Shown: one piece after another, positions 1-64,000 of the stretch | Layout of the letters: each line of letters starts with the position of its first letter | Position numbering within the stretch: position 1 is the stretch's first letter | NCBI GenBank assembly: GCA_965248695.1 | Contig: CBDFKD010000002.1 | Location: forward strand, 5,184,001 to 5,248,000 | Reading direction: 5' to 3' | DNA length: 64,000 nt | Origin: Acidobacteriota bacterium | Lineage (GTDB): Bacteria; Acidobacteriota; UBA890; WLXD01 | The notes under the pieces: model-generated | Seen by the model: only the letters and a program-made list of their open reading frames with translations | Databases searched by the model: none | Told to the model about the DNA's origin: nothing | Made by a program: the position numbers and the translations under genes

Positions 1-1266
1 GCCCTGACCGGTGATTCGATCATCAGTCGACCGTTGTCGGCCTACGTCGAGCCCGAATTCACGGCGATGGTCGAAGCCATACGCGCCGCTGACCTGGCGT
101 TTACCAACCTGGAGATCGCGCTCCAGACGGTCGACAAGCTGACGCCGATGGTTTCGGATCGGGAAAGCTACATGTTCGCCGACCCGATCATCGCCCAGGA
201 GCTCGCATGGGCCGGCTTCGATGCTGTCAGCCGGGCAAACAACCATGCGCTCGACTACGGCTGGGACGGAATGCGCGCTACCAGCCGTGCTTTGGACGCC
301 GCCGGGGTGGCGCACGCCGGGGTGGGGGAGAACCTCGCACTCGCCGACGAGGCCACCTACGTGCAGACGGCGAACGGCCGTGTGGCGTTGATCTCGACCG
401 CGTCGAGCTTCGATACCTTCCATCCGGCGCGGCCCCAGCGCCCCGATATTCGAGCCACCCCGGGACTCAACCCGATCCGCTACCAGCGCACGACCACGCT
501 GCCAGCGGACGAGTTCGCGGCCCTCAAGCAGATTGTACGTAGCCTCGGTCAGGGGGTTGACGAGGCGAGCGCAGAGCTTGTTTTCGCCGGGGAGACGTTC
601 GCCCTCGGCGACGAAGCCGGTGTGAGAACCACCGCCGACCCGACTGATCTTCAACGTATCCTCTCGAGCGTAGATGCCGCTCGGCGCCAGTCCGACTGGG
701 TGGTCGTCGCTACCCACACGCACGAGAGCGCCGGACGGCGGGAGCTACCGGCTGATTTTCTGGTGCAGTACGCGCGCGCCGCGATCGACGCTGGGGCGGA
801 CGTGTTCGTGGGCACCGGACCGCATGTGCTGCGCGGCATCGAGATCTACAAGGGGCGCCCTATCTTCTACAGCCTGGGCAACTTCTTCTTCGAGAACGAG
901 ACGGTGCGATACCGCCCGTCGGCTGAGTATCGCGATGTGGATCTGCCGGCTGACAGCCGCACGGTCGACTACTACGACTACCGTCAGCAGACTCAGGCGG
1001 GATATTTCACCCTCGACGCCTGGTTCTGGGAATCGGTCGTGGCGATGCCGAGATTCGAAGCCGGTGCGTTGAAGGAGATCCGCCTCCTACCAGTGACGCT
1101 GGGTTACGACACGCCCCGTTCGCGTCGCGGCCGACCGATGCTCGCCGGGCCCGAGCTGGCTCGGAAGATCATCGATGATCTGGCGCGGCTGTCCGCGCCT
1201 TACGGCACCGCGGTTCGATTCGAGGATGCTGTAGGTGTGATCACGCCGCCCGTGACCGGGTGGTGA
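1..1266 (+). CDS. CapA-family (poly-gamma-glutamate synthesis/metallophosphoesterase-like) protein, 5' end off window
   Basis: Motifs TGD, FTNLE, SRANNHALDYG, HTHE, GTGPHVLRGIEIY, FYSLGNF; frame is open from base 1. Confidence 0.85.
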   Translation, partial: ALTGDSIISRPLSAYVEPEFTAMVEAIRAADLAFTNLEIALQTVDKLTPMVSDRESYMFADPIIAQELAWAGFDAVSRANNHALDYGWDGMRATSRALDAAGVAHAGVGENLALADEATYVQTANGRVALISTASSFDTFHPARPQRPDIRATPGLNPIRYQRTTTLPADEFAALKQIVRSLGQGVDEASAELVFAGETFALGDEAGVRTTADPTDLQRILSSVDAARRQSDWVVVATHTHESAGRRELPADFLVQYARAAIDAGADVFVGTGPHVLRGIEIYKGRPIFYSLGNFFFENETVRYRPSAEYRDVDLPADSRTVDYYDYRQQTQAGYFTLDAWFWESVVAMPRFEAGALKEIRLLPVTLGYDTPRSRRGRPMLAGPELARKIIDDLARLSAPYGTAVRFEDAVGVITPPVTGW

Positions 1267-2255
1267 TGCGCCGGGGCCTCATCCGAGCTCTACCTTGGCT
1301 CGCCGTCGGCATCCTGGTTTGCGCCGCCTGTACGGAACCGGAGACAGTAACGGGCGATCGACGGCTGCAGATCGCCGTCATTCCGAAGGGCTCCACGCAT
1401 CAGTTCTGGAAGAGCATTCACGCCGGCGCCATCAAGGGCGGATTCGAGGCCGACGTGGACGTGCTCTGGCAGGGCCCGGTGCGCGAGGATGACCGCCAAA
1501 TGCAGATCCAGGTGGTGCAGAACTTCATCAGCCGCGCGGTCGACGCCGTTGTTCTGGCGCCGCTCGATTCCCGTAGCCTGGTGGGACCGGTCGAAGCGGC
1601 GGTCGGCCGCGACATCCCGGTGGTCATCATCGACTCGGGATTGGATTCGACCGCCCAGTCAGCGTTCATCGCCACCAACAACTACGAGGGTGGACGCCTT
1701 TGCGGCCTGCGGTTGGCCGAGGTGCTCGGCGGTAGCGGCAAGGTGTTGCTGTTGCGCTTCATGGAGGGTCACGCGAGCACCACGGCTCGGGAAGAGGGCT
1801 TCCTCGACGCCATTGGCGAGTTCCCCGAGATCGAGGTCGTCAGCGACAACCAGCGCGCCGGCGCGACGCTTGAAACGGCCCTGCAGGCCTCGCAGAATCT
1901 GCTCAACAGATTTCCGGAAGTCGACGGGGTCTTCGCCGCCAACGAGACCTCCACACAGGGCATGTTGCGCGCCCTGCAGACTTCTGGCCGGGCCGGGATC
2001 ACGCGTCTCGTCGGCTTCGACGCCAACGCGACGTTGATCGCCGCGCTCGAGGCCGGAACCATCCAAGGGCTGGCGGTGCAGGATCCGTTCGCGATGGGAT
2101 ACCTCGGTGTCAAGACCGCCGCCGCCGCCGCTCGCGGCAACGAGCACGAGGTGTACGTCGAAACCCGCTTGATGATGATTACCGCCGACAACATGGCCGA
2201 GCCGGCAGCGCGCGAGCTGTTGTCGCCGGATCTGGAAACCTGGCTCGACGAGTGA
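1266..2255 (+). CDS. Sugar ABC transporter substrate-binding lipoprotein (RbsB-like)
   Basis: Lipobox-like signal (VCAAC), IAVIPKG..H.FW, IPVVIIDSG, LVGFD, VQDPFAMGY. Confidence 0.9.
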   Translation: MRRGLIRALPWLAVGILVCAACTEPETVTGDRRLQIAVIPKGSTHQFWKSIHAGAIKGGFEADVDVLWQGPVREDDRQMQIQVVQNFISRAVDAVVLAPLDSRSLVGPVEAAVGRDIPVVIIDSGLDSTAQSAFIATNNYEGGRLCGLRLAEVLGGSGKVLLLRFMEGHASTTAREEGFLDAIGEFPEIEVVSDNQRAGATLETALQASQNLLNRFPEVDGVFAANETSTQGMLRALQTSGRAGITRLVGFDANATLIAALEAGTIQGLAVQDPFAMGYLGVKTAAAAARGNEHEVYVETRLMMITADNMAEPAARELLSPDLETWLDE

Positions 2256-2294
2256 TCCGGGACACGGGCCGCGAGTCAGCGTCTCGGCCTCACA

Positions 2295-3836
2295 GTGCCT
2301 GAGCCCCTTCTGGAGGTTGACGGCATCGAGAAGGCCTTCGGGCCCGTGCGCGCCTTGCGGGGCGTCTCCGTGCGCCTGGAGCGGGGACAGGTCCTCGGGC
2401 TGATTGGCGAGAACGGCGCCGGTAAGAGCACGCTGATGAATGTCCTTACCGGCGTAGCTCAACCGGACCGAGGCAGCATGCGTCTGGCCGGGGAACGCTA
2501 CGCGCCCACGTCGCCGTTGGAAGGGATGCGGGCGGGTATCGCCGCGATCCATCAGGAGCTGAGCCTGGCGCCCCACCTGAGCGTCGAGGCGAACATCACC
2601 CTTGGGCGGGAGCTGTCCCAGATCGGGATGCTGCGCTCGCAGCGAGCCCGCGTACGCGAGGTCCTGGCGTTGCTCCAGCACGGAGACATCGACCCGGGCG
2701 TCTCAGTAGGTGAGCTCAGCCTGGCTCGACAGCAGATCGTCGAGATCGCCCGCGCCCTGTTCGCCGACGCCCGCATCGTGGTCATGGACGAGCCCACGAG
2801 CGCGCTTTCGTCGGCCGATACCGACACCTTGTTTCAGGTGGTGGACCGACTCCGGCGACGCGGCGTCGCGTGCATTTTCGTGAGGCACTTCCTGGAGGAG
2901 GTGCGCCGTATCTGTGATCGGTTCACGATGCTGCGCGACGGGCAGACGGTCGCCAGCGGCGCGCTCGAGCAGACCACAGACGACGAGCTCATTTGCCATA
3001 TGGTGGGTCGGGAGGTCGGCGAGCTCTACCCGCAATCGCAACGCCGGCTCGGGGAGGTGCTTCTGCGGGTCAGCGATCTATCAGGCTGCGATGGGAAGCC
3101 TTCTGGGGCGGACATTACGATCCGCCGCGGCGAGATTCTGGGCCTCGCCGGGCTCGTCGGTGCCGGGCGAAGCGAAACGTTGCGCTCGCTGTTCGGCCTG
3201 CATCGAGCAGTGACCGGACATCTCGTGGTCAACGGCGGATCCGGGCTGCAAGTTCGCGAGCTGACGCCGGCGCATGCCCTGGATCAGGGCGTCGATCTAC
3301 TCAGCGAGGATCGGCAACTCGAGGGGCTGGCGCTGGGGATGTCGATCTCCGCCAACGTCACGCTCTCGGCACTAGGGCGGTATCGCAAATGGGGACTATT
3401 GGATCGGCGCCGCGAAGATGACGGCGCCGCTGGCTGGGCGCGACGGCTCGGAATCAAGATGCACGACACGGCTTCGCCAGCGGCAACGTTGTCGGGCGGC
3501 AATCAACAGCGAGTGTGTCTCGCGCGCCTCCTGCATCGCGACGCGGATGTGTTGTTGATGGACGAGCCGACCAGAGGCATCGACATCGGCACCAAAGCCC
3601 GTATCTACCGCCTGATGCACGAGCTCGCCGACTCCGGGAAGGGACTCCTGATGACCAGCTCCTACTTGCCCGAGCTGTTCGGAGTCTGTGACACGCTGGC
3701 GGTCGTTCACCGGGGAGCGATCTCGGCCCCGCGACCTGTCGGCGGATGGACAATGGAAGAGGTGATGCGTCTCGCTACCTCTGGCGCACCAGACGCTGGC
3801 CTACAGGTGCGTACCGCAGGATCGGAGCCGGCTTGA
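2295..3836 (+). CDS. Sugar ABC transporter ATP-binding protein (RbsA-like, two NBDs)
   Basis: Walker A GENGAGKST, MDEPT twice, LSGGNQQ. Confidence 0.93.
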   Translation: MPEPLLEVDGIEKAFGPVRALRGVSVRLERGQVLGLIGENGAGKSTLMNVLTGVAQPDRGSMRLAGERYAPTSPLEGMRAGIAAIHQELSLAPHLSVEANITLGRELSQIGMLRSQRARVREVLALLQHGDIDPGVSVGELSLARQQIVEIARALFADARIVVMDEPTSALSSADTDTLFQVVDRLRRRGVACIFVRHFLEEVRRICDRFTMLRDGQTVASGALEQTTDDELICHMVGREVGELYPQSQRRLGEVLLRVSDLSGCDGKPSGADITIRRGEILGLAGLVGAGRSETLRSLFGLHRAVTGHLVVNGGSGLQVRELTPAHALDQGVDLLSEDRQLEGLALGMSISANVTLSALGRYRKWGLLDRRREDDGAAGWARRLGIKMHDTASPAATLSGGNQQRVCLARLLHRDADVLLMDEPTRGIDIGTKARIYRLMHELADSGKGLLMTSSYLPELFGVCDTLAVVHRGAISAPRPVGGWTMEEVMRLATSGAPDAGLQVRTAGSEPA

Positions 3837-4804
3837 TGGAGACTCCGAAGGTCCGCATCGCAGCACTCGGTCCCTTCATAGGTCTTGCGGCCGTGGTGAT
3901 CTTCTTCGCGGCGATAACCCCGCCGGCGTTCCAGTCGCTGTACAACCTCAAGACGATCCTTACGCAGAGCGTCATCGTCGGCATCGCCGCTCTGGGCATG
4001 ACATTCGTCATCGTCTCCAGGGGCATCGACCTGAGCGTAGGCTCGCAGATCGCGCTGGGGACTGTCGTCACCGGGCTGGTGGTGAATTCGGCCGGGCAGG
4101 GATTCGTCGGCCCCCTGCTTGGTGCCGCTGCCGGAGTGGCGGCGTGCGTTGCGGTGGGCGCCCTGAGCGGCGTCCTCATCACGCGGTTCAACGTCATTCC
4201 GTTCATCGTCACGCTCGGGATGATGCAGATCGCGCGCGGCGTCGCCAAATGGCTTGCCCGCGAAGGGACGCTGGCGATCCCGGACAACTGGCTCAACGAT
4301 CTGATGCTGGTCGATCCACGCCCGACGTGGTTGATGTTCGCGCCCGGCGTGTGGATCGCGGTGGCGCTCCTGGCTGCTTCGACGGTCATCCTGATGCACA
4401 CTGCGTTCGGGCGTTATGTGTTCGCCATCGGCTCCAGCGAGCGCACCGCCCGGCTATGCGGCGTGCGGGTCGAACGGATGAAAGTCGGAATCTACGCGCT
4501 GAGCGGCTTCTTCACCGGCGTTGCGGCGGTGATGCAGTGTGCCTACCTCACGGTGGGTGACCCGACATCCGCGGCCGGCTTGGAGCTCGACATCATCGCC
4601 GCAGTCGTGATCGGCGGCGGATCGCTAGGGGGTGGCGAGGGCAGCGCTGTGGGCTCGGTCGCCGGGGCATTGATCATGGCGGTCCTGCGCAACGGCAGCA
4701 ACATGCTCGGAGTGCCGCACTACGTGCAGGAGATCATGATCGGCGCGTTCATGCTCGCCCAAAGCAACGGACATGCAAATGTCACGCAAACCTATTTTTT
4801 GTAG
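3836..4804 (+). pseudogene. Sugar ABC permease (RbsC-like) interrupted at its 3' end by the prophage; last ~18 codons are phage-derived
   Basis: GIDLSVGS, PFIVTLG and ELDIIAAVVIGG motifs; homology breaks after QEIMIGA at 4747; native tail found at 55865-55960. Confidence 0.85.
4735..4747 (+). repeat. attL core (CATGATCGGCGCG; 7-bp overlap CGGCGCG)
   Basis: Matches 55858-55870 with one mismatch; joining the two sites restores the permease reading frame. Confidence 0.9.
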
Positions 4805-4877
4805 CAACTTACAGGCGACCCTCTTGTGGGGCTAATTCTGTTCTTTCCGGTCTATTTCGGGGTGTTTCCCGGGTTTC

Positions 4878-4896
4878 CTGGTACAAAAGTGGTATC
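4878..4896 (+). promoter_or_regulatory. Putative integrase arm-type site (left)
   Basis: CTGGTACAAAAGTGGTATC matches 55782-55800 at 17/19 positions. Confidence 0.6.
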
Positions 4897-4987
4897 GGGG
4901 TGCCGGCGCTCGCGCAGCACAGGAGGGTAGCGTGCGGGGCGAGGCGATGTGGCGGCTCGAAGAACTGCTGAGGCTCGGGAGAGCGGC

Positions 4988-5992
4988 ATGAGGCACTTCC
5001 GGCTGATCTGTGCCGACGTGCTGGAGGGCCTCGCCCGGTTACCCGACGAATCGGTCCACTGCGTGATAACGAGTCCGCCGTATTGGAGGCTGCGCGACTA
5101 CGGTACCGACGGCCAGCTCGGGCTGGAGGCCACGCCCGAAGAGTACGTGGAGACCATGACGGGCGTGTTCCGCGAGGTGCGCCGTGTGCTGCGCTCTGAC
5201 GGCACGCTGTGGCTGAACATGGGCGACTGCTACGCGAGCGGCGGGTACGGGGCACGAGATCCCGAGAGGTGGCCGGAGCAGAGCCGAAACAACCATATGC
5301 GGCACGCCAGGGCACCAAGCGGCGGCCTCAAGCCCAAGGATCTCGTCGGCATACCTTGGCGGGTCGCCTTAGCGCTACAGGCGGATGGCTGGTGGCTGCG
5401 AAGCGACATCATCTGGGCCAAGTCGCCACCGATGCCGGAATCGGTCAAGGACCGCCCCACGAAAGCGCACGAGTACGTCTTCCTGCTGTCGAAGTCCGCT
5501 CGCTACTGCTACGACGCAGATGCGGTTCGAACGCCCTATCGCCCTGCGACGCGGAGCGATTTGGTTGATGGCAGGTGGCGAAAATCCAACATCTCTGGGT
5601 GGGCAAATTCGCCGAACTTTCACGGGGCCAATCCGACTAGTAGGCCGCAGCGCCCTTGTCACCGCGGCGGCAAAGTCAAGCAAGGTGCGAACCTGCGCTC
5701 GGTCTGGACCATCTCGAATAGCGGCAAAGATGCGTTTCCCGAAGCGCACTTCGCAACCTTCCCGACCAAGCTCGTGGAGCCGTGTGTGCTGGCCGGCTGC
5801 CCCGAAGGCGGTGTCGTGCTTGACCCCTTCTGCGGCTCAGGCACCACGGGCGTCGTCGCACTCCGCGCAGACCGGCGCTTCGTGGGTATCGAGCTCAATG
5901 AGCAGTACGTGGAGATGGCGCGCCGCAGGATCGGAGATGACGCGCCGCTGCTGAACCGCGAGGACCCGATGCTCCTGGATCTAGCGGCATGA
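4988..5992 (+). CDS. DNA N4-cytosine/N6-adenine methyltransferase (beta class)
   Basis: Catalytic ITSPPYW motif precedes SAM-binding VLDPFCGSGTTG; HFATFP. Confidence 0.92.
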   Translation: MRHFRLICADVLEGLARLPDESVHCVITSPPYWRLRDYGTDGQLGLEATPEEYVETMTGVFREVRRVLRSDGTLWLNMGDCYASGGYGARDPERWPEQSRNNHMRHARAPSGGLKPKDLVGIPWRVALALQADGWWLRSDIIWAKSPPMPESVKDRPTKAHEYVFLLSKSARYCYDADAVRTPYRPATRSDLVDGRWRKSNISGWANSPNFHGANPTSRPQRPCHRGGKVKQGANLRSVWTISNSGKDAFPEAHFATFPTKLVEPCVLAGCPEGGVVLDPFCGSGTTGVVALRADRRFVGIELNEQYVEMARRRIGDDAPLLNREDPMLLDLAA

Positions 5993-6312
5993 TCAGCTTC
6001 GAGTCCCCCGCGATCCCCGACGTTGAAGGCGTGGACATCGCCCCGGAGCGCGCACTTGCCGCTGCGGTGATCCGTCGGGCGATTGTCGACCTGGGCATGG
6101 TGGCAACGTGGCGTGATCGAACCGAGCGGCCCGCTTGCACGTGCAAGAGGCTACGGGAGATCGGCCCCGAATCAGACCTGGTTGCGTGGTTGTCGCACCC
6201 GGAGGAGTTGCGCCCCTGCTCGCTGGGCTGGTGGTGTCAGTACATCGGTGCTGACCCGGTGGCGCTCACCGAACAACTGCGTCATCGAGGGCTCTTGGAG
6301 GCAGCGGCATGA
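5989..6312 (+). CDS. Phage hypothetical protein
   Basis: ATGA-coupled to neighbouring genes on both sides. Confidence 0.6.
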   Translation: MISFESPAIPDVEGVDIAPERALAAAVIRRAIVDLGMVATWRDRTERPACTCKRLREIGPESDLVAWLSHPEELRPCSLGWWCQYIGADPVALTEQLRHRGLLEAAA

Positions 6313-7556
6313 CTCCAACGCCCCGCCGGATCGAGGATCTGCAGCCGGCGCCCTACAACCCGCGCACTATCGATGCCCCCTCGCTGGAGGCGCTGAAGGC
6401 ATCGCTGGGTACCTTCGGCGACCTCTCAGGTATCACCTTCAACGAGCGCACCGGGCACCTCGTTACGGGCCACCAGCGCGTGCGTGTGCTACGCGAACAG
6501 CACGGCGAGTCAGCGCGCATCCGTCACGCCGGCAAGGAAGCGTACCTACACGTGGGCTCCGAGCGGTTCCGGTTGCGCGTCGTGAACTGGGACGAGGAGA
6601 CGGAGCGCGCCGCGAACATCGCCGCCAACTCGCCCCTGCTCGCAGGCATCTTCACGGACGATCTACCCGACCTGGTGGCGCTGGCCCAAGAGGAGTTGCC
6701 GGAGCTGACCGATGCGCTCCGATTCGATGATCTGCTGGAAACGCTCGACATGGGACCGGAGCCCATCGAACTGCAAGATGACGAGGTGCCAGAGCCACCA
6801 GCCAACCCGGTGACCAAGCCCGGGGACGTATGGACACTGGGGGATCACCGGCTTATCTGTGGCGACGCGCAGGATCCTGGTGTCGTCGCCGCGCTGCTCG
6901 GCGATCATGTCCCGTTGCTCATGATCACCGATCCGCCCTACGGCGTGGAGTACGAGCCGGAATGGCGCGAACGTGATTTGGGAGAAAAACATGCGGGCCG
7001 GCGGTCCGGGATTGTACGCAACGACGATTGCGCCGACTGGCGAGAGGCGTTCACCCACTTTACCGGCGATGTCGCCTACGTATGGCACGCATCCTTGTTC
7101 GGTGCGGTCGTGCTCGAAGGGTTAGCGGCGGCGCGGTTGGGGCCTCGTGCCCAGATCATATGGGCCAAGCCGCAGGGCGTGATCTCACGTGGTCACTATC
7201 AATGGGCTCATGAGCCGGCCTGGTACGCGGTGCGCCGCGGCCGGAGCGCGCGCTGGAGCGGAGACCGGTGCCAAAGCACGCTCTGGCGCATCTCCAACCA
7301 GCTACGAGCCTCCGAAGGCAAGACGGACCACTCGACGCAAAAGCCGCTTGAGTGCATGGGCCGTCCGATGCGCAACCACGGCAAGGTCGGCGATGGGGTC
7401 TATGACCCGTTCGTGGGCTCGGGTACCACGCTCATCGCCGCCGAGCAGCTGGAGCGCCGCTGTTTCGCCATCGAGATCGACCCCGGCTACTGCGACGTAA
7501 CCGTCGAGCGCTGGGAAAACCTGACCGGCTCCAAGGCCAACCGGTGCACCCCGTGA
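6309..7556 (+). CDS. ParB-like N-terminal domain fused to DNA methyltransferase
   Basis: PAPYNPR and GHQRV (ParB-N); TDPPY, HSTQKP, YDPFVGSGTT. Confidence 0.9.
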   Translation: MTPTPRRIEDLQPAPYNPRTIDAPSLEALKASLGTFGDLSGITFNERTGHLVTGHQRVRVLREQHGESARIRHAGKEAYLHVGSERFRLRVVNWDEETERAANIAANSPLLAGIFTDDLPDLVALAQEELPELTDALRFDDLLETLDMGPEPIELQDDEVPEPPANPVTKPGDVWTLGDHRLICGDAQDPGVVAALLGDHVPLLMITDPPYGVEYEPEWRERDLGEKHAGRRSGIVRNDDCADWREAFTHFTGDVAYVWHASLFGAVVLEGLAAARLGPRAQIIWAKPQGVISRGHYQWAHEPAWYAVRRGRSARWSGDRCQSTLWRISNQLRASEGKTDHSTQKPLECMGRPMRNHGKVGDGVYDPFVGSGTTLIAAEQLERRCFAIEIDPGYCDVTVERWENLTGSKANRCTP

Positions 7557-7575
7557 TCATCCCAGGCACACACCC

Positions 7576-8133
7576 ATGAACAACCGCTGCACGGCGATTA
7601 CCACGAGCACCGGAAAACGCTGCAAACGCAAGGCGTTACCCGGATCGGATCGGTGTGCCATCCCCTCGCATGCCGAAGATGTTGTCCAGGAATGTCCAGG
7701 AGCCAACGTGCGCGCGCGCGCGAGGGATTGGGAATCGGTCTACTTCAAAGCGTTAGAGCGTGGACACACCAAGGAGTCTGCTGCCGGTGTCGCTGGCGTC
7801 AGCGCGGCAACGCCCTACAAGCGCGTGCAGCGGGGAGACACGGCGTTCGCCGAGCAGGAGGACATTCACTACAACCGGGGCTTGGGGATGCTCATGGAGG
7901 TGGCGCGGCGACGCATCCTGGATCCCAAGCGCCCTGGAGATCTCGTGCTCAAGCATCTGCTATCGGTTCGTGGCGTCAGCGAGCGCGTGCAAGTGACGGG
8001 TGCCGACGATGGCCCGGTCATCACCAGGATCGAGCGGGTCATCGTGTATCCCGAGAATCGGAATGACGATGCAGACGCTGACCCTAAGGCTGATGCAGCC
8101 GCCGGCCCCGAGGCTCAGGACGATGCGGCATGA
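7576..8133 (+). CDS. Probable terminase small subunit
   Basis: Directly upstream of terL; HTH-like segment; C-terminal QVTGADDGPV motif typical of TerS. Confidence 0.7.
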   Translation: MNNRCTAITTSTGKRCKRKALPGSDRCAIPSHAEDVVQECPGANVRARARDWESVYFKALERGHTKESAAGVAGVSAATPYKRVQRGDTAFAEQEDIHYNRGLGMLMEVARRRILDPKRPGDLVLKHLLSVRGVSERVQVTGADDGPVITRIERVIVYPENRNDDADADPKADAAAGPEAQDDAA

Positions 8134-9355
8134 CGGGCAGCATGAAGGCACGCTTCAGATCGACACGCCGCACGGGTTTGAGCCGCTGCTCAAGGAGCGC
8201 GCACGGTACCGGGGTGCGTACGGTGGGCGAGGATCAGGCAAGTCATGGTTTTTCGCCTCGCTGCTGGTGCAACGATGCCTAGAGGATCCCAACACCCGAG
8301 CCCTGTGCGTGCGCGAGGTGCAACGGTCGCTGGATCAGTCCGTGAAGCGGCTGCTAGAGGACACCATCGGAAGGCTCGGGGTGTCAGAGCACTTCCGCAT
8401 CCTCAACACGCATATCGAGACCGGCGCCAACGGCCGGATCATCTTTCACGGGATGCAGAACCATACGGCCGAGTCGATCAAGTCGCTGGAGGGGTATGGG
8501 ATCGCGTGGGTGGAGGAGGCGCAGTCGCTATCAGCCAAGTCGCTAGAGCTGTTGCGCCCGACGGTGCGCGCCACCGGCTCGGAGCTGTGGTTTTCGTGGA
8601 ACCCCAACAGTCCCACCGACCCGGTGGATGCGCTGCTCCGCGGCACCAATGCACCGCCCGGCGCGGTGGTGGTGGAGGCCAACTACGCGGACAACCCCTG
8701 GTTCCCAGACGTGTTGGCCCAGGAGATGCAGTGGGACCGGGCGCGCGACCCGGACAAGTACGCCCACGTCTGGCTGGGGGAGTACGTGGGCCGGTCAGAA
8801 GCGCGAGTGTTCGACAACTGGAGCGTCGAGCAGTTCGCCGATCCGCCCGAAGGCACAGCGTTGTACTTCGGAGCCGACTGGGGTTTCTCAGTCGACCCGA
8901 CGGTGCTGGTGCGCTGCTGGATCGATGGGCGGAAGTTGTACGTGGATCGGGAGGCGTACCAAGTGGGCTGCGAGATCGACCGCACGGCGGAGCTATTCGA
9001 CTCCATCGACAACGGCCAGGCACGCGCCTGGCCGATCATCGCCGATTCCGCTCGTCCGGAGACGATCGCGTATCTGCAGCGACACGGGTACCCGCGCATC
9101 GCCAAAGCGCGCAAGGGGCCGGGAAGCGTGGAAGAAGGTATCGAGTTTCTGCGCAGCTACGACATCGTCGTGCATCCCCGCTGCCACCACATGATCCAGG
9201 AGTTGACGTTGTACAGCTACAAGACGGATCGGCGCACGGGACAAGTGATCCCGGTGCTACAGGACACCCACAACCACGTCATCGACGCGCTGCGCTACGC
9301 GGTGGAGCGGGTGCGGAGAGTCGCGGTGAGGCAGCGACAGGTGGCCTGGGGGTGA
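8123..9355 (+). CDS. terL: Terminase large subunit, PBSX family (start approximate)
   Basis: YGGRGSGKS, AWVEEAQ, FSWNP, GADWGFSVDP, NHVIDALRYA. Confidence 0.95.
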   Translation: MRHDGQHEGTLQIDTPHGFEPLLKERARYRGAYGGRGSGKSWFFASLLVQRCLEDPNTRALCVREVQRSLDQSVKRLLEDTIGRLGVSEHFRILNTHIETGANGRIIFHGMQNHTAESIKSLEGYGIAWVEEAQSLSAKSLELLRPTVRATGSELWFSWNPNSPTDPVDALLRGTNAPPGAVVVEANYADNPWFPDVLAQEMQWDRARDPDKYAHVWLGEYVGRSEARVFDNWSVEQFADPPEGTALYFGADWGFSVDPTVLVRCWIDGRKLYVDREAYQVGCEIDRTAELFDSIDNGQARAWPIIADSARPETIAYLQRHGYPRIAKARKGPGSVEEGIEFLRSYDIVVHPRCHHMIQELTLYSYKTDRRTGQVIPVLQDTHNHVIDALRYAVERVRRVAVRQRQVAWG

Positions 9356-9706
9356 GGAGACGTGAGGAGACGCGCGCGCAGCAGCGAACCGATCTGCATT
9401 CGGTCGTTTCGTTGGTGCGCACGCCACCCCGAACCGGGGCGGCTCCCCGGAGCGATTTCATACAAGCACTCCAACGACCCTTGCATACCTTCCGAAGGGC
9501 AGCGTGGAGCCAACGTGCGGGTGGGACCGTGCAGGGCCACGACTGTCGCAGTAGGGACCGGGGGCGGATTGTTGTCTTCGACCCGAAGCCAGCCATACGG
9601 GGGCGTCCGCAAAAGCCACCTCCCCCACTAAGGACCAGGGGGAGTTGTCGGGTGTGCAAGTAGTAGTTAGAGGAACATATATCAGTAGATCTCGTCCGCT
9701 AGGTCC

Positions 9707-9718
9707 GGGGGGGGGGGG
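9707..9718 (+). repeat. G12 homopolymer tract upstream of the portal gene
   Basis: Twelve consecutive G, about 45 nt before the portal start codon. Confidence 0.9.
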
Positions 9719-9761
9719 AAAGGCCCCCGGTATGCGCGAGAGCTGAAAAAGGGGTGGGACG

Positions 9762-11177
9762 ATGCCAGTAGATACCGCTTCCGATACGTATGAGGCGTTC
9801 GTCACCAAGTGGCAGCGGGTGCGTCATTGCTACGAAGGCTCTGACGCAGTCAAGGAGCAGGGGGCTGGATACCTGCCCCCGCTAGCGAGCCACGGACGCG
9901 AGCCAGCCAAGTACGAGGCTTACAAGCAACGAGCGCTGTTTTACAACGCCACCGGACGCACGGTGGATGGTTTGGCGGGACTGATCTTTCAGAAAGAGCC
10001 AACGCTTCTGCTGCCCGCAAGCATCCAGGATCACGATAGGGACGTGACGCTAGGGGGCGAGTCGGCCGAGACGTTCGCACTCCAAGCTACCCGCGAGGTG
10101 CTGCTGACGGGTCGCTACGGAATCCTGGTGGAGATGGGCTCCGAACAGGTAGCGGGTAAGCGACCCTACTGGTGTGGGTATCGGGCCGAGGACATCGTGT
10201 CGTGGCGCACGCAGCGTCTGGGTGGCGATGAGATCACTACACGGGTGGTGCTCAGAGAGGTAGCGCGGGAGCCCGATGAGCGAGACGAGTTCGTCACGCG
10301 GCAAATCGATCAGTACCGGGTGCTGCGGCTACGAGACGGGGCATATACGCAAACGGTGTATCGGAAAGCCTCGAAATCCTCCTCCAAGTACGAACCATGG
10401 ACACCGCCGGGGCAGCAGGAGCCGGAAGTGGTGGCGATACGGCGCGGCGAGGCGCTGCCGTTCATTCCCTTCGTGTTCGTGTCTCCAAACTCCACGTCGG
10501 CTCGGGTGGACAAGCCCCCCCTGCTGGACCTGGTGGATGTGAACCTGTCGCACTACCGGACGATGGCGGACCTAGAGCACGGGCGACACTTCACGGCACT
10601 GCCTACCCCGTGGGTAGCCGGGATCAAGGACGAGGAGTCAGGGCGGTTGGAGATCGGCTCGGGCACAGCGTGGATGCTGGAGCCCACCGGTAAGGCGGGG
10701 ATGCTGGAGTTCACCGGCCAGGGGTTAGGGGCGTTGGACAAGGCATCGGAGGAAAAGCGCCTCATGATGGCGACGCTGGGTGCGCGGTTGTTGGAAGAGC
10801 AGCCGCGAGCGGCGGAGACCGCCACGGCGGTAGGGATGCGTCACGCTGGGGCCCACGCCACGCTGCGAACGGTGGCGCAGGCGATCGAGAGTGCCCTGGG
10901 TCAGGCGTGGCGGTATCACGCCTGGTGGATGGGTACGGAAGCCAAGCCAAGCGACGTGGAGGTTGCCTACGAGCTGAACAAGGACTTCGTGGCGGTGCCG
11001 ATGAGGGCCGACATGTTGCGCTCCTTGGTGTTGGCGTTGCAGGCGGACGCGGTGTCGTTTGAGACCTTCTGGGCGGCGATGCAGAAGGGCGAGCTGGCGC
11101 GGCCGGGGGTGAGTGCGGAGGAGGAACAAGCGGAGATCGGGCGTCAGGGACCGGCGCTCGTGGGAGAGGTGGCGTGA
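9762..11177 (+). CDS. Portal protein (DUF4055-like)
   Basis: Position after terL; Y..Y..RA.FYNAT.RT and PPLLDL..NL.HYR..AD motifs. Confidence 0.85.
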   Translation: MPVDTASDTYEAFVTKWQRVRHCYEGSDAVKEQGAGYLPPLASHGREPAKYEAYKQRALFYNATGRTVDGLAGLIFQKEPTLLLPASIQDHDRDVTLGGESAETFALQATREVLLTGRYGILVEMGSEQVAGKRPYWCGYRAEDIVSWRTQRLGGDEITTRVVLREVAREPDERDEFVTRQIDQYRVLRLRDGAYTQTVYRKASKSSSKYEPWTPPGQQEPEVVAIRRGEALPFIPFVFVSPNSTSARVDKPPLLDLVDVNLSHYRTMADLEHGRHFTALPTPWVAGIKDEESGRLEIGSGTAWMLEPTGKAGMLEFTGQGLGALDKASEEKRLMMATLGARLLEEQPRAAETATAVGMRHAGAHATLRTVAQAIESALGQAWRYHAWWMGTEAKPSDVEVAYELNKDFVAVPMRADMLRSLVLALQADAVSFETFWAAMQKGELARPGVSAEEEQAEIGRQGPALVGEVA

Positions 11178-11476
11178 GCAGGGTTCTAAGAGTTGACGGG
11201 ATATCGGTAGCCGTTGAGGAGGTGCCTCGTATCCATATAACCGAGGAGGCTCACGGCGAGTTTATTAGCCAGCCGACGCCGCACATTCGGCTAGCAGAGG
11301 ACTTGCCGGACGGTGAATGGAAGCACTATGTGCTGCTGCATGAGTGGGTGCATGCGGTGTTATTCGTGCGGGGGCTGAGCTCGGTTCTCGAAGAGCATCA
11401 AGAACTCGAAGAGTTGGTATGCAACGCCATTGCATCCGAGATGGTCAAGGGGGGGTTATTTCCCGATGCCACGTAG
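11174..11476 (+). CDS. Small HExxH zinc-metallopeptidase-like protein
   Basis: LLHEWVHAVL followed by a downstream EE. Confidence 0.6.
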   Translation: MSRVLRVDGISVAVEEVPRIHITEEAHGEFISQPTPHIRLAEDLPDGEWKHYVLLHEWVHAVLFVRGLSSVLEEHQELEELVCNAIASEMVKGGLFPDAT

Positions 11477-11744
11477 AGAGCCTGCGTATCGGGAGCTTCA
11501 TGCGGCCGCCGACAGGATCGAGCCGCGCCTGGAGCGGGCGTTCGTACGGGCCATGGAGCGCTTGCGGGATCAGGTGTCGATCAACGAGCTAGCGCTAGCG
11601 CTGTCGGCCGGCGATGCGAAGGGGGCGCTGCGGCGGGTGCCGGTGGGTGAGGTTCGGGAGGCGTTGGAGGGAGTGGGAGACAGCGTGCAGGAGGCGTTCA
11701 TGCGCGGTGGAAGACTCGGGGCGAAGCGAATCAATGAGCTCTAG
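11466..11744 (+). CDS. Head-associated protein (possibly the N-terminal half of a split minor head protein)
   Basis: Helical ORF between portal and gpF-like gene. Confidence 0.5.
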   Translation: MPRREPAYRELHAAADRIEPRLERAFVRAMERLRDQVSINELALALSAGDAKGALRRVPVGEVREALEGVGDSVQEAFMRGGRLGAKRINEL

Positions 11745-12060
11745 GATGGAGCGGGCGTTCGTACGGGCCATGGAGCGCTTGCGGGAGGGTCTGTACGACG
11801 AGGCTGGTGCCGAGAGCTTGATGGCGCCTGTTCTGGTGGAGTGGCACGACTCGTACGGCTGTTCTGCCAGTTGGCAGCCATTGGATATGATCGAGCCTGC
11901 GGCTCTCGTGTACCGGTCTGTAGGGTGGTTGGTACACGAAGACGATCAGTGTCTCGTGGTTGTGCCCCACCTGACGGACCAGACTGAGGGAGTTGCCCGC
12001 CAGGGGTGCGGCGACATGACGATTCCACGCTGCGCGGTGCTACGCGCGTCCAACGCCTAA
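11734..12060 (+). CDS. Hypothetical protein; N-terminus duplicated from the upstream gene
   Basis: VLVEWHDS...SVGWLV motif; 40-bp copy of 11530-11569 at 11747-11786. Confidence 0.55.
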   Translation: MSSRMERAFVRAMERLREGLYDEAGAESLMAPVLVEWHDSYGCSASWQPLDMIEPAALVYRSVGWLVHEDDQCLVVVPHLTDQTEGVARQGCGDMTIPRCAVLRASNA

Positions 12061-12074
12061 CGAGCCGGTAAGCG

Positions 12075-12656
12075 ATGGCCACGACCAGCACTTCCTTCCG
12101 GTTCGACGCCACGCTCCCGGCAGCACAGCGCGCCGCTGCCCGCCATGCGGCACGGCTCGTCAAGGGAGTCTCAGAGGAGACCCGTCGGGGTATTCGTGCA
12201 GCCATCGTGCGCGCCATCCGCGAGGGGCAGCCTCCGTTCGAGGCGGCACGCGCGATCCAACCGATGATCGGACTGAACGCGCAACAGGTCCAAGCGGCGC
12301 TGAATTACCGCGCCGAGCTGATCGACCAGGGGCTGACGCTGCAGTTTGTCGACCGCAAGGTGGACCGCTACGTGCAGAAGAAGCTTCGGGAGCGAGCCCG
12401 AACGATCGCCCGCACCGAGATCATGAACGCGCTCAATGCGGGGCAGGAAGAATCCTGGCGTCAGGCGCAGCGGGCGGGGCTGTTGCCCAAGGGGCAGAAG
12501 AAAGTATGGATCGTCACGCCGGATGATCGGCTCTGCCCGATTTGTGAGCCGATGCGTGACGCCGTGGCGGAGGTTGGTAAGCCGTTTCCGATTCCGGGGC
12601 CACCGGCGCATCCTCGGTGCCGGTGCGCGGTGGGGATCGCTACAGACGGCCGCTAG
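12075..12656 (+). CDS. Phage minor head/morphogenesis protein (Mu gpF/SPP1 gp7-like)
   Basis: RARTIARTE, CPIC, PPAHPRCRC. Confidence 0.85.
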   Translation: MATTSTSFRFDATLPAAQRAAARHAARLVKGVSEETRRGIRAAIVRAIREGQPPFEAARAIQPMIGLNAQQVQAALNYRAELIDQGLTLQFVDRKVDRYVQKKLRERARTIARTEIMNALNAGQEESWRQAQRAGLLPKGQKKVWIVTPDDRLCPICEPMRDAVAEVGKPFPIPGPPAHPRCRCAVGIATDGR

Positions 12657-12904
12657 AGCACGTTAATCGCGTGTAGCACGCAGTCTCCCCTGATACCACC
12701 AGATCGGGGAGGAGAAACGATCTTCGCCACAGCAGCAATCTCCATAGCGAAGACATAGCTATAGAAGAACAAAGTTAGTCACTTTTGCGCAAGGGGGGTG
12801 TTGACACCGCAACCAGGATCGTCGTATTGATTCAAGGAGACGGATTCAGACGCAACGGACCGTAGCCGGGGGGCCACGGTCGGTCGCGCTGACAGGGTGG
12901 GAGC

Positions 12905-13666
12905 ATGCAAGTCGTCGTTGAAGATCTGGGTGCCGTTGCCGAAGCACTTCGCGACGAGTACGTGGAGCGTGACGGTAAGTACGTACTGAAGCTCGAAGGC
13001 GATGTGCCGGGGATGGTGGTGGCCTCGGAGCTGGAGGAGCAGAAGAAGGCCACGGCGCATTTCCGGGATAGCAACGTTGGTCTGAACAGCAAGATCGGTG
13101 ATTTGACCACGAGGCTCGATGAGATCTCCGGTCTTGAGGACAAGTACACGAGCGCCGTCACGGAGCTTGAGACGTTGAAGAAGACGGCGCCCAAGAAGGA
13201 CGCGGAGATGCAAGCGATCCAGGCGCAGCTAGAGTCATTGGCAAAAAAGCTCGATGAGTCCAATGCGCGCGAGGTGGCGGCACGGCAGCAAGCGGCACGG
13301 AAGGATCTTGAGTCGCAGCTGCGAACCGTGGGATCCAAGCTCGGAGTACGTGACGAGGCGTGGGAAGACTTTTTGTCTCGTGGAACAGCGGTCTTCCAGC
13401 TGACCGAAGAGGACGGCAAGGTCGTTGCCAAGCGTGGCGAGGAGCCGTTGTTTTCCGAAATCAACCCGGCGCTGCCGCTCACGATGCAAGAGTGGGGCGA
13501 GAGGCTACAGCGACAAGCGGCGCATCTGTTCAAGGAATCCACCGGAGGTGGAGCACGCCCGAGCGATACGAGCGGTTCCACAACGGGCATGGCACGTATG
13601 GTTTCGGAAGATCAGTTCGGGGGGAGCTTGGAGGACATTGCGGCCGGCAAGGCCGTAGTACAGTAG
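12905..13666 (+). CDS. Capsid scaffolding protein
   Basis: Acidic coiled-coil protein upstream of the capsid gene; HLFK..TGGGA tail. Confidence 0.75.
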   Translation: MQVVVEDLGAVAEALRDEYVERDGKYVLKLEGDVPGMVVASELEEQKKATAHFRDSNVGLNSKIGDLTTRLDEISGLEDKYTSAVTELETLKKTAPKKDAEMQAIQAQLESLAKKLDESNAREVAARQQAARKDLESQLRTVGSKLGVRDEAWEDFLSRGTAVFQLTEEDGKVVAKRGEEPLFSEINPALPLTMQEWGERLQRQAAHLFKESTGGGARPSDTSGSTTGMARMVSEDQFGGSLEDIAAGKAVVQ

Positions 13667-13677
13667 AGGACAGCAGT

Positions 13678-13966
13678 ACCGAGCGTGACGTAGCACGCCA
13701 TTAGGCTACGGCGGCTAACAGGGTCTCTTTAGATCCAGGGGGCCGCGCCCCGGTGGGGACGAATCGGAAGTAACCGAGCGTGACGCGGTGCGGTACGAAG
13801 CCGCGGCGGCTGGTGGATCTTGAAGGATCCAAGGGCCGTGCCCCGGTGGGGACGAATTCGGTAGTACTAAGACATATTCTGAGAGCGTGACGTGGCACGC
13901 CATTAGGTCACGGCGGCTAACAGGGTCTCTTCAGATCCAGGGGGCCGCGCCCCGGTGGGGACGAAT
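13678..13966 (+). ncRNA. Three tandem copies of an ~85-nt structured RNA motif in the capsid leader
   Basis: Copies at 13681-13764, 13776-13857 and 13883-13966; conserved GAGCGTGACG, CGGCGGCT, GATCC and GGCCGYGCCCCGGTGGGGACGAAT; stems show compensatory and G-U changes. Confidence 0.75.
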
Positions 13967-13999
13967 CCGCAACTTCTTTTGTGGAGGAGTGCCCCGACA

Positions 14000-15115
14000 G
14001 TGGCCAATACCAACACCACCACGCATATCGTTGACCGTCTGTTGGCACAGGGTCTGTTGGCTCTGCGCGAGATGGTGGTCATGCCGCGGTTCGTCAACCG
14101 CGCCTACGAAAACGTTCCGGGCGATCAGTACTCGACGATCGATGTACCGATCCCCTCGGCGATCGCCGCAACCGCGGTAACGCCTTCCAACACGCCGCCC
14201 GACGATGCCGGGATCGCGCCGACGAAGGTGTCGCTCGTACTGGATCAGTGGTACGAGGCGCCGTTTTTCCTCAACGACAAGGAAATGCTGGAGGTGCAGT
14301 CGGGAACGATCCCGATGCAAGCCTCCGAGGCGATCAAGGCGCTGGCGAACAACATCGACAACGCCATCCTTGCCAAGTACAAGGACATCTACGGGTACGC
14401 CGGCACGGCGGGCACCACGCCGTTTACGAGCGACCTGTCGGCGTTCGTGAACGCCCGCAAGGTGCTCAACGAACAGCTCGCGCCACTGGATCCACGCTTT
14501 TGCGTGATCGATCCGGATGCAGAGGCGAACGCGCTGAACCTGCGCGCCTTCCAGGACGCCAGTTACCGGGGTGACCGTCAGGGTATCTTGCGTGGTGAGA
14601 TCGGCGAGAAGCTCGGCTCCATGTGGGCGATGGACCAGAACGTTCCAACGCATACCACGGGCGGCGGCTCAGGCTGGCTGGTGAACCAGTCGGACCATGT
14701 GGTGGGCAACGGAACCGTGACGATCGATACCGGCTCGGGCGATCCCGCCGAGGGCGACATCTTCACGGTGGCCGGTGACACGCAGACCTACGTCGTGGAG
14801 GCCTACGGGAGCAACGTCATCACCTACGCACCGGCGTCGAAGGTTGCCTGGGCCGACGATGCGGCGCTGACGTTCAAGGGCAGCCACACGGTGAACCTGG
14901 CGTTTCACCGTGACGCCTTCGCGTTGGCCATGCGGCCGTTCCAGGGAGCCGACCCGATGGGAGTCGGGACGTTCCGCGCGGCGGTCGACCCGGTATCGGG
15001 CTTGGCGCTGCGACTGGAAGTGTCGCGTCAGCACAAGAGGACTCGCTTCTCCTACGACTCCCTCTACGGTGTGCAGACGGTTCGCCCGGAGCTGGCGGTG
15101 CGCGTCGCAGGCTAA
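14000..15115 (+). CDS. Major capsid protein (P22 coat-like)
   Basis: GTG start with GGAGGA RBS; ALAN.ID, NLAFHRDAFALAMRP, YDSLYGV..VRPELAVRV. Confidence 0.88.
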   Translation: MANTNTTTHIVDRLLAQGLLALREMVVMPRFVNRAYENVPGDQYSTIDVPIPSAIAATAVTPSNTPPDDAGIAPTKVSLVLDQWYEAPFFLNDKEMLEVQSGTIPMQASEAIKALANNIDNAILAKYKDIYGYAGTAGTTPFTSDLSAFVNARKVLNEQLAPLDPRFCVIDPDAEANALNLRAFQDASYRGDRQGILRGEIGEKLGSMWAMDQNVPTHTTGGGSGWLVNQSDHVVGNGTVTIDTGSGDPAEGDIFTVAGDTQTYVVEAYGSNVITYAPASKVAWADDAALTFKGSHTVNLAFHRDAFALAMRPFQGADPMGVGTFRAAVDPVSGLALRLEVSRQHKRTRFSYDSLYGVQTVRPELAVRVAG

Positions 15116-15137
15116 TCGGCTGGGTCCACAATGATGA

Positions 15138-15174
15138 GGCTCGGTCGCGCTGGCTGCGTGCTCGCGACCGAGCC
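15138..15174 (+). other. Strong hairpin after the capsid gene (no U tail)
   Basis: GGCTCGGTCGCG / CGCGACCGAGCC 12-bp stem. Confidence 0.55.
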
Positions 15175-15197
15175 CACACCCCCTAGGTGACAAAGCG

Positions 15198-15371
15198 ATG
15201 GCTGCAATACCGACTCAGAAAGTCCGTCGCAAAAGCGATGGGGCGGAGTGCGTGATCAATCGAGAAGAGTTCAACGAACACGACTACGAGGAGATAGCCA
15301 AGCCGAAGGCTAGAGGCGGTGGCAAGCCGAAGTCCAAGGCGCAGCCTACGAAAAGGCGCAAGGGGAACTGA
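15198..15371 (+). CDS. Small basic hypothetical protein
   Basis: ATG-started 57-codon ORF whose stop overlaps the next start. Confidence 0.55.
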   Translation: MAAIPTQKVRRKSDGAECVINREEFNEHDYEEIAKPKARGGGKPKSKAQPTKRRKGN

Positions 15372-15910
15372 TGGCGACCTCGGTACTGAATGCGACCGTC
15401 GGCGGGGCTTGGAGCAACACCTACGCCACGCTGGGGGAGGCCGAGCAGTACCACGAGGACCGGGTCGCGTCCGGTACGGCGTGGACAGCCACGAGCACCG
15501 AGGAGGATGCCAAGACCAAGGCGCTGTTGATGGCGACGCTGCTGCTGGACCGAGCCTTTGAGTGGAGCGGGCACGCGGTGGATCGGAACCAGGCGCTGCA
15601 ATGGCCCCGCACGGGGATGCTCAAGCCGACCGGGTTTGAGCACGTCGCCTCCACCGAGATCCCGGTGCAGATCAAGAACGCGCAGGCGGAATACGCCCGG
15701 CAACTGCTGGCCGATCTCGGCCGCACGGATGATTCCGATATCGAGACCAAAGGCATCACCAGGATCAAGGCAGGGCCGGTGGAGTTGGAGTTCAAAGACT
15801 CCGTGTTTGCCAAGGCGGTGCCGGACCTGGTGGTGCTGCTGCTCCCGGAGCACTGGTACTACGCGGTACGGGGCCGTGCCTCCGGTACGCGACAGCTGGT
15901 GAGGGCGTAG
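15371..15910 (+). CDS. Head-tail adaptor (DnaT-like annotated family)
   Basis: NTYATL.EA..Y, QALQWPR, IP..IK.AQAE.A. Confidence 0.75.
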   Translation: MATSVLNATVGGAWSNTYATLGEAEQYHEDRVASGTAWTATSTEEDAKTKALLMATLLLDRAFEWSGHAVDRNQALQWPRTGMLKPTGFEHVASTEIPVQIKNAQAEYARQLLADLGRTDDSDIETKGITRIKAGPVELEFKDSVFAKAVPDLVVLLLPEHWYYAVRGRASGTRQLVRA

Positions 15911-15914
15911 CGAT

Positions 15915-16271
15915 ATGGGCTTGGAGAGTCTCGTTGCCTCCGGTGTGGCGCTGGCCAACAGCCTCACGAGCGACCTGCAGCACGACGTGGTCCACGAAGC
16001 GTATGAAGGCCCCAATGACCAGGGGGCACCGACGTATGGCTCAGCGGTACAGCGGCCAGCGCTCGTGGAGCACAGGCAGCGACAGGTGCGCGGCGACGAG
16101 GGCAACGTGGTGATGGCGCGGGCCAAGGTGAGCTTTCTGCACCCGGTGCGGATCGGTCCGTTGGATCGGATCACGCTACCGGACGGCACGACGGGGCCGA
16201 TCCTGGATATCGAGGGGATGGTGAATGGCTCCACCGGGGCACCCTACATGCTCGAGGTGTGGCTGGGATGA
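15915..16271 (+). CDS. Probable head-closure protein
   Basis: Position and size; DRITLPDG motif. Confidence 0.6.
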   Translation: MGLESLVASGVALANSLTSDLQHDVVHEAYEGPNDQGAPTYGSAVQRPALVEHRQRQVRGDEGNVVMARAKVSFLHPVRIGPLDRITLPDGTTGPILDIEGMVNGSTGAPYMLEVWLG

Positions 16272-16639
16272 GCGTACGGATCGAGGGGTTGTCTGAGCTG
16301 AGGCGCAAGCTGGGGGCCGTAACGGCTCGCATGCCGAGCAAGATCGAGGCGGCGTTGCACCGGGAGGCTCAAAAGATCGCCACCAAGAGCCGTCGGCGAA
16401 CCCCGGTGGATACCGGCGCACTACGTGCCAGCCACAACGTGGAGGCGCCCAGGCGGTCGGGTCGGGATGTATCGGTGCGGATCGGTGTTGGGGGGCCGGC
16501 GGTGAGCTACGCACACCGCGTACACGAGGACCTAGAGGCGCGCCACACGGTGGGCGAGGCGAAGTTTCTGGAGAACTCCGTGACCGAGGCGATTCCAGGG
16601 ATGGCGGCGCGGATCGGCAAGGGGTTGTTGGAGCGCTGA
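16268..16639 (+). CDS. HK97 gp10-like neck protein
   Basis: TPVDTGALRAS, YA..VHE, AKFLE. Confidence 0.85.
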   Translation: MSVRIEGLSELRRKLGAVTARMPSKIEAALHREAQKIATKSRRRTPVDTGALRASHNVEAPRRSGRDVSVRIGVGGPAVSYAHRVHEDLEARHTVGEAKFLENSVTEAIPGMAARIGKGLLER

Positions 16640-17031
16640 TGGCCTTTCTGCAGGAGGTGAAGAGCTACTTGGTCACCGAGAGCATCACGGATCCGATCTA
16701 TAGGGGAACGATGCCGGCGACGCCGGATACGGCGGTGGCGCTGTACCAGTACCCCGGGGAGGCGCCGTCGCGGGGGTTCGGGGTCACCGGCGGGGTGGCC
16801 TACGAGCGGCCGCGGCTGCAAGTCGTGGTGCGCGGTGCACCGCACGACCACGACACGCCGCTGGCCACCGCCACGAGTATCCGTGACGCGCTGGTGAAGG
16901 TTCAGGGCACCGAGCTGTCCGGAACGCTGTACCACTGGATCAGCCCTCTACAAGACCCGGGACTGTTCAAGCGCGACGAAAAAGAGCGCGTCTTGATCGT
17001 CTTTAACTGCCGCACGGAGAAGCACCGATGA
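16639..17031 (+). CDS. Tail terminator/minor capsid-like protein
   Basis: ERPRLQVVVRG motif; position before the tail tube genes. Confidence 0.7.
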   Translation: MAFLQEVKSYLVTESITDPIYRGTMPATPDTAVALYQYPGEAPSRGFGVTGGVAYERPRLQVVVRGAPHDHDTPLATATSIRDALVKVQGTELSGTLYHWISPLQDPGLFKRDEKERVLIVFNCRTEKHR

Positions 17032-17216
17032 CCGAAGCGGGGCCTGAAACAGATGCTCACAGCAGTCGGCTCGTGGATGCTCGCGGCAACGCGATCCCCA
17101 CTCATTTAGATGATGGATCGTGCCCGCAATGCGGGGCCTCGGAGGACAGGCAGCAGAAAGCCTTCGGAGGTACGAGCTGGTGTTTGAAGTGCGGGCATAA
17201 CTACAGGAGCGACTGA
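17028..17216 (+). CDS. Small zinc-ribbon protein
   Basis: CPQC and CLKC pairs; ATGA-coupled. Confidence 0.55.
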   Translation: MTEAGPETDAHSSRLVDARGNAIPTHLDDGSCPQCGASEDRQQKAFGGTSWCLKCGHNYRSD

Positions 17217-17220
17217 TCTC

Positions 17221-17487
17221 ATGGCTACCCAAAAGCTGCGCGTGACGAACCGTCGCGGCGCCATCACGTATCCCATCGATCCGAAGGCCGTGCAGGCGAT
17301 CGCTAAGGCGGGTGGGCTATCGCGCATGGGCGCCAAACAGCGCGCCGGGATCGAGCTTAGGACCGTCGAGGCTGGGGGCGACTGCTCCGATATGCCCAAG
17401 AAGCTGCAACAGGTTCAGATCCAGTCCGGCAACGTCGAGATCGTCACGCCGCGCTTCAAGGCGAAGTCTCAACGGGGAGGTAAGTAA
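17221..17487 (+). CDS. Hypothetical protein
   Basis: ORF coupled to the downstream gene (TAATG). Confidence 0.55.
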   Translation: MATQKLRVTNRRGAITYPIDPKAVQAIAKAGGLSRMGAKQRAGIELRTVEAGGDCSDMPKKLQQVQIQSGNVEIVTPRFKAKSQRGGK

Positions 17488-18224
17488 TGGCACGCCACGG
17501 TCCCGCCGATGTGTTCCTTACGGTGGATGGCTACGACCTGACGGCCGCGAGTCCACAGCAGCTATCCGAAACGGTCACCGTCCCCACCGTGCGTACCGAT
17601 GGGCTGGGAGATGGGTGGCAAAAGCACACGCCCATCGGTGTGCGCCAAGTGGAGCTGAGCATTGAGGGAGCGTTCTTTGATACCGGAGCCAACAACAGCC
17701 ACGCGGCGCTAGGGGGCTCGGTGCCGAGCTCGGTGCAGGCGGTACCGCGCCTGCTCGTGTACGGCCCCTCCAGGGGCGTGGGGGATGCGTGCGTGGGTCT
17801 GTCGGGTCTGTATCAGCAGAGTTACCAGGTAATGATGTCGCAAGGCGATCTACACCGAGCCAACGCCACATACCTGGTGACCGGGCAGCGCGACGAGTGT
17901 GTGCTTTTGCAGCCGCTGGAAGCCAAAACGGCCGACTGGAATACCGAGAGCCAGACGCTGGACAACGGTGCCAGTTCGGCCAACGGCGCTGTGGGGTACC
18001 TCGTCGTGAACGCCGCTGCGGGCATCACGGGCTTGTCGGTCAAGATCCGCGACTCGGCCGATAACACAGTGTTCGCAGATCTCATTACGTTCACCAACAA
18101 CGTCTCGGCTCCGTTCGCCGAACGCCTCGGTGCAACCGGCACGGTGGATCGCTACATCGCCGTGAGTGGCGCGCTGACGGGTACCGGCTCGATCACCTCA
18201 CTGATCGCAATGTCTCGTTTGTAA
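17487..18224 (+). CDS. Tail tube-like protein with C-terminal extension
   Basis: Beta-rich; shares GD.W..HTP.G.R.V with 18267-18689. Confidence 0.6.
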   Translation: MARHGPADVFLTVDGYDLTAASPQQLSETVTVPTVRTDGLGDGWQKHTPIGVRQVELSIEGAFFDTGANNSHAALGGSVPSSVQAVPRLLVYGPSRGVGDACVGLSGLYQQSYQVMMSQGDLHRANATYLVTGQRDECVLLQPLEAKTADWNTESQTLDNGASSANGAVGYLVVNAAAGITGLSVKIRDSADNTVFADLITFTNNVSAPFAERLGATGTVDRYIAVSGALTGTGSITSLIAMSRL

Positions 18225-18266
18225 TCGACAACAACGGCCCGCAATGCGGGCGGGAGAAAGACAACG

Positions 18267-18689
18267 ATGCCTGGAAAGTACGGCTCCTCATCGGTATCGG
18301 TGACCATCGAGGATGCTCCCGGTGGGACGGCCCGCGACATCTCCAACTACTTGCTCGAAGGGGTCGATCCACAGATCGAGGCGGCGTTTGTGGAGACCAC
18401 CACCTACGGGGATGCCTGGGGAGAGCACACGCCCACGGGCATGAGGATGGTGAACCAGCTCACCTTCAATCTGATCTGGGACACGAGCACGAACGGCCCG
18501 CACGACATCTTCAAGGATGTCGATGATGGTCCCCAGGATGACGGCCGCGAGGTTGTCATTACGGCCGGTGACGGTAAGACCCTCACGGGCGATGTGCGGG
18601 TGGTGAGCTTCCAGGTGGTGATGAGTGCCGAGGACATCCACAAGGCGGTCGTGGTGCTGCAGCCGACCGGCGCGTGGACCTGGGCGTAA
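18267..18689 (+). CDS. Major tail tube protein
   Basis: ETTTYGD motif and C-terminal QPTGAWTW; immediately before the chaperone and tape measure genes. Confidence 0.7.
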   Translation: MPGKYGSSSVSVTIEDAPGGTARDISNYLLEGVDPQIEAAFVETTTYGDAWGEHTPTGMRMVNQLTFNLIWDTSTNGPHDIFKDVDDGPQDDGREVVITAGDGKTLTGDVRVVSFQVVMSAEDIHKAVVVLQPTGAWTWA

Positions 18690-18718
18690 GAGCAGCCAAA
18701 GACAAAGGAGAAACGTAG

Positions 18719-19126
18719 ATGTTGGTGACAGGAGAGCCCGTACAGCGGGAGATTCCACACGAGCCGGGGCAGCACTTTCTACTCAACCGGCTCTCGTGGA
18801 AGCAGCTGCGCAAAGCGCGCAGCCTGCAGGAGGATTATTCCCGCGAGTCCGCTAAGGCTTGGGGAGCGGAGTTCCTTGAGGTGCTTTCGAAGGGTGGCGA
18901 CAGAGCCGAGGGGGAGATTCGCAAGGTGCTCCAAGAGCAGCGCTATCAGGCGGCCAACTACGACACGGGCTATCTGATCGACATGGGCGTGGCGGCCTGG
19001 TCCTACGATGCCTCCTGCGACTCCGAGAACAAGGCGGCGCTGGATGAGCGCACCACACAGTGGGCCGCTCAGGAAATCATCGATCTGACCATGCCTCCGT
19101 CAGAGGCTCAGGAGGGGGAAGCCTAG
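18719..19126 (+). CDS. Tail assembly chaperone (gpG-like)
   Basis: Position; ends just after the slippery sequence GGGGGAA. Confidence 0.7.
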   Translation: MLVTGEPVQREIPHEPGQHFLLNRLSWKQLRKARSLQEDYSRESAKAWGAEFLEVLSKGGDRAEGEIRKVLQEQRYQAANYDTGYLIDMGVAAWSYDASCDSENKAALDERTTQWAAQEIIDLTMPPSEAQEGEA

Positions 19127-19491
19127 TCCGGCTGTATCGCCACTTCGAGGGTATTGGTGATGAGCCGGTGCCCGAGGCGTGGTTCATCAGTCGGCTATGT
19201 GAGGAGTTTGGATGCACGCCACTGCAGGTGGTGGAGGATCTCGAAAACGACCCGGAGCGCTGGATGCTGCGCATCCTGCCGCTGCGGGCTTTGGCGCGCG
19301 CGTACCAAAGCTACAAGGCGGCTCAATCCAAGAAAGAACTTGGCAAGGCCATCCATCAAGACCCGTGGGTGCGGCGGGTCGTCGAGATCGACTTTGCCGA
19401 GAAGCGACGGCAGATAGAAGCCAACAAGCAAGGCGGCGACGAGGATGATTCCGATCGGGGTGCTCGAGGCGATCCTGCGGCTGCGGGATGA
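19114..19491 (+). CDS. gpT-like portion reached by -1 frameshift at GGGGGAA (19114-19120)
   Basis: Open -1 frame to 19491 with LCEEFGCTP motif and no own RBS/ATG. Confidence 0.7.
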   Translation, partial: GGSLVRLYRHFEGIGDEPVPEAWFISRLCEEFGCTPLQVVEDLENDPERWMLRILPLRALARAYQSYKAAQSKKELGKAIHQDPWVRRVVEIDFAEKRRQIEANKQGGDEDDSDRGARGDPAAAG

Positions 19492-22400
19492 GATGAGCCC
19501 GAAGCTGCAGGTCGCCGGCGAGCAGCTGCAGCAGACGGGCCGGTCCATGACCAGAGTCGGTGCCGGGCTGACGGCGGGGCTGACGTTGCCCATCGCTGGG
19601 GTTGGCATCGCGGCGATTAAGGCGGCGACCGACTTCAACAAGGGAATGGCCAACGTCGCCACGCTGATCCCCGGCAACACCGAGCGTGTCAAGGAGCTGA
19701 AGCGCTCGGTGCAGGACATGGCTGTAGCCACCGGCAAGAGCACGACCGACATCTCAGAAGGTCTGTATCAGGTCGTTTCCGCCTTCGGCGATACCGCCGA
19801 CACGGCGAAGATTCTCCAGACGAACGTCGAAGCCGCAGCAGCTGGCTTGGCCACCACGAGCGAGGCAATTGCGCTTACATCGGCCGTCACCAAAGCCTAC
19901 GGGGACACAAGCGCGGAGGCCGTACAGGCTGCTGCCGACATGGCGTTCGTGACCGTCAAGCTTGGCCAAACATCGTTTCCTGAGCTGGCTGCGTCTATCG
20001 GCAAGGTCGCGATCGGCGCCGCCGGCTTGAAGATCAGCCAGCAAGAACTGAACGCCGTGTTTGCCACGATGACAGGCGTAACCGGCGGCGCTGCGGAGGT
20101 GGCCACGCAGTTCCGCGGCGCGATGACCGGCCTGAAGAAACCGAGCGACGACATGATCGTCGCGCTCGACGAGATCGGTTTCTCAACAGAGGTGTACGGC
20201 GCTCGAGCAGGAGAGGCCGCAGTCGAGAGTCTCGGCTTTCAAGGCACGCTGGCAGCTCTAACGGAGGCCTCGGGCGGCAACGCAGCCGCGATGGCGAAGC
20301 TGTTCGGGTCAACCGAGAGCTGGGACTTCATCGCCGGCCTCGCAGGCTCGCAGGCCGAGACGTTCGGCAGCAAGTTGGGCGAGTTGGCCGAGTTCTCTGG
20401 TGCGGCAACCGAAGCGCTCAACGAGCAACAACGCGGCGTCAACGAGGCCGGCTTCCATTGGGAGGTGCTGAAGCAGAAGGTGGTCGTGGCTGCGCAGAAG
20501 TTCGGAGACGAGCTCTTGCCGATCGTGATGCGCGTCGGGGAGAGTTTGCGACCGTTGTTGGACATGGTGCTCCGGGGCGCGGAATGGTTCGGCAAGCTGC
20601 CGGTGCCGGTGCAGACGGCAGGGGTGATGTTAGCGGGGCTGGCGGCGGCGGCGGGGCCGGTGCTGATCGTGCTCGGAACGATGGCCTCCTCGATTGGAAC
20701 GCTACTGCCGCTGCTTACAGGAGCAGGTTTGGCGGGAGCGGCAAGCAGCGTCATTGCTGTCCTTACTGGCCCGGTGGGGTGGGTTCTGGCGATCGGCGCC
20801 GTGGTCAGTGCCCTCGGTTTTCTCGTGCTCAAGGTACAGGAATCGAATCGGATTCTCGAAGAACACAAGCGTCGGGCCGAAGAGATTTCGGAGGCGGCGC
20901 GCGACTACGAACGCGAGGCGCAGCTGCTTGCCGGCACCTTTCGCGGTGCTCTGAGTCAGGGGCTGGATGCGGCGCGTCAGGCGACCGATGAATATCTCGA
21001 CTCGCTGGAACTTGGCGCCGAAGGTGTCGTGGAGCTTTCCAGTGGCCTGCGGCTGCTGCTGAACGACAACAAGCTAACGAGAGAGCAGTTCAATGAGCTG
21101 TCCGGTGCGCTCGCCGAGTACCGGCAGCGGTCCAAGGATGCTGCTTTACAGCTACCAATTTTGAGTGCGGAACAGGATCGAGCTAGGGAGGCGGCAAGGC
21201 TTCTCGCAGAGGCGCTGGAGGGCTTCACGCTTGCCGAAGATGTTGCCAAGGATATCGACAAGCTGCGCCTAGCGGTCGAGTCCGCTGAAGCGCCGACCGT
21301 GCAGTTGGAGGCCGCTTGGAAGGACCTGGTAGCAAAGATGCAAGAGGCCGGATTGGAGATACCGGTCTCCATGAGCGCCATCGCCGACAGCCTCAATATC
21401 GTCGAGCGGAGCTTCGAGCGCGCCCGCGAGGAACAGGAAAAGCGATGGGACACAGCCAACCTCAAAGCGCTGAATGATGGATTCGACCAGCTCCAAACCG
21501 AGCTGCTTGAAGCCGAAAAAGCTGCGCTCCAAGCCGGGGAAGCGCTGAAGAATTTTGTTATCCAGCCGCCGGACCCGAGCACCATCCCACAAATCGATGC
21601 TGTCACCCTGGCGGCCGAGAGGCTCGGGCTTAAGGCGGTCAACGTCGAGGAGCTGAATAAGAGCTTTGCTGACCTGCAAGCCGTCGTTGCAGCTGGGGGC
21701 TTCGCCCCATCGGATCTGAAGCGCATCTACGACGATCTGTACCGGACGTTCCAACAGCTGGGGCCATTGACCGACGAGCAGGCCGCTGCATTTGAACGGC
21801 TCCGCGGGCAGATCGAGCAACAACCAAACCTGTCGTTTTTCGGCAAGATCGGCGATTCGCTCAAGTCCGTCTTTGGCAAGCTGGCAGAGCTGGGCTCGGT
21901 GTTCACCAACGCACTCGGGACGCTGTTCACGGATGGCTTAAGCGGCGCTCTAGGAGCTCTCCAAACCGGCCTGTCGCAGCTGCTGTCCAAGGCGTTCAAC
22001 AGCGTCATTCCGGGGTTGGGTACCTTGGCGGCACCGCTGATCTCGGCGATCGAGAACCTGCTCTCCGGCATGTTCGGCAAGGCCCACGCGGCCGATCACG
22101 TAGCCGAGCAGTTTGGCATCGCCCTGTCCGACGGGCTCGCCAAGGCCATCGACGACCTCGCCGCCAGTCAGTTCCAAGGCAACTTCGATGCGGCTTTCCG
22201 CTCGATGATGGCGCAGGCGATCCAAGAGGCTTCGATCACCACAGAGGCGGAGCTATCCAAGTGGGTCACGCTGACCCATCAGATCCTCTCGTCTGTGGAC
22301 GAGGGGTTCATGAGCCTGCAGCAGGCCGTCGAGTCGATGTCGGACTCCTGGTTGGCTCTGGTGCCCGCGATGGAGGCGACGGGAGCGTCGGCGATGGGCC

Positions 22401-24301
22401 TGCAGGCGCAGATATCGGATCTGATATCTCGGGGCGTTGACCTGGACACGCTCGCCACACAGCTGCAGCCTGTGATCTCGGCGATGTTCGATTCCGGCAT
22501 CTCCGGAGCGCAAGAGCTCGTGGACTGGCTCAACACCATGGGTGTGGAGATCGACGGCGTTGCCACGAGCGCCGAGGCCGCCGTCGCCGCCATCGAGGCC
22601 GCGTTCGGTGCCGGTGACTTCAGCGCCATGAGTACCGCGATCCGCGACGCGATCGCGGCGGGTGTTGATCTGTCGAGTCTACAAGGGCTGCTGACGGACG
22701 TGATGGCCCAGTACAAGGACCTGGTACTGGGAGCCTCCCAGGAAGTTGTCGCCGGGGTGGAGGCGCTGTTTGCCACCGTACGGCGAGAAGTCGAGGTGCT
22801 GGCCGAGGACGGCTCTACCCAGACCATCGAGCAGCTGCGGCTCACCAAGCGGGAGGCGGAGTTTGCCGCCTCGGCCCTGCTGGTCACCTTCGAGCAGATG
22901 CGTGCCGCTGGCGTGCCGCTCACAGAGATCTTCGAGGCCATGGGAGATCAGATCACCCAGTTGGCTGACAACTTCAAAGGCGCACTGCCCCCGGTGCTCG
23001 CCGAGGTGGACGCGCTGTTTTCGGCCATGCAGGGGAGCGCCGCCAAGGCGATCGAGAAGGTTGACGCCATCGGCGGCTCTATCGGCGCGCTGGGGGAAAT
23101 GGGCCTGCTGAGCGCCGGGCAGCTGGATTTCTTTGGCGACAAGATCGACCGCGCCTACGCCAAGCTCATCGAAGGCGGTGCGGGCTCGGAGCAAGCGATG
23201 GCGCTGCTTGGGCCGCAGCTGCGGCAGCTGATTGACCTGTCCGAGCAATACGGTTTCAAGATCGACCGCAACACCCGGGCGCTGATCGATCAGGCTGATG
23301 CGTCGGGTCTGCTTCCGCCAGCGATCGAGCCGGTCGAGGATATCTTCGGCGACATCCGCTCGGTGATCATCCTGTTGGCTGAGTCGCTCGGTGTGCAGGT
23401 ACCGGCAGCGATCAAGCAGGCAGCAGATGCGGCGCAAGAGGCTGAGAACCGGATCAAGAGCCCCTTCAAGCGCGCCTTCATGGAGATGGCCGCGGATGCC
23501 GGCTGGGCAGCGCGAGAGACGCGCGGGGTATGGAGACAGCTGTCGCCGGATCTGCGGCGCGTGTTCGAGGAGGGTGGTGAAGTTGGCCGCGCCCAGTTCA
23601 AACAAATCGCCATGGCCGCCGGGCTGAGCGCGGCACAGGTGCGGCAGCTGTGGGGCTCGGACATGCGCACCGTCGAAGACATCTTCGGCCACGCCGGAAC
23701 GACCGGCGAGGAGGAAAACGTCAAGGTGGGCGAGGCGGCCGAGCGCGAGGCGAAGCGGTCGGCGCGCGAGATGCGCATCGCATTCATCGACCGGGTCATC
23801 CCGGCGCTGCGCCGCATCGGACAGGTCGGTGAGATTGAGGCGAAGCGGCTGGGGGACGCGTTCGTGGGGGCGGCAAAGGACTCTGCGGCCGAGTGGGAAG
23901 CGACGCAGCGAGCCACCGTCGGTAACTCTTCGATTCTGGATATCTCACGACGCGGCATCGAAGCGGCCGAGGTGCTCGGTGGTAGTCAGGTCGAAGCGGC
24001 CATGCGTGCCGCGCACACCTGGAGCCTCGCCTCGGACACGATTGCCCGGTCGATGAACCGTACGGAATCAGCGGTTTCCGCGATTCCCTCGTCGGTGTCC
24101 GTGTCGGTGGGCACGGGGCCAAGGGATTCGATTCCCGCACCGGTCGCGGCTGCATCGGCCCCCGCACCATCCAGGCGCCCCGACGAGACGTTATTGCGCG
24201 AACTGCTCCATGAGCTCCGTGCGCTCCGGCAGGACCAGCGCACCTACTTGCCGGACGCGCTGCGCACCGCTGCCCGGCACGGGAAGCAGACGAGCAGCTG
24301 A
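19445..24301 (+). CDS. Tail tape measure protein (TP901 family)
   Basis: 1618 aa, Ala/Gly-rich and helical; LT.GLTLPI.G.G.AA.K...DF and TVKLGQTSF.ELA motifs. Confidence 0.95.
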   Translation: MIPIGVLEAILRLRDEMSPKLQVAGEQLQQTGRSMTRVGAGLTAGLTLPIAGVGIAAIKAATDFNKGMANVATLIPGNTERVKELKRSVQDMAVATGKSTTDISEGLYQVVSAFGDTADTAKILQTNVEAAAAGLATTSEAIALTSAVTKAYGDTSAEAVQAAADMAFVTVKLGQTSFPELAASIGKVAIGAAGLKISQQELNAVFATMTGVTGGAAEVATQFRGAMTGLKKPSDDMIVALDEIGFSTEVYGARAGEAAVESLGFQGTLAALTEASGGNAAAMAKLFGSTESWDFIAGLAGSQAETFGSKLGELAEFSGAATEALNEQQRGVNEAGFHWEVLKQKVVVAAQKFGDELLPIVMRVGESLRPLLDMVLRGAEWFGKLPVPVQTAGVMLAGLAAAAGPVLIVLGTMASSIGTLLPLLTGAGLAGAASSVIAVLTGPVGWVLAIGAVVSALGFLVLKVQESNRILEEHKRRAEEISEAARDYEREAQLLAGTFRGALSQGLDAARQATDEYLDSLELGAEGVVELSSGLRLLLNDNKLTREQFNELSGALAEYRQRSKDAALQLPILSAEQDRAREAARLLAEALEGFTLAEDVAKDIDKLRLAVESAEAPTVQLEAAWKDLVAKMQEAGLEIPVSMSAIADSLNIVERSFERAREEQEKRWDTANLKALNDGFDQLQTELLEAEKAALQAGEALKNFVIQPPDPSTIPQIDAVTLAAERLGLKAVNVEELNKSFADLQAVVAAGGFAPSDLKRIYDDLYRTFQQLGPLTDEQAAAFERLRGQIEQQPNLSFFGKIGDSLKSVFGKLAELGSVFTNALGTLFTDGLSGALGALQTGLSQLLSKAFNSVIPGLGTLAAPLISAIENLLSGMFGKAHAADHVAEQFGIALSDGLAKAIDDLAASQFQGNFDAAFRSMMAQAIQEASITTEAELSKWVTLTHQILSSVDEGFMSLQQAVESMSDSWLALVPAMEATGASAMGLQAQISDLISRGVDLDTLATQLQPVISAMFDSGISGAQELVDWLNTMGVEIDGVATSAEAAVAAIEAAFGAGDFSAMSTAIRDAIAAGVDLSSLQGLLTDVMAQYKDLVLGASQEVVAGVEALFATVRREVEVLAEDGSTQTIEQLRLTKREAEFAASALLVTFEQMRAAGVPLTEIFEAMGDQITQLADNFKGALPPVLAEVDALFSAMQGSAAKAIEKVDAIGGSIGALGEMGLLSAGQLDFFGDKIDRAYAKLIEGGAGSEQAMALLGPQLRQLIDLSEQYGFKIDRNTRALIDQADASGLLPPAIEPVEDIFGDIRSVIILLAESLGVQVPAAIKQAADAAQEAENRIKSPFKRAFMEMAADAGWAARETRGVWRQLSPDLRRVFEEGGEVGRAQFKQIAMAAGLSAAQVRQLWGSDMRTVEDIFGHAGTTGEEENVKVGEAAEREAKRSAREMRIAFIDRVIPALRRIGQVGEIEAKRLGDAFVGAAKDSAAEWEATQRATVGNSSILDISRRGIEAAEVLGGSQVEAAMRAAHTWSLASDTIARSMNRTESAVSAIPSSVSVSVGTGPRDSIPAPVAAASAPAPSRRPDETLLRELLHELRALRQDQRTYLPDALRTAARHGKQTSS

Positions 24302-25848
24302 TGGCGGAGGTGGCGATGGAGTTTTACCTGTCAGGATCCTGGAGGGACGTGAGCGTCGACGTGCTCGCTGCCCACCCGATCAGCTGGCAGCGCGGCATTC
24401 CCGGCTCCGGGCCGCAAGATCTGATCGGGCAGCCGGGTCGCATGAACTGGGTGATGAACAACGGCAACAACTCCGGCGGTGTTGCCGGCTACTACTCACC
24501 CGGGCACGCCAGCGTGCGGACCGGGTTCAAGCACGGTATGCGTGTACGGCTGACGATCGATGCAGGCAACGACTCCGCCGGCAACAACGTCAGCCGCACC
24601 GTGTTCGCCGGCAAGCTCAAGGAGGCCAACCCGATACCGGGCGCCTACACGGTGCACGAAACACACTGCATCGCCTGTGACTGGCTGGAGGACCTGGCGG
24701 ATCTGAAGGACGTGCGCCTGAGCCTACGGGAAAACGTTCGCTCCGATCAGTTAATCGATGACCTCGTGGCGCTAGTGGCCATGGCGCCGACCAGCAAGAG
24801 CCTCGATGTGGGCATCGACACCTACACGTTCGCCTTTGACGATCTCGGGGACAAAGATCCCAGCCCGATGTCGCTGGCGCACGCCATCTGCATGAGCGAA
24901 CGGGGCTACCTGTATGTGCGGGGTAACACGACCGATGGCGAGACGCTGCGGTTCGAAAACCGTCACGCGCGCGCCACCAAGAGCCTGGATTTGACGCTCA
25001 CCGCCTCGCAGGTGCGCGACATCCGCGTGCCTTCGGCCATGGATCGGATCTACAACCACGTCGAAGCGACGGCCCACCCGCGCAACAAGGGCAGCACCAT
25101 CATCGTGCTCGTGAGCCTGGATGAAGAGATCGAACTCCGATCTGGACAGACCGTTGAACTGTTCGTCGCCTACACCGATCCGAACAACAAGGACGCCCGT
25201 ATAGGTGGCGCCAACATGGTCGCACCGGTATCGGGTACTGATTACACGGCCCGTGACGCCGCCAACGGTGGGGGGAGTCTCATCACCTCCCAGTTTGACC
25301 TATCCGACACGGAGTTTCAGGGCTCCGGGTGCAATATCGTGGCCACCAATAACGCCGACAAAACAGGCTACCTGCGAGGCCCCGGCACCAGCCCAGGCAT
25401 GCAGATACGGGGCAAGCCGCTGTATCGGTACTCGCCCGTATCGCAGCGCGGCAAAGGCTCCACCGACAGCATCACCGACTACGGAGAGCGGTGGTTGCGC
25501 ATCGACATGCCCTACCAGGACAACGTTCTGGTGGCGCAAGACGTAGCGAACTTCACCGCCAACGTCTATGACGGGATCCTCAACACGCCGACCGAAGTGT
25601 CACCAATGACCGAGAGGCCTGCTCTGTTGGTGTCCTGTCTGCCGGTGGATATTGGCTCGCGCATCAAGGTGACCGAGGCGCAGTCCGGGGTGGATGGCGC
25701 GGAGGTGTTCATCAACGGCGTCCGCGGTCGGGTGCTCAACAAGACGGTGAGCTTGGAGTGGATTGTGGCCCCGGCTGATACGACCGCCGTGTTCATTCTG
25801 GATGATCCGGTGGCCGGGATCCTGGACGCCAACGCACTGGGGTACTGA
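24301..25848 (+). CDS. Tail tip/hub protein
   Basis: Follows the tape measure gene; beta-rich; C-terminal FILDD...GILD...LGY. Confidence 0.7.
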   Translation: MAEVAMEFYLSGSWRDVSVDVLAAHPISWQRGIPGSGPQDLIGQPGRMNWVMNNGNNSGGVAGYYSPGHASVRTGFKHGMRVRLTIDAGNDSAGNNVSRTVFAGKLKEANPIPGAYTVHETHCIACDWLEDLADLKDVRLSLRENVRSDQLIDDLVALVAMAPTSKSLDVGIDTYTFAFDDLGDKDPSPMSLAHAICMSERGYLYVRGNTTDGETLRFENRHARATKSLDLTLTASQVRDIRVPSAMDRIYNHVEATAHPRNKGSTIIVLVSLDEEIELRSGQTVELFVAYTDPNNKDARIGGANMVAPVSGTDYTARDAANGGGSLITSQFDLSDTEFQGSGCNIVATNNADKTGYLRGPGTSPGMQIRGKPLYRYSPVSQRGKGSTDSITDYGERWLRIDMPYQDNVLVAQDVANFTANVYDGILNTPTEVSPMTERPALLVSCLPVDIGSRIKVTEAQSGVDGAEVFINGVRGRVLNKTVSLEWIVAPADTTAVFILDDPVAGILDANALGY

Positions 25849-26243
25849 TGATGCACCGCTACATACTGGGCATTCGGGACCAGCACTTGGTCGTTGACGA
25901 GACCAGGTTGCTTGCCAAGCTCGACCAACAGGTCGCCAAGTCACAGCGTCTGGGAGCGCGCATCCAGGTGCACCCGGAGGGCGAGGAGATTGTGGCGTAC
26001 TGCAACCACGGCCGCTGGGTGGCGGACTGCCCGTGCGGCGGGGGCGTGGCGGTGGAGCCGGAGTTTGACAAGGCAGCCTGCTTCGGGTGCGGGGCGGTGT
26101 ACTCGTCAGTCCGGTTCCCTCGGCACCGTGACCAGATCGAGCGACAGCTGCTGAAGCGTCCCCGGATGGACAACCGCAACTGGGAGCCGGGCGAGACGGT
26201 ACGGCAGCTGCGTCGGGACAACCGCAGCCGGGGGATCAGGTAG
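25848..26243 (+). CDS. Cys-rich hypothetical tail-region protein
   Basis: NHGRWVADCPC..C.GC, RNW.PGET. Confidence 0.65.
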   Translation: MMHRYILGIRDQHLVVDETRLLAKLDQQVAKSQRLGARIQVHPEGEEIVAYCNHGRWVADCPCGGGVAVEPEFDKAACFGCGAVYSSVRFPRHRDQIERQLLKRPRMDNRNWEPGETVRQLRRDNRSRGIR

Positions 26244-27491
26244 ATGGCCTGGACGACTCCCAAGACATTCGTGGCCGGTGCCGTGCTGACGGCGGCGGAG
26301 CTGAACACGCATATGCGTGACAACCTGAACCATCTGTTCGACAGCATCGACGATGTCGGCACGCTCTTCAACATCGCCTCCAAGACGGCTGCCTACACCG
26401 CCACCACCGCCGACACGGTACTGCTGTGCGATGCCTCCTCGGGTGCCTTCACTCTCACGCTGCCGGCAGCCTCGGGCAACGCTGGGCTGTACTACCTGAT
26501 CAAGAAGATCGACTCCTCCGCCAACGCCATCACCATCGATGCCAACGGCTCAGAGACCATCGATGGGGCCACGACCTACGTGTCGGAGATGGAGGATCAA
26601 GCGGTACTGATCGTTTGCGATGGCTCCAACTGGGAGACGCTATCGCACACCGCCAACAGTCTGCTGAACGTGGTCTCCAAGACCAGCGCCTATACGGCCT
26701 CGGCCACCGTAGACCAGGTGATCTTGTGCGATGCTTCTTCGGCAGCTTTCACCCTCACGCTGCCAGCCGCTTCGAGCAACGCCGGGGTGTACCTGTACAT
26801 CAAAAAGATCGACTCCTCCGCCAACGCGGTGACGATCGATGGCAATGCCTCAGAGACCATCGATGGGGCCACCACGTTCGTGGTGAACTACGAGGATCAG
26901 GCCGTTGTCCTCGCGTGCGACGGGACCAACTGGGAGACGCTAGCGCGGACCAGCACGCCGGTCTCCGCAATGGCCTTGATCGCCGCGGCGACGCCAGCCA
27001 GCGGAACGATCTCGATGAGCTCCCTCACCACCACCGACTACGACGCGCTGTGGCTGGTGGTTACGGGTCTGGAGTCCGATACCGATCAGGATGAAGTAGA
27101 GATGCAGCTCAATGCCACCACCGCGGGCTACCACTATGCGGACGAGATCGTCAGCGAGACGACCATCGAGCAATCCTTCGGCGCCGGCAACGCCGGCTCG
27201 ATCAAGCTGCTGTCCAATAGCGTCGGGGCCCGGAGGCTGGGCAATGCCGCCGATGAGGGGGCGTTCTTTTCGGTCTGGATCGACAACGACCACCACGCCA
27301 ACGAGTTTCTGGTGTTTTACCAAGGCTCCTATGTGGACGCTGACGGCAGGCTCTGGTCCTCGCTCGGCGGCAGCGGCTGGGTGGATCTGGGCACCGCCAC
27401 CTCGATCACGCAGATTGACATCAAGGCCACCACGGGCAACCTGGATGCAGGCACAGCACGTTTGTACGGGCTCCGAAAGGCGGCGGCATGA
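26244..27491 (+). CDS. Tail fibre/receptor-binding protein with two tandem ~90-aa repeats
   Basis: MAWTTP.T..AG.VLTAA..N..RDN N-terminus; repeats at ~26378-26642 and ~26675-26942. Confidence 0.75.
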   Translation: MAWTTPKTFVAGAVLTAAELNTHMRDNLNHLFDSIDDVGTLFNIASKTAAYTATTADTVLLCDASSGAFTLTLPAASGNAGLYYLIKKIDSSANAITIDANGSETIDGATTYVSEMEDQAVLIVCDGSNWETLSHTANSLLNVVSKTSAYTASATVDQVILCDASSAAFTLTLPAASSNAGVYLYIKKIDSSANAVTIDGNASETIDGATTFVVNYEDQAVVLACDGTNWETLARTSTPVSAMALIAAATPASGTISMSSLTTTDYDALWLVVTGLESDTDQDEVEMQLNATTAGYHYADEIVSETTIEQSFGAGNAGSIKLLSNSVGARRLGNAADEGAFFSVWIDNDHHANEFLVFYQGSYVDADGRLWSSLGGSGWVDLGTATSITQIDIKATTGNLDAGTARLYGLRKAAA

Positions 27492-27916
27492 ACTACAAGC
27501 TCCTGGTGCGGGATGAGGACGGAGAGATCCTGGCCTCAAGGCGCGCACCGAAACAGCCGGATGGCTCCTATGAAGGGCAGCCCCTGGACTACGTCGCGCC
27601 CAACGATCCGAAGGCCGTGCGCTACGGCATCGACGAGGTTGTGGCCACGGACGTGTGGACGGGCTCCGGCGCCCTGCGCTCCGGCTACTCGGTGGTTGTG
27701 ATCGACTCCGCAGTGCACCCGAAGATGACAGCGCACAAGGTGCTGGAGGGGCAGCTGGTGGACAAGAGTGCCTCGGAGCGGGAGGCTTCGGAGCGGGCCT
27801 CCAAGCCGGCCGAGGAGCGCCGGCGCGAGGATGCGCTCGCGTGGCTGGCAGAAAACCCCGATGCGTTGGTGCCCGCCTCACGAGTGTTGCAGTTGATGGG
27901 GCAGGCGGATGCATGA
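27488..27916 (+). CDS. Hypothetical protein (possible fibre chaperone)
   Basis: ATGA-coupled to the fibre gene. Confidence 0.55.
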   Translation: MNYKLLVRDEDGEILASRRAPKQPDGSYEGQPLDYVAPNDPKAVRYGIDEVVATDVWTGSGALRSGYSVVVIDSAVHPKMTAHKVLEGQLVDKSASEREASERASKPAEERRREDALAWLAENPDALVPASRVLQLMGQADA

Positions 27917-28130
27917 GGGGGTCGCGCAGCTGGACTACGAGGCTCTGGAGCGGCTGTATTGGCAGCTACCGGAGCCGATGCGGAGCCAGTTTCAGCAGCA
28001 ACCGTGCATCCAGAAGGTACGGTGCCCACAGTGCCAGAGTCGACTGCTTGATCTACGAGGTAGCATCGCGCACATTAAGTGCAGGTGCGGCAAGGTCCAC
28101 AAGCTGGGCCGGCTGAGCCTGACAATCTAA
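27909..28130 (+). CDS. Com-family zinc-finger regulator
   Basis: VRCPQCQSRLL...IKCRCGKV pattern resembles Mu Com. Confidence 0.7.
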   Translation: MHEGVAQLDYEALERLYWQLPEPMRSQFQQQPCIQKVRCPQCQSRLLDLRGSIAHIKCRCGKVHKLGRLSLTI

Positions 28131-28174
28131 GAGCCCCGAGAGGGCCTAAAACCTAACCGAGACCCGAGAGGTCC
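28131..28174 (+). promoter_or_regulatory. Twin RNA hairpins GA-GNCC-CGAGA-GGNC-C
   Basis: 28131-28146 and 28159-28174, with a compensatory C-G to A-T change. Confidence 0.65.
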
Positions 28175-28198
28175 AGGCGTATTCGCCTGGGCCTTTTT
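28169..28198 (+). terminator. Intrinsic terminator upstream of the lysis cluster
   Basis: AGGTCCAGGCG-TATT-CGCCTGGGCCT then TTTT. Confidence 0.8.
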
Positions 28199-28214
28199 GT
28201 ATGCAGAGACTCCG

Positions 28215-29249
28215 ATGACGAGCAACATGAATCGCCGGCAGCTGCTCAAGAGGGGCGGCGCCAGCAGCGCGCTGCTGGGCGTGGGCGACCTTTCCCCGCT
28301 GCTGGCCCCACGCATACTCGTGGGTCCCTTCGTACAGGAACTGCTCACGTACCGGCGCGCCACCCAGCTGCGACTCGTGCGTCAGGCCCAAGAGCTCGGT
28401 CTGGATGCCCTCGGCTTTTGCCTGTGGCCCATCGTGCCGGGGGGCGTGGAGATAATCCGCTACCCGGTGCCGTATGCCGGCTACGACCTGTCCCGGCCCA
28501 CGGTGCCGTACCAGCGACGCCTGCACGAGACCGTGAGTGCCTCGGTGGCGGCCGGCATCCGGCCCTACGTCTACGGGCCGATGTTCCCGGACCTACGCCG
28601 TTACCACCCGATGTTCGAGCGCATGAGGTTCGGTGGCCGCGGCATCCGTGCGGCGGACTGGGCCACTTGGAGCCCGCTGGCGCACGATGCCTGGAGCCAT
28701 TTCCTGTTGCGCATCCACGCCGAGTACGGCGACGCGGTGGCCTACGTGGACGGTGTGGAGCCATTCACGCGCTACCTGCCGCCGCCCCCGAACCACTTCA
28801 CGGCTCAGATGAGGCAGGCGCTCCCGGGCATCCTGTCGGCGGGCATCCACGAGCGTCACTTTAACCCCGGCGACTCCGACATCCCGCATGCCCGCGTCGT
28901 GGCTTCCGACGGCTGGGGCCGCAGCACGCGGCGCTGGCACTGGGGCCGCCCGACAACAGGGACGGGTCCCGTCCGCCGGCCCTTGGCGGCGCTGCCCCCG
29001 GGTAAGGCATCCGACCAGCGAACCGCTGAGGGCCAGGTGGCCTCCTACTTTCGTGGCGCTGCCGATACGGCCCAGGCGCAGGGCGCCGAGGCGTTCCTGG
29101 TGCTGCACACCCCTGGCTGGGTGGTGTCCTCGGAAAAGGAGGCCAAGGCGCAGGCCAACGACCCGGACCACTACCAGGGTCACCCGGCGGTGGCGAGTCT
29201 GCATGCACCGCCCTTCGGGGCCATCTATCAACAGCTGGCGGCGGCATGA
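28215..29249 (+). CDS. Hypothetical protein with Tat-like N-terminus
   Basis: MNRRQLLK motif; long ORF coupled to the next gene. Confidence 0.6.
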   Translation: MTSNMNRRQLLKRGGASSALLGVGDLSPLLAPRILVGPFVQELLTYRRATQLRLVRQAQELGLDALGFCLWPIVPGGVEIIRYPVPYAGYDLSRPTVPYQRRLHETVSASVAAGIRPYVYGPMFPDLRRYHPMFERMRFGGRGIRAADWATWSPLAHDAWSHFLLRIHAEYGDAVAYVDGVEPFTRYLPPPPNHFTAQMRQALPGILSAGIHERHFNPGDSDIPHARVVASDGWGRSTRRWHWGRPTTGTGPVRRPLAALPPGKASDQRTAEGQVASYFRGAADTAQAQGAEAFLVLHTPGWVVSSEKEAKAQANDPDHYQGHPAVASLHAPPFGAIYQQLAAA

Positions 29250-29554
29250 GCGAGGAGCGGCTAGCGCGCATCGAGACGGCCGTGGCGCGCACGGAAGCCA
29301 ACGTGGCTGCCCTCAAAGGGGATGTCGAAACGCTCAATGAACGGCTGTGGAGGGGCAACGGCGGCAAGAGCCTCATGGTTCGCATAGAGCTGCTTGAGCA
29401 AACCCAGGTGACCACGGAGCACATCGAGCAGTTAGAAGCAGATCGAGAGAAACGAGAGGCAGCTCGCCGCTGGCACATCCGACACCTATGGGCCGCCATC
29501 GGAGCCGTGGTGGCCACCATCGTAGCCGGCTGGATCTTCGGAGGAGGGAGTTGA
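29246..29554 (+). CDS. Coiled-coil protein with C-terminal TM segment (holin/XhlA-like)
   Basis: EERLARIE heptads and a hydrophobic tail. Confidence 0.6.
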   Translation: MSEERLARIETAVARTEANVAALKGDVETLNERLWRGNGGKSLMVRIELLEQTQVTTEHIEQLEADREKREAARRWHIRHLWAAIGAVVATIVAGWIFGGGS

Positions 29555-29757
29555 TGAGCAAATTTTCGTTGTCTCAACGTGTAATGAAGCATCTGGGCCC
29601 GTGGCAGCGCGCGCAGTCGCTCGCAGTGCGGATCGCTAAGGCGGTGGTGCTGGTGTGCCTAGCGTTCGGCGTGGTGTTCGCCGGGTTTTTCGGCAAGGTG
29701 CTGATCGTCGTCGTGCTGCTCGGCTGGGCGGCGCTGGCGGTGCTGGTGGGGCTATGA
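29554..29757 (+). CDS. Small two-TM membrane protein
   Basis: Two hydrophobic stretches; TGATG-coupled. Confidence 0.5.
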   Translation: MSKFSLSQRVMKHLGPWQRAQSLAVRIAKAVVLVCLAFGVVFAGFFGKVLIVVVLLGWAALAVLVGL

Positions 29758-29788
29758 GACTCGCCGGCCTGCTCGCCTGGGGGCTGCC

Positions 29789-30145
29789 ATGAGCGACGAC
29801 AAGCGCCTGATTGCCGTGTTGGGAGGGCTAACAGGCGTCGGTGTCCTGCTGCTACTGCTGGGGCTGGCCTCCGAGGTCCGCACGGCGACCGGTGTCTCAC
29901 CCACGAATCTGGGGCTCGTGCTACAGGCATTCGGCAAACGCCTTCTGGCCGTGACGCTTGGCCTGGGGGTGCACCAGGTGATCGACCGCGCCTTCCTGCC
30001 GTTCCTGCGCATTGAGCAGGCCTTTCGCCGGGAGGGCAAGTTCTCCACCGATGCCATGAGCAATGAGGAGCGCATGGTGTGGGTCGCCGGTTGGTTCTTG
30101 ACCTTGGCGGTCATCGTCCTCGCCTTCGCCTCGGCGGCGAGCTAA
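29789..30145 (+). CDS. Putative holin (three TM segments)
   Basis: Three hydrophobic segments directly upstream of the endolysin. Confidence 0.6.
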   Translation: MSDDKRLIAVLGGLTGVGVLLLLLGLASEVRTATGVSPTNLGLVLQAFGKRLLAVTLGLGVHQVIDRAFLPFLRIEQAFRREGKFSTDAMSNEERMVWVAGWFLTLAVIVLAFASAAS

Positions 30146-30663
30146 TGGCCGGCGCGATCCAGGTCACAGCCGCGCTGTTGGCGGTGTTCTATGGCGAGCT
30201 CGCCGGCGCGGGGTTGCCACTCGATCCGTTCGAGTCGCGGTTTCGGGCGCAGATCCAAGTGGAGTCGGCTTGGCGGCCCGAGGCGCGCTCCAAGTACGCC
30301 GCCGGACTCGCACAGTTCACCCCTGCCACGTGGAGCGACATCGCGCCGTACACCGAGCCCTCGTGCGCTGGCGCCCCCGAGACTGACCCGGCCTGCTCGA
30401 TCCGCTCGCAGATCGTGTACATGCGCCGACTATTGATCCGATACAGCGACTCGGCGACCCCGGAGGACCAGTGGGCGTTTGCCTCGGCTGCCTACAACGG
30501 CGGTCCTGGATGGATCAGCCGCGAGAAGGCGCGGTGTGCGGCGGCTCCAGACTGCGAGCCGCGCCGCTGGTGGGGCCACGTCGAGCTGCACTGTTTACGC
30601 GCCGCGTGGGCGTGCCGTGAAAACCGCGCCTACCCGCGCAAAATCGTCGCGCGGCTGCCGTAG
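30145..30663 (+). CDS. Endolysin, SLT-type lytic transglycosylase
   Basis: QIQVESAW, AAGLAQF.PATW, AAYNGGPG; hydrophobic N-terminus. Confidence 0.9.
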   Translation: MAGAIQVTAALLAVFYGELAGAGLPLDPFESRFRAQIQVESAWRPEARSKYAAGLAQFTPATWSDIAPYTEPSCAGAPETDPACSIRSQIVYMRRLLIRYSDSATPEDQWAFASAAYNGGPGWISREKARCAAAPDCEPRRWWGHVELHCLRAAWACRENRAYPRKIVARLP

Positions 30664-30670
30664 CGAAAGC

Positions 30671-31360
30671 ATGAGACTCCGCACTGCCATTCTCCTCATC
30701 GCCCTCGCCACCCTCGTGGGCTTCGGTGCCGGATGGTGGCACTTCGCACCCTCGCTGCTGTCGCCTGAGGGGCTGGTCGGGCTGGCCTCGGGGCTGCTGG
30801 ATCAGCAGCGCCGCGAGTCGCTGGCCCAGTACGAGGCGATGCAGGCGACCCACGCGGCCGAGATCGCCGCCTATGAAGCCGACCTCTCCGCTACAGAACG
30901 AGCGCTCGGCCAGCTGGGTCTCCGACTCGCCGAGCGCGATGCAGAGGCGGTCGAGGCGGAGCAGGCCCTTGGCCGCACTCTCCAGCTGGCGGCACAGCGC
31001 GAGGCGCAGCTGCGCGATGAGATCTTGGCGGCCGTCCCCGGGCTCGAGGTGCCCCTGGAGGAGCTACAGGCACAGCACCGCGGCGTGGTGAAGGGGTTCG
31101 AGCTACGGGTCAAGGCGCTGCAGCAGAGCGTCGAGACTCGTGACCAGCTGATCGTGAACCTGCGACAGCAGCTGGGTACCACTCGCCAGCTATACGAGAC
31201 AACGCAAGCGCGGCTCGACCTGGCGGAGGCGCGGCGCAAGAGCCTCGAAGGACGGCGCGTGCGGCTAGCTCCAGCGCTGCTGATCGGCGGGATACGCGAC
31301 CTGAGCGGCACAGACGGCTGGAGGGCTGGCGTCGCCGTCGGGATTGCGATCACCTGGTAG
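30671..31360 (+). CDS. Spanin-like protein (N-terminal TM, coiled coil, C-terminal beta strand ending in Trp)
   Basis: Last gene of the lysis cluster; heptad repeats; ends GVAVGIAITW. Confidence 0.6.
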   Translation: MRLRTAILLIALATLVGFGAGWWHFAPSLLSPEGLVGLASGLLDQQRRESLAQYEAMQATHAAEIAAYEADLSATERALGQLGLRLAERDAEAVEAEQALGRTLQLAAQREAQLRDEILAAVPGLEVPLEELQAQHRGVVKGFELRVKALQQSVETRDQLIVNLRQQLGTTRQLYETTQARLDLAEARRKSLEGRRVRLAPALLIGGIRDLSGTDGWRAGVAVGIAITW

Positions 31361-31412
31361 GAACCTCGAAGCTGCGCCTGACCAATCCGGTGCCGAGACG
31401 GTGAGGATGCAG

Positions 31413-32111
31413 CTAGCTGGAGTTGAACCGAACCTCTAGCTCCTTGACAACATCCAGCAGGGTTGCTGTCGACGCCGGTAACAATACGTAGTACAGCGGC
31501 TCTCCGTCTCCAGCACCGGCCCGCGGTTCGATAACAAAAACCTTTTCGGCGAGAGTTGCCGCAAATGACGTGACGCTGTCTTTGGCCTCGTAGGTCACGC
31601 GGTACCCGATGCGCAACGGGAGCAAATGGTGTTCGTCAGCGTAGGGGCTCACGGTTGCCGGTTCGAGGGTCTGCTCGACGAACTCCTGGAACGCAGAGGA
31701 GAACATCCGTCGAAAGTCGATGTCGAGGGTGCAGATGCAGAAACTGTCCTGTGTCTCTGCGATGGGGACCATCGCGTCAACGTCGCACAGGCCGGACTCG
31801 ACGAAACACTGCATGAGCTGGGCGTGGAACTCGTCCGCGTTTTCCGATGTGCCGAGCACCGTCGAGGAGATCCGCCGGGGCTCTACCCGCGTATGCATGA
31901 TCGGCACCGCCGTGTCTTCGTCCAGCTGGTACGCGCCCCTCTCGAATACCACGGTATCTAGCCCGGCTTCGCCCAGGTTCGGGTTTACGTTGTTGAAACC
32001 GAACTCGGTGATGAGCTTGTTGCCAAGGCCTGCTGACAACACGGCCCCCGCAGGAAGCACGTCCGATCTAAAGATGCGCGTCTGGCTGACGCTCAGTCGT
32101 CGAACCTTCAC
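31413..32111 (-). CDS. Hypothetical protein, third gene of a TA-like operon
   Basis: GTGA-coupled to the HTH gene. Confidence 0.6.
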   Translation of the reverse strand: MKVRRLSVSQTRIFRSDVLPAGAVLSAGLGNKLITEFGFNNVNPNLGEAGLDTVVFERGAYQLDEDTAVPIMHTRVEPRRISSTVLGTSENADEFHAQLMQCFVESGLCDVDAMVPIAETQDSFCICTLDIDFRRMFSSAFQEFVEQTLEPATVSPYADEHHLLPLRIGYRVTYEAKDSVTSFAATLAEKVFVIEPRAGAGDGEPLYYVLLPASTATLLDVVKELEVRFNSS

Positions 32112-32782
32112 GCGACTATCCCCTGCTCAGCTCCGCTGGAGATTCCGGACGCCGGGCGCGCCTGAACCGAGGGGGCAATCGAGTCGTCCATTGTGCTGGC
32201 GTAGTGGGAGATGTCGTCCTGCGGGATGAGACTACTGGCCCCTTGGGATTCCAGCCCGCTCTGGGGCACGCAGCTTGGTGCCAGATGCTGTTGGGTTGGT
32301 GCTCCTGGGGCGGGGTACCACCACATTGCCTTGCTGCCGATCGACGAGCCGGCAGAATGCCATATGCGAAGAAGGTCCGCGATCGTGATGGCAGTAGACG
32401 TATCCTCCTCTACTGCTCGGCCGTGGAACTCTGGATCCTCGTCAAACGAGGCCTGCCACAGGGTGGCAGGGCTGCGATCCTCGATCTCAAACAGCATCTC
32501 ACCAAAGCTCTCGAACCGCACCGACAATCCGATGTCGAAGATCTCGGCCAGCCGCTTAAGCGTCCCGATCCGCCCCGCCGGTTCGTTCGGATCCTCTAGG
32601 CGGGAAATAGCTGACTGGCCGGTTCCGAGGAGTTCGGCAAGTTGCTCCTGAGATAGGCCCCGGTGCTTCCGGAGGATCCGAATCTGTGACGCTACGACAG
32701 AATCGACGAACGAGTCGATGTAGGCATGCCGGTACTCTGGGTCACGAAACTCCTCGCGTAAGTGGTCTATGTCACGGGTCAA
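32108..32782 (-). CDS. XRE-family HTH antitoxin (HigA-like) with a long C-terminal extension
   Basis: QIRILRKHRGLSQEQLAELLGTGQSAISRLE. Confidence 0.8.
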   Translation of the reverse strand: MTRDIDHLREEFRDPEYRHAYIDSFVDSVVASQIRILRKHRGLSQEQLAELLGTGQSAISRLEDPNEPAGRIGTLKRLAEIFDIGLSVRFESFGEMLFEIEDRSPATLWQASFDEDPEFHGRAVEEDTSTAITIADLLRIWHSAGSSIGSKAMWWYPAPGAPTQQHLAPSCVPQSGLESQGASSLIPQDDISHYASTMDDSIAPSVQARPASGISSGAEQGIVA

Positions 32783-33161
32783 AACGCTGCCTCCAATCCG
32801 CGTCGTCGATGATCGCTACTCGTCGCTTATTGGCTTTCGCACAACTGTTCCGGGGGTTCCACTTGCCGCCCACCTCGAACGCGCCCATCAGGAACGTGAA
32901 CTCCGTGGTCTTGTCGATCGGCCCCTTGCACAATATGGGTCGTAGCTGCACTCCTCCGACTTGGATGCGGAGCTTGTAGAGATGCCGGTACTTCCGTGTC
33001 GCGTCTTTGATTGGACCGGCAAGGAGCTCTGTCGAAACCGTCGGACCCTCTTCCCTGAGCAGTTTCGCCTTGTCGTTGAATCTGGCCTGCGCCCGACGCT
33101 GAAGACCATCGCGCCAGGAGGTAATCGTCCCCTGGCCTCTACCATCTACGTACTCATGCAA
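32772..33161 (-). CDS. RelE/HigB/Gp49-like toxin (start uncertain)
   Basis: LYKLRI.VG.VQLRPIL, FTFLMGAFE; lies upstream of the HTH antitoxin. Confidence 0.65.
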   Translation of the reverse strand: MHEYVDGRGQGTITSWRDGLQRRAQARFNDKAKLLREEGPTVSTELLAGPIKDATRKYRHLYKLRIQVGGVQLRPILCKGPIDKTTEFTFLMGAFEVGGKWNPRNSCAKANKRRVAIIDDADWRQRFDP

Positions 33162-33610
33162 GGAGAAGATGGGCGTTGACGGTACCTTATCACGATACTG
33201 TGATGCTGCGAGTTGACGGCGCTTTCGGCGACTCACCTGGCGGGCAGCGATTATCACGGGCCATCCGGCGGGTATCGGGCGCACCCCCCAGTTCCTCCCC
33301 CACCGTAGAAAACACCGTGCGGCCCTTCGAAAAGGCCGCCCGGCGCTTGCGGGCACGTCGAAGCCCCTCAGCTTCGCGCGGCGGGAAAGATAGCACGCGA
33401 GAAGATCGCCGGCACTTCAGCTGCCTGCCAGCAGATGCGGCGCCAGGCATGGCACAGGTGCTCGCGGCCAAAAAGCGGTCTTGATGAGCAACCAAAAGAG
33501 CGGCCGGAGGAGGTATCGTAGCGAACGTACCGTTCCGACCGCTCTTTCGTTCTTCGTGTACCGGGTGGTGGTGGGCTGGTGCCGGCTCCGGGCTTCCTAT
33601 CTACGGGTCA

Positions 33611-33635
33611 CGGGTTCGATCCCCGCCACCTCCAC
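33611..33635 (+). other. Fragment resembling a tmRNA/tRNA 3' end
   Basis: CGGGTTCGATCCCCGCCACCTCCAC; no matching 5' half found. Confidence 0.5.
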
Positions 33636-33719
33636 ACCGTTACCACCACACTAAACCTCCCGCGCACGTAGTCGTCAACGCTGATCGGCCACTCGGGTAC
33701 AAAATAAGGCTGGAGCATT

Positions 33720-33995
33720 TCATTTGCCGGCTTCGGGGGCAACGAAGATCTCCTTCGCATCGTGCGATGACAGCGTGATTTCCCGGTCCTCGTTATCGCC
33801 GATGTAACCAACGTCTGCGAGCGTCACAGTTCTTCCAACATCTTCCGGTGCTACCACGATGCTCAGAGGCAGTTCGGAGGATCTCGGAAACATGTACATT
33901 CGCGTTAGGAAGCCGCGATTCACAGCCTCAGCCAACTCAGCGGCAGCAACGTCTTTCGTGATGCCTTCGATGCTCGCGTATTCAGCTACGTCCAA
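33720..33995 (-). CDS. Hypothetical protein (possibly a fragment)
   Basis: 91-codon ORF with protein-like composition. Confidence 0.45.
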   Translation of the reverse strand: MDVAEYASIEGITKDVAAAELAEAVNRGFLTRMYMFPRSSELPLSIVVAPEDVGRTVTLADVGYIGDNEDREITLSSHDAKEIFVAPEAGK

Positions 33996-34112
33996 ATAGC
34001 GCCCCCCCGTTCGACGGTATACAGTCTCGATCTAAATAGCACCTAGCCCGAGGGTAGAGAGACAATCCGATCAGAGGAAGGTGCTCTCTACCCTCGGGGG
34101 CTTGGATCTGGT

Positions 34113-34238
34113 CGCATCAAGAGCCTCAGCGGCCGGCGGATCAGGTTCGGGCGGCCCGCCGTGCTCATCGGTGCCGTGCGGAGCCCTGGGCGTGGATGGG
34201 AGCCGGGTGTCGCCGTCGGGATCGCGGTTACCTGGTAG
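34113..34238 (+). pseudogene. Diverged second copy of the spanin-like gene 3' end
   Basis: RIKSLSGRRIRFGRPAVLIGAVRSPGRGWEPGVAVGIAVTW* aligns with the end of 30671-31360. Confidence 0.8.
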
Positions 34239-34251
34239 GGAGGCGTGTGAT

Positions 34252-34551
34252 TTACCCCAACACCACTAGAGTATCGATCGTTGTCCCTAGCGCTCTAGCA
34301 ATGCGGGACAGCGCGGCTGTAGAGCCGGGCTTGAGCCCACGTTCGATCTCAGACAGATATCCTGTAGCGATGCCCGTCTTGGCGGTGAGGTCGCGCACTG
34401 TGATGCCGTAGTGGGCGCGGAATGCAACGATTGGGCGTTCACCCTCCATAATGGCAAGTGCCACCTCGTGCGGGATACGGCTCCCATCATCTGCCTCGAG
34501 TGCGGCTAACCGATCCTCAAGTTCTTCCTTGCTGGCAACAAGGGCATCGTG
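34252..34551 (-). pseudogene. 5'-truncated XRE HTH antitoxin
   Basis: EELEDRLAA...IPHEVALAIMEGERPI.AFR...GYLSEIERG; in-frame TAA just upstream and no start codon for the N-terminal part. Confidence 0.65.
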
Positions 34552-34722
34552 AATTTATTGCAATTCATAATTTCTGGATAATTTGCAGTTGCTTCTGCAG
34601 TTCACCTGTACTGAACGAAGACGAAGTGATCGACCAGTACGGCATCGCGCCCGAGCGGGAACACCAGAAAGGCCGCCTGCGGCTGATCAGCTTACGAGAG
34701 GCGTCTGCCTGAGAAGAAAGGT

Positions 34723-34807
34723 GCCATCGTGGCGAAATCGGCAAACGCACCCGGTTTGCGACCGGGCGGCTGTCTAGGCCTTGTGGGTTCGAGTCCCACC
34801 GATGGCA
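34723..34807 (+). tRNA. tRNA with TGC (Ala) anticodon on a Leu-type body
   Basis: Acceptor GCCATCG/CGATGGC, D-arm GCG/CGC, anticodon stem CCCGG/CCGGG with loop TTTGCGA, long variable arm, T-arm GTGGG-TTCGAGT-CCCAC, A73. Confidence 0.9.
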
Positions 34808-34879
34808 CCTAAAGTACCTCCAGCAGCATCGAACCGTAGCCGCCGTGCCGCCACGATGGCGAATGTTACTTGTAACAGT

Positions 34880-35035
34880 ATGGCGCAACGTGACACAGAC
34901 CGTAAGGAACCGTCGAAGCCCGGCCCTGATGCCGAGCGGCTGAAGATCGACGACGATCCCGAGGAAGCCCTACAGCGGCTCCTGAAGAACGCCCCCGCGC
35001 CAGAAGAACCGCGACCGCCCCGTCGACCGCGTTGA
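34880..35035 (+). CDS. Small hypothetical protein
   Basis: 51-codon ATG ORF (RLKIDDDPEEALQRLL). Confidence 0.4.
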   Translation: MAQRDTDRKEPSKPGPDAERLKIDDDPEEALQRLLKNAPAPEEPRPPRRPR

Positions 35036-35305
35036 CTGACAACAGCCGGTATTCAGCGACCGTCGCCACCCTCAGCAGATTTCAACAGGTACATACTCCC
35101 GAATACCTTTGAACAAAATATCGGGTGGCCCTCGTTTCTTCGATAGGCCACCCGAAGAAGTCCCGTAGCTCAGGGACACCCGTCTCACGTGCCCCCTAGG
35201 TTAGCACAAGCGAAGCGCTCCACAGCGCCGGTTTTGAGATAACGAACCAAAGGTGGTCGTCGTGAATGCCGGTCGTGTCGTGAAAGCTGTCGCCGGCCTC
35301 AACAA

Positions 35306-35418
35306 TCACCCCGCTGCACCAGCTGATCGGATTATGTCGACCTTCTTGCTGAACGCGTTTGTTAGGCGAGTAAATCTGCGCATGTTCATGCGCATGGTCA
35401 GGTTCTGCCGCTCGATTC
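35306..35418 (-). pseudogene. Fragment of an IS1-family transposase
   Basis: IERQNLTMRMNMRRFTRLTNAFSKK matches the core of 36749-37585. Confidence 0.8.
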
Positions 35419-35577
35419 GCCGGAGAGCCGATGAGCTAGAAGAACTTCTCATCGAAAGCGTCGATGACCCATCCGACCTCGACCACGAGCGCGTCAAGGC
35501 TCTCGAATACAGCCAAGCCGGTATCAGGCCCCATACCTTCGCCGAAGACTACGCGCGCGACCACAAGCGTATCCATT
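35416..35577 (+). repeat. 162-bp exact direct repeat of 40236-40397
   Basis: Base-for-base identity read from the sequence. Confidence 0.9.
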
Positions 35578-35788
35578 CGGCAACTAATGCAGATCCGAAT
35601 CCGAAAATGAGAGCAAACCGCAACAGCGATCGCGTCGGCTGCGAGAATGCCCCCGGCAAACGGGTGCTGTCCTAATTTGAACTGCTCGAAGTTTATGAGT
35701 GATTTACAACGATTTATATCATGCAGGATGGACTCTCCCTTAACTTACTTTATACTTTCACTTAAATCGTATTGACGGGAGAGAGACT

Positions 35789-36391
35789 ATGGTTCTAGGC
35801 TCTGACAGGTTGTGGGAAACGGCGTTTAGGGGACTCATGGACCCGAAATTGCTTGTCGAAAGGTACCAGTACTTATCCAGGAAGCGACGCGAGATCGAGG
35901 GGAAGATGGCGGCCCTGGCGGAAATGCAGCAAGTCTTAGGGGTGGAATTGGACGACGTAAACGACCAGCGCGCCATGCTTTGGCTTCAGCTCGATCGACA
36001 GGCTCTGCTTGATCGTGACGATATCCGCGAGTATCTCGGTGACGCCACGAAGCCGCCTGGCATCAAGCGCGTGCGTGCCGAACAGGTAGACCGAGACTTG
36101 ATGAGATACCTGGCCAATCAAGATGGTCGGGAATGGCGCGTCCGGGACATCCTCACGCACAAGAACGCCATGCGGCTCGGCCATATGTCTGATAGCGGTG
36201 TTCGGGCGGCGATTAACCGCGCCATCGAGCGCGGCGAACTGGAGAAGACTGGCGGATGGGGGATCGTTCGCGTATCGGACCGAGGTAAGGAGTCTTACGG
36301 TCTTGATGCCGAGGCTGACTTGGAAGAACAAGACATGGACCTGGCCGAGAAAGAGGCCATGGAAAAGGAGAAGGCTAGGCCACCGTTCTGA
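35789..36391 (+). CDS. Hypothetical protein (possible winged-helix C-terminal domain)
   Basis: 200-aa ORF after an AT-rich promoter-like region. Confidence 0.6.
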   Translation: MVLGSDRLWETAFRGLMDPKLLVERYQYLSRKRREIEGKMAALAEMQQVLGVELDDVNDQRAMLWLQLDRQALLDRDDIREYLGDATKPPGIKRVRAEQVDRDLMRYLANQDGREWRVRDILTHKNAMRLGHMSDSGVRAAINRAIERGELEKTGGWGIVRVSDRGKESYGLDAEADLEEQDMDLAEKEAMEKEKARPPF

Positions 36392-36442
36392 ACAAAGAGC
36401 CCGCCGCTGCGGTAACAGCGACGGGCTCCGACAACTTGTGAT

Positions 36443-36517
36443 GGCCTCGTGGACAACAGACGGTCAAGTCGCGGGACTGGAAATCCCGAGATCCCGGTTC
36501 GACACCGGGCGGGGCCT
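36443..36517 (+). tRNA. tRNA with GGA (Ser) anticodon on a Cys-type body
   Basis: Acceptor GGCCTCG/CGGGGCC, anticodon stem CGGGA/TCCCG with loop CTGGAAA, 4-nt variable loop, T-arm CCCGG-TTCGACA-CCGGG, T73. Confidence 0.85.
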
Positions 36518-36748
36518 CACCTTTCTCCCCTGACAGCAAGGAGGGTCAGATGATAGCGCGAGCACCACCGTCAGCGCATCCCTGAACGCCGAAGGGGCCG
36601 GGGTGCGTCTCACGATGCTCCCCGGCCACCTATAAGTCGCCCGGCCCGCTGCACGAACAGCGAACCGGGCTAGATCCAAGACGCGGGCATAGGCCGCATC
36701 GGACCCTCACAGCCATTGTGGTCCTGCCCGCCATCCGGAGCAAGACCG

Positions 36749-37585
36749 ATGGCGAACGTACTGGCCCCCGAGAAGAAGCGCATGATCATCGCCGCCCTGG
36801 TGGAGGGCAACAGCATCCGCAGCATCGAGCGCATGACCGGCTGTCACCGAGACACGATCTGCCGGCTGCTCGTGCGGGTAGGTGAAGGCTGCGAAGCCAT
36901 GATGCGCGAGCGGTTCACCGGTTTGCGCCTTGACGATCTCCAGGTCGATGAAATCTGGACCTACGTCCAGAAGAAGCAGGCCACGGTGATCAGGTCCGGC
37001 AAGCGCGTGAATCCCAAGCATGGTGATCAATGGGTTTTCGTCGCGCTCGATGCCGAAACGAAGTTGGTGCCGCATTGGATCGTCGGCAAGCGCGACGGCT
37101 ACAACTCCTACCAGATGATCTCGGAGCTGGCCCGTAGGATCGACGGGCCGTTCCAACTGACCACGGACGCTTTCGCTGGCTACAAGGCCGCTCTCGGAGT
37201 CGTGGCGGCTCGTGGTATCGACTACGCACAGCAGACCAAGAGCTATACGGCCACGAATCCATCCTTCGGACGTTACTCACCACCAAGGGTCAGCCACTGC
37301 ACAACTCAGGTTGTGGCCGGAGATCCAGATCCGGAGGCGATCTCCACGAGCTACGTCGAGCGTCAGAACCTGACCATGCGGATGAGTATGCGACGGTTCA
37401 CCCGGCTGACGAACGGCTTCTCAAAGTCGCTGCGCAACCTGGAAGCCGCTGTGTCGCTGCACTTCGCCTGGTACAACTTCGTGCGGATTCACGACAGCCT
37501 GCGGAGCACGCCGGCCGTTGTGGCCGAAGTAGTTAGTACCGAGTTGGCGATGGACGACCTGCTGGCCTTCGAGGCGGGCTACTAA
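36749..37585 (+). CDS. IS1-family DDE transposase
   Basis: LVEGNSIRSIERMTG, QVDEIWTYV.KK, TTDAF, YVERQNLTMRM.MRRFTRLTNGFSK, YNFVRIH. Confidence 0.9.
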   Translation: MANVLAPEKKRMIIAALVEGNSIRSIERMTGCHRDTICRLLVRVGEGCEAMMRERFTGLRLDDLQVDEIWTYVQKKQATVIRSGKRVNPKHGDQWVFVALDAETKLVPHWIVGKRDGYNSYQMISELARRIDGPFQLTTDAFAGYKAALGVVAARGIDYAQQTKSYTATNPSFGRYSPPRVSHCTTQVVAGDPDPEAISTSYVERQNLTMRMSMRRFTRLTNGFSKSLRNLEAAVSLHFAWYNFVRIHDSLRSTPAVVAEVVSTELAMDDLLAFEAGY

Positions 37586-37698
37586 TGCTCGGTGATTTCC
37601 ACAGGATATCCACAACGGGTGGCGCTCCTGTTGATGATGACCCCCAACATGTTGTGGTCGTGATGTTGACCACGGGACTTCCCGCAGGCTACAACAAC

Positions 37699-37729
37699 AA
37701 AGACCCGACGGGTTCACCGTCGGGCCTTT
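37699..37729. terminator. Possible bidirectional terminator hairpin
   Basis: AAAGACCCGACGG-GTTCA-CCGTCGGGCCTTT. Confidence 0.5.
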
Positions 37730-37879
37730 GACCAAACCAGTTGTCACCCGGCGTAGGCGCGCCGGGACTTTGATGCTCTGTCGGAGCATAGGCCGCTCTG
37801 ACCTTGAGCGTCAAGTCGCACCCGGTGCGTCTGTCGGGTGGCAACGCAGCGCCCGCATTATGCGGGAGGAGTAACTGCA

Positions 37880-38035
37880 ATGCCAACTACAGGCAAGACT
37901 GCCACCACGTCCGGGATCTACCGGGCCAGCGACTGCGGCTACGAAATCGCCCTCAGCCGAGGGGAACGATTTCCACCGTGTCCGATGCATCGGCGTGCTG
38001 TGACGTGGACTCTGGTGAGGGCGACGAAGCACTAA
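37880..38035 (+). CDS. Small YjzC-like zinc-ribbon protein
   Basis: GGAGGAG RBS; TG...SGIY...C...GERFPPC. Confidence 0.6.
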   Translation: MPTTGKTATTSGIYRASDCGYEIALSRGERFPPCPMHRRAVTWTLVRATKH

Positions 38036-38399
38036 CGTAGCCCGACACCGCATCACTGTTGTAACCGAAGAGGTGCCCCATTACCCAATCGGGGCACCTC
38101 TTCCTCGTCTCCAAGAGAGCTTCTAGGGCGTAGGCGTGACGATATACGCCTAGCGCCCACTGGCCGCGTTCGACCTCCAAGAGGAACCCGCTGATCGGCA
38201 GCGATAGCGAGGACAAGAGAGTCTGTAGCTCGCTGGCGAACGCGGGCAAGTCTTCGCTCGCGATGTTGCGCGCTCCGACCTCGGCAATGGGTTTACCACC
38301 CCAAGCTACCCATTCGGCATACGCCGAAATCCGGCCCGCTTCGTAGTCGGTGATCATTTTTTTGAGATCACTCCGATCCGGCGCGCTGTCGCCCTCCAT
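37953..38399 (-). CDS. Hypothetical protein
   Basis: Protein-like ORF (GKP.A, W..G.LFGY); 3' end overlaps the neighbouring gene. Confidence 0.5.
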   Translation of the reverse strand: MEGDSAPDRSDLKKMITDYEAGRISAYAEWVAWGGKPIAEVGARNIASEDLPAFASELQTLLSSLSLPISGFLLEVERGQWALGVYRHAYALEALLETRKRCPDWVMGHLFGYNSDAVSGYVSASSPSPESTSQHADASDTVEIVPLG

Positions 38400-38499
38400 T
38401 AGGCTAACAGGCACAAACGCTCCTCGAAACGGCCAGCAAAATCCGTACCAAACTGACTTTCAGTGACTTTCATAATGGGACACTACCCATACGAGATCA

Positions 38500-39114
38500 C
38501 TACCCTGGCAGGCGGCCGGGGCTGGCGCGAACGCCGAGCACGGTGTTGGTTTCCGGGTCGATGTCGCATTGGTAGGTGTGGTTCTGCCAAGCACCGAGGC
38601 CATTTTGGAACTGGATCTTGTCGCCGATCAGGGTGAGGGTTCCGGCAGACTGATCCTTCCAGCGGAAGCGGCTGAACTTTGGCTCAAGGAAGCCGTCTGT
38701 CCACTGGTGGCTGTATTGCGCTAGCCGCTCGATGCGGTCTTCGCAGTACACACCTGTAGAGATGTGCCTGTTGCCCCAGCAGTTGAGGTCTTGCCGACAG
38801 GCCGTGTCGCTGACCGAAGGTGCGGAAGACGAGCCTGACCCTGGGTCATCCGTGCTGAGGACGTAGACGCAAAAAGCCAGTCCTAGCAGAAGCATCACCA
38901 CACATCCCATGGCGGTCTTGCTGGCCTGCTTTTTCTCTGCAGCCGCCGTCTCGGCGGTGAGGCTGGGTGCCGAGTCCTCGGGCTCGGGGGCTGCAGTGGC
39001 TGGGGGCGCGGCCGCGGCCGGATCCTCCGTTCCAACCGGGCAACCGCACTGCGGACAGGCTGCCGCCTGGTCGGAAATCTGAGCCTTGCATTCAGGGCAT
39101 TCGATCAGAGCCAA
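38500..39114 (-). CDS. Zinc-ribbon single-pass membrane protein (superinfection-exclusion-like position)
   Basis: ALIECPEC..ISDQAAACPQCG, TM segment, FQNGLGAW...Y.CD. Confidence 0.75.
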   Translation of the reverse strand: MALIECPECKAQISDQAAACPQCGCPVGTEDPAAAAPPATAAPEPEDSAPSLTAETAAAEKKQASKTAMGCVVMLLLGLAFCVYVLSTDDPGSGSSSAPSVSDTACRQDLNCWGNRHISTGVYCEDRIERLAQYSHQWTDGFLEPKFSRFRWKDQSAGTLTLIGDKIQFQNGLGAWQNHTYQCDIDPETNTVLGVRASPGRLPG

Positions 39115-39404
39115 CGTCGGTTTCCCCGTTCAGCGTTCACCGACCCTCGGGTGAGGTCGGCCTGTAGCGTGTAGAGCCTGCCGTAGCAGGCGCTCTCGGT
39201 CCTCCAGCGCGCTCCCCACGCGGCCTTCTCATCTTCTCCTTGTGTTAACAGACATTTGTCTAGTATGGTCTGCCACTTTGGATTAGAGCACACACGTACG
39301 GATACCGCTACCGGAAGCAGCCCCCTCGCCTCCCGGTTCGGAATGCTGGGAGGCATAAAGCATGGAGTGGATTGCGGCCAGTTTCGGATTTCTAGTCGGG
39401 GTCA

Positions 39405-39809
39405 TCATCGGTGTTCGATGGGGCGTAGCTTCGGTGCTGCGCGTGGCTCGGGATCGTCGCCGTATTCGGCTCCGAGTTCCCTAACAATCTTTTCAAGCTC
39501 GTCTACGTCCGCTTCGTATTCTTCTTTGATCTGGAAAAGCAAATCCATCAGGCGGAGGGTTCGTATGCGCGAGCGCGTGAGCCCCGGCAGATGAACCGCC
39601 AAGGCATCAATGAGCCCCTGGCCGCTCGGGTGCGACTTGCCCGTGATCCAGTTACTCAGCGTCGGTTGTGGGACACCTATTAGGCGGGCAGTAGCGCTCT
39701 TGTTCATGCCGCTTTCCTCGATCGAAGCCTCGATCGCCGAGCCCAGGTACCGCCTGAGGTAGATGTGTCCGTGTTTCTTGCGGGGTCGCACGCGATCAAT
39801 ACTTAGCAC
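39405..39809 (-). CDS. cI-like XRE repressor, cassette 1 (start uncertain)
   Basis: ARLIGVPQPTLSNWITGKSHP; divergent from a cro-like gene. Confidence 0.75.
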   Translation of the reverse strand: MLSIDRVRPRKKHGHIYLRRYLGSAIEASIEESGMNKSATARLIGVPQPTLSNWITGKSHPSGQGLIDALAVHLPGLTRSRIRTLRLMDLLFQIKEEYEADVDELEKIVRELGAEYGDDPEPRAAPKLRPIEHR

Positions 39810-39871
39810 TTCCTGCCGACGGGTGCCGGAAAGCTATTGCGCTATCCAGTGAAACAGGTTATCTTTCTTCT

Positions 39872-40105
39872 ATGAGATTCAGCAGAGAAACACTCCGATC
39901 TGCACGGGAAGAGGCGGGAATGTCCCGCGAGGACGCTGCCTTCTTCTTGCGGCAGTCTGGAAACGGTGTGTCGGTACGCACACTGCTTAATTGGGAGAGC
40001 GGTCGGTCGGAACCGCCGGCAGGCCAACTCGTGAATTTGGCGAATTTGTACGGCGTGAACCCAGTTGCATTTTTTTCACCAGATTCAACCAGTAACGCAG
40101 CCTAA
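39872..40105 (+). CDS. Cro-like HTH protein, cassette 1
   Basis: LRSAREEAGMSRE...VSVRTLLNWESGRSEP; TTGCGC-17-TATCTT promoter just upstream. Confidence 0.85.
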   Translation: MRFSRETLRSAREEAGMSREDAAFFLRQSGNGVSVRTLLNWESGRSEPPAGQLVNLANLYGVNPVAFFSPDSTSNAA

Positions 40106-40144
40106 GACGAATACTCATACTCGACGAGGTCGCATAGAAACCCC

Positions 40145-40203
40145 ATGACGCTACCGAACGCAGACACCCACACGCCACTGCGGAATCAGGCGGGTAGCGC
40201 AGT
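40145..40203 (-). promoter_or_regulatory. Putative CII-activated leftward promoter, copy 1
   Basis: ATGACGCTACC-N17-CGCCACTGCG-N15-CGCAGT. Confidence 0.65.
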
Positions 40204-40255
40204 GGGCGAGGCCATCGTCACGCTTCTCATGGAGCTTCGCCGGAGAGCCGATGAG

Positions 40256-41017
40256 CTAGAAGAACTTCTCATCGAAAGCGTCGATGACCCATCCGACCTC
40301 GACCACGAGCGCGTCAAGGCTCTCGAATACAGCCAAGCCGGTATCAGGCCCCATACCTTCGCCGAAGACTACGCGCGCGACCACAAGCGTATCCATTTGC
40401 ACTTTTGGGGGTGCAGAGAAGACGAGGGTCGCGATTTTTGCGTTGTGTACCAGGCGGGGCTTGGTGACGGCGATGAACGTTTTGGGCTGGCCAGCGGATT
40501 CGTCATCGACGAGAGCGTTCAAACGGAAGCGCTCGGGCATCGCGGCGACGACCGAGAGCAATTTGTGCTTGTTCCGGTTGTCCAGTCTTCTCAGAAGGGA
40601 GAGGGGCGCCATCACGGGATCGTCACCTTGGTACGGCTGAACTCGCTCGATCAAGGATCTGGCCTCAGCGGGAAGGCTGGCAATGCGCCGAGCCCCGCGC
40701 GATTCGTATGCCCGTTCGGAGTCGAAGATCGGAAACAGGGTCAGTGTGTCATCAAGATCCGCCCCAGAAAGCTCCCAGGCGATGTAGTCGAGCGAGCACC
40801 GCAGGTTGTGGATGCAATCGCCGATGGTCAGCGCCCACTCACTACTGGGCAAAGCAGGAGGATCTTTGACGCGAGCGACGTAGCGGACTTCGTCGATCTC
40901 AGCCTCAACGACGATTCGATAGAGGTTCGCTTCAAAGAAGGAGTCAGTTTCTCTTTTAAGCGCTTCGAGGTGCTGTCTCGCCCGACGAAGTTTGGCGCGA
41001 CTTCCATCAAGCCCCAA
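40256..41017 (-). CDS. Cargo protein, possible HEPN-like nuclease (start uncertain)
   Basis: AKLRRARQHL, IGDCIHNLRCSLDY, LRRLDNRNKHK. Confidence 0.65.
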   Translation of the reverse strand: MGLDGSRAKLRRARQHLEALKRETDSFFEANLYRIVVEAEIDEVRYVARVKDPPALPSSEWALTIGDCIHNLRCSLDYIAWELSGADLDDTLTLFPIFDSERAYESRGARRIASLPAEARSLIERVQPYQGDDPVMAPLSLLRRLDNRNKHKLLSVVAAMPERFRLNALVDDESAGQPKTFIAVTKPRLVHNAKIATLVFSAPPKVQMDTLVVARVVFGEGMGPDTGLAVFESLDALVVEVGWVIDAFDEKFF

Positions 41018-41079
41018 TTGGCACAGCTCCTCGGGATTGAGGTCGACGACGACGGGGAGGCGGCGTGAGCGGCGTGAGG

Positions 41080-41295
41080 CTAGTCGAACTCGACGCCTTC
41101 CAGAAGCTCGTCGACGGTGCATTCCAGGGCGCGGGCGATCTTCGCGACGTTCTCGATTCCAGGGCTTCTTGTGTTGCCGCTCAGAATCTTGTTCAGCTGG
41201 CTTCGAGCCATCCGCGCCCGATAAGCCGTCTCCTCGATCGAGATTTCCTTCTCCTGGATTACGGCTCGCACACGCTGCCCAAACGTCAAGCTCAT
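41080..41295 (-). CDS. cI-like XRE repressor, cassette 2
   Basis: RSQLNKILSGNTRSPGIENVAKIARALECTVDELL. Confidence 0.8.
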   Translation of the reverse strand: MSLTFGQRVRAVIQEKEISIEETAYRARMARSQLNKILSGNTRSPGIENVAKIARALECTVDELLEGVEFD

Positions 41296-41421
41296 GCGCC
41301 AGACGCTATTCGTGTGAGTTTCCCCCATCAATCTTCGCAAATACTACTTGACGAATCTGCAACTTCTCTTGTATAAATATAGACAGCGCAGATTTGCAAG
41401 GTCATAACCGGAAGCTCGATC

Positions 41422-41631
41422 ATGGATAATCGCATCAAGGAAGAACGCGAAAAGCGGGGCATGACTCAAATGGCCTTGGCTGTCGCCGCTGGGCTCCACC
41501 CAGGACACGTCAGCCGGATCGAAAACGGCTCCGGCTGCGAGCTGAAGACTGCACGCAAACTCGCTGACGCGCTCGAAGTAACCCTCGATGAGCTAGTCGG
41601 GCCGCGACGAAGCTGCCTAGGAGCCCCATGA
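41422..41631 (+). CDS. Cro-like HTH protein, cassette 2
   Basis: NRIKEEREKRGMTQ.ALA...SRIENG; TTGACG-18-TATAAA upstream. Confidence 0.88.
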   Translation: MDNRIKEEREKRGMTQMALAVAAGLHPGHVSRIENGSGCELKTARKLADALEVTLDELVGPRRSCLGAP

Positions 41632-41686
41632 CGCTACCGAGCCCCACCACCCCCACGCCACTGCGGAGTGAGGCGAACGGCGCAGT
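41628..41686 (-). promoter_or_regulatory. Putative CII-activated leftward promoter, copy 2
   Basis: Same blocks and same 17/15-nt spacers as copy 1. Confidence 0.65.
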
Positions 41687-42136
41687 CAACCTCGACATCG
41701 TCAAGGTTTCGCGTGCAGCGCTGTTACGCGTTGGCGTGTACGTGACGCCGAGCTTTGATGACACGTGGTGCCCCCACCTCATTCCGATGGGGCTTGTCGG
41801 AGCGCGGGCGGATAGCCCCCTTTGCTCTCCATCTGGTCTTGTTGATTGTCCAGAAACAACTGAACTCGAAGCAGGGCCTGACGAAGAAGCCAAGGAATCG
41901 ACTCGGACTGGAAGCTCCCCGCACAAGGAATGCGCACTGTCAACAGAAGTTCTTCGTCGTCATCTTCAACGCCTTTGCCGGGAGATACCGGGCCTTCTGG
42001 AGGAGCTTCGCTTCCTGTCGGAAACGCTAGCCGCATGCGGATCTGAACCGTGCCCCCTTCGAGAGGAAAAATCGTGAAGCCGGGTCGATCTGGGTATTGG
42101 TACACGGATTCCTCCGAGTCGTTGGCGAGCGGAGAG

Positions 42137-42360
42137 CTAGTCGAACTCGACGCCTTCAAGAAGCTCGCCGGGATGAACGCCGAGGGTGCGAGCAATCTTC
42201 AGCAGGGTCGACGCTCGCGGATCTATCTGACGCCCCTTTGTGCTGACGACACGCCAGAAGGTTCGGCGGTCGTTAGCGGTGGGCATCGCCTCTGCCACAC
42301 CTGCGTCAGGGTCATCCCGCAGTCATCCACCAGCGCTCTGAGGCGATCTCGAAGCTCCAT
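42137..42360 (-). pseudogene. cI-like XRE repressor, cassette 3, frameshifted
   Basis: MELRDRLRALVDDCGMTLTQV then AEAMPT...PRASTLLKIARTLGVHPGELLEGVEFD in another frame; extra TG near 42296-42300. Confidence 0.75.
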
Positions 42361-42484
42361 CGGCATCAAAGCCTAGGCACCAGTGTGCGATACGTCAACG
42401 GCAGAAAAAGCACTGACGCTCTTGACGGTATTTGGGACACGGACTAATATGACAGTGATGATTAAAACAAGGACACATAAGGTC

Positions 42485-42685
42485 ATGCGATACACGATCC
42501 AGGACGTACTCGACCGGCACGGTGTTAGCCAGCGTGAAATGGCTCGGCGCACCGGGCTCGACTATTCCTACGTGAACCGGCTCGTCAACGGCCGGTTTGT
42601 GCCCCGGGTCGATAAAGCGTTGCGCCTCGCTGCTGCCTTGGAAGTGCAGGTCGAGGATCTGTTCGCACTCGACGAGGCCGCTTAG
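42485..42685 (+). CDS. Cro-like HTH protein, cassette 3
   Basis: GVSQREMARRTGLDYSYVNRLVNG; TTGACG-17-TAATAT at 42422-42450. Confidence 0.88.
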   Translation: MRYTIQDVLDRHGVSQREMARRTGLDYSYVNRLVNGRFVPRVDKALRLAAALEVQVEDLFALDEAA

Positions 42686-42693
42686 GAGGCCCG

Positions 42694-42752
42694 ATGACGC
42701 TACCTGCCGCCGAACCGTGCTCGCCACTGCGCAGTTACCCAGCTGGCGCAGT
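42694..42752 (-). promoter_or_regulatory. Putative CII-activated leftward promoter, copy 3
   Basis: Same blocks and spacers; perfect GCCACTGCG/CGCAGTGGC inverted repeat. Confidence 0.65.
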
Positions 42753-42755
42753 GGC

Positions 42756-42843
42756 ACTCCCGAACGAAAAAAGGGCGCGAGGAGCTGCAACTCCTCACGC
42801 CCAAACCACAACCACACAGGAGGTCATTCCAGTGCACTCCAAC
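42756..42843 (+). repeat. Hairpin plus RBS leader, repeated at 44099-44183
   Basis: First 54 bp identical; A6-GGGCG.GAGGAG-CTGCAA-CTCCTC.CGCCC, then CAGGAGG and a start codon. Confidence 0.85.
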
Positions 42844-42983
42844 TGTAGCACGGCCCGCGTATCTCGGCCCCCGGTGGTGTGCATGGCCTGCGCGCAGTGG
42901 GACGACGATCAGCGCCCCGACGACGATGGTGAGCTCGTCGCCGCCTTCGGCTCCCAGGCCGTGTTTGGAGTGGGGCGGTAGCG

Positions 42984-43628
42984 ATGCGCCGCGTCAGGGG
43001 ATACGAGATCAAGCCAGAAGCCGACCTCCAGGATGCCGATCTCCAGGATGCCGATCTCCAGGATGCCGACCTCTGGGATGCCGACCTCTGGGAAGCCGAT
43101 CTCCGGGGAGCCTGCCTCCGGGATGCCGACCTCTGGGAAGCCGATCTCCGGGGAGCCTGCCTCCGGGATGCCGACCTCCAGGGAGCCGATCTCGGGTTTG
43201 CCGACCTCCAGTGTGCCGACCTCCAGTGTGCCGATCTGCGGGGAGCCGACCTGTCGAAAGCCAACCTCCGGGGTGCCAACCTCCAGGGAGCCAACCTCCA
43301 GGGTGCCGACCTACGGGGAGTCGGCCTCCGGGGTATCAAGCTGTCCGATACAACGATCCTGTCAACGGGCCAGACGTGGCCGGAGTACCTGGCGGACTTG
43401 CCAGCGCTTCTGACCGCCGGCGGCAAGCCTCTAGCAGCGGTGGCTACGGAAGCAGCCTGGAGCTGCCATGACGACAACTGCCCGATGCATGTGGCCTTCG
43501 ACGCCAAGGGTGTCGGCGACGTACCCGAGCCATGGCGGTCCCAGGCGAAGCTGTTTGTCGCCCTGTTCGACGCCGAGCTGATCCCGCTGGAGGCGGTGAG
43601 AGCCACGTCCATGAGCGGAGCGGAGTGA
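42984..43628 (+). CDS. Pentapeptide-repeat protein 1
   Basis: A(D/N)Lxx repeats plus a C-terminal domain TGQTWPEYL...CH..NCPMH. Confidence 0.92.
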   Translation: MRRVRGYEIKPEADLQDADLQDADLQDADLWDADLWEADLRGACLRDADLWEADLRGACLRDADLQGADLGFADLQCADLQCADLRGADLSKANLRGANLQGANLQGADLRGVGLRGIKLSDTTILSTGQTWPEYLADLPALLTAGGKPLAAVATEAAWSCHDDNCPMHVAFDAKGVGDVPEPWRSQAKLFVALFDAELIPLEAVRATSMSGAE

Positions 43629-43634
43629 TAGCCA

Positions 43635-43816
43635 TGCGACAACGGCGTATCGACTGCCTGGCCCGCTGGTGCCAGGAGTACTGCGAGCGCCGGGGGCTGG
43701 ACTATGCCGCCACGCGCCGTGCCTTCGCTAAGCACCAAGGCTGCACGGCTCGGGATCTCAGCGCTGAGGACTACCTGGATTTCTACGTGGATCTGTACAC
43801 CGGGAGGGCGGCATGA
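43635..43816 (+). CDS. Small hypothetical protein
   Basis: ATG ORF coupled to the next gene. Confidence 0.45.
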
Positions 43817-44037
43817 GCGACCGGACCCGGGTCGTTGACACCCGCCACGAAGGCCCCCTGTGCCCGGCATGTTTCAGGGAGCTCCCGGAGACACCGAGCG
43901 AAGCTGTGAGCCGGCTGCTCGAATACTACGCGCGGCTCGATGAGCAGGACCAACTCGCATTCGTAGCGACTCTGATTGGCGACGCCGTGACGCAGCGAAT
44001 GGTTGCGCGCCTTCAGCCGGTCAGCGAGCCGACTTGA
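43813..44037 (+). CDS. Small hypothetical protein
   Basis: ATGA-coupled; CPAC. Confidence 0.45.
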   Translation: MSDRTRVVDTRHEGPLCPACFRELPETPSEAVSRLLEYYARLDEQDQLAFVATLIGDAVTQRMVARLQPVSEPT

Positions 44038-44171
44038 TGAGGACCGGGCACGCAATGACCAAAGAAAGCCGCAACGAGTTCGGGCGCTGGCAGATGAGAC
44101 TCCCGAACGAAAAAAGGGCGCGAGGAGCTGCAACTCCTCACGCCCAAACCACCATACAGGAGGTTGTTCCA

Positions 44172-44483
44172 ATGCACTCCAACGATGTCGAGTGCGCCGT
44201 CGCCCCCAGCCCTGCCGCTGTTCTCACGCCGATCTTATGCGAGACCTGCAACGGCAGCATCGAAGCACCGCGCGATGACACCTCGCCTCTCCAAGCAAAC
44301 GAAGAATGGCTAGAGGAGTGCGGCTGGGACCTGCGCGGCTACTTGGCTTATTGCCCCACGTGCGTGAGCCACTACCCGACCTGCGACCACTGCCACAGGG
44401 GGTACCACCCTCATGAGATGGCGCAGAGGGAGCCGGTTGCACTGTGCTGCGGCTGCGCCGAGAGCGCATCGAGGGCAGCGTAA
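44172..44483 (+). CDS. Cys-rich hypothetical protein
   Basis: AGGAGG RBS; several CxxC pairs. Confidence 0.55.
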   Translation: MHSNDVECAVAPSPAAVLTPILCETCNGSIEAPRDDTSPLQANEEWLEECGWDLRGYLAYCPTCVSHYPTCDHCHRGYHPHEMAQREPVALCCGCAESASRAA

Positions 44484-45046
44484 TGATAGTCAACGAGTGG
44501 GAGATCGAACCGGGCGCCGACCTTCGGTGTGCCGACTTTTCAGAAGCCAGCCTTTGGCTCGCCGATCTCAGGGGAGCCAACCTTCGGGGTGCCAGCCTCG
44601 GGGGAGCCGATCTGTCGGAAGCCGAGCTTCGGGGAGCCTACCTTCGGGATGCCAACCTGTCGGAAGCCGACCTGGCGTATGCCGACCTGTTGGGAGCCTG
44701 CCTCCGAAGAGCCGACCTTCGGAGAGCCAACCTCTGGGATGCCAACCTCCGGGATGCCAACCTCCGTGAAGCCAATCTCCGGGGAGCCTGCCTGTGGGGA
44801 GCCGACCTTCGGGAAGCCGACCTCCAGTGTGCCGACCTCCGGGAAGCCAAGTTCTGGGGAGCCGACCTCCGGGGTGCCAACCTCCAGGGAGCCAGTCTCG
44901 GGGGAGCCAAGCTGTCGGACGAAACGGTCCTGCCAACGGGGCAGACCTGGCCGAAGTACTTGGCGAGTCTGCCAGCACTTCTAACAGCTGGCGGCAAGCC
45001 TCTGCATGAGGTCGCCTTCGCTGAAATCACATCGAGGGCGGCGTGA
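44483..45046 (+). CDS. Pentapeptide-repeat protein 2 (C-terminal domain truncated)
   Basis: Repeats plus TGQTWPKYL...LLTAGGK; similarity to the paralogues ends after LHEVA. Confidence 0.9.
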   Translation: MIVNEWEIEPGADLRCADFSEASLWLADLRGANLRGASLGGADLSEAELRGAYLRDANLSEADLAYADLLGACLRRADLRRANLWDANLRDANLREANLRGACLWGADLREADLQCADLREAKFWGADLRGANLQGASLGGAKLSDETVLPTGQTWPKYLASLPALLTAGGKPLHEVAFAEITSRAA

Positions 45047-45127
45047 AGGGTACCGCGTTTCCCAACCGCGCCGCACGGAGCGGCGTTATCCGTAGTCGGG
45101 GTGGGCTCGATGACGGAGAAGACAACG

Positions 45128-45655
45128 ATGTCCATATCAAGCCAACAGGACTCACCCCGCGACCCGGCAGGTACCTACCCGTGGGATGCGATGCGCGATT
45201 GCATCGGCCCATACACCAACGGCATAGCCCGACATCTCGGGCTATCGGCCTCGCTGGTGCAGAAGTGGCAGCGGCCGGTCGGCGAGCACACCGACACCGG
45301 CGTGCGCAGCCCGCTGGCGAGGTTGGATCTGATCATCGAGGCATCGGTGGCTCTGGGGCAAGAGCGGTACTACGCCACGGCCCCGGCCCGGTACCTGCAC
45401 GAGCAACACCTGACCGAACCGCTGCCACCGTACTCCTCGGGCCACGCGATGACTGCCGATATGACGCAAACGGCAGGCACGTTGGAATCGCTTGGATCGC
45501 TGGCGTTCGTGGACGGCGTGATCGACATACAAGAGTGGCGACAGTGGGCGTCCTGCTGCGAGCGACTCAAGGCGATCCTGCTGCGTTCCGCGTCAACGAT
45601 GAGGGTCAACGCGGCGACGAACTGGCGGCCCGACGAGAGGCAGATGGGGGCATGA
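45128..45655 (+). CDS. Phage regulatory protein, possibly 186 CII-like
   Basis: HTH IARHLGLSASLVQKW, SPLARL..I, C-terminal DGVID..E. Confidence 0.6.
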   Translation: MSISSQQDSPRDPAGTYPWDAMRDCIGPYTNGIARHLGLSASLVQKWQRPVGEHTDTGVRSPLARLDLIIEASVALGQERYYATAPARYLHEQHLTEPLPPYSSGHAMTADMTQTAGTLESLGSLAFVDGVIDIQEWRQWASCCERLKAILLRSASTMRVNAATNWRPDERQMGA

Positions 45656-45710
45656 AGTACACGCCAGATCTGCTCTACAAGTACACCGGCCCTGAGGGTG
45701 AGGCGTAGCG

Positions 45711-45908
45711 ATGGGTAACCCGTGGTGGGTGAACGCTGGGCTGGCCACCTTCGCGGTCTGGTGTCTGGCGGTGTGCATCTACACGGGCCGGGAGATCTTC
45801 CGTACTCGCCGTCGCCGGCCGTTTCGGCTGGGGCAGCTATCGCCCGAGTACATGGAGGCGCTGCGGCGCCACGAGGGGCTGCAGAGCCCGGAGGATCGAG
45901 CAGCATGA
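45711..45908 (+). CDS. Small membrane protein
   Basis: One TM segment followed by a basic patch. Confidence 0.5.
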   Translation: MGNPWWVNAGLATFAVWCLAVCIYTGREIFRTRRRRPFRLGQLSPEYMEALRRHEGLQSPEDRAA

Positions 45909-47026
45909 TGATCACGGCCGACAAAGCCGACCTAGAGCGTGAGCTGCGGCACGTGGGCCAAATCGCGGCCAGGAAGATCCCCGCCCCCGCGGAAGTCGCC
46001 CGGCACGTGTTGCTGTCTACGTCCGGCAATGGCGACGCACTCCAACTGGCGGCAACTGATCTCGAAGTGAGCCTACAGACGCGCTGCGCCGCGCGGGTCT
46101 CGGCACAGGGCACAGCCACGGCCCCCGCCGCGAAGCTCAACGAGGTCGTCAAGTCGCTACCGGACGGTGAGATCGAAATCGAGCTACGCAAAGCGGGCTG
46201 GCTTGAGGTGCGGAGCGGCGATGCCGTCTTTGAGCTGGCGTCGTTTCCGGCGGCCGACTTCCCGGTCATGCCAACCGTCGATTTCGAGGACGCGATCGAG
46301 TTCCCGGCCGATGTATTGGGCGAAATGATTCGCCGCACCCTGTTCGCGGTGACGGACCAAGACGTTCGTTACGCGATGAACGGTGCTCTGTTGGAAATCG
46401 ACGGCGACAAGGTACGCATGGTGGCGACGGACGCGCACCGGCTGGCGATGGTCGAGCGCGACGGCATCGAGTTAGAGGCGCAGACACAGGTCAAGACAAT
46501 CATCCCGAAGAAGGCACTGGCAAAGATCCGGGATCTGAGTGAGCCCGAGGCGACGGTGCTCTTCACACAGGATGATCGGCAGCTGCACTTTCGGGTCGGG
46601 TACAGGGTGCTGTCGGGCCGCCTCATCGAGGGGAACTTTCCAGCCTACGAGAAGGTGATCCCGAAAGCTGACGAGGCGGCCTGTGTGCGGTTTGACAGAA
46701 CAAGCATGCGAGATGCGATTGGCCGCGCGACCCTGCTGTCGCCGCGCAAAGGGCTTTGCGTTCGGTTCGTGTTTGAAAACGGCTCGGCGGTGGTTTCGGC
46801 AGCCGATGGGCAGCTAGGCAAGGCGACGGAAACCGTACCGGTCGAGTATGCGGGCGAGCGGATCCAGGTCGTCTTCAACGGTCGCTACCTGGTGGATTTT
46901 CTTGATGCCACGAAGGCCGACCGGATCGCCCTGTATGTGAAGGACGACACCAGTCCCGGTCTCCTGTTGCCCGAGCCACAAGACGGGTCGCGCTATTGCT
47001 ACACCGCTATGCCGATGAGGCCGTAA
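45905..47026 (+). CDS. dnaN: DNA polymerase III beta sliding clamp (phage-encoded)
   Basis: ATDLEVS, RY.MNG.L, MVATDAHRLA, IIPKK, GRLIEGNFPAYEKVIP, FN.RYL.D, MPMR. Confidence 0.95.
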   Translation: MMITADKADLERELRHVGQIAARKIPAPAEVARHVLLSTSGNGDALQLAATDLEVSLQTRCAARVSAQGTATAPAAKLNEVVKSLPDGEIEIELRKAGWLEVRSGDAVFELASFPAADFPVMPTVDFEDAIEFPADVLGEMIRRTLFAVTDQDVRYAMNGALLEIDGDKVRMVATDAHRLAMVERDGIELEAQTQVKTIIPKKALAKIRDLSEPEATVLFTQDDRQLHFRVGYRVLSGRLIEGNFPAYEKVIPKADEAACVRFDRTSMRDAIGRATLLSPRKGLCVRFVFENGSAVVSAADGQLGKATETVPVEYAGERIQVVFNGRYLVDFLDATKADRIALYVKDDTSPGLLLPEPQDGSRYCYTAMPMRP

Positions 47027-47225
47027 CCGTGTGGAAGCCAAGGATGGAAGTCTACGTGCCGCATGGCTCGGAGGTTTGGTGGGTGGAGGGACGGGGGTTT
47101 CGGCTACCGACTGTGCTTTCCGTTGGAGTTGTCGCCGAGGGGAGAGCCCGGGAGCTTCTAGAACAAGACTTCCCCACATTCGAGATCGTCGCCCGTCGTG
47201 CCTATGACCCGAAAGGGCGCGCGGC

Positions 47226-47660
47226 ATGACGCAAACGTCGCTGTTTTCGACTCCTCCGTACCAGCGCCACTCCGAAGAGTCCAGGGCCGCCGCGAAGGCG
47301 ATCGTGGATTCCCTCAGCAAGCTGCAGGCACGGGTGCTGGCCTACGTCGCCTCCTGCCCGTACGGGGCCACCGATGAAGAGATCCAGCACGCACTCAGGA
47401 TGAACCCCTCCACACAGAGACCTCGGCGTTTGGAGCTGTTCAAGCTCGGGTTGATCGACAAGGCCCCCTATTGCCGCAGGACGCGCGCGGGGCGAAAGGC
47501 CGCTGTCTGGATCGTGTATCCCGCACAAGACCCGTGCACGGCAGCCGTGGCGCCCCCGGGGCCGCTTTGTGGTGTGTGCCACACGGTATTGAGAGGCAAA
47601 CAGCAGTACTTCTGCTCGGATGAGTGCCGGATGGTGTGGCATGGGCGGAGGGCGTCATGA
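47226..47660 (+). CDS. Winged-helix hypothetical protein
   Basis: GATDEEI...L.M..ST.RPRR.EL; C-terminal Cys cluster. Confidence 0.65.
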   Translation: MTQTSLFSTPPYQRHSEESRAAAKAIVDSLSKLQARVLAYVASCPYGATDEEIQHALRMNPSTQRPRRLELFKLGLIDKAPYCRRTRAGRKAAVWIVYPAQDPCTAAVAPPGPLCGVCHTVLRGKQQYFCSDECRMVWHGRRAS

Positions 47661-48505
47661 CACCGGAGCCAGGCATGTATCCGGGTGTTCCGATGCACGA
47701 GTATCACGCTTGGGAGGCGGTCTCCAACAGTCAGCTGTCGCGACTGGCGCGAACGCCGGCGCACCTGCGCGCCTACCTCACCAGTTCGCCGAAGGAGACG
47801 ACGGCGATGGTTCTCGGGCGTGCGGCGCATGCGGCGATCTTGGAGCCGGAGGAGTTCGAGGTCCGCTATCGCCGGATGTCTTGGCCGGACAAGCGCACCA
47901 AGGCGGGCAAGGCGGAGTGGGAGAAGCTGTGCGCCGAAGTGGGCGCGGAGTACGTGCTGCGGCCGGCGGACTATGACGCGTGTCTGGGGATGCGCGAGGC
48001 GGTGCACTGTCTGCGCCGCGCGCACGGGCTCATCAGCGGCAACGGACAGGTGGAGCTGTCGTGCGCTTGGAACGACAAGCGCACCGGCATCCTGTGCAAG
48101 GGGCGCATGGACCGTCACAGCCCAGAGATCGCGGACGGGGCGATCGTGGATCTCAAGACGACAAAGGACGCATCCCGCCGCAGTTTCGAGCGCACGATCT
48201 TCCGATACGGGTATCACCGGCAAGCGGCGCTGTACCTGCGCGGGGCGCAGGCGCTGGGGTTGGCAGCGCGCCACTACGCGATTCTCGCGATGGAGAAAGA
48301 GTCGCCCTACGCAACGGCGGTGTACCGGTTGACGGAGCCGGTTGTGGAGGCGGGCGACCGACAGCTGGATGTGCTGCTGGATCGGTACGCGCAGTGCGTG
48401 CGCCAGGATGCATGGCCGGCGTTCCCGGACAAGGTGATGGATGTGGCGCTGCCGGACTGGGCCTGGGGCGTCATCGACGAGGACATTAAGGAGGCAGTCG
48501 CATGA
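47657..48505 (+). CDS. RecE-like PD-(D/E)XK exonuclease (DUF3799-like)
   Basis: YHA..AVSNS.L, G.AAH..ILEP, CKGRMD, IVDLKTT, YGYH.QAA.Y. Confidence 0.9.
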   Translation: MTPEPGMYPGVPMHEYHAWEAVSNSQLSRLARTPAHLRAYLTSSPKETTAMVLGRAAHAAILEPEEFEVRYRRMSWPDKRTKAGKAEWEKLCAEVGAEYVLRPADYDACLGMREAVHCLRRAHGLISGNGQVELSCAWNDKRTGILCKGRMDRHSPEIADGAIVDLKTTKDASRRSFERTIFRYGYHRQAALYLRGAQALGLAARHYAILAMEKESPYATAVYRLTEPVVEAGDRQLDVLLDRYAQCVRQDAWPAFPDKVMDVALPDWAWGVIDEDIKEAVA

Positions 48506-49569
48506 GCAGCAACGCCGAAGTTATCGAGTCAGCGGACGAGCCGACAACGGCACTTGAGGCTCTGGAGGGCGGCGCTGCGATCGATGCAGTCGATGCTGCG
48601 GCCATCTCCCAGCAGATCGCGACGGCGAAGCGGTACCCGCGTAGCGTCACGAAAGCCCTCACGGATGCACAGACGCTCGCGACGCTGGATGAAGAGACCG
48701 CGGCCTCGTGCTTTTACGCGCTGCCGCGATCGGGCAAGACGATCGAGGGGCCCTCAGCTCGACTTGCCGAGATCATGGCCTACTGCTGGGGCAACCTGCG
48801 CGCCGACTCCGACATCGTCGCCCAGGACCGCACCCACGTCACCGCGATGGGCACGTGCCTGGATCTGGAGAAGAACGTCGCCATCCGTGTACGTGTGAAG
48901 CGGCGCATCACCGACCGCAAGGGGCGCCGGTTCAACGAGGACATGATCGGCGTCACAAGCAATGCGGCGATCTCGATTGCGCTGCGTAACGCCGTGTTCA
49001 AGGTCATCCCGGCCGCCTTCACGCGCCAGATCTTGCATGCTGCGCGCAGGGCCTCGATCGGCCAGGGCGGCACGATGACTCAGAAGCGTCAGGCTGCGCT
49101 TGATTGGTTCGGCAAACTCGGCGTGCGGCCCGAGCAGGTGTTCGAGCTGCTGCAGGTCCGCGGCCTCGATGACATCGGCGAGGACGAGTTGATTACGCTG
49201 CGCGGCCTGCGCACGGCCATCAAGGATGGCGACACAACCGTGGAGCAAGTGTTTACGCCGCCGCGCCACTCTGAGGGCACCGCACAGCTCAACGAAGCGC
49301 TCAAGGGGACCGAAGCGCCCGACGAGAACGACGCGGAGAAGCTGTCGCGCGACGACCCTCGCAACACAGCATCGCACGCCGACAACTTCGCTTCGCTGTG
49401 CGATGCGAACGGGATCGATCTGACGCAAGCCCGGAAGTTCCTCGCTGAGTGGCTGCAGCTACCGTCGGCGCGCAATGTCAAGGCTGAGCACTACGAGAAG
49501 GCCACGCTCGACGAGCGCACGTTCGTGGCGGCGTTCCGTGAGGCGAACGCACAGGGCGAGCTGGTATGA
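48502..49569 (+). CDS. Probable single-strand annealing/recombination partner of the exonuclease
   Basis: QIATAKRYPR, CFYALPR.GK.IEGPS.RLAE; position after the RecE-like gene. Confidence 0.6.
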   Translation: MSSNAEVIESADEPTTALEALEGGAAIDAVDAAAISQQIATAKRYPRSVTKALTDAQTLATLDEETAASCFYALPRSGKTIEGPSARLAEIMAYCWGNLRADSDIVAQDRTHVTAMGTCLDLEKNVAIRVRVKRRITDRKGRRFNEDMIGVTSNAAISIALRNAVFKVIPAAFTRQILHAARRASIGQGGTMTQKRQAALDWFGKLGVRPEQVFELLQVRGLDDIGEDELITLRGLRTAIKDGDTTVEQVFTPPRHSEGTAQLNEALKGTEAPDENDAEKLSRDDPRNTASHADNFASLCDANGIDLTQARKFLAEWLQLPSARNVKAEHYEKATLDERTFVAAFREANAQGELV

Positions 49570-50213
49570 CCGACACGCCGCGCAACTCACCGTATTGCTG
49601 GGTGACCTGGTTGGCTCCACATCTGTCGGGCGATCGTAGCTGCACCTGGGCTCCTTGGTACAAGTCGCACTATCAGTACGACAAGCGTCTCCAAGACGGG
49701 GAGCGTGCGGCCAGGTTGGCGAGTTGGAAGGCCGAGCATGCGGATCTGGTCACCAAGCGATGGGGACAACTGCAGGCGGACGGCTGGACGGTCTACGTAG
49801 AGGACCAGAACTCGATTAAGGTCAGTGGCCGCACGATCACGCTCGCCGGCAAACCTGACCTCGTAGCCGTCCGGGGTGACGAGGCCCGGGTCGAGGACTG
49901 CAAAACCGGGCAGCGACGTGCCGCCGACATCTGGCAGGTGCGCACCTATCAAACGTTCTTGCCACGAACGCATCACGCCATTGGACAGCGCCCGTTGTTC
50001 GGTGCAGTGGTGTACCGGGATGGCGTATTGGAGATCGGCGCGCTCAGCGAACAAGAGCGGCTACGCGTGATCGACCTGGTAGCACAGCTCGGAGGTGCCG
50101 AGCCCACACCCGTGCGGGTGCCGAGCTTCTCAGAGTGTGCCTTCTGCGACGTGGCCTCGTGCCCGGATCGGGTGTCCGAAGAGGTAGCGGTCGCTCAGAC
50201 AGCGGACTTTTAG
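49566..50213 (+). CDS. PD-(D/E)XK (Cas4-like) nuclease
   Basis: GKPDLV..VEDCKTG..QV..Y, C-terminal C..C....C. Confidence 0.8.
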   Translation: MTDTPRNSPYCWVTWLAPHLSGDRSCTWAPWYKSHYQYDKRLQDGERAARLASWKAEHADLVTKRWGQLQADGWTVYVEDQNSIKVSGRTITLAGKPDLVAVRGDEARVEDCKTGQRRAADIWQVRTYQTFLPRTHHAIGQRPLFGAVVYRDGVLEIGALSEQERLRVIDLVAQLGGAEPTPVRVPSFSECAFCDVASCPDRVSEEVAVAQTADF

Positions 50214-50235
50214 CCGACCACCGGAGGAGACAAAG

Positions 50236-50529
50236 ATGACGGTCAACGAGCAGACGAGCAACGCGGTGACGGAGATGCTCAAGGCGGTGGTGCGACAAGA
50301 GCTGCCGAAGGTATCGAGTGCCGTGCATGAGACCGGCAAGGCTGGATCGTTGAGCATCAAGATCGACTTGAAGCCCGACAAGGAGCTGCTCAGCCGGGTG
50401 GGCCTGGTGATCACGCCGAAGTTGGCGCTGCCGGGCATCGGGGGGTTGTTCAGAGGCAAGACCCAGAAAGTGGGTGGCGTGGTGCAGCTGTCGCTGCTGA
50501 GCGCCCTGGGGGACGAGGAGGCGGCGTAA
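50236..50529 (+). CDS. Hypothetical protein
   Basis: GGAGGAG RBS; TGK.GSL.IKI motif. Confidence 0.6.
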   Translation: MTVNEQTSNAVTEMLKAVVRQELPKVSSAVHETGKAGSLSIKIDLKPDKELLSRVGLVITPKLALPGIGGLFRGKTQKVGGVVQLSLLSALGDEEAA

Positions 50530-50531
50530 CG

Positions 50532-51140
50532 GTGCAGGTTGTCCTAGCGATCGATCCCGACCCACAGGGTGGCTCGTGGGTGTTGTGCGACGAGTGCGGC
50601 GAGGTGCGCGCGCATGAGCGCAACTGCCCGATGGGGCACCTGAAACAAGCGATCAACGGTGTCGATGAGACCACGACGCAACAAGTCGTCGTTGAGGACG
50701 TTGTCTCCTACGGAATGCCGGTCGGACGTGAGGTGTTCGACACCGTCAAGAACATCGGCGAGATCCGAGGAGTCTGCCGCCAGCGCTCGGTTCCGTTCGA
50801 TCTGCTGAGCCGTGTGCAGGTCAAGACAGCACTGTGCCGTAGCGCACGCGCCAAGGATGCCAACGTGCGGGCGGCACTGATGGATCTGTACGGCGGCTCT
50901 CGTAAGGAGGCTGTGGGCACCAAGGCATCGCCGGGGCCGCTGTACGGTCTCGTCGCTGACGAGTGGGCCGCACTGGCGCTCGCGCTCGTGTGGCTGTCGC
51001 GCCAAGCGCTGGGACCGTTGGTAGCGGCGGGATGGACCGGAGGGTGGCCGCGTGAAAGGGCACCCACTGGTGCTGTGCCGGGAGGCGGATGGGAAAGCCG
51101 CGGCCAAGCGCGTGCTGTCGGTACGCGAGCAGTCTGTTGA
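50532..51140 (+). CDS. RuvC-like Holliday junction resolvase
   Basis: VLAIDP, VVVE..SYGMPVG.EVFDT, AKDANVRAAL, D.WAALA. Confidence 0.75.
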   Translation: MQVVLAIDPDPQGGSWVLCDECGEVRAHERNCPMGHLKQAINGVDETTTQQVVVEDVVSYGMPVGREVFDTVKNIGEIRGVCRQRSVPFDLLSRVQVKTALCRSARAKDANVRAALMDLYGGSRKEAVGTKASPGPLYGLVADEWAALALALVWLSRQALGPLVAAGWTGGWPRERAPTGAVPGGGWESRGQARAVGTRAVC

Positions 51141-51318
51141 GGTTACCGCCTACGGAGGAGTACCCGCTTGGTACATGCGCGACAACGTGTTCGGCATGGA
51201 CGCGGCACTGCTGACACAGCTGGTGCGCGCCTATGCCGCTCGCGACACCGAGCAGCTAGCGGCGCTCTGGGAGCGGGGGGTGCCGTGGTTGCCGAGCGAG
51301 GTGAGCAATGAGCGGTAG
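51052..51318 (+). CDS. Hypothetical protein
   Basis: GTG ORF with a GGAGG RBS, leading into the replication gene. Confidence 0.45.
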   Translation: MKGHPLVLCREADGKAAAKRVLSVREQSVEVTAYGGVPAWYMRDNVFGMDAALLTQLVRAYAARDTEQLAALWERGVPWLPSEVSNER

Positions 51319-52333
51319 GGGGGTGAAGGCGTTCATGCCGTTCTACGTGAGCGACTACCTCGCGGACACGATGGACCTGACGCTCCAAGAGCACGGTGCG
51401 TACACGCTGTTGCTCTGGAATCTCTGGGCAAAGGACGGAGCGATATCCGCCGATTCAGCGCGGTTGGCCCGCATGCTCGGCGTGTCTATTGAGGAGTGGG
51501 AGTCGTTGTGGCCCGGAATCTCCGGCTACTTCACGGAGATCGATGGCTGCCTGACGCATACCCGGATCACGAAAGAGCTTGAACGAGCCAAGGAGCTACG
51601 CCGGAAGCGTGCGGAGTACGGCAAGAAAGGCGCAGAGTCTCGATGGCAAAAGAACGGCGAAAATGATGGCAAAAGCTATGGCAAAAGCTATGGCAAAAGC
51701 TATGGCAAAAGCTATGGCAAAAGCTATGGCAAAACCATGCATTTGCCAATGGCAAAAACATGCCAACCACCTTCACCTTCACCTTCACCTTCACAACCAG
51801 AACCAGAACCACCAAGTGGTGGTGGTCAGAAACCTCGGTGCTCGAATGCAGGGTCGGGGCGCGACCCGACCGCCGCCACCACCACCGCCACCACCACCGG
51901 CAAGCCACCGCCCGCCGGCCAGGGCGAGCACGACGAGGCGATGCTGGAAGTGCTGGCCGTCTTCAACGATCGCTTCTGCCGCACTGCGACTCCCGGCTCC
52001 GGCACCCGGTACCTGCAAGAGCGCTTTGAGGCCGGCGGCACGGTCCAGGAAGCGCTCGCGGTCATCGAGCACGTTGCCGTCTCGGGCCGGCACGTGGGCT
52101 CGCCGCAGGCCGTGTTCAACGCGGCAACCTGGAACGCGGTGCATCCGCCACCGAAGATCCAAACCGGCAGCGGGCCGGCCGCGCCCAGCGAGACGGACTG
52201 GGAGGCTGAGGCACTCCGGGTCAAGCGCGAGAAGCAGTGGCGTCGGCAGGCCAACGCGGCGCTCGATGCCGGACAGCAGCCCGACTGGGATGCCATCAAG
52301 GCGATCCGCCAAGAGGCCAACAAGCCGCCGTAG
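51308..52333 (+). CDS. Replication initiator (DUF1376/YdaU-like)
   Basis: FMPFYVSDYLADT..L...EHGAY.LLL; G.KGA..RW; internal repeats. Confidence 0.85.
   Translation: MSGRGVKAFMPFYVSDYLADTMDLTLQEHGAYTLLLWNLWAKDGAISADSARLARMLGVSIEEWESLWPGISGYFTEIDGCLTHTRITKELERAKELRRKRAEYGKKGAESRWQKNGENDGKSYGKSYGKSYGKSYGKSYGKTMHLPMAKTCQPPSPSPSPSQPEPEPPSGGGQKPRCSNAGSGRDPTAATTTATTTGKPPPAGQGEHDEAMLEVLAVFNDRFCRTATPGSGTRYLQERFEAGGTVQEALAVIEHVAVSGRHVGSPQAVFNAATWNAVHPPPKIQTGSGPAAPSETDWEAEALRVKREKQWRRQANAALDAGQQPDWDAIKAIRQEANKPP
51666..51736 (+). repeat. Probable origin iterons: ATGGCAAAAGCT x5 plus a partial sixth
   Basis: Perfect 12-bp tandem repeats; extra ATGGCAAAA at 51643 and 51749. Confidence 0.85.
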
Positions 52334-52392
52334 CTAGCCGCCAGACCGCATGCCAACCGCCCCCACGTGACGACCGCCACCGACCGGAAAAC

Positions 52393-53106
52393 ATGATCGA
52401 AACCGCAACCGGAACCACAAGCCCAGCGACGCAGCCAGCCTGTCCGGCGTGCAACGGGGTCGGCTGGGTGGAGACGCCGCAAGATGGTATGGCGCGCTGC
52501 GCCTGCAAGCTGTCGCCGAAGGCCGTGCTAGCCTCCCGCGGCGTGCCGGCGCGGTTCCTGAGCTCGTCGTTTCAGACGTTCCAGCCAGGCGGCGGAAACA
52601 CCGCCGAGGCTCTGGCCGAGTGCCAGCAGTTCGTTGAACGCTTCGAGCCATCGGGGCGGGGCTTGCTGCTGTCCGGGCCGTCCGGCACGGGCAAGACACA
52701 CTTGGCCGCCGCGACCCTCCGAGCGCTGCGATCCGCCCATGGCCTGCGCGGTCGTTTTGTGCGCGCAGCGCGCCTGATCCAAGAGCTCAAGGACGCCATC
52801 GAGGCTGAGGGCGTGCGTGTCGGCGACATGCTGGATCGCGTCGTCGGCGCCGACGTTCTGGTGCTCGATGACCTGGGGGCGATTCGCGAGACGGACTGGG
52901 CCGTGGAGCAGCTGGTGTACGTGCTCACACAGCGCTACGACGAGATGCGCGCGACGATCGTGACCACGAACCTGAATCAGCGAGATCGAGCCCGTCACGT
53001 CGGAGAGCGTGTCGCGGGACGGCTCAGCGAGACGTGCCAGGAGGTCGTGTTCGCAACGCCCGACTATCGAACGCTGGGGCAAGCCTGCGTGAAGGAGGCA
53101 TCGTGA
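52393..53106 (+). CDS. DnaC/IstB-like ATPase (helicase loader)
   Basis: [29 protein letters not shown]. Confidence 0.92.
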
Positions 53107-53330
53107 GCGAACGACCGAGCCTCGATCTCGCCGAGCTACCCGACGGCGAGCTGATCGAGCTGTTGCTGGATGTGAGCCACCGGCGTTTCACGGAATGGGA
53201 GCTGGAGGTCCTGGACTCGATTGCAACGAGGCGGAGACGGCGGCTGCACCCGAACGAGCGGGCGCTGTGCGAAGCGCTCGTTGCGAGGATTCGTGCGGGT
53301 CTGAATCAGACATCACGGAGGGCGTCGTGA
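53103..53330 (+). CDS. Small hypothetical protein
   Basis: GTGA-coupled on both sides. Confidence 0.5.
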
Positions 53331-53845
53331 ACGTCAACGGGTACGAGATCGGGCCGGGTGTGGACCTACGGGGTGCCGATCTCCGGTTTGCCGTCCTCCG
53401 GGGAGCCAACCTCCAGGGAGCCAAGCTTAGGGATGCCGACCTCCAGTGTGCCGATCTGCGGGGAGCCGACCTGTCGGAAGCCAACCTTTGGGGAGCCAAC
53501 CTCCGGGGAGCCAACCTCCAGGGAGCCAACCTCCAGGGTGCCAGCCTCCAGCTCGCCGGCCTGTCGAACAACACAGTTCTGCCAACGGGGCAGACGTGGC
53601 CGGAGTACTTGGCGGATCTGCCCGCGCTTCTGACGGCCGGCGGTAAGCGCCTACACGAGGTCGCCACGCCCGAGGTCTGGAACTGCCACACCTGGGACAA
53701 CTGTCCGATGCACGCGGCGTTCGATGCCAAGGACTTCCATGACATACCCGAGCCGTGGAGACCCAAGGCGGAGCTGTTCGTCACCCTGTTCGACGCCGAG
53801 CTGATCCCGCTGGAGGCGGTGGGGCCGACGAAGAGGGCATCGTGA
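53327..53845 (+). CDS. Pentapeptide-repeat protein 3
   Basis: Fewer repeats; same C-terminal domain as 42984-43628. Confidence 0.9.
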
Positions 53846-54327
53846 GCCGCTACGCAGAAAACACCACGGTCAGCGTCGAGAAGTCCCGAGCCGAGATCGA
53901 GCACACCCTGGTGCGCTACGGAGCCGACCAGTTCTTCTACGGCTGGGAACAGGAACAAGCCGTAATCGGCTTCCGGCTGTGCAATCGGATGATCCGCTTC
54001 GTCCTGCCGATGCCCGCCCTGGACGATGAAGAGTTCTGGCGCACACCGGATCGCCGTCAGCGGCGAAGTGACGACGCGGCGCACCGAGAGTGGGAAAAAG
54101 CCACGCGGCAACGCTGGCGTGCCCTGCTGCTGGTGATCAAGGCGAAGTTGGAGGCGGTGGAGTCCAACATCACCACGATCGAGGAAGAGTTCATGGCCCA
54201 CATCGTGTTGCCGGACGGTCAGACCGTGGGGCAGTTCATGGCCCCGCAGATCGAGACCGCCTACGAGCTGGGGCAGATGCCATCGATGCTGGCGCTGCCA
54301 CAGACGGCGGGAGAGTCGTCGCCATGA
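53842..54327 (+). CDS. Conserved phage hypothetical protein
   Basis: [30 protein letters not shown]. Confidence 0.75.
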
Positions 54328-54530
54328 GCGACTCCACGCACCTGGACGCCACCGCTCCCGAGCCCGGCACCGGCAAGGTGTCGATCGAGCAGCAGCCGGC
54401 GACGCATGCCGCCCGCAAGCGTATCGTCGAGCTGGAGGCTGAGGTGGCCCGCCTACGCCGCGAGCGCGCCGCCGCCATCGACCGCGCCGCGAAGGCTGAA
54501 GCGGCACCCACTAAGAGGCTCGGTAAGTGA
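54324..54530 (+). CDS. Small coiled-coil hypothetical protein
   Basis: RIVELEAEVARLR; ATGA-coupled. Confidence 0.5.
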   Translation: MSDSTHLDATAPEPGTGKVSIEQQPATHAARKRIVELEAEVARLRRERAAAIDRAAKAEAAPTKRLGK

Positions 54531-54552
54531 TCGAGCCGAGAGCGTCCGCCAC

Positions 54553-54975
54553 GTGAGCACCCTGGCACCCAAGCTCTGGACCGTCGACGAGGTTGCCGCA
54601 TGGTTGCGCCGATCTCCAAAGACGATCTACGAATGGGCGGCTTCCGGTATTGTCCCGAGCGTTAAGATCCGGGGCAACCGACTGTTTCGAGAAGACGAGC
54701 TGATGGAGTGGTTCTATGCCCAAACGGCCGTTCGCGCCGCAGGTGAGGAAAACAAAGCTGAAGGGCCAGACGGTGTACGAGGTGGACTGCCGTCAGTGGA
54801 AGGGGGTCATGCAGACGCTAGCGCACCCGCAGCGTCGCAGGTTCGATCACCGGCAGCTGGCCGAAAGCTGGCGCCAGCAGCTCATCGTGGACCACGCCGC
54901 GGGGCGCCGCTCGGAGCCGGGACCGGTGGCGGTGCGGTCCCTCTGCGAGCACTTCCTCCGCTCGATCAAGAGTAA
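54553..54975 (+). CDS. Excisionase-like HTH protein (frame runs on into int)
   Basis: WTVDEVAAWL..S.KTIY.W...G.VP.VKI....LF...L.EW. Confidence 0.8.
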   Translation: MSTLAPKLWTVDEVAAWLRRSPKTIYEWAASGIVPSVKIRGNRLFREDELMEWFYAQTAVRAAGEENKAEGPDGVRGGLPSVEGGHADASAPAASQVRSPAAGRKLAPAAHRGPRRGAPLGAGTGGGAVPLRALPPLDQE

Positions 54976-55831
54976 TCGGTCTCCGAGCACCTACAAAAGT
55001 TACCGCAGTCGCCTGCGGGGATTCCTGGCGTATTTGGACCGCAACGGTATCCGCGACGTTCGAGACGTAAGCCCTGGCACGCTGGAGCTGTACCGTCTTG
55101 AACTCGTGGACCGAGGCCTTCGCTCAGCGGGTATACGGGGGCATCTGATCGCGCTGCGTTCCCTGTACAGCTGGGCCAACCGCATGTGCTTTGTGGACGG
55201 CAACCCGGCGGCGGCGATCGAGATGCCGAACAAACAGAACCGCCGACGCTGTTTCACGGACGGGGAGGTTGAAGTTCTGTTCGCGCATGGCAGACTCGAA
55301 TGGCTGCCGATTTGGCGCTTCCTGCTGGCGACGGGAATGCGCCGGATCGAGATCGCGCGGCTGACGATCACCGATGTGGTCCTCGATACTCCCGCGCCAT
55401 TTGTGCGCGTGCACGGCAAGGGAGACAAGTATCGAGACATCCCGCTGGAATCTAACCAGGTACGACAGTACGCCCGGTGCCTCGTGGATGCGGCAGCATC
55501 GGTTCAGCGAGAGCGAGTCCTACCCGTGGGCCATGTCCGTCTCGGAGCATGGTGGGCCCTTCAGCGGCAGGAAGTCGGACTGCCTGAGGAGCTGACCCTT
55601 CACTGTTTCCGACACACAACGGCGACGTGGCTGGTCAACCGTGTGGGATTACAGCTCACGGAGGTTCAAGAGGTCATGGGGCATGCCAAATTGAGCACGA
55701 CGGCGCGGTACGTACATCGGGATCGGAAGGTGCTCAGAGCGGGCATGTCCGCCCTCGGAGAATTGGTTGCGCAGGCTGTATCTGGTACAAACTTGGTATC
55801 AGCGAATCGGGATAATCCTGTAAGTCGTTGA
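54716..55831 (+). CDS. int: Tyrosine recombinase/integrase
   Basis: TGMRRIEI, GKGDK, HCFRHT, MGH, TTARY; adjacent to attR. Confidence 0.95.
   Translation: MPKRPFAPQVRKTKLKGQTVYEVDCRQWKGVMQTLAHPQRRRFDHRQLAESWRQQLIVDHAAGRRSEPGPVAVRSLCEHFLRSIKSNRSPSTYKSYRSRLRGFLAYLDRNGIRDVRDVSPGTLELYRLELVDRGLRSAGIRGHLIALRSLYSWANRMCFVDGNPAAAIEMPNKQNRRRCFTDGEVEVLFAHGRLEWLPIWRFLLATGMRRIEIARLTITDVVLDTPAPFVRVHGKGDKYRDIPLESNQVRQYARCLVDAAASVQRERVLPVGHVRLGAWWALQRQEVGLPEELTLHCFRHTTATWLVNRVGLQLTEVQEVMGHAKLSTTARYVHRDRKVLRAGMSALGELVAQAVSGTNLVSANRDNPVSR
55782..55800 (+). promoter_or_regulatory. Putative integrase arm-type site (right)
   Basis: CTGGTACAAACTTGGTATC, compare 4878-4896. Confidence 0.6.
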
Positions 55832-55833
55832 TA
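55821..55833 (-). promoter_or_regulatory. IHF-binding consensus
   Basis: Minus strand TATCAACGACTTA fits WATCAANNNNTTR exactly, between the arm site and the core. Confidence 0.65.
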
Positions 55834-55857
55834 TAAAATGAGCTACATAAAGGGAAA

Positions 55858-55870
55858 CATGACCGGCGCG
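55858..55870 (+). repeat. attR core (CATGACCGGCGCG)
   Basis: Matches attL; followed by the displaced permease tail. Confidence 0.9.
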
Positions 55871-55960
55871 ATCATCGTCGGCGCGGTGCTCGTGGACCGA
55901 CAGAAGCACCGTCTCCAGCGGGGTCGGCGCGTCGGGCAGGGGGATCGCGACGCAGCCTAG
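55865..55960 (+). pseudogene. Displaced 3' end of the ABC permease
   Basis: Reads GAIIVGAVLVDRQKHRLQRGRRVGQGDRDAA*, the typical last TM helix of RbsC-type permeases. Confidence 0.88.
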
Positions 55961-56003
55961 CTCGGGAGGGGAGCTCGTTTTCGGCCTGTGTACGGAAGGC
56001 GTC

Positions 56004-56300
56004 CTAGGCTTCCAGAGCGTCCAGTCGCGCCTGGACAGCATCGTGGATGCTGGTCTCCTGAATGTTCACCGTATCCGGATCGGGACGGTCGTCGAAGATC
56101 AACCGAACCATCTGCACGGCGGCGATCGTGGCCTCCACGAGGGCATCCTCGGCGCTCTCTTGAGCTCCCCCGGCCGGCCGTCCCGGCATGCCGCTGGCGA
56201 GCTTGAAGGTCGGAACCCAGCCGTCGTCCTGCTTCTCGGCGGTGGCCACGAAGGGCACCGTACGGTACAGCCCCTCAGTCTGCCGTAGCTGATCGCTCAT
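56004..56300 (-). CDS. Hypothetical protein
   Basis: Protein-like ORF in the host flank. Confidence 0.55.
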   Translation of the reverse strand: MSDQLRQTEGLYRTVPFVATAEKQDDGWVPTFKLASGMPGRPAGGAQESAEDALVEATIAAVQMVRLIFDDRPDPDTVNIQETSIHDAVQARLDALEA

Positions 56301-56379
56301 CCGTCTGACTCCATCGTTCAAGCGTTTCCGCGTGCGTTCGTTGTACCACGAAGCAAATCACAAAGTTGCTCTGGCGTCA

Positions 56380-57687
56380 TCAGGCGCCGATCCCGAGCCG
56401 CATGCCGGCCTCGATAGCGTCACAGAATCGATCGAGCTCCTCGAGCGTGCTGAAGACGTTCGGTGTCACACGGAACCCGGTGTACTCAGGGTGCTCGGTG
56501 ACGTGCGTGACGATGCCGTGCTCGTCGAACAGCCACTGGTTCATGGCCATCAAATTCACCCCGGGGATGTCGAAGTTGGCGATCCCGCATGCCATGCCCG
56601 GTTTTTGGCTCGTATTCCATCGGATGCGATCCTGCCGGCGCAGACGGTCCACCCAGTAGTCGCGCAGATACAGAAGCCTGGCCTCCTTGCGCTCCGAGCC
56701 CAGGCCTTGATGGAACGTAAGCGCGTCGCCGATACCGAGCGCGTTGGCCACCGGCCGCGTGCCGATCTCCTCGAACTTGCGGATATCGCCGTTGAGCTCG
56801 ACCGGCGGTGCCGTCAGCGCCCACAGGTCCTTGATTCGATCGCGCCGGACGTAGAGCAGACCGGTCCCGTGCGGAGCAAACAGCCACTTGTGGAGGCTGG
56901 TGGCGAAATAGTCGCAGCCCAGGTCCGAGATCTTGAAATCGAAGTGGGCCAGGCTGTGGGCGCCGTCGACCACCAGCGGCAGACCGTGAGCGTGCGCCAT
57001 GTCGGCCACTTCGCGGACCGGGAGAATCTGGCCGCTCAGGTTGATCATGTGCGACATGTGGACGACCTTCGTGCGCGGCGTGATGTTGCTTTCGAACAGG
57101 CGCACGATCTCGGCCGGATCCTCTGAGGGAACCGGGATGGAGATCTGCCGCAGCACGATGCCCTCGCGAAGCGCCCTTTGCTGGTAGGTCCAGATCATGC
57201 GGACATAGTCCTGATTCGTCGTCAGCACCTCGTCGCCGGGCGCCAGATCGATGCCGCACTGGCAGATCTGTAGCCCCTCCGACGCGCCGCGGACGATGGC
57301 GACCTCCTCGGCGTCGACGCCCCATTGGCGGGCGAGTCGCTCCCGGACGTTCTCTTCCTGCGGCTCGAGCACCTCCCACATGGTGTAGGTGGGCGTGGTG
57401 TTGGAGTAGTCCAGGTAGCGCTTCATGGCCTCCTGCACCACCTTTGGAGACGGGCTGACCCCGCCGCTCTGCAGGTTGATCAAGCTGTTGTCCGGCGTGA
57501 AGGCACCTCGCACCTCGAACCAGAAGTCCTCGTCGCGCGCCACCTGTGCCGGCGCGCCTGACGTTGATCCAAGCTCGGCGACCACTGCAAGCGCATGGCC
57601 GAGGTTGTTCGGCAGGACCGCGCCCGAGAGGGCCGTTGCCCCAATCGGCAGCGACATTCCACCGAGAAACTGTCGTCGATTCACCAT
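56380..57687 (-). CDS. Class V PLP-dependent aminotransferase (isopenicillin N epimerase-like) with Tat signal
   Basis: NRRQFL, VDGAHS, ATSLHKWLFAPHGTG. Confidence 0.9.
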   Translation of the reverse strand: MVNRRQFLGGMSLPIGATALSGAVLPNNLGHALAVVAELGSTSGAPAQVARDEDFWFEVRGAFTPDNSLINLQSGGVSPSPKVVQEAMKRYLDYSNTTPTYTMWEVLEPQEENVRERLARQWGVDAEEVAIVRGASEGLQICQCGIDLAPGDEVLTTNQDYVRMIWTYQQRALREGIVLRQISIPVPSEDPAEIVRLFESNITPRTKVVHMSHMINLSGQILPVREVADMAHAHGLPLVVDGAHSLAHFDFKISDLGCDYFATSLHKWLFAPHGTGLLYVRRDRIKDLWALTAPPVELNGDIRKFEEIGTRPVANALGIGDALTFHQGLGSERKEARLLYLRDYWVDRLRRQDRIRWNTSQKPGMACGIANFDIPGVNLMAMNQWLFDEHGIVTHVTEHPEYTGFRVTPNVFSTLEELDRFCDAIEAGMRLGIGA

Positions 57688-57814
57688 CGTCGATCCTCCC
57701 ACTGCTGCCCCATCTCGCGCGGCAACGATATGCCCTCGGCGGGAACTTTCTCCAGTGGCGCGCGGTGGTTCCTCAGCTCATGAAGCACCTTGGCAGCACC
57801 GTTGCTCGACGCGG

Positions 57815-60124
57815 CTACCATTGCAACGTGTAGGTCATCTTGGCGGTCAACGATCGATCCTCCAGCCCTGAGAACTCACCTCCGTACGACCGGCTCTGTC
57901 GATAGACGAGGTAGAAGTTGTCTCCCGGACGGTAGAGGTAGCGGAGGCGGGCGAACACCGAGAAATCCTCGTCCGAGCTGCTGTACTGCACCAGCGCATC
58001 GGTCAGCCATCGCTCCGAGAACGACACCTCCGTTCGCAGACGCGCCAGATGGACGTTGAAGGCGCCACCGGGAAGCTCGACGACGTTGAAGGTGTAGCTC
58101 GGCCGCAGGCTGACGTTCTCGCTCAATCGCAGCGTGGCCCGTGGACTCACGCGTGTGAGAAAGCCGTCGAAGAACCCTCCCGACAGTATCGAGAACCCAC
58201 CGCTGAGCTTTCGGCCCGGATACGTCTGGTATCCCACCGACCACTCGATGAACTCGTAGTCATTCGCCGCCACGACAACTCCGGGGCTGATCTCGAACGC
58301 GGCCTCCAGCCGATCGAAGTTGGTTCGCACTCCGGCATGGAACGAGTCGCCCGACTCCATCATGAAGCGAGCAAATACGCCGCTCTGGCGGGCAACTCGC
58401 TTACCGCTATGGTCGACGGTGTGATCGAGATAGGCGTTGAGATCAATTTGCCGGAGCCATTCGGCAGCCGGCCGCGGCTTCCAGTGGCCGGCCACGGTGC
58501 GCTTGACGACATCGGTGCGCGGAATGAAGCCAAGGTCGGTGCGGAACTCGTCGTCGATGCTGACGATCTGCGCTTCTGCCTCCCACAGGTCCGTCTGCCA
58601 GATAGCGCGGAGCTCACCGATCCAGGCGTTGCCGTCGATCTCGTTATCCTGCGACTGCGCCGCGAAGCCGGAGAGATTGAGGTGATCGAACAGCGTGAAG
58701 TTGGCGTCAACGCCGGCCACGCGGTTGAACTCGCCCGACGGGCCTTCCACGCTGGAGAAGTAGGCTCCGACGCTGGAGCGCGCCAGAATATCCTGACGCC
58801 AGCGCAGAGCGGTGTAGGCACGCCCGGGACCGACTGGCGAGTCGCCGGTCTGCACGTGCTGCAATCCGAGGTTGCCGCGGCCCATCTTGCCGGTGAGCTT
58901 GCCGCCGAAGTCGATCGGCAGCGGCGTCCCGTCGGCGGCGAGACCGATCCGCCTGGAAAAGTAGAGGCGGGAGGACGGCGGCAAGCCTAAACGACCCTCG
59001 GTGTTGCCGAATGTGAAGTTGTTGGCAGCCTCGAGAAAGAACTCGCGTTTCTCCGGAAAGAAGAGCGAGAAGCGGGTGAGGTTGACACGCTGCTCATCGA
59101 CTTCGACCTGGGCGAAATCGGTGTTGTAGGTGAACTGCGACGTAAGATTTGAACTCAGCTTGACCTTCAGATCCTCGATTCCCACGGCGGCGGTCCCCTC
59201 CGAGATGGGATCCACCCGCTGGTCGAACGAGTCGAAGCCCCCCGTGACATACGGGCGCAACCGGAAACGCTCCGTGAGTCCGAGGTCCTCGAGCCCGTTG
59301 AGCTGCCCGGCCTGCGAGATTGCAATAAAGGAGTAATCCTGGCTCGAGTTGCTCCAGATGATCTCCTCGTTGGTACGGCGTATCTCGCGCCGAAAATCCA
59401 CCCCCCAAGTGGGATTGCCCTGTGTGTAACGCAGGACCGACCACGGGATGGCCATCTCCGCCTCCCAACCGCTATCGGTGAGTTGCGCCGCCGCCTCCCA
59501 GCGCTCGTCCCAGTCCTGGTTGACCTCACGCTCATTGCGGATCGTTGCATCGCTGCGCGTACCGAGCGCGTTCACGGTGAACAGAAACGCGTTGCGGCGA
59601 TCGTGAAACGTGTCCAGCACCACGCTCACTATGTCGTCTGACCTGGAACCGCCTCTGTCGCGACGGATACCGGGAAGCCGGATCCGCAGGCTGTCCCGTC
59701 GCAGCTGTGTCGCGCGAATGGCCTCGGGCTGGCTGTCGTGGAGCACGAAACCCACGTACAGGTACTCGTCGTCGTAAAGGATGCGGGCTTCGGTAGCCTC
59801 CGAGGGGGTGCCGTTTTTCTGCGGCTCGCGCTGGGCGAAATCGCTGATCATGTCTGCTGCGGCCCAGGCCTCGTCGTCGAGCAAACCGTCGAGAACGATC
59901 GCTGACGGTGCCCTGGTGGCCCGCATCTCCTTGACCGAAGGCATCGCCGCCGTCGGCGAGCCGCCGTTGGCCTGCTCGGTGTTTTCTTGCGGTGCCGAGA
60001 ATGCCGCGGCGGTGGCAACGGGGGCCGGCGCATACAGCAGAACGAGCAGCGCCAGGATGGGGCCACGGCGCGTTCTGCCGCGGCCGCCGGGTCCGACCTG
60101 GCACTGGCTACTCTCAAACCGCAC
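57815..60124 (-). CDS. CBM9-like/DUF5916 outer-membrane protein (start uncertain)
   Basis: LDG.LDD.AW, LDTFHDRRNAF, NTDFAQVEVD...NLTRFSLFFPEKREFFLE, terminal W. Confidence 0.85.
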   Translation of the reverse strand: MRFESSQCQVGPGGRGRTRRGPILALLVLLYAPAPVATAAAFSAPQENTEQANGGSPTAAMPSVKEMRATRAPSAIVLDGLLDDEAWAAADMISDFAQREPQKNGTPSEATEARILYDDEYLYVGFVLHDSQPEAIRATQLRRDSLRIRLPGIRRDRGGSRSDDIVSVVLDTFHDRRNAFLFTVNALGTRSDATIRNEREVNQDWDERWEAAAQLTDSGWEAEMAIPWSVLRYTQGNPTWGVDFRREIRRTNEEIIWSNSSQDYSFIAISQAGQLNGLEDLGLTERFRLRPYVTGGFDSFDQRVDPISEGTAAVGIEDLKVKLSSNLTSQFTYNTDFAQVEVDEQRVNLTRFSLFFPEKREFFLEAANNFTFGNTEGRLGLPPSSRLYFSRRIGLAADGTPLPIDFGGKLTGKMGRGNLGLQHVQTGDSPVGPGRAYTALRWRQDILARSSVGAYFSSVEGPSGEFNRVAGVDANFTLFDHLNLSGFAAQSQDNEIDGNAWIGELRAIWQTDLWEAEAQIVSIDDEFRTDLGFIPRTDVVKRTVAGHWKPRPAAEWLRQIDLNAYLDHTVDHSGKRVARQSGVFARFMMESGDSFHAGVRTNFDRLEAAFEISPGVVVAANDYEFIEWSVGYQTYPGRKLSGGFSILSGGFFDGFLTRVSPRATLRLSENVSLRPSYTFNVVELPGGAFNVHLARLRTEVSFSERWLTDALVQYSSSDEDFSVFARLRYLYRPGDNFYLVYRQSRSYGGEFSGLEDRSLTAKMTYTLQW

Positions 60125-60202
60125 GAGTCGCTCCGTGTTATCACAGCGGGCACGTGATATTAACCGACCCTTACGTACGACGATCCGTCCGGAGGTCACG
60201 AA

Positions 60203-60703
60203 ATGGCAAGAGTCGCAACAGGCATTGTCGCCCTGGTAGTACTGGCATCGGCAGGATGTGCTCCGGCAGCTGAGCCGGCTCCCGCGGCCGCACCCGCCGG
60301 CCCATCGGAGGCGGAGGACGCGGCGGCAATCCGCGAGGTTCGGCTGAGCCAATTCGCGGCGTCGTTCATCGCCAGCGACGCCGATGGGTTCCTGGCGAGC
60401 GTCGCCGCAGACATGGTGATCATGCCGCCAGACGAGCCCGCGGTGAGAGGACACACCGAGATCCGCGCCTGGCTCGATGCGTTCTTCGCCGCCTACACGA
60501 CCGACCTCCACTACACCGGTTCGGAAGTCTCAGTGGTCGGCGATACAGCGTTCGAAGCCTACGCGTTTCGCTGGACGCTGACGCCGCTCGACGGCGGCGA
60601 GCCGATCCGGCAGTCCGGCAAGGGCGTGTACGTGTTTCGCCGGCAGGCAGATGGTGGCTGGAAGGTGGCCCGAGACATCTGGAACTACACTCCGACGGAG
60701 TGA
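60203..60703 (+). CDS. DUF4440/SnoaL-like lipoprotein
   Basis: Lipobox SAGC; GK.V.VFRRQADGGWKVARDIWN. Confidence 0.85.
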   Translation: MARVATGIVALVVLASAGCAPAAEPAPAAAPAGPSEAEDAAAIREVRLSQFAASFIASDADGFLASVAADMVIMPPDEPAVRGHTEIRAWLDAFFAAYTTDLHYTGSEVSVVGDTAFEAYAFRWTLTPLDGGEPIRQSGKGVYVFRRQADGGWKVARDIWNYTPTE

Positions 60704-60752
60704 CCGTGTTGATGGGGCTGGCGGGCAAAGGCGTGCGTATCAAGGAGACGAG

Positions 60753-62873
60753 ATGAAGGACAGAGAGCGAAACCACCGACTCAGGGAACGGCTTCCCGTA
60801 CTGCTGTTGACCGCCATCTCGATGGTCGCCAGCGCCGCGGTCCCGCAGACGGCTGGCGGCATGCAGACGGGGGCGATATCGCTACACGAGTACTATGCTC
60901 TGCGCTCGGTGGGTGGCCCGGCGGTGTCGCCGGACGGCAACTCGGTTGTTTACACGACCACCCGAGCTGTCCAGGCTACAGACACAAAGGCGACGACCCT
61001 CTGGATCGCGGCTGTTGACGGGGCCAGCTCGCGACGACTCACCCACGGCGGTAGCAGTGTTTCGTCGCCTTCGTTCTCGCCCGATGGGCACATGATCTCG
61101 TTCATCTCTAGACGCGATGCGTCGGCCTGGGGCATGGACGACGAGATAGCGACTCGCGGACAGGTCTACGTCATGCCGCTGGGCGGTGGAGAGGCGTTCC
61201 CCGTGAGCGAGGTTCCGGGCGGGGTACGCAGCTACTTCTGGTCGCCGGACGGCAGCCGCCTAGCGGTCGTCTCGATGCCGCCGAAGGTGGGCCCTCAGGG
61301 CAACGACGCCGGCACCTCCAACCCAATCGTGGTCACGCGTCTGAAGCACAAATACGACGGCCTCGGGTACCTCGACGACCGCCGAACAGTCATTTACGAC
61401 GTTCCGGCTACGGAAGCTCTCGCCAGCGTCGGCATGCGTCGGGCTCCCGCGCGGGAGCTCACCGATGCGGCGTACGACAGCAGCAGCCCGGCGTTCTCAC
61501 CCGACGGTCGCTGGATCGCCTTCGTCTCGAATCGGACCGCCGAGCCCGACGACAACATGAACACCGACATCTGGAAGGTAGAGGTGTCGTCGGGTCGCAC
61601 CGAGCGCGTCAGCGAATATGAAGGCGGCGACAGGTCGCCGACGTTCTCGCCCGACGGTGAGTGGCTGGCGTATATCAGTTCCGACCCTGAATGGTCTATG
61701 TATCCGACCCCCAGAGTCATGCTGGTGCCAACCGCGGGAGGCACGCCGCGTGATCTCTCCGGTCATCTGGATCGCCAGGCAGGAGCGCCCGTCTGGGCAC
61801 CGGATTCCCGATCCGTCTATACGACCCTCACGGACCAAGGCCACAGTCCGCTGGTGCGCATCGACCTCGACGGCGAGGTGACGCGCACCGTCGAAGGCAA
61901 CGTGAGGTCGGTGGTACCGACACGAGACGGGCGACTGGTGTTCCGCTATACGCGAAACGACCGACCAGCCGAGGTGTATTCGGCCCCAGCGGGCGACGGG
62001 CCGATCCCGACCGAGGTGCTGGTGAACGTCAGCGCCGCCAACGAAGATCATGTCGCCTCGCTCGATTTCAACGCCAGCGACGGTATCTGGTACGAGAGCG
62101 GCGACGGGACTCCGATCCACGCCTGGCTGCTGAAGCCTCCCGGCTTCGACCCCACGCACCAGTACCCGCTAATCCTGTGGATCCATGGCGGCCCGGTGGG
62201 CCAATTTACCGACGGTTTCAACCTCACGCAGCAGTACCTTGCCGCGCTCGGATACGTCGTCTTGCTGGTCAACCCGCGCGGCAGCTCCGGCTATGGCGAG
62301 GAGTTCAGCCGCGCCATCTTCGCCGATTGGGGCGGACCGGACTACGAGGACGTGATGGCGGGGGTCGATGCTGTCCTCGAGCTCGGCTACGTCGACCCGG
62401 ATCGCATGGGAGTCGGTGGCTACAGCTACGGCGGCATCCTTACCAACTACGTGATCGTCAAGACGGATCGCTTCAAGGGCGCCATCTCCGCAGCCGGCGA
62501 TGCTGACTACTACGGCGCCTTCGGCACCGACGACTGGGGCATCTACTGGATCCACGAGTTCGGCGCGCCGTGGGACAACCTCGATCTGTACCGTCGCGTG
62601 TCGCCGAGCACCTACATCAAGAACGCCGTCACCCCGACGCTGTTCATTCACGGGCGCGAGGACTATCGCGATCCGCTGACCCAGTCCGAGCAGCTGTACC
62701 TGAGCCTGCGTGTGCTCGGTGTGGAAACGGCGCTCATCGTGTATCCCGGACAGAGTCACGGATTTGGCGTGCCGTCGTACGAAGTCGACCGGCTGCGGCG
62801 CTACGGGCTGTGGTTCGACAAGTACGTCAAGGGAGAGGCGGTCGATCCGCTCTATCAGGGGTTTTCGCAATAG
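60753..62873 (+). CDS. S9-family peptidase (acylaminoacyl/dipeptidyl peptidase) with PD40 repeats
   Basis: Repeated FSPDG, IHGGP, NPRGS.GYG, GYSYGG, HG..D.R, QSHG. Confidence 0.93.
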   Translation: MKDRERNHRLRERLPVLLLTAISMVASAAVPQTAGGMQTGAISLHEYYALRSVGGPAVSPDGNSVVYTTTRAVQATDTKATTLWIAAVDGASSRRLTHGGSSVSSPSFSPDGHMISFISRRDASAWGMDDEIATRGQVYVMPLGGGEAFPVSEVPGGVRSYFWSPDGSRLAVVSMPPKVGPQGNDAGTSNPIVVTRLKHKYDGLGYLDDRRTVIYDVPATEALASVGMRRAPARELTDAAYDSSSPAFSPDGRWIAFVSNRTAEPDDNMNTDIWKVEVSSGRTERVSEYEGGDRSPTFSPDGEWLAYISSDPEWSMYPTPRVMLVPTAGGTPRDLSGHLDRQAGAPVWAPDSRSVYTTLTDQGHSPLVRIDLDGEVTRTVEGNVRSVVPTRDGRLVFRYTRNDRPAEVYSAPAGDGPIPTEVLVNVSAANEDHVASLDFNASDGIWYESGDGTPIHAWLLKPPGFDPTHQYPLILWIHGGPVGQFTDGFNLTQQYLAALGYVVLLVNPRGSSGYGEEFSRAIFADWGGPDYEDVMAGVDAVLELGYVDPDRMGVGGYSYGGILTNYVIVKTDRFKGAISAAGDADYYGAFGTDDWGIYWIHEFGAPWDNLDLYRRVSPSTYIKNAVTPTLFIHGREDYRDPLTQSEQLYLSLRVLGVETALIVYPGQSHGFGVPSYEVDRLRRYGLWFDKYVKGEAVDPLYQGFSQ

Positions 62874-63718
62874 CGGTCGAGAAACTCCGAGCGCTGACCA
62901 TCGCGGCTCCACAGGATTGGAAAGAAGCTCTCGTCCATCGTCAGATCATCGGCGCGCTTGTAGCGACCATAGATTGCGCTGACGTTGGTCGGATGAAACT
63001 CGGCCGCCGAGGACATGCAATGGGCGACCAGGGAGCGCCGCGCCCGCTCACTGGGGTTGGCTCCCGATCCGTGCCAGGTTCTTCCATGGTGCAGGACACC
63101 GGAGCCGGCGCGGCACTCGATGCGCACGACCTCAGGCTCGACGCCCGCGGCTACGGCGGCCCTTCGCATGTCGAGATGATGATCCTGCGGCGCGTGGAAC
63201 TGCTGGATCGGCGGCGACAGACCCCAGCGGTGCGAGCCGCGTACGTACTCGATGGTGCCACCCTCGGCAGACGTGTCATCCAGCGTCAGCCAGCAGGTCG
63301 CCATCTCCTGAGGAACGATCCAGCTCTCGTAGCTGTCGTCCTGATGAAGTCCCAGCGAACCGGCTCCCGGCGGCTTCCACAGGACGTTGTCCTGATTGAG
63401 CCGCGCTCCGGGCCATGCCATGAGCTCGGCACAAGCGCGCCCGATGTCCGGGGCCAGGACGATGGACGCCACCACGCGGTCCGATTTCCAGCCATTACAG
63501 ATTTGTCGCGTCAGCTGTTCGGAGTCACGGCCGGCGCGCCAGTTCCATTCGTCGGGCTGGAGGCCGGTCTCGAACTCGCCGCCGAAGAGTGGTGTGAAAC
63601 GATCGGCTGCCGCGCGCACGAGCTCCGGAGGCAGCACGTTCTCGACGACGACGAATCCGTCTTCAAGGAAACGCTCGCGGTGCTCAGAGCCAAGACGTAA
63701 CACCGGCTCGCCGATCAC
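62855..63718 (-). CDS. Phytanoyl-CoA dioxygenase-family protein
   Basis: LHQDDSY, CWLTLDD, GSH.W, TWHGSGAN.S.RARR. Confidence 0.9.
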   Translation of the reverse strand: MIGEPVLRLGSEHRERFLEDGFVVVENVLPPELVRAAADRFTPLFGGEFETGLQPDEWNWRAGRDSEQLTRQICNGWKSDRVVASIVLAPDIGRACAELMAWPGARLNQDNVLWKPPGAGSLGLHQDDSYESWIVPQEMATCWLTLDDTSAEGGTIEYVRGSHRWGLSPPIQQFHAPQDHHLDMRRAAVAAGVEPEVVRIECRAGSGVLHHGRTWHGSGANPSERARRSLVAHCMSSAAEFHPTNVSAIYGRYKRADDLTMDESFFPILWSRDGQRSEFLDRYCENP

Positions 63719-63745
63719 GTCGGACGGAATCTCCCGCTTCAGGCC

Positions 63746-64000
63746 CTATTCTTCGTCGGGCGCGATGTTCCAGATCTCACGGGCGATACGCCATTCACCA
63801 TCAGCGTCACGGCGCACGACCATCAGATACTGGTCGTTGCCGTCGTAGGTGCCACGCGCGTAGCCCCAGTCGCCAGTGACCACCACCTCGTCGTTGTGCA
63901 TCGTGAAGGCGTACGGGCTAACGGGGTCATTGGCGGCTCGCATGTCGGCCGCTCCGTGAATCGCCGGCCCGCCGGCTCCCATGTAGATGACATCGTCGGT
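63746..64000 (-). CDS. DUF4440/SnoaL-like protein, 5' end off window
   Basis: GDWGYARGTY, YLMVVRRDADGEWRIAREIWN. Confidence 0.75.
   Translation of the reverse strand, partial: TDDVIYMGAGGPAIHGAADMRAANDPVSPYAFTMHNDEVVVTGDWGYARGTYDGNDQYLMVVRRDADGEWRIAREIWNIAPDEE

Follow-up and report, generated by a model that had tools for sequence, protein, structure and literature searches.

Immunity in temperate phages is usually taught as a matter of one repressor and one specificity. In the lambdoid phages the immunity region, cI-PRM/OR/PR-cro, is exchanged as a module, as in the imm434 and imm21 hybrids. More than one immunity region per phage is also known, namely immC and immI (mnt, arc-ant) in P22 and immA, immB and immC in P1 and N15, and tandem arrays of CTXphi and RS1 in Vibrio cholerae carry different rstR alleles. 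In phages 186 and P2, the two promoters of a single switch face each other. In lambdoid phages, cI and cro are reported to be transferred together as a unit (PMC9836094).

Here we describe three divergent pairs of XRE-type helix-turn-helix (HTH) genes arranged in tandem at positions 39405-42755 of a 64,000-nucleotide stretch of an Acidobacteriota genome (the window). They make up the early-control region of a tailed temperate prophage, recognisable by its terminase, portal, capsid, tape measure, integrase, DnaN and RecE-like exonuclease genes. The array is flanked by leftward accessory genes on one side and by early genes (DnaN, RecE-like exonuclease) on the other, the position expected of a CI/Cro switch relative to the lysogeny-side genes and the early replication/recombination operon. 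We lean towards reading it as a row of CI/Cro-type switch cassettes built by recombination and held under purifying selection, which would provide extra immunity specificities; the structure and evolution of the array are well supported.

Results

Pfam HTH_3 was detected above cutoff in the five intact HTH genes of the window, at 39405-39809(-), 39872-40105(+), 41080-41340(-), 41422-41631(+) and 42383-42685(+), and a sixth gene is frameshifted. Pairs 1 and 2 stand as initially annotated, each with two divergent HTH genes sharing one control region, while the leftward gene of pair 3 carries a 2-nt frameshift in the window and is intact in C1, the second contig of the window's genome, and in G001, a sister-genus genome. 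Leftward repressor 1 (39405-39809, minus strand; 134 aa; HTH_3 E 4.5e-07) joins an HTH domain to a C-terminal extension of ~70 aa that lacks the ELLEGVEFD ending discussed below, and is separated by the 62-nt intergenic region 1 (39810-39871, in the AT-rich island 39828-39902) from rightward Cro-like gene 1 (39872-40105, plus strand; 77 aa; E 1e-09). In pair 2, the HTH-only repressor 2 (41080-41340, minus strand; 86 aa; E 4.5e-10) and Cro-like gene 2 (41422-41631, plus strand; 69 aa; E 9.1e-14) diverge from the AT-rich intergenic region 2 (41341-41421). Leftward repressor 3 (42137-42369, minus strand) appears as two overlapping open reading frame fragments (42137-42298 and 42223-42369), and alignment with the C1 and G001 alleles, which encode 76 aa, attributes the frameshift to a 2-nt CA insertion near 42297-42298 that those alleles lack. 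Intergenic region 3 (42370-42484; AT-rich island at 42418-42501) differs at a single position between C1 and the window. Cro-like gene 3 (42485-42685, plus strand) likely starts at the ATG at 42485, giving 66 aa, within a frame open from 42383 (HTH_3 E 1.1e-10 for the 100-aa frame); its protein is identical in C1 and G001.

The recognition regions of the pairs had been described as different, and this holds. In a BLASTP comparison of the window's own HTH proteins, from which the frameshifted repressor 3 was left out, the sole match was between repressor 1 and Cro 1 (30% over 54 aa), and the intact C1 allele of repressor 3 is 33% identical to repressor 2. The internal repressors, 67-90 aa long, consist of the HTH alone, and Pfam scans of window and array proteins recognised neither a sensor nor an oligomerisation domain in them.

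The proposal that every pair has its own sigma70-like rightward promoter was upheld by consensus scan for pair 3 (TTGACG-17-TAATAT at 42422-42450); for pairs 1 and 2 the matches are weaker and were made by eye only, the scan having returned none in intergenic region 1. The other match of the scan is a leftward promoter-like site at 41405-41376 in intergenic region 2. All three intergenic regions are AT-rich islands, in which repeated words were noticed by eye only. No intergenic 12-mer of any cassette recurs elsewhere in the window, and no OL-like partner site was found that would reveal the repressor in charge of the phage's remaining promoters. Beyond the array, a 54-nt exact repeat (42756-42809, minus strand; second copy at 44099-44152, 100% identical) reads, on the minus strand, as a strong intrinsic terminator: a 13-bp stem and then TTTTTTCGTT.

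Each rightward gene runs into a common junction of ~85 nt, termed E, which was located by repeat search and by alignment of its copies at 40119-40205 (E1, repeat families D3 and D6), 41602-41688 (E2) and 42667-42754 (E3, the last before the early genes), all on the plus strand. A repeat of 65 nt at 40141-40205, 41624-41688 (78%) and 42690-42754 (71%), with a further 26 conserved nt immediately 5' of each copy, bears out the conserved element initially seen after each pair. E1 consists of a remnant of a cro 3' end, ATGACGCTACC, 17 variable nt, ACGCCACTGCG, a variable stretch of 15 nt and GCGCAGTGG. The right boundary of a cassette is the last ~20 nt of cro fused to a 61-nt element E. A search of the genome with the E pattern returned 11 copies and a reversed control pattern none, and a chance origin of the repeats is excluded; in total, 21 copies were found at seven loci in two genomes. 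The breakpoints of the mosaic lie within the junctions: downstream of an unchanged cro3, E begins with any of three 5' segments, and the loop class of E tracks the downstream content. The inverted repeat within E spans only 8-10 bp and gives no consistent or unusually stable fold, with hairpin z-scores of +1.5 to -3.8 against mononucleotide shuffles and minimum free energy structures that vary among copies; E had no match in Rfam.

The left boundary is the 3' end of the repressor gene. The near-identical 3' ends first noticed in repressors 2 and 3 were recovered as a 35-nt linker with 94% identity (41079-41113, minus strand, comprising the ELLEGVEFD codons and stop, and 42136-42170), and in a comparison of seven repressor types identity was 96% over the final 30 nt and 52% over the 90 nt before them.

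The variation in cassette number and order between conserved junctions that the initial annotation proposed to look for in related prophages was found in five arrays, comprising the window, two further loci of the same genome and two of the sister-genus genome; as these two genomes, the only ones with arrays, hold related copies, the counts are not independent. C1 has four repressors and three cros, the locus labelled P2 three pairs, G001 locus a four pairs and a lone cro, and G001 locus b three small pairs. Each of the related arrays has three to five pairs, set between the same two junctions in an order that differs from array to array and representing at least seven repressor types overall, and no type occurs twice within one array. 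Type 3, for example, closes the row of three in the window and takes the second of five places in G001 locus a and the third of four in G001 locus b. HTH_3 and/or HTH_31 matched 31 of the 42 proteins scanned at E<=0.001, namely every small leftward repressor and every cro save croA of C1, which together with cargo and flanking proteins makes up the remaining 11. The single switch taken as the norm at the outset was seen among the relatives only in G016, the sole more distant one found, where one pair occupies the same place: the early genes lie on one side of it and, on the other, a gene homologous to the 204-aa Zn-ribbon gene of the window (43% identity). The close relatives with a sizeable array all have three or more pairs, and arrays are thus the norm in this phage group.

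How such arrays may change is suggested by the comparison of the window with C1. Window positions 41608-42200 correspond to C1 10696-11288 (98.5%) and 42125-42704 to C1 12196-12773 (98.1%), the two matches overlapping by 76 nt at the repressor linker. The difference between these co-resident arrays resembles a deletion or insertion with its ends in two copies of the repressor 3' end, one arrangement being the other less the DNA that separates two copies of the junction, in agreement with the deletion variants between shared repeats that had been anticipated.

The recurrence of this layout bears on whether the array could be an assembly artefact, in which strains or prophages with single cassettes were chained at their shared repeats. 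Several related elements are present in the sample, the window-specific pieces have a depth of only ~3, and the short-read contigs, which contain repressor 3 only as the intact-type allele and never with the frameshift, stop at E and at the repressor linkers. Since these contigs are interrupted at the junctions, with no listed contig covering more than a single cassette, the order of the array in the window stands without independent confirmation. Against chaining, the same multi-cassette layout occurs within long contigs at five loci of two separately assembled genomes, and two stretches are bridged by contigs with 0 mismatches, one covering repressor 1, Cro 1 and E1 and entering cargo 1 (39312-40226), the other leading from E2 through the spacer as far as the repressor 3 linker (41638-42161). 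We regard an artefact as highly improbable.

Between E and the next repressor, the initial annotation had placed inverted cargo after pairs 1 and 2, which was substantiated for the first segment and not for the second. Cargo 1 (40256-41017, minus strand, downstream of repressor 2) is a credible leftward gene, taken here in its 253-aa form although the open frame extends to 41122, and has seven homologues. The second spacer (41689-42136, minus strand), which lies within the 98.5% match to C1 10696-11288, may not contain a gene: its possible leftward frame (41779-42195) has a weak codon-position GC bias (0.64/0.48/0.60) and no family match, and its coding status is doubtful. Cargo 1 had no match in Pfam, PHROG, PADLOC or NCBIfam, and its AF2 model (pLDDT 83), a helical bundle with a beta insert, retrieved nothing by Foldseek at E<=1e-3. 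The best structural match by VIA-align was the HEPN protein 4nqf_B (Z 8.9, rmsd 3.4, 122 aligned), followed by several HEPN toxins at Z 7-8 mixed with generic helical bundles. At the position of the HEPN catalytic motif Rx4-6H the alignment reads LRxSLD[Y/H], ending in H in 2 of 9 sequences and in Y in the window protein. A HEPN-like fold is no more than possible.

XRE regulators are common beside defence genes, and cargo 1 invites the reading that one pair is the real switch and the others are local regulators of adjacent accessory (moron or defence) genes, or decaying passengers. In every array that carries it, cargo 1, which may be HEPN-like, lies directly downstream of a leftward repressor; one of the window's three leftward repressors is frameshifted; and repC of C1 and cro0 of G001 locus a lack a partner. 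But the repressor in question is rep2 in the window, rep3' at the P2 locus and rep3 in G001 locus a, and with three repressor types in front of it cargo 1 is not tied to a cognate regulator. Several cassettes are free of cargo, as in pairs A and B of the P2 locus with E alone between them, and the single pair of G016 is of the same small-HTH kind as the internal cassettes. In addition, dN/dS was below 1 in 20/20 same-type comparisons (repressors, cros and cargo 1); in pairs with dS > 0.2 it was 0.06-0.66 for repressors (8/9 at 0.36 or below) and 0.26-0.49 for cros. With most cassette genes intact and dN/dS below 1, the cassette genes are not generally decayed, and the general decay of additional pairs among relatives, raised at the outset as a way in which a multi-immunity array might fail, was not seen. 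We consider a single switch with local regulators or passengers unlikely.

The orientation of the genes raises a further alternative, in which the array serves as serially coupled locks rather than extra immunity. Transcription from all rightward promoters would merge into a single early transcript, and the induction signal would have to be sensed by no repressor other than the first, larger one; since the rightward transcript would be antisense to the next cargo and repressor, the first firing would knock down the next repressor in a domino cascade, by interference between convergent promoters of the kind known from coliphage 186. Such coupling is consistent with the lack of plus-strand intrinsic terminators found at 38400-45200, with the convergence of cro and repressor or cargo at all internal junctions, and with the larger leftmost repressors of the window and C1 (134 and 123 aa with C-terminal extensions, internal ones being 67-120 aa), a size pattern drawn from two arrays in which no transposase gene truncates the left end. 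Yet the frameshift in repressor 3 leaves at least one lock non-functional in cis, and this last lock would be open unless C1 supplies the repressor; its intact allele could act in trans for the broken copy. In G001 locus b the leftmost divergent pair encodes an AAA_24 protein of 325 aa and a protein of 93 aa that matches no HTH family, and the need for different cassette types is left unexplained. As a replacement for extra immunity, we find serial locks improbable.

Discussion

In the reading that we favour, a cassette consists of two small HTH genes, a leftward repressor and a rightward Cro-like gene, that diverge from an AT-rich control region, and is delimited on the left by the ELLEGVEFD-stop end of the repressor gene (its last ~30 nt) and on the right by the cro end with E. 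Optional leftward genes such as cargo 1, placed between E and the next repressor 3' end, would be co-transcribed with that repressor, in the manner of rexAB and cI in lambda. Arrays may gain, lose and swap members by homologous recombination at these junctions with co-resident or co-infecting relatives, and the phage itself encodes a RecE-like exonuclease. In the lysogen, each repressor would shut its own rightward promoter as well as those of incoming relatives with the same operators, so that one prophage could confer several immunity specificities, while the cassette nearest the early genes (type 3 in the window) would gate the early operon directly. Judging from sequence comparison, the phage family seems to acquire immunity modules and exchange them, and we infer that these act as extra immunity specificities, possibly also as serially coupled locks.

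A more speculative extension, which we consider doubtful, is that the immunity region has been turned into a dedicated cassette-array system. The junction words ATGACGNTACC, ACGCCACTGCG and GCGCAG of E and the ELLEGVEFD-stop linker would then be both crossover sites and regulatory signals, through which prophages in polylysogens continually gain, lose and swap specificities. A sensor-bearing first repressor would set off a transcriptional-interference domino through non-inducible HTH-only repressors, which in the lysogen would provide uninducible immunity against several heteroimmune relatives.

Stacked heterologous switches in one prophage would alter the view of competition between related phages in one host, of polylysogeny and of the wiring of induction. 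They would also supply at least seven natural repressor/operator pairs, small and probably orthogonal, whose module boundaries are defined and which would lend themselves to tests of insulation versus coupling among switch modules. The host lineage is poorly sampled, with 26 species-level genomes of its class in the collection searched.

Among known systems, the lambda nut site compares with E in its place after cro and its conserved linear word; the hairpin of E is not unusually stable, and no N-like protein was identified. Integrons likewise hold exchangeable cassettes in a row, separated by a short conserved element and varying in number and order among relatives. However, the cassettes described here carry their own promoters and two divergent genes, their exchange looks like homologous recombination within junctions, and E, with its short inverted repeat and no consistent fold, does not seem attC-like. 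In the scan of window ORFs no IntI was found next to the array; the sole integrase, a phage-type tyrosine recombinase, is encoded 12 kb away at 54716-55831. Phages 186 and P2 offer a parallel in that transcription converging on a repressor gene could serve as a means of coupling, and in the small repressors that diverge among heteroimmune relatives, although the convergence proposed for the window is hypothetical and lies between neighbouring switches.

P22, P1 and N15 also place more than one repressor-controlled locus in one temperate phage, and immI of P22 likewise contains a divergent repressor pair. Their regions differ in function and are separated from each other, with an antirepressor under the control of the second, whereas the units of the window are paralogous CI/Cro-like HTH cassettes set head to tail between identical junctions; the pair proteins match HTH_3/HTH_31 rather than the ribbon-helix-helix Mnt/Arc type, and no antirepressor family was found among the window and array ORFs scanned (Pfam, PHROGs, PADLOC). 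The CTXphi/RS1 arrays share with them heteroimmune repressor alleles in tandem at one locus, arising from recombination among related elements; there, whole prophage genomes are repeated, and here a switch cassette of ~0.6-1.5 kb is repeated within one phage genome.

With the lambdoid immunity region the window shares a divergent HTH repressor and Cro-like gene around a common control region, an accessory gene 3' of the repressor (compare rexAB 3' of cI) and the movement of the whole unit among relatives by recombination in conserved flanks. Unlike lambda CI, the internal repressors lack a recognisable C-terminal cleavable or oligomerisation domain, and no OL partner site was found. Finally, lambda carries one such unit per phage, whereas the family described here carries three to five in tandem, of different types.

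A modular array of divergent repressor-cro pairs

In this analysis we show that the divergent XRE-HTH pairs at 39405-42755 form a modular array that has two conserved junctions as its boundaries and is shuffled among related prophages. The host genome (G000) is 5.9-Mb in two contigs, of which C2 carries the window (5184001-5248000), and a tailed prophage makes up most of the window, which has a G+C of ~64% and three tRNA genes. This prophage encodes a large terminase (8000-9355), portal (9762-11177), major capsid (13955-15115), tape measure (19445-24301), DnaN-like clamp (45722-47026), RecE-type PD-(D/E)XK exonuclease (47624-48505) and tyrosine integrase (54716-55831), with an IS at 36716-37585; megablast of 36000-48000 against phage records gave zero matches. 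The array has leftward accessory genes on one side and the rightward early operon on the other, which is the expected place of a lysis-lysogeny switch.

The ORFs named in the initial annotation, which had proposed three tandem cI/cro cassettes that might confer multiple immunities, are all present, and five encode XRE-type HTH proteins by Pfam: the minus-strand repressors rep1 (39405-39809) and rep2 (41080-41340), and the plus-strand Cro-like genes cro1 (39872-40105), cro2 (41422-41631) and cro3 (within 42383-42685, likely start 42485). The third leftward repressor, rep3, listed there as a further member of the set, is not intact: its two halves, 42223-42369 and 42137-42298, are out of frame with each other. 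Alignment with a 98%-identical copy on C1, the second contig of G000, and with a copy in the sister-genus genome G001 traces the break to two inserted nucleotides, CA, near 42297-42298; the C1 and G001 alleles each encode an intact 76-aa HTH protein, and the frameshifted allele was not seen in short-read contigs of the source sample (four runs, all from one sample and one study). The window has few AT-rich islands, and they include all three intergenic regions. A rightward promoter had been assigned to each pair, and a consensus scan recovers this for pair 3 only (TTGACG-17-TAATAT), the others being weaker matches made by eye; the same scan finds a leftward promoter in intergenic region 2. No intergenic 12-mer of any cassette, sought as a sign of second operator sets, recurs elsewhere in the window. 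Searches of phage records with rep2 (tblastn) matched five records at 31-36% identity, at one place per record, four of which are annotated as Cro/CI-type or helix-turn-helix regulators and one as a 'transcriptional regulator'. Overall, the initial observation is partly confirmed and its interpretation partly supported.

Conserved junctions on either side of each cassette

The right junction, a conserved element (E) that had been reported after each cro, is indeed present (40119-40205, 41602-41688 and 42667-42754) and consists of 26 nt of cro 3' end plus 65 nt. Its layout is ATGACGNTACC, 17 variable nt, ACGCCACTGCG, 15 variable nt and GCGCAG(TGG), and its length counted from an internal ATG, 5-6 nt past an AGGAG overlapping the cro stop, is always 61 nt. 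The left junction, a repressor 3' end (ELLEGVEFD-stop) common to rep2 and rep3, was likewise borne out (41079-41113 versus 42136-42170, 94%). Seven repressor types share 96% identity over this final 30 nt (lowest of 21 pairs, 90%), against 52% over the 90 nt before it.

The invariant words of E take in synonymous codon positions in the frame of its ATG, and the segments between them vary freely. E is probably what remains of the leader and opening codons of the first early gene, which each cassette has brought with it, and some nucleotide-level function would keep parts of it invariant. That function could be to bind a protein at an inverted repeat or to act as a coupling signal, or E could serve simply as a linker for recombination. 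In the distant relative G016, the ORF after cro likewise begins with ATGACG overlapping the cro stop. Several other identities for E were considered and rejected. A structured RNA is argued against by MFE folds that are inconsistent among copies, with ordinary z-scores, and Rfam returned nothing for 38000-46000 at E<=1. A Chi-like host hotspot is argued against by ten E 8-mers occurring at 0.91-1.09 of Markov expectation on contig C2, where they have no strand bias, and the N-terminus of a single protein by at least three unrelated downstream genes with their own ATG.

A separate exact 54-nt repeat lies directly after the third E (42756-42809) and again 1.3 kb downstream (44099-44152), in both cases just before a small zinc-finger gene, and also follows the last E of P2 (the second chromosomal prophage of G000) and of two G001 arrays, G001a and G001b. 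Its minus strand reads as a strong intrinsic terminator (a 13-bp stem then TTTTTTCGTT), the nearby genes all being on the plus strand; it could be an antisense RNA end or a small mobile element.

Distribution of cassettes among related prophages

Within G000, E occurs in 11 copies at four loci (three in the window, three on C1, four in P2 at C2:2.785 Mb, and one in a remnant). At family level it was found in 2 of 11 genomes, G000 and G001 (9 copies), and at class level in 2 of 26, with one more G001 copy at one mismatch and 0 matches to a reversed control pattern. The IMG/VR and JGI metagenome collections gave 0 matches each. The one match in the species-genome collection (L035) was judged to be chance because its spacing differs and it sits inside a 431-aa ORF.

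Mapping of ORFs around E copies, combined with a Pfam scan of those ORFs, resolved arrays of three pairs in the window (three E copies), four leftward repressors and three cros on C1 (three), three pairs in P2 (four), four pairs plus a lone cro in G001a (five), three small pairs plus a large divergent pair in G001b (four) and one pair in G001c (one). BLASTP separates the repressors into at least seven types. Type 3 is 100% identical between C1 and G001a, and a variant in P2 and G001b is 70%/89-94% identical (repressor/cro), the cro3 identities being taken over a 71-aa form that starts 15 nt upstream of the likely ATG. Type B is found in four arrays at 60-91% identity and type C in two, types 2, A and D share 52-61% mutual identity, and the set also includes types E, 1 and C1-A. 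Each type occurs at most once per array. As foreseen in the initial annotation, the number and order of cassettes vary from array to array and the junctions are conserved.

At one G001 locus (L033, G001:C2:474001-490000, reverse strand 2332-4590) the leftmost divergent pair encodes an AAA_24 protein of 325 aa and a protein of 93 aa; next come an E copy with ACG in place of its ATG and a 283-aa gene whose N-terminus looks ParB-like by eye.

A 184-aa early protein, conserved in 3 of 401 genomes of the phylum and with no relatives confirmed in IMG/VR or JGI metagenome collections, led to G016, the only more distant relative found. In G016 there is just one divergent HTH pair, again of the small kind, with the early genes on one side and a homologue (43% identity) of the window's 204-aa zinc-ribbon gene on the other, which suggests from this one genome (n = 1) that a single switch may be the older state and the array derived.

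Proposed recombination at the junctions

Three different E 5' segments come after the same cro3, and the loop class of E tracks the downstream content (T54, an 82-aa gene, cargo 1, cargo 2 or a repressor), so that the mosaic switches within E. Furthermore, window 41608-42200 matches C1 10696-11288 at 98.5% and window 42125-42704 matches C1 12196-12773 at 98.1%, the two matches having 76 nt in common at the repressor linker. Thus the window array equals the C1 array minus the DNA between two linker copies, a type of variant that had been anticipated. Among the short-read contigs, of which no listed piece covers the whole array stretch, those from runs X1 and X4 also contain a cro3-E-cargo 1 junction (window 42708 joined to 40169) whose E variant resembles those of G001. 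This junction was not found in the mapped G000 or G001 arrays, which suggests that additional array variants co-occur in the source sample. Homologous recombination, with the 30-nt and ~85-nt junctions as its sites, would account for the exchange; a RecE-like exonuclease is encoded by the phage, with no annealing partner recognised.

Other repeats were noted nearby. An exact 162-nt duplicate of the cargo 1 3' end (40236-40397) lies 4.8 kb to the left (35416-35577), near the IS at 36716-37585, and the start of contig C1 is a 99.96% copy of window 35932-38489, which together point to a recent rearrangement or an assembly breakpoint. An ~80-nt element at 39124-39204 immediately precedes the leftward 204-aa gene in its reading direction; it recurs four times on C1 (5612-9167), with further copies on C2, and looks like a common leader or junction of a left-arm accessory-gene array, the mirror of E on the right arm. 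Also to the left are a lone 70-aa HTH gene (34252-34464) and a minus-strand three-gene block (31413-33356), whose middle gene encodes a 224-aa HTH protein (32108-32782) that matched antitoxin-type HTH models, but far under cutoffs; no family was matched by the proteins on either side of it (194 aa and 232 aa).

Selection, regulation and cargo

Comparisons of diverged same-type pairs, which are not independent because the pairs are mutually related, gave dN/dS values of mostly 0.06-0.36 for repressors (one pair 0.66), 0.26-0.49 for cros and 0.38-0.41 for cargo 1, showing that the cassette genes are under constraint. Decay is confined to three cases: the frameshifted rep3 of the window, a C1 repC that lacks a cro, and a G001a cro0 that lacks a repressor and adjoins a transposase gene.

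Each repressor would silence the rightward promoter of its own cassette and also that of any incoming relative with a matching type, which would give the prophage several immunities, and the last cassette would gate the early operon. The C1 intergenic region beside the intact rep3 allele differs from that of the window at one position; this allele could act in trans for the broken copy, which would also explain tolerance of the frameshift. As a rival or an addition, convergent-transcription interference could pass along the array as a domino begun at the first repressor, which is the larger (134 aa in the window, 123 aa in C1); the array yielded no terminator on the plus strand, which is compatible with such a domino.

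Three pentapeptide-repeat proteins are encoded in the early operon (42984-43628, 44444-45046 and 53195-53845); DNA mimicry is known in this class of protein, which makes them candidates for anti-restriction or anti-repressor functions. Five tandem copies of ATGGCAAAAGCT (51648-51762), inside a DUF1376 primosomal-type gene (51308-52333), are a probable iteron-type replication origin.

The leftward segments between E and the next repressor had been described as cargo. Cargo 1 (40256-41017, minus strand) is a credible gene; the codon-position bias of cargo 2 (41779-42195, minus strand) is weak, and this segment may be non-coding. Neither matched a family in PADLOC, NCBIfam, Pfam or PHROG, and cargo 1 has seven homologues among 5.8 billion clustered proteins. 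Its AF2 model (pLDDT 83) is a helical bundle with a beta insert, for which Foldseek found nothing at E<=1e-3 and VIA-align placed a HEPN protein first (Z 8.9) and several HEPN toxins at Z 7-8, amid generic bundles; the Rx4H position in the window's protein is Y. If cargo 1 were a HEPN-like exclusion gene transcribed together with a repressor, the arrangement would parallel rexAB.

Comparison with known systems

The unit found in the window resembles the lambda-type immunity module, and co-transfer of cI and cro as one module is documented (PMC9836094). In contrast to the lambda-type module, three to five heterologous units are here stacked between identical junctions in one phage genome. Word-match searches of an open-access library yielded no description of tandem CI/Cro cassette arrays within one prophage. 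P22, P1 and N15 each carry several immunity regions of differing kinds, and CTXphi arrays repeat whole prophages. Integrons work with IntI and attC, neither of which was recognised at the window array.
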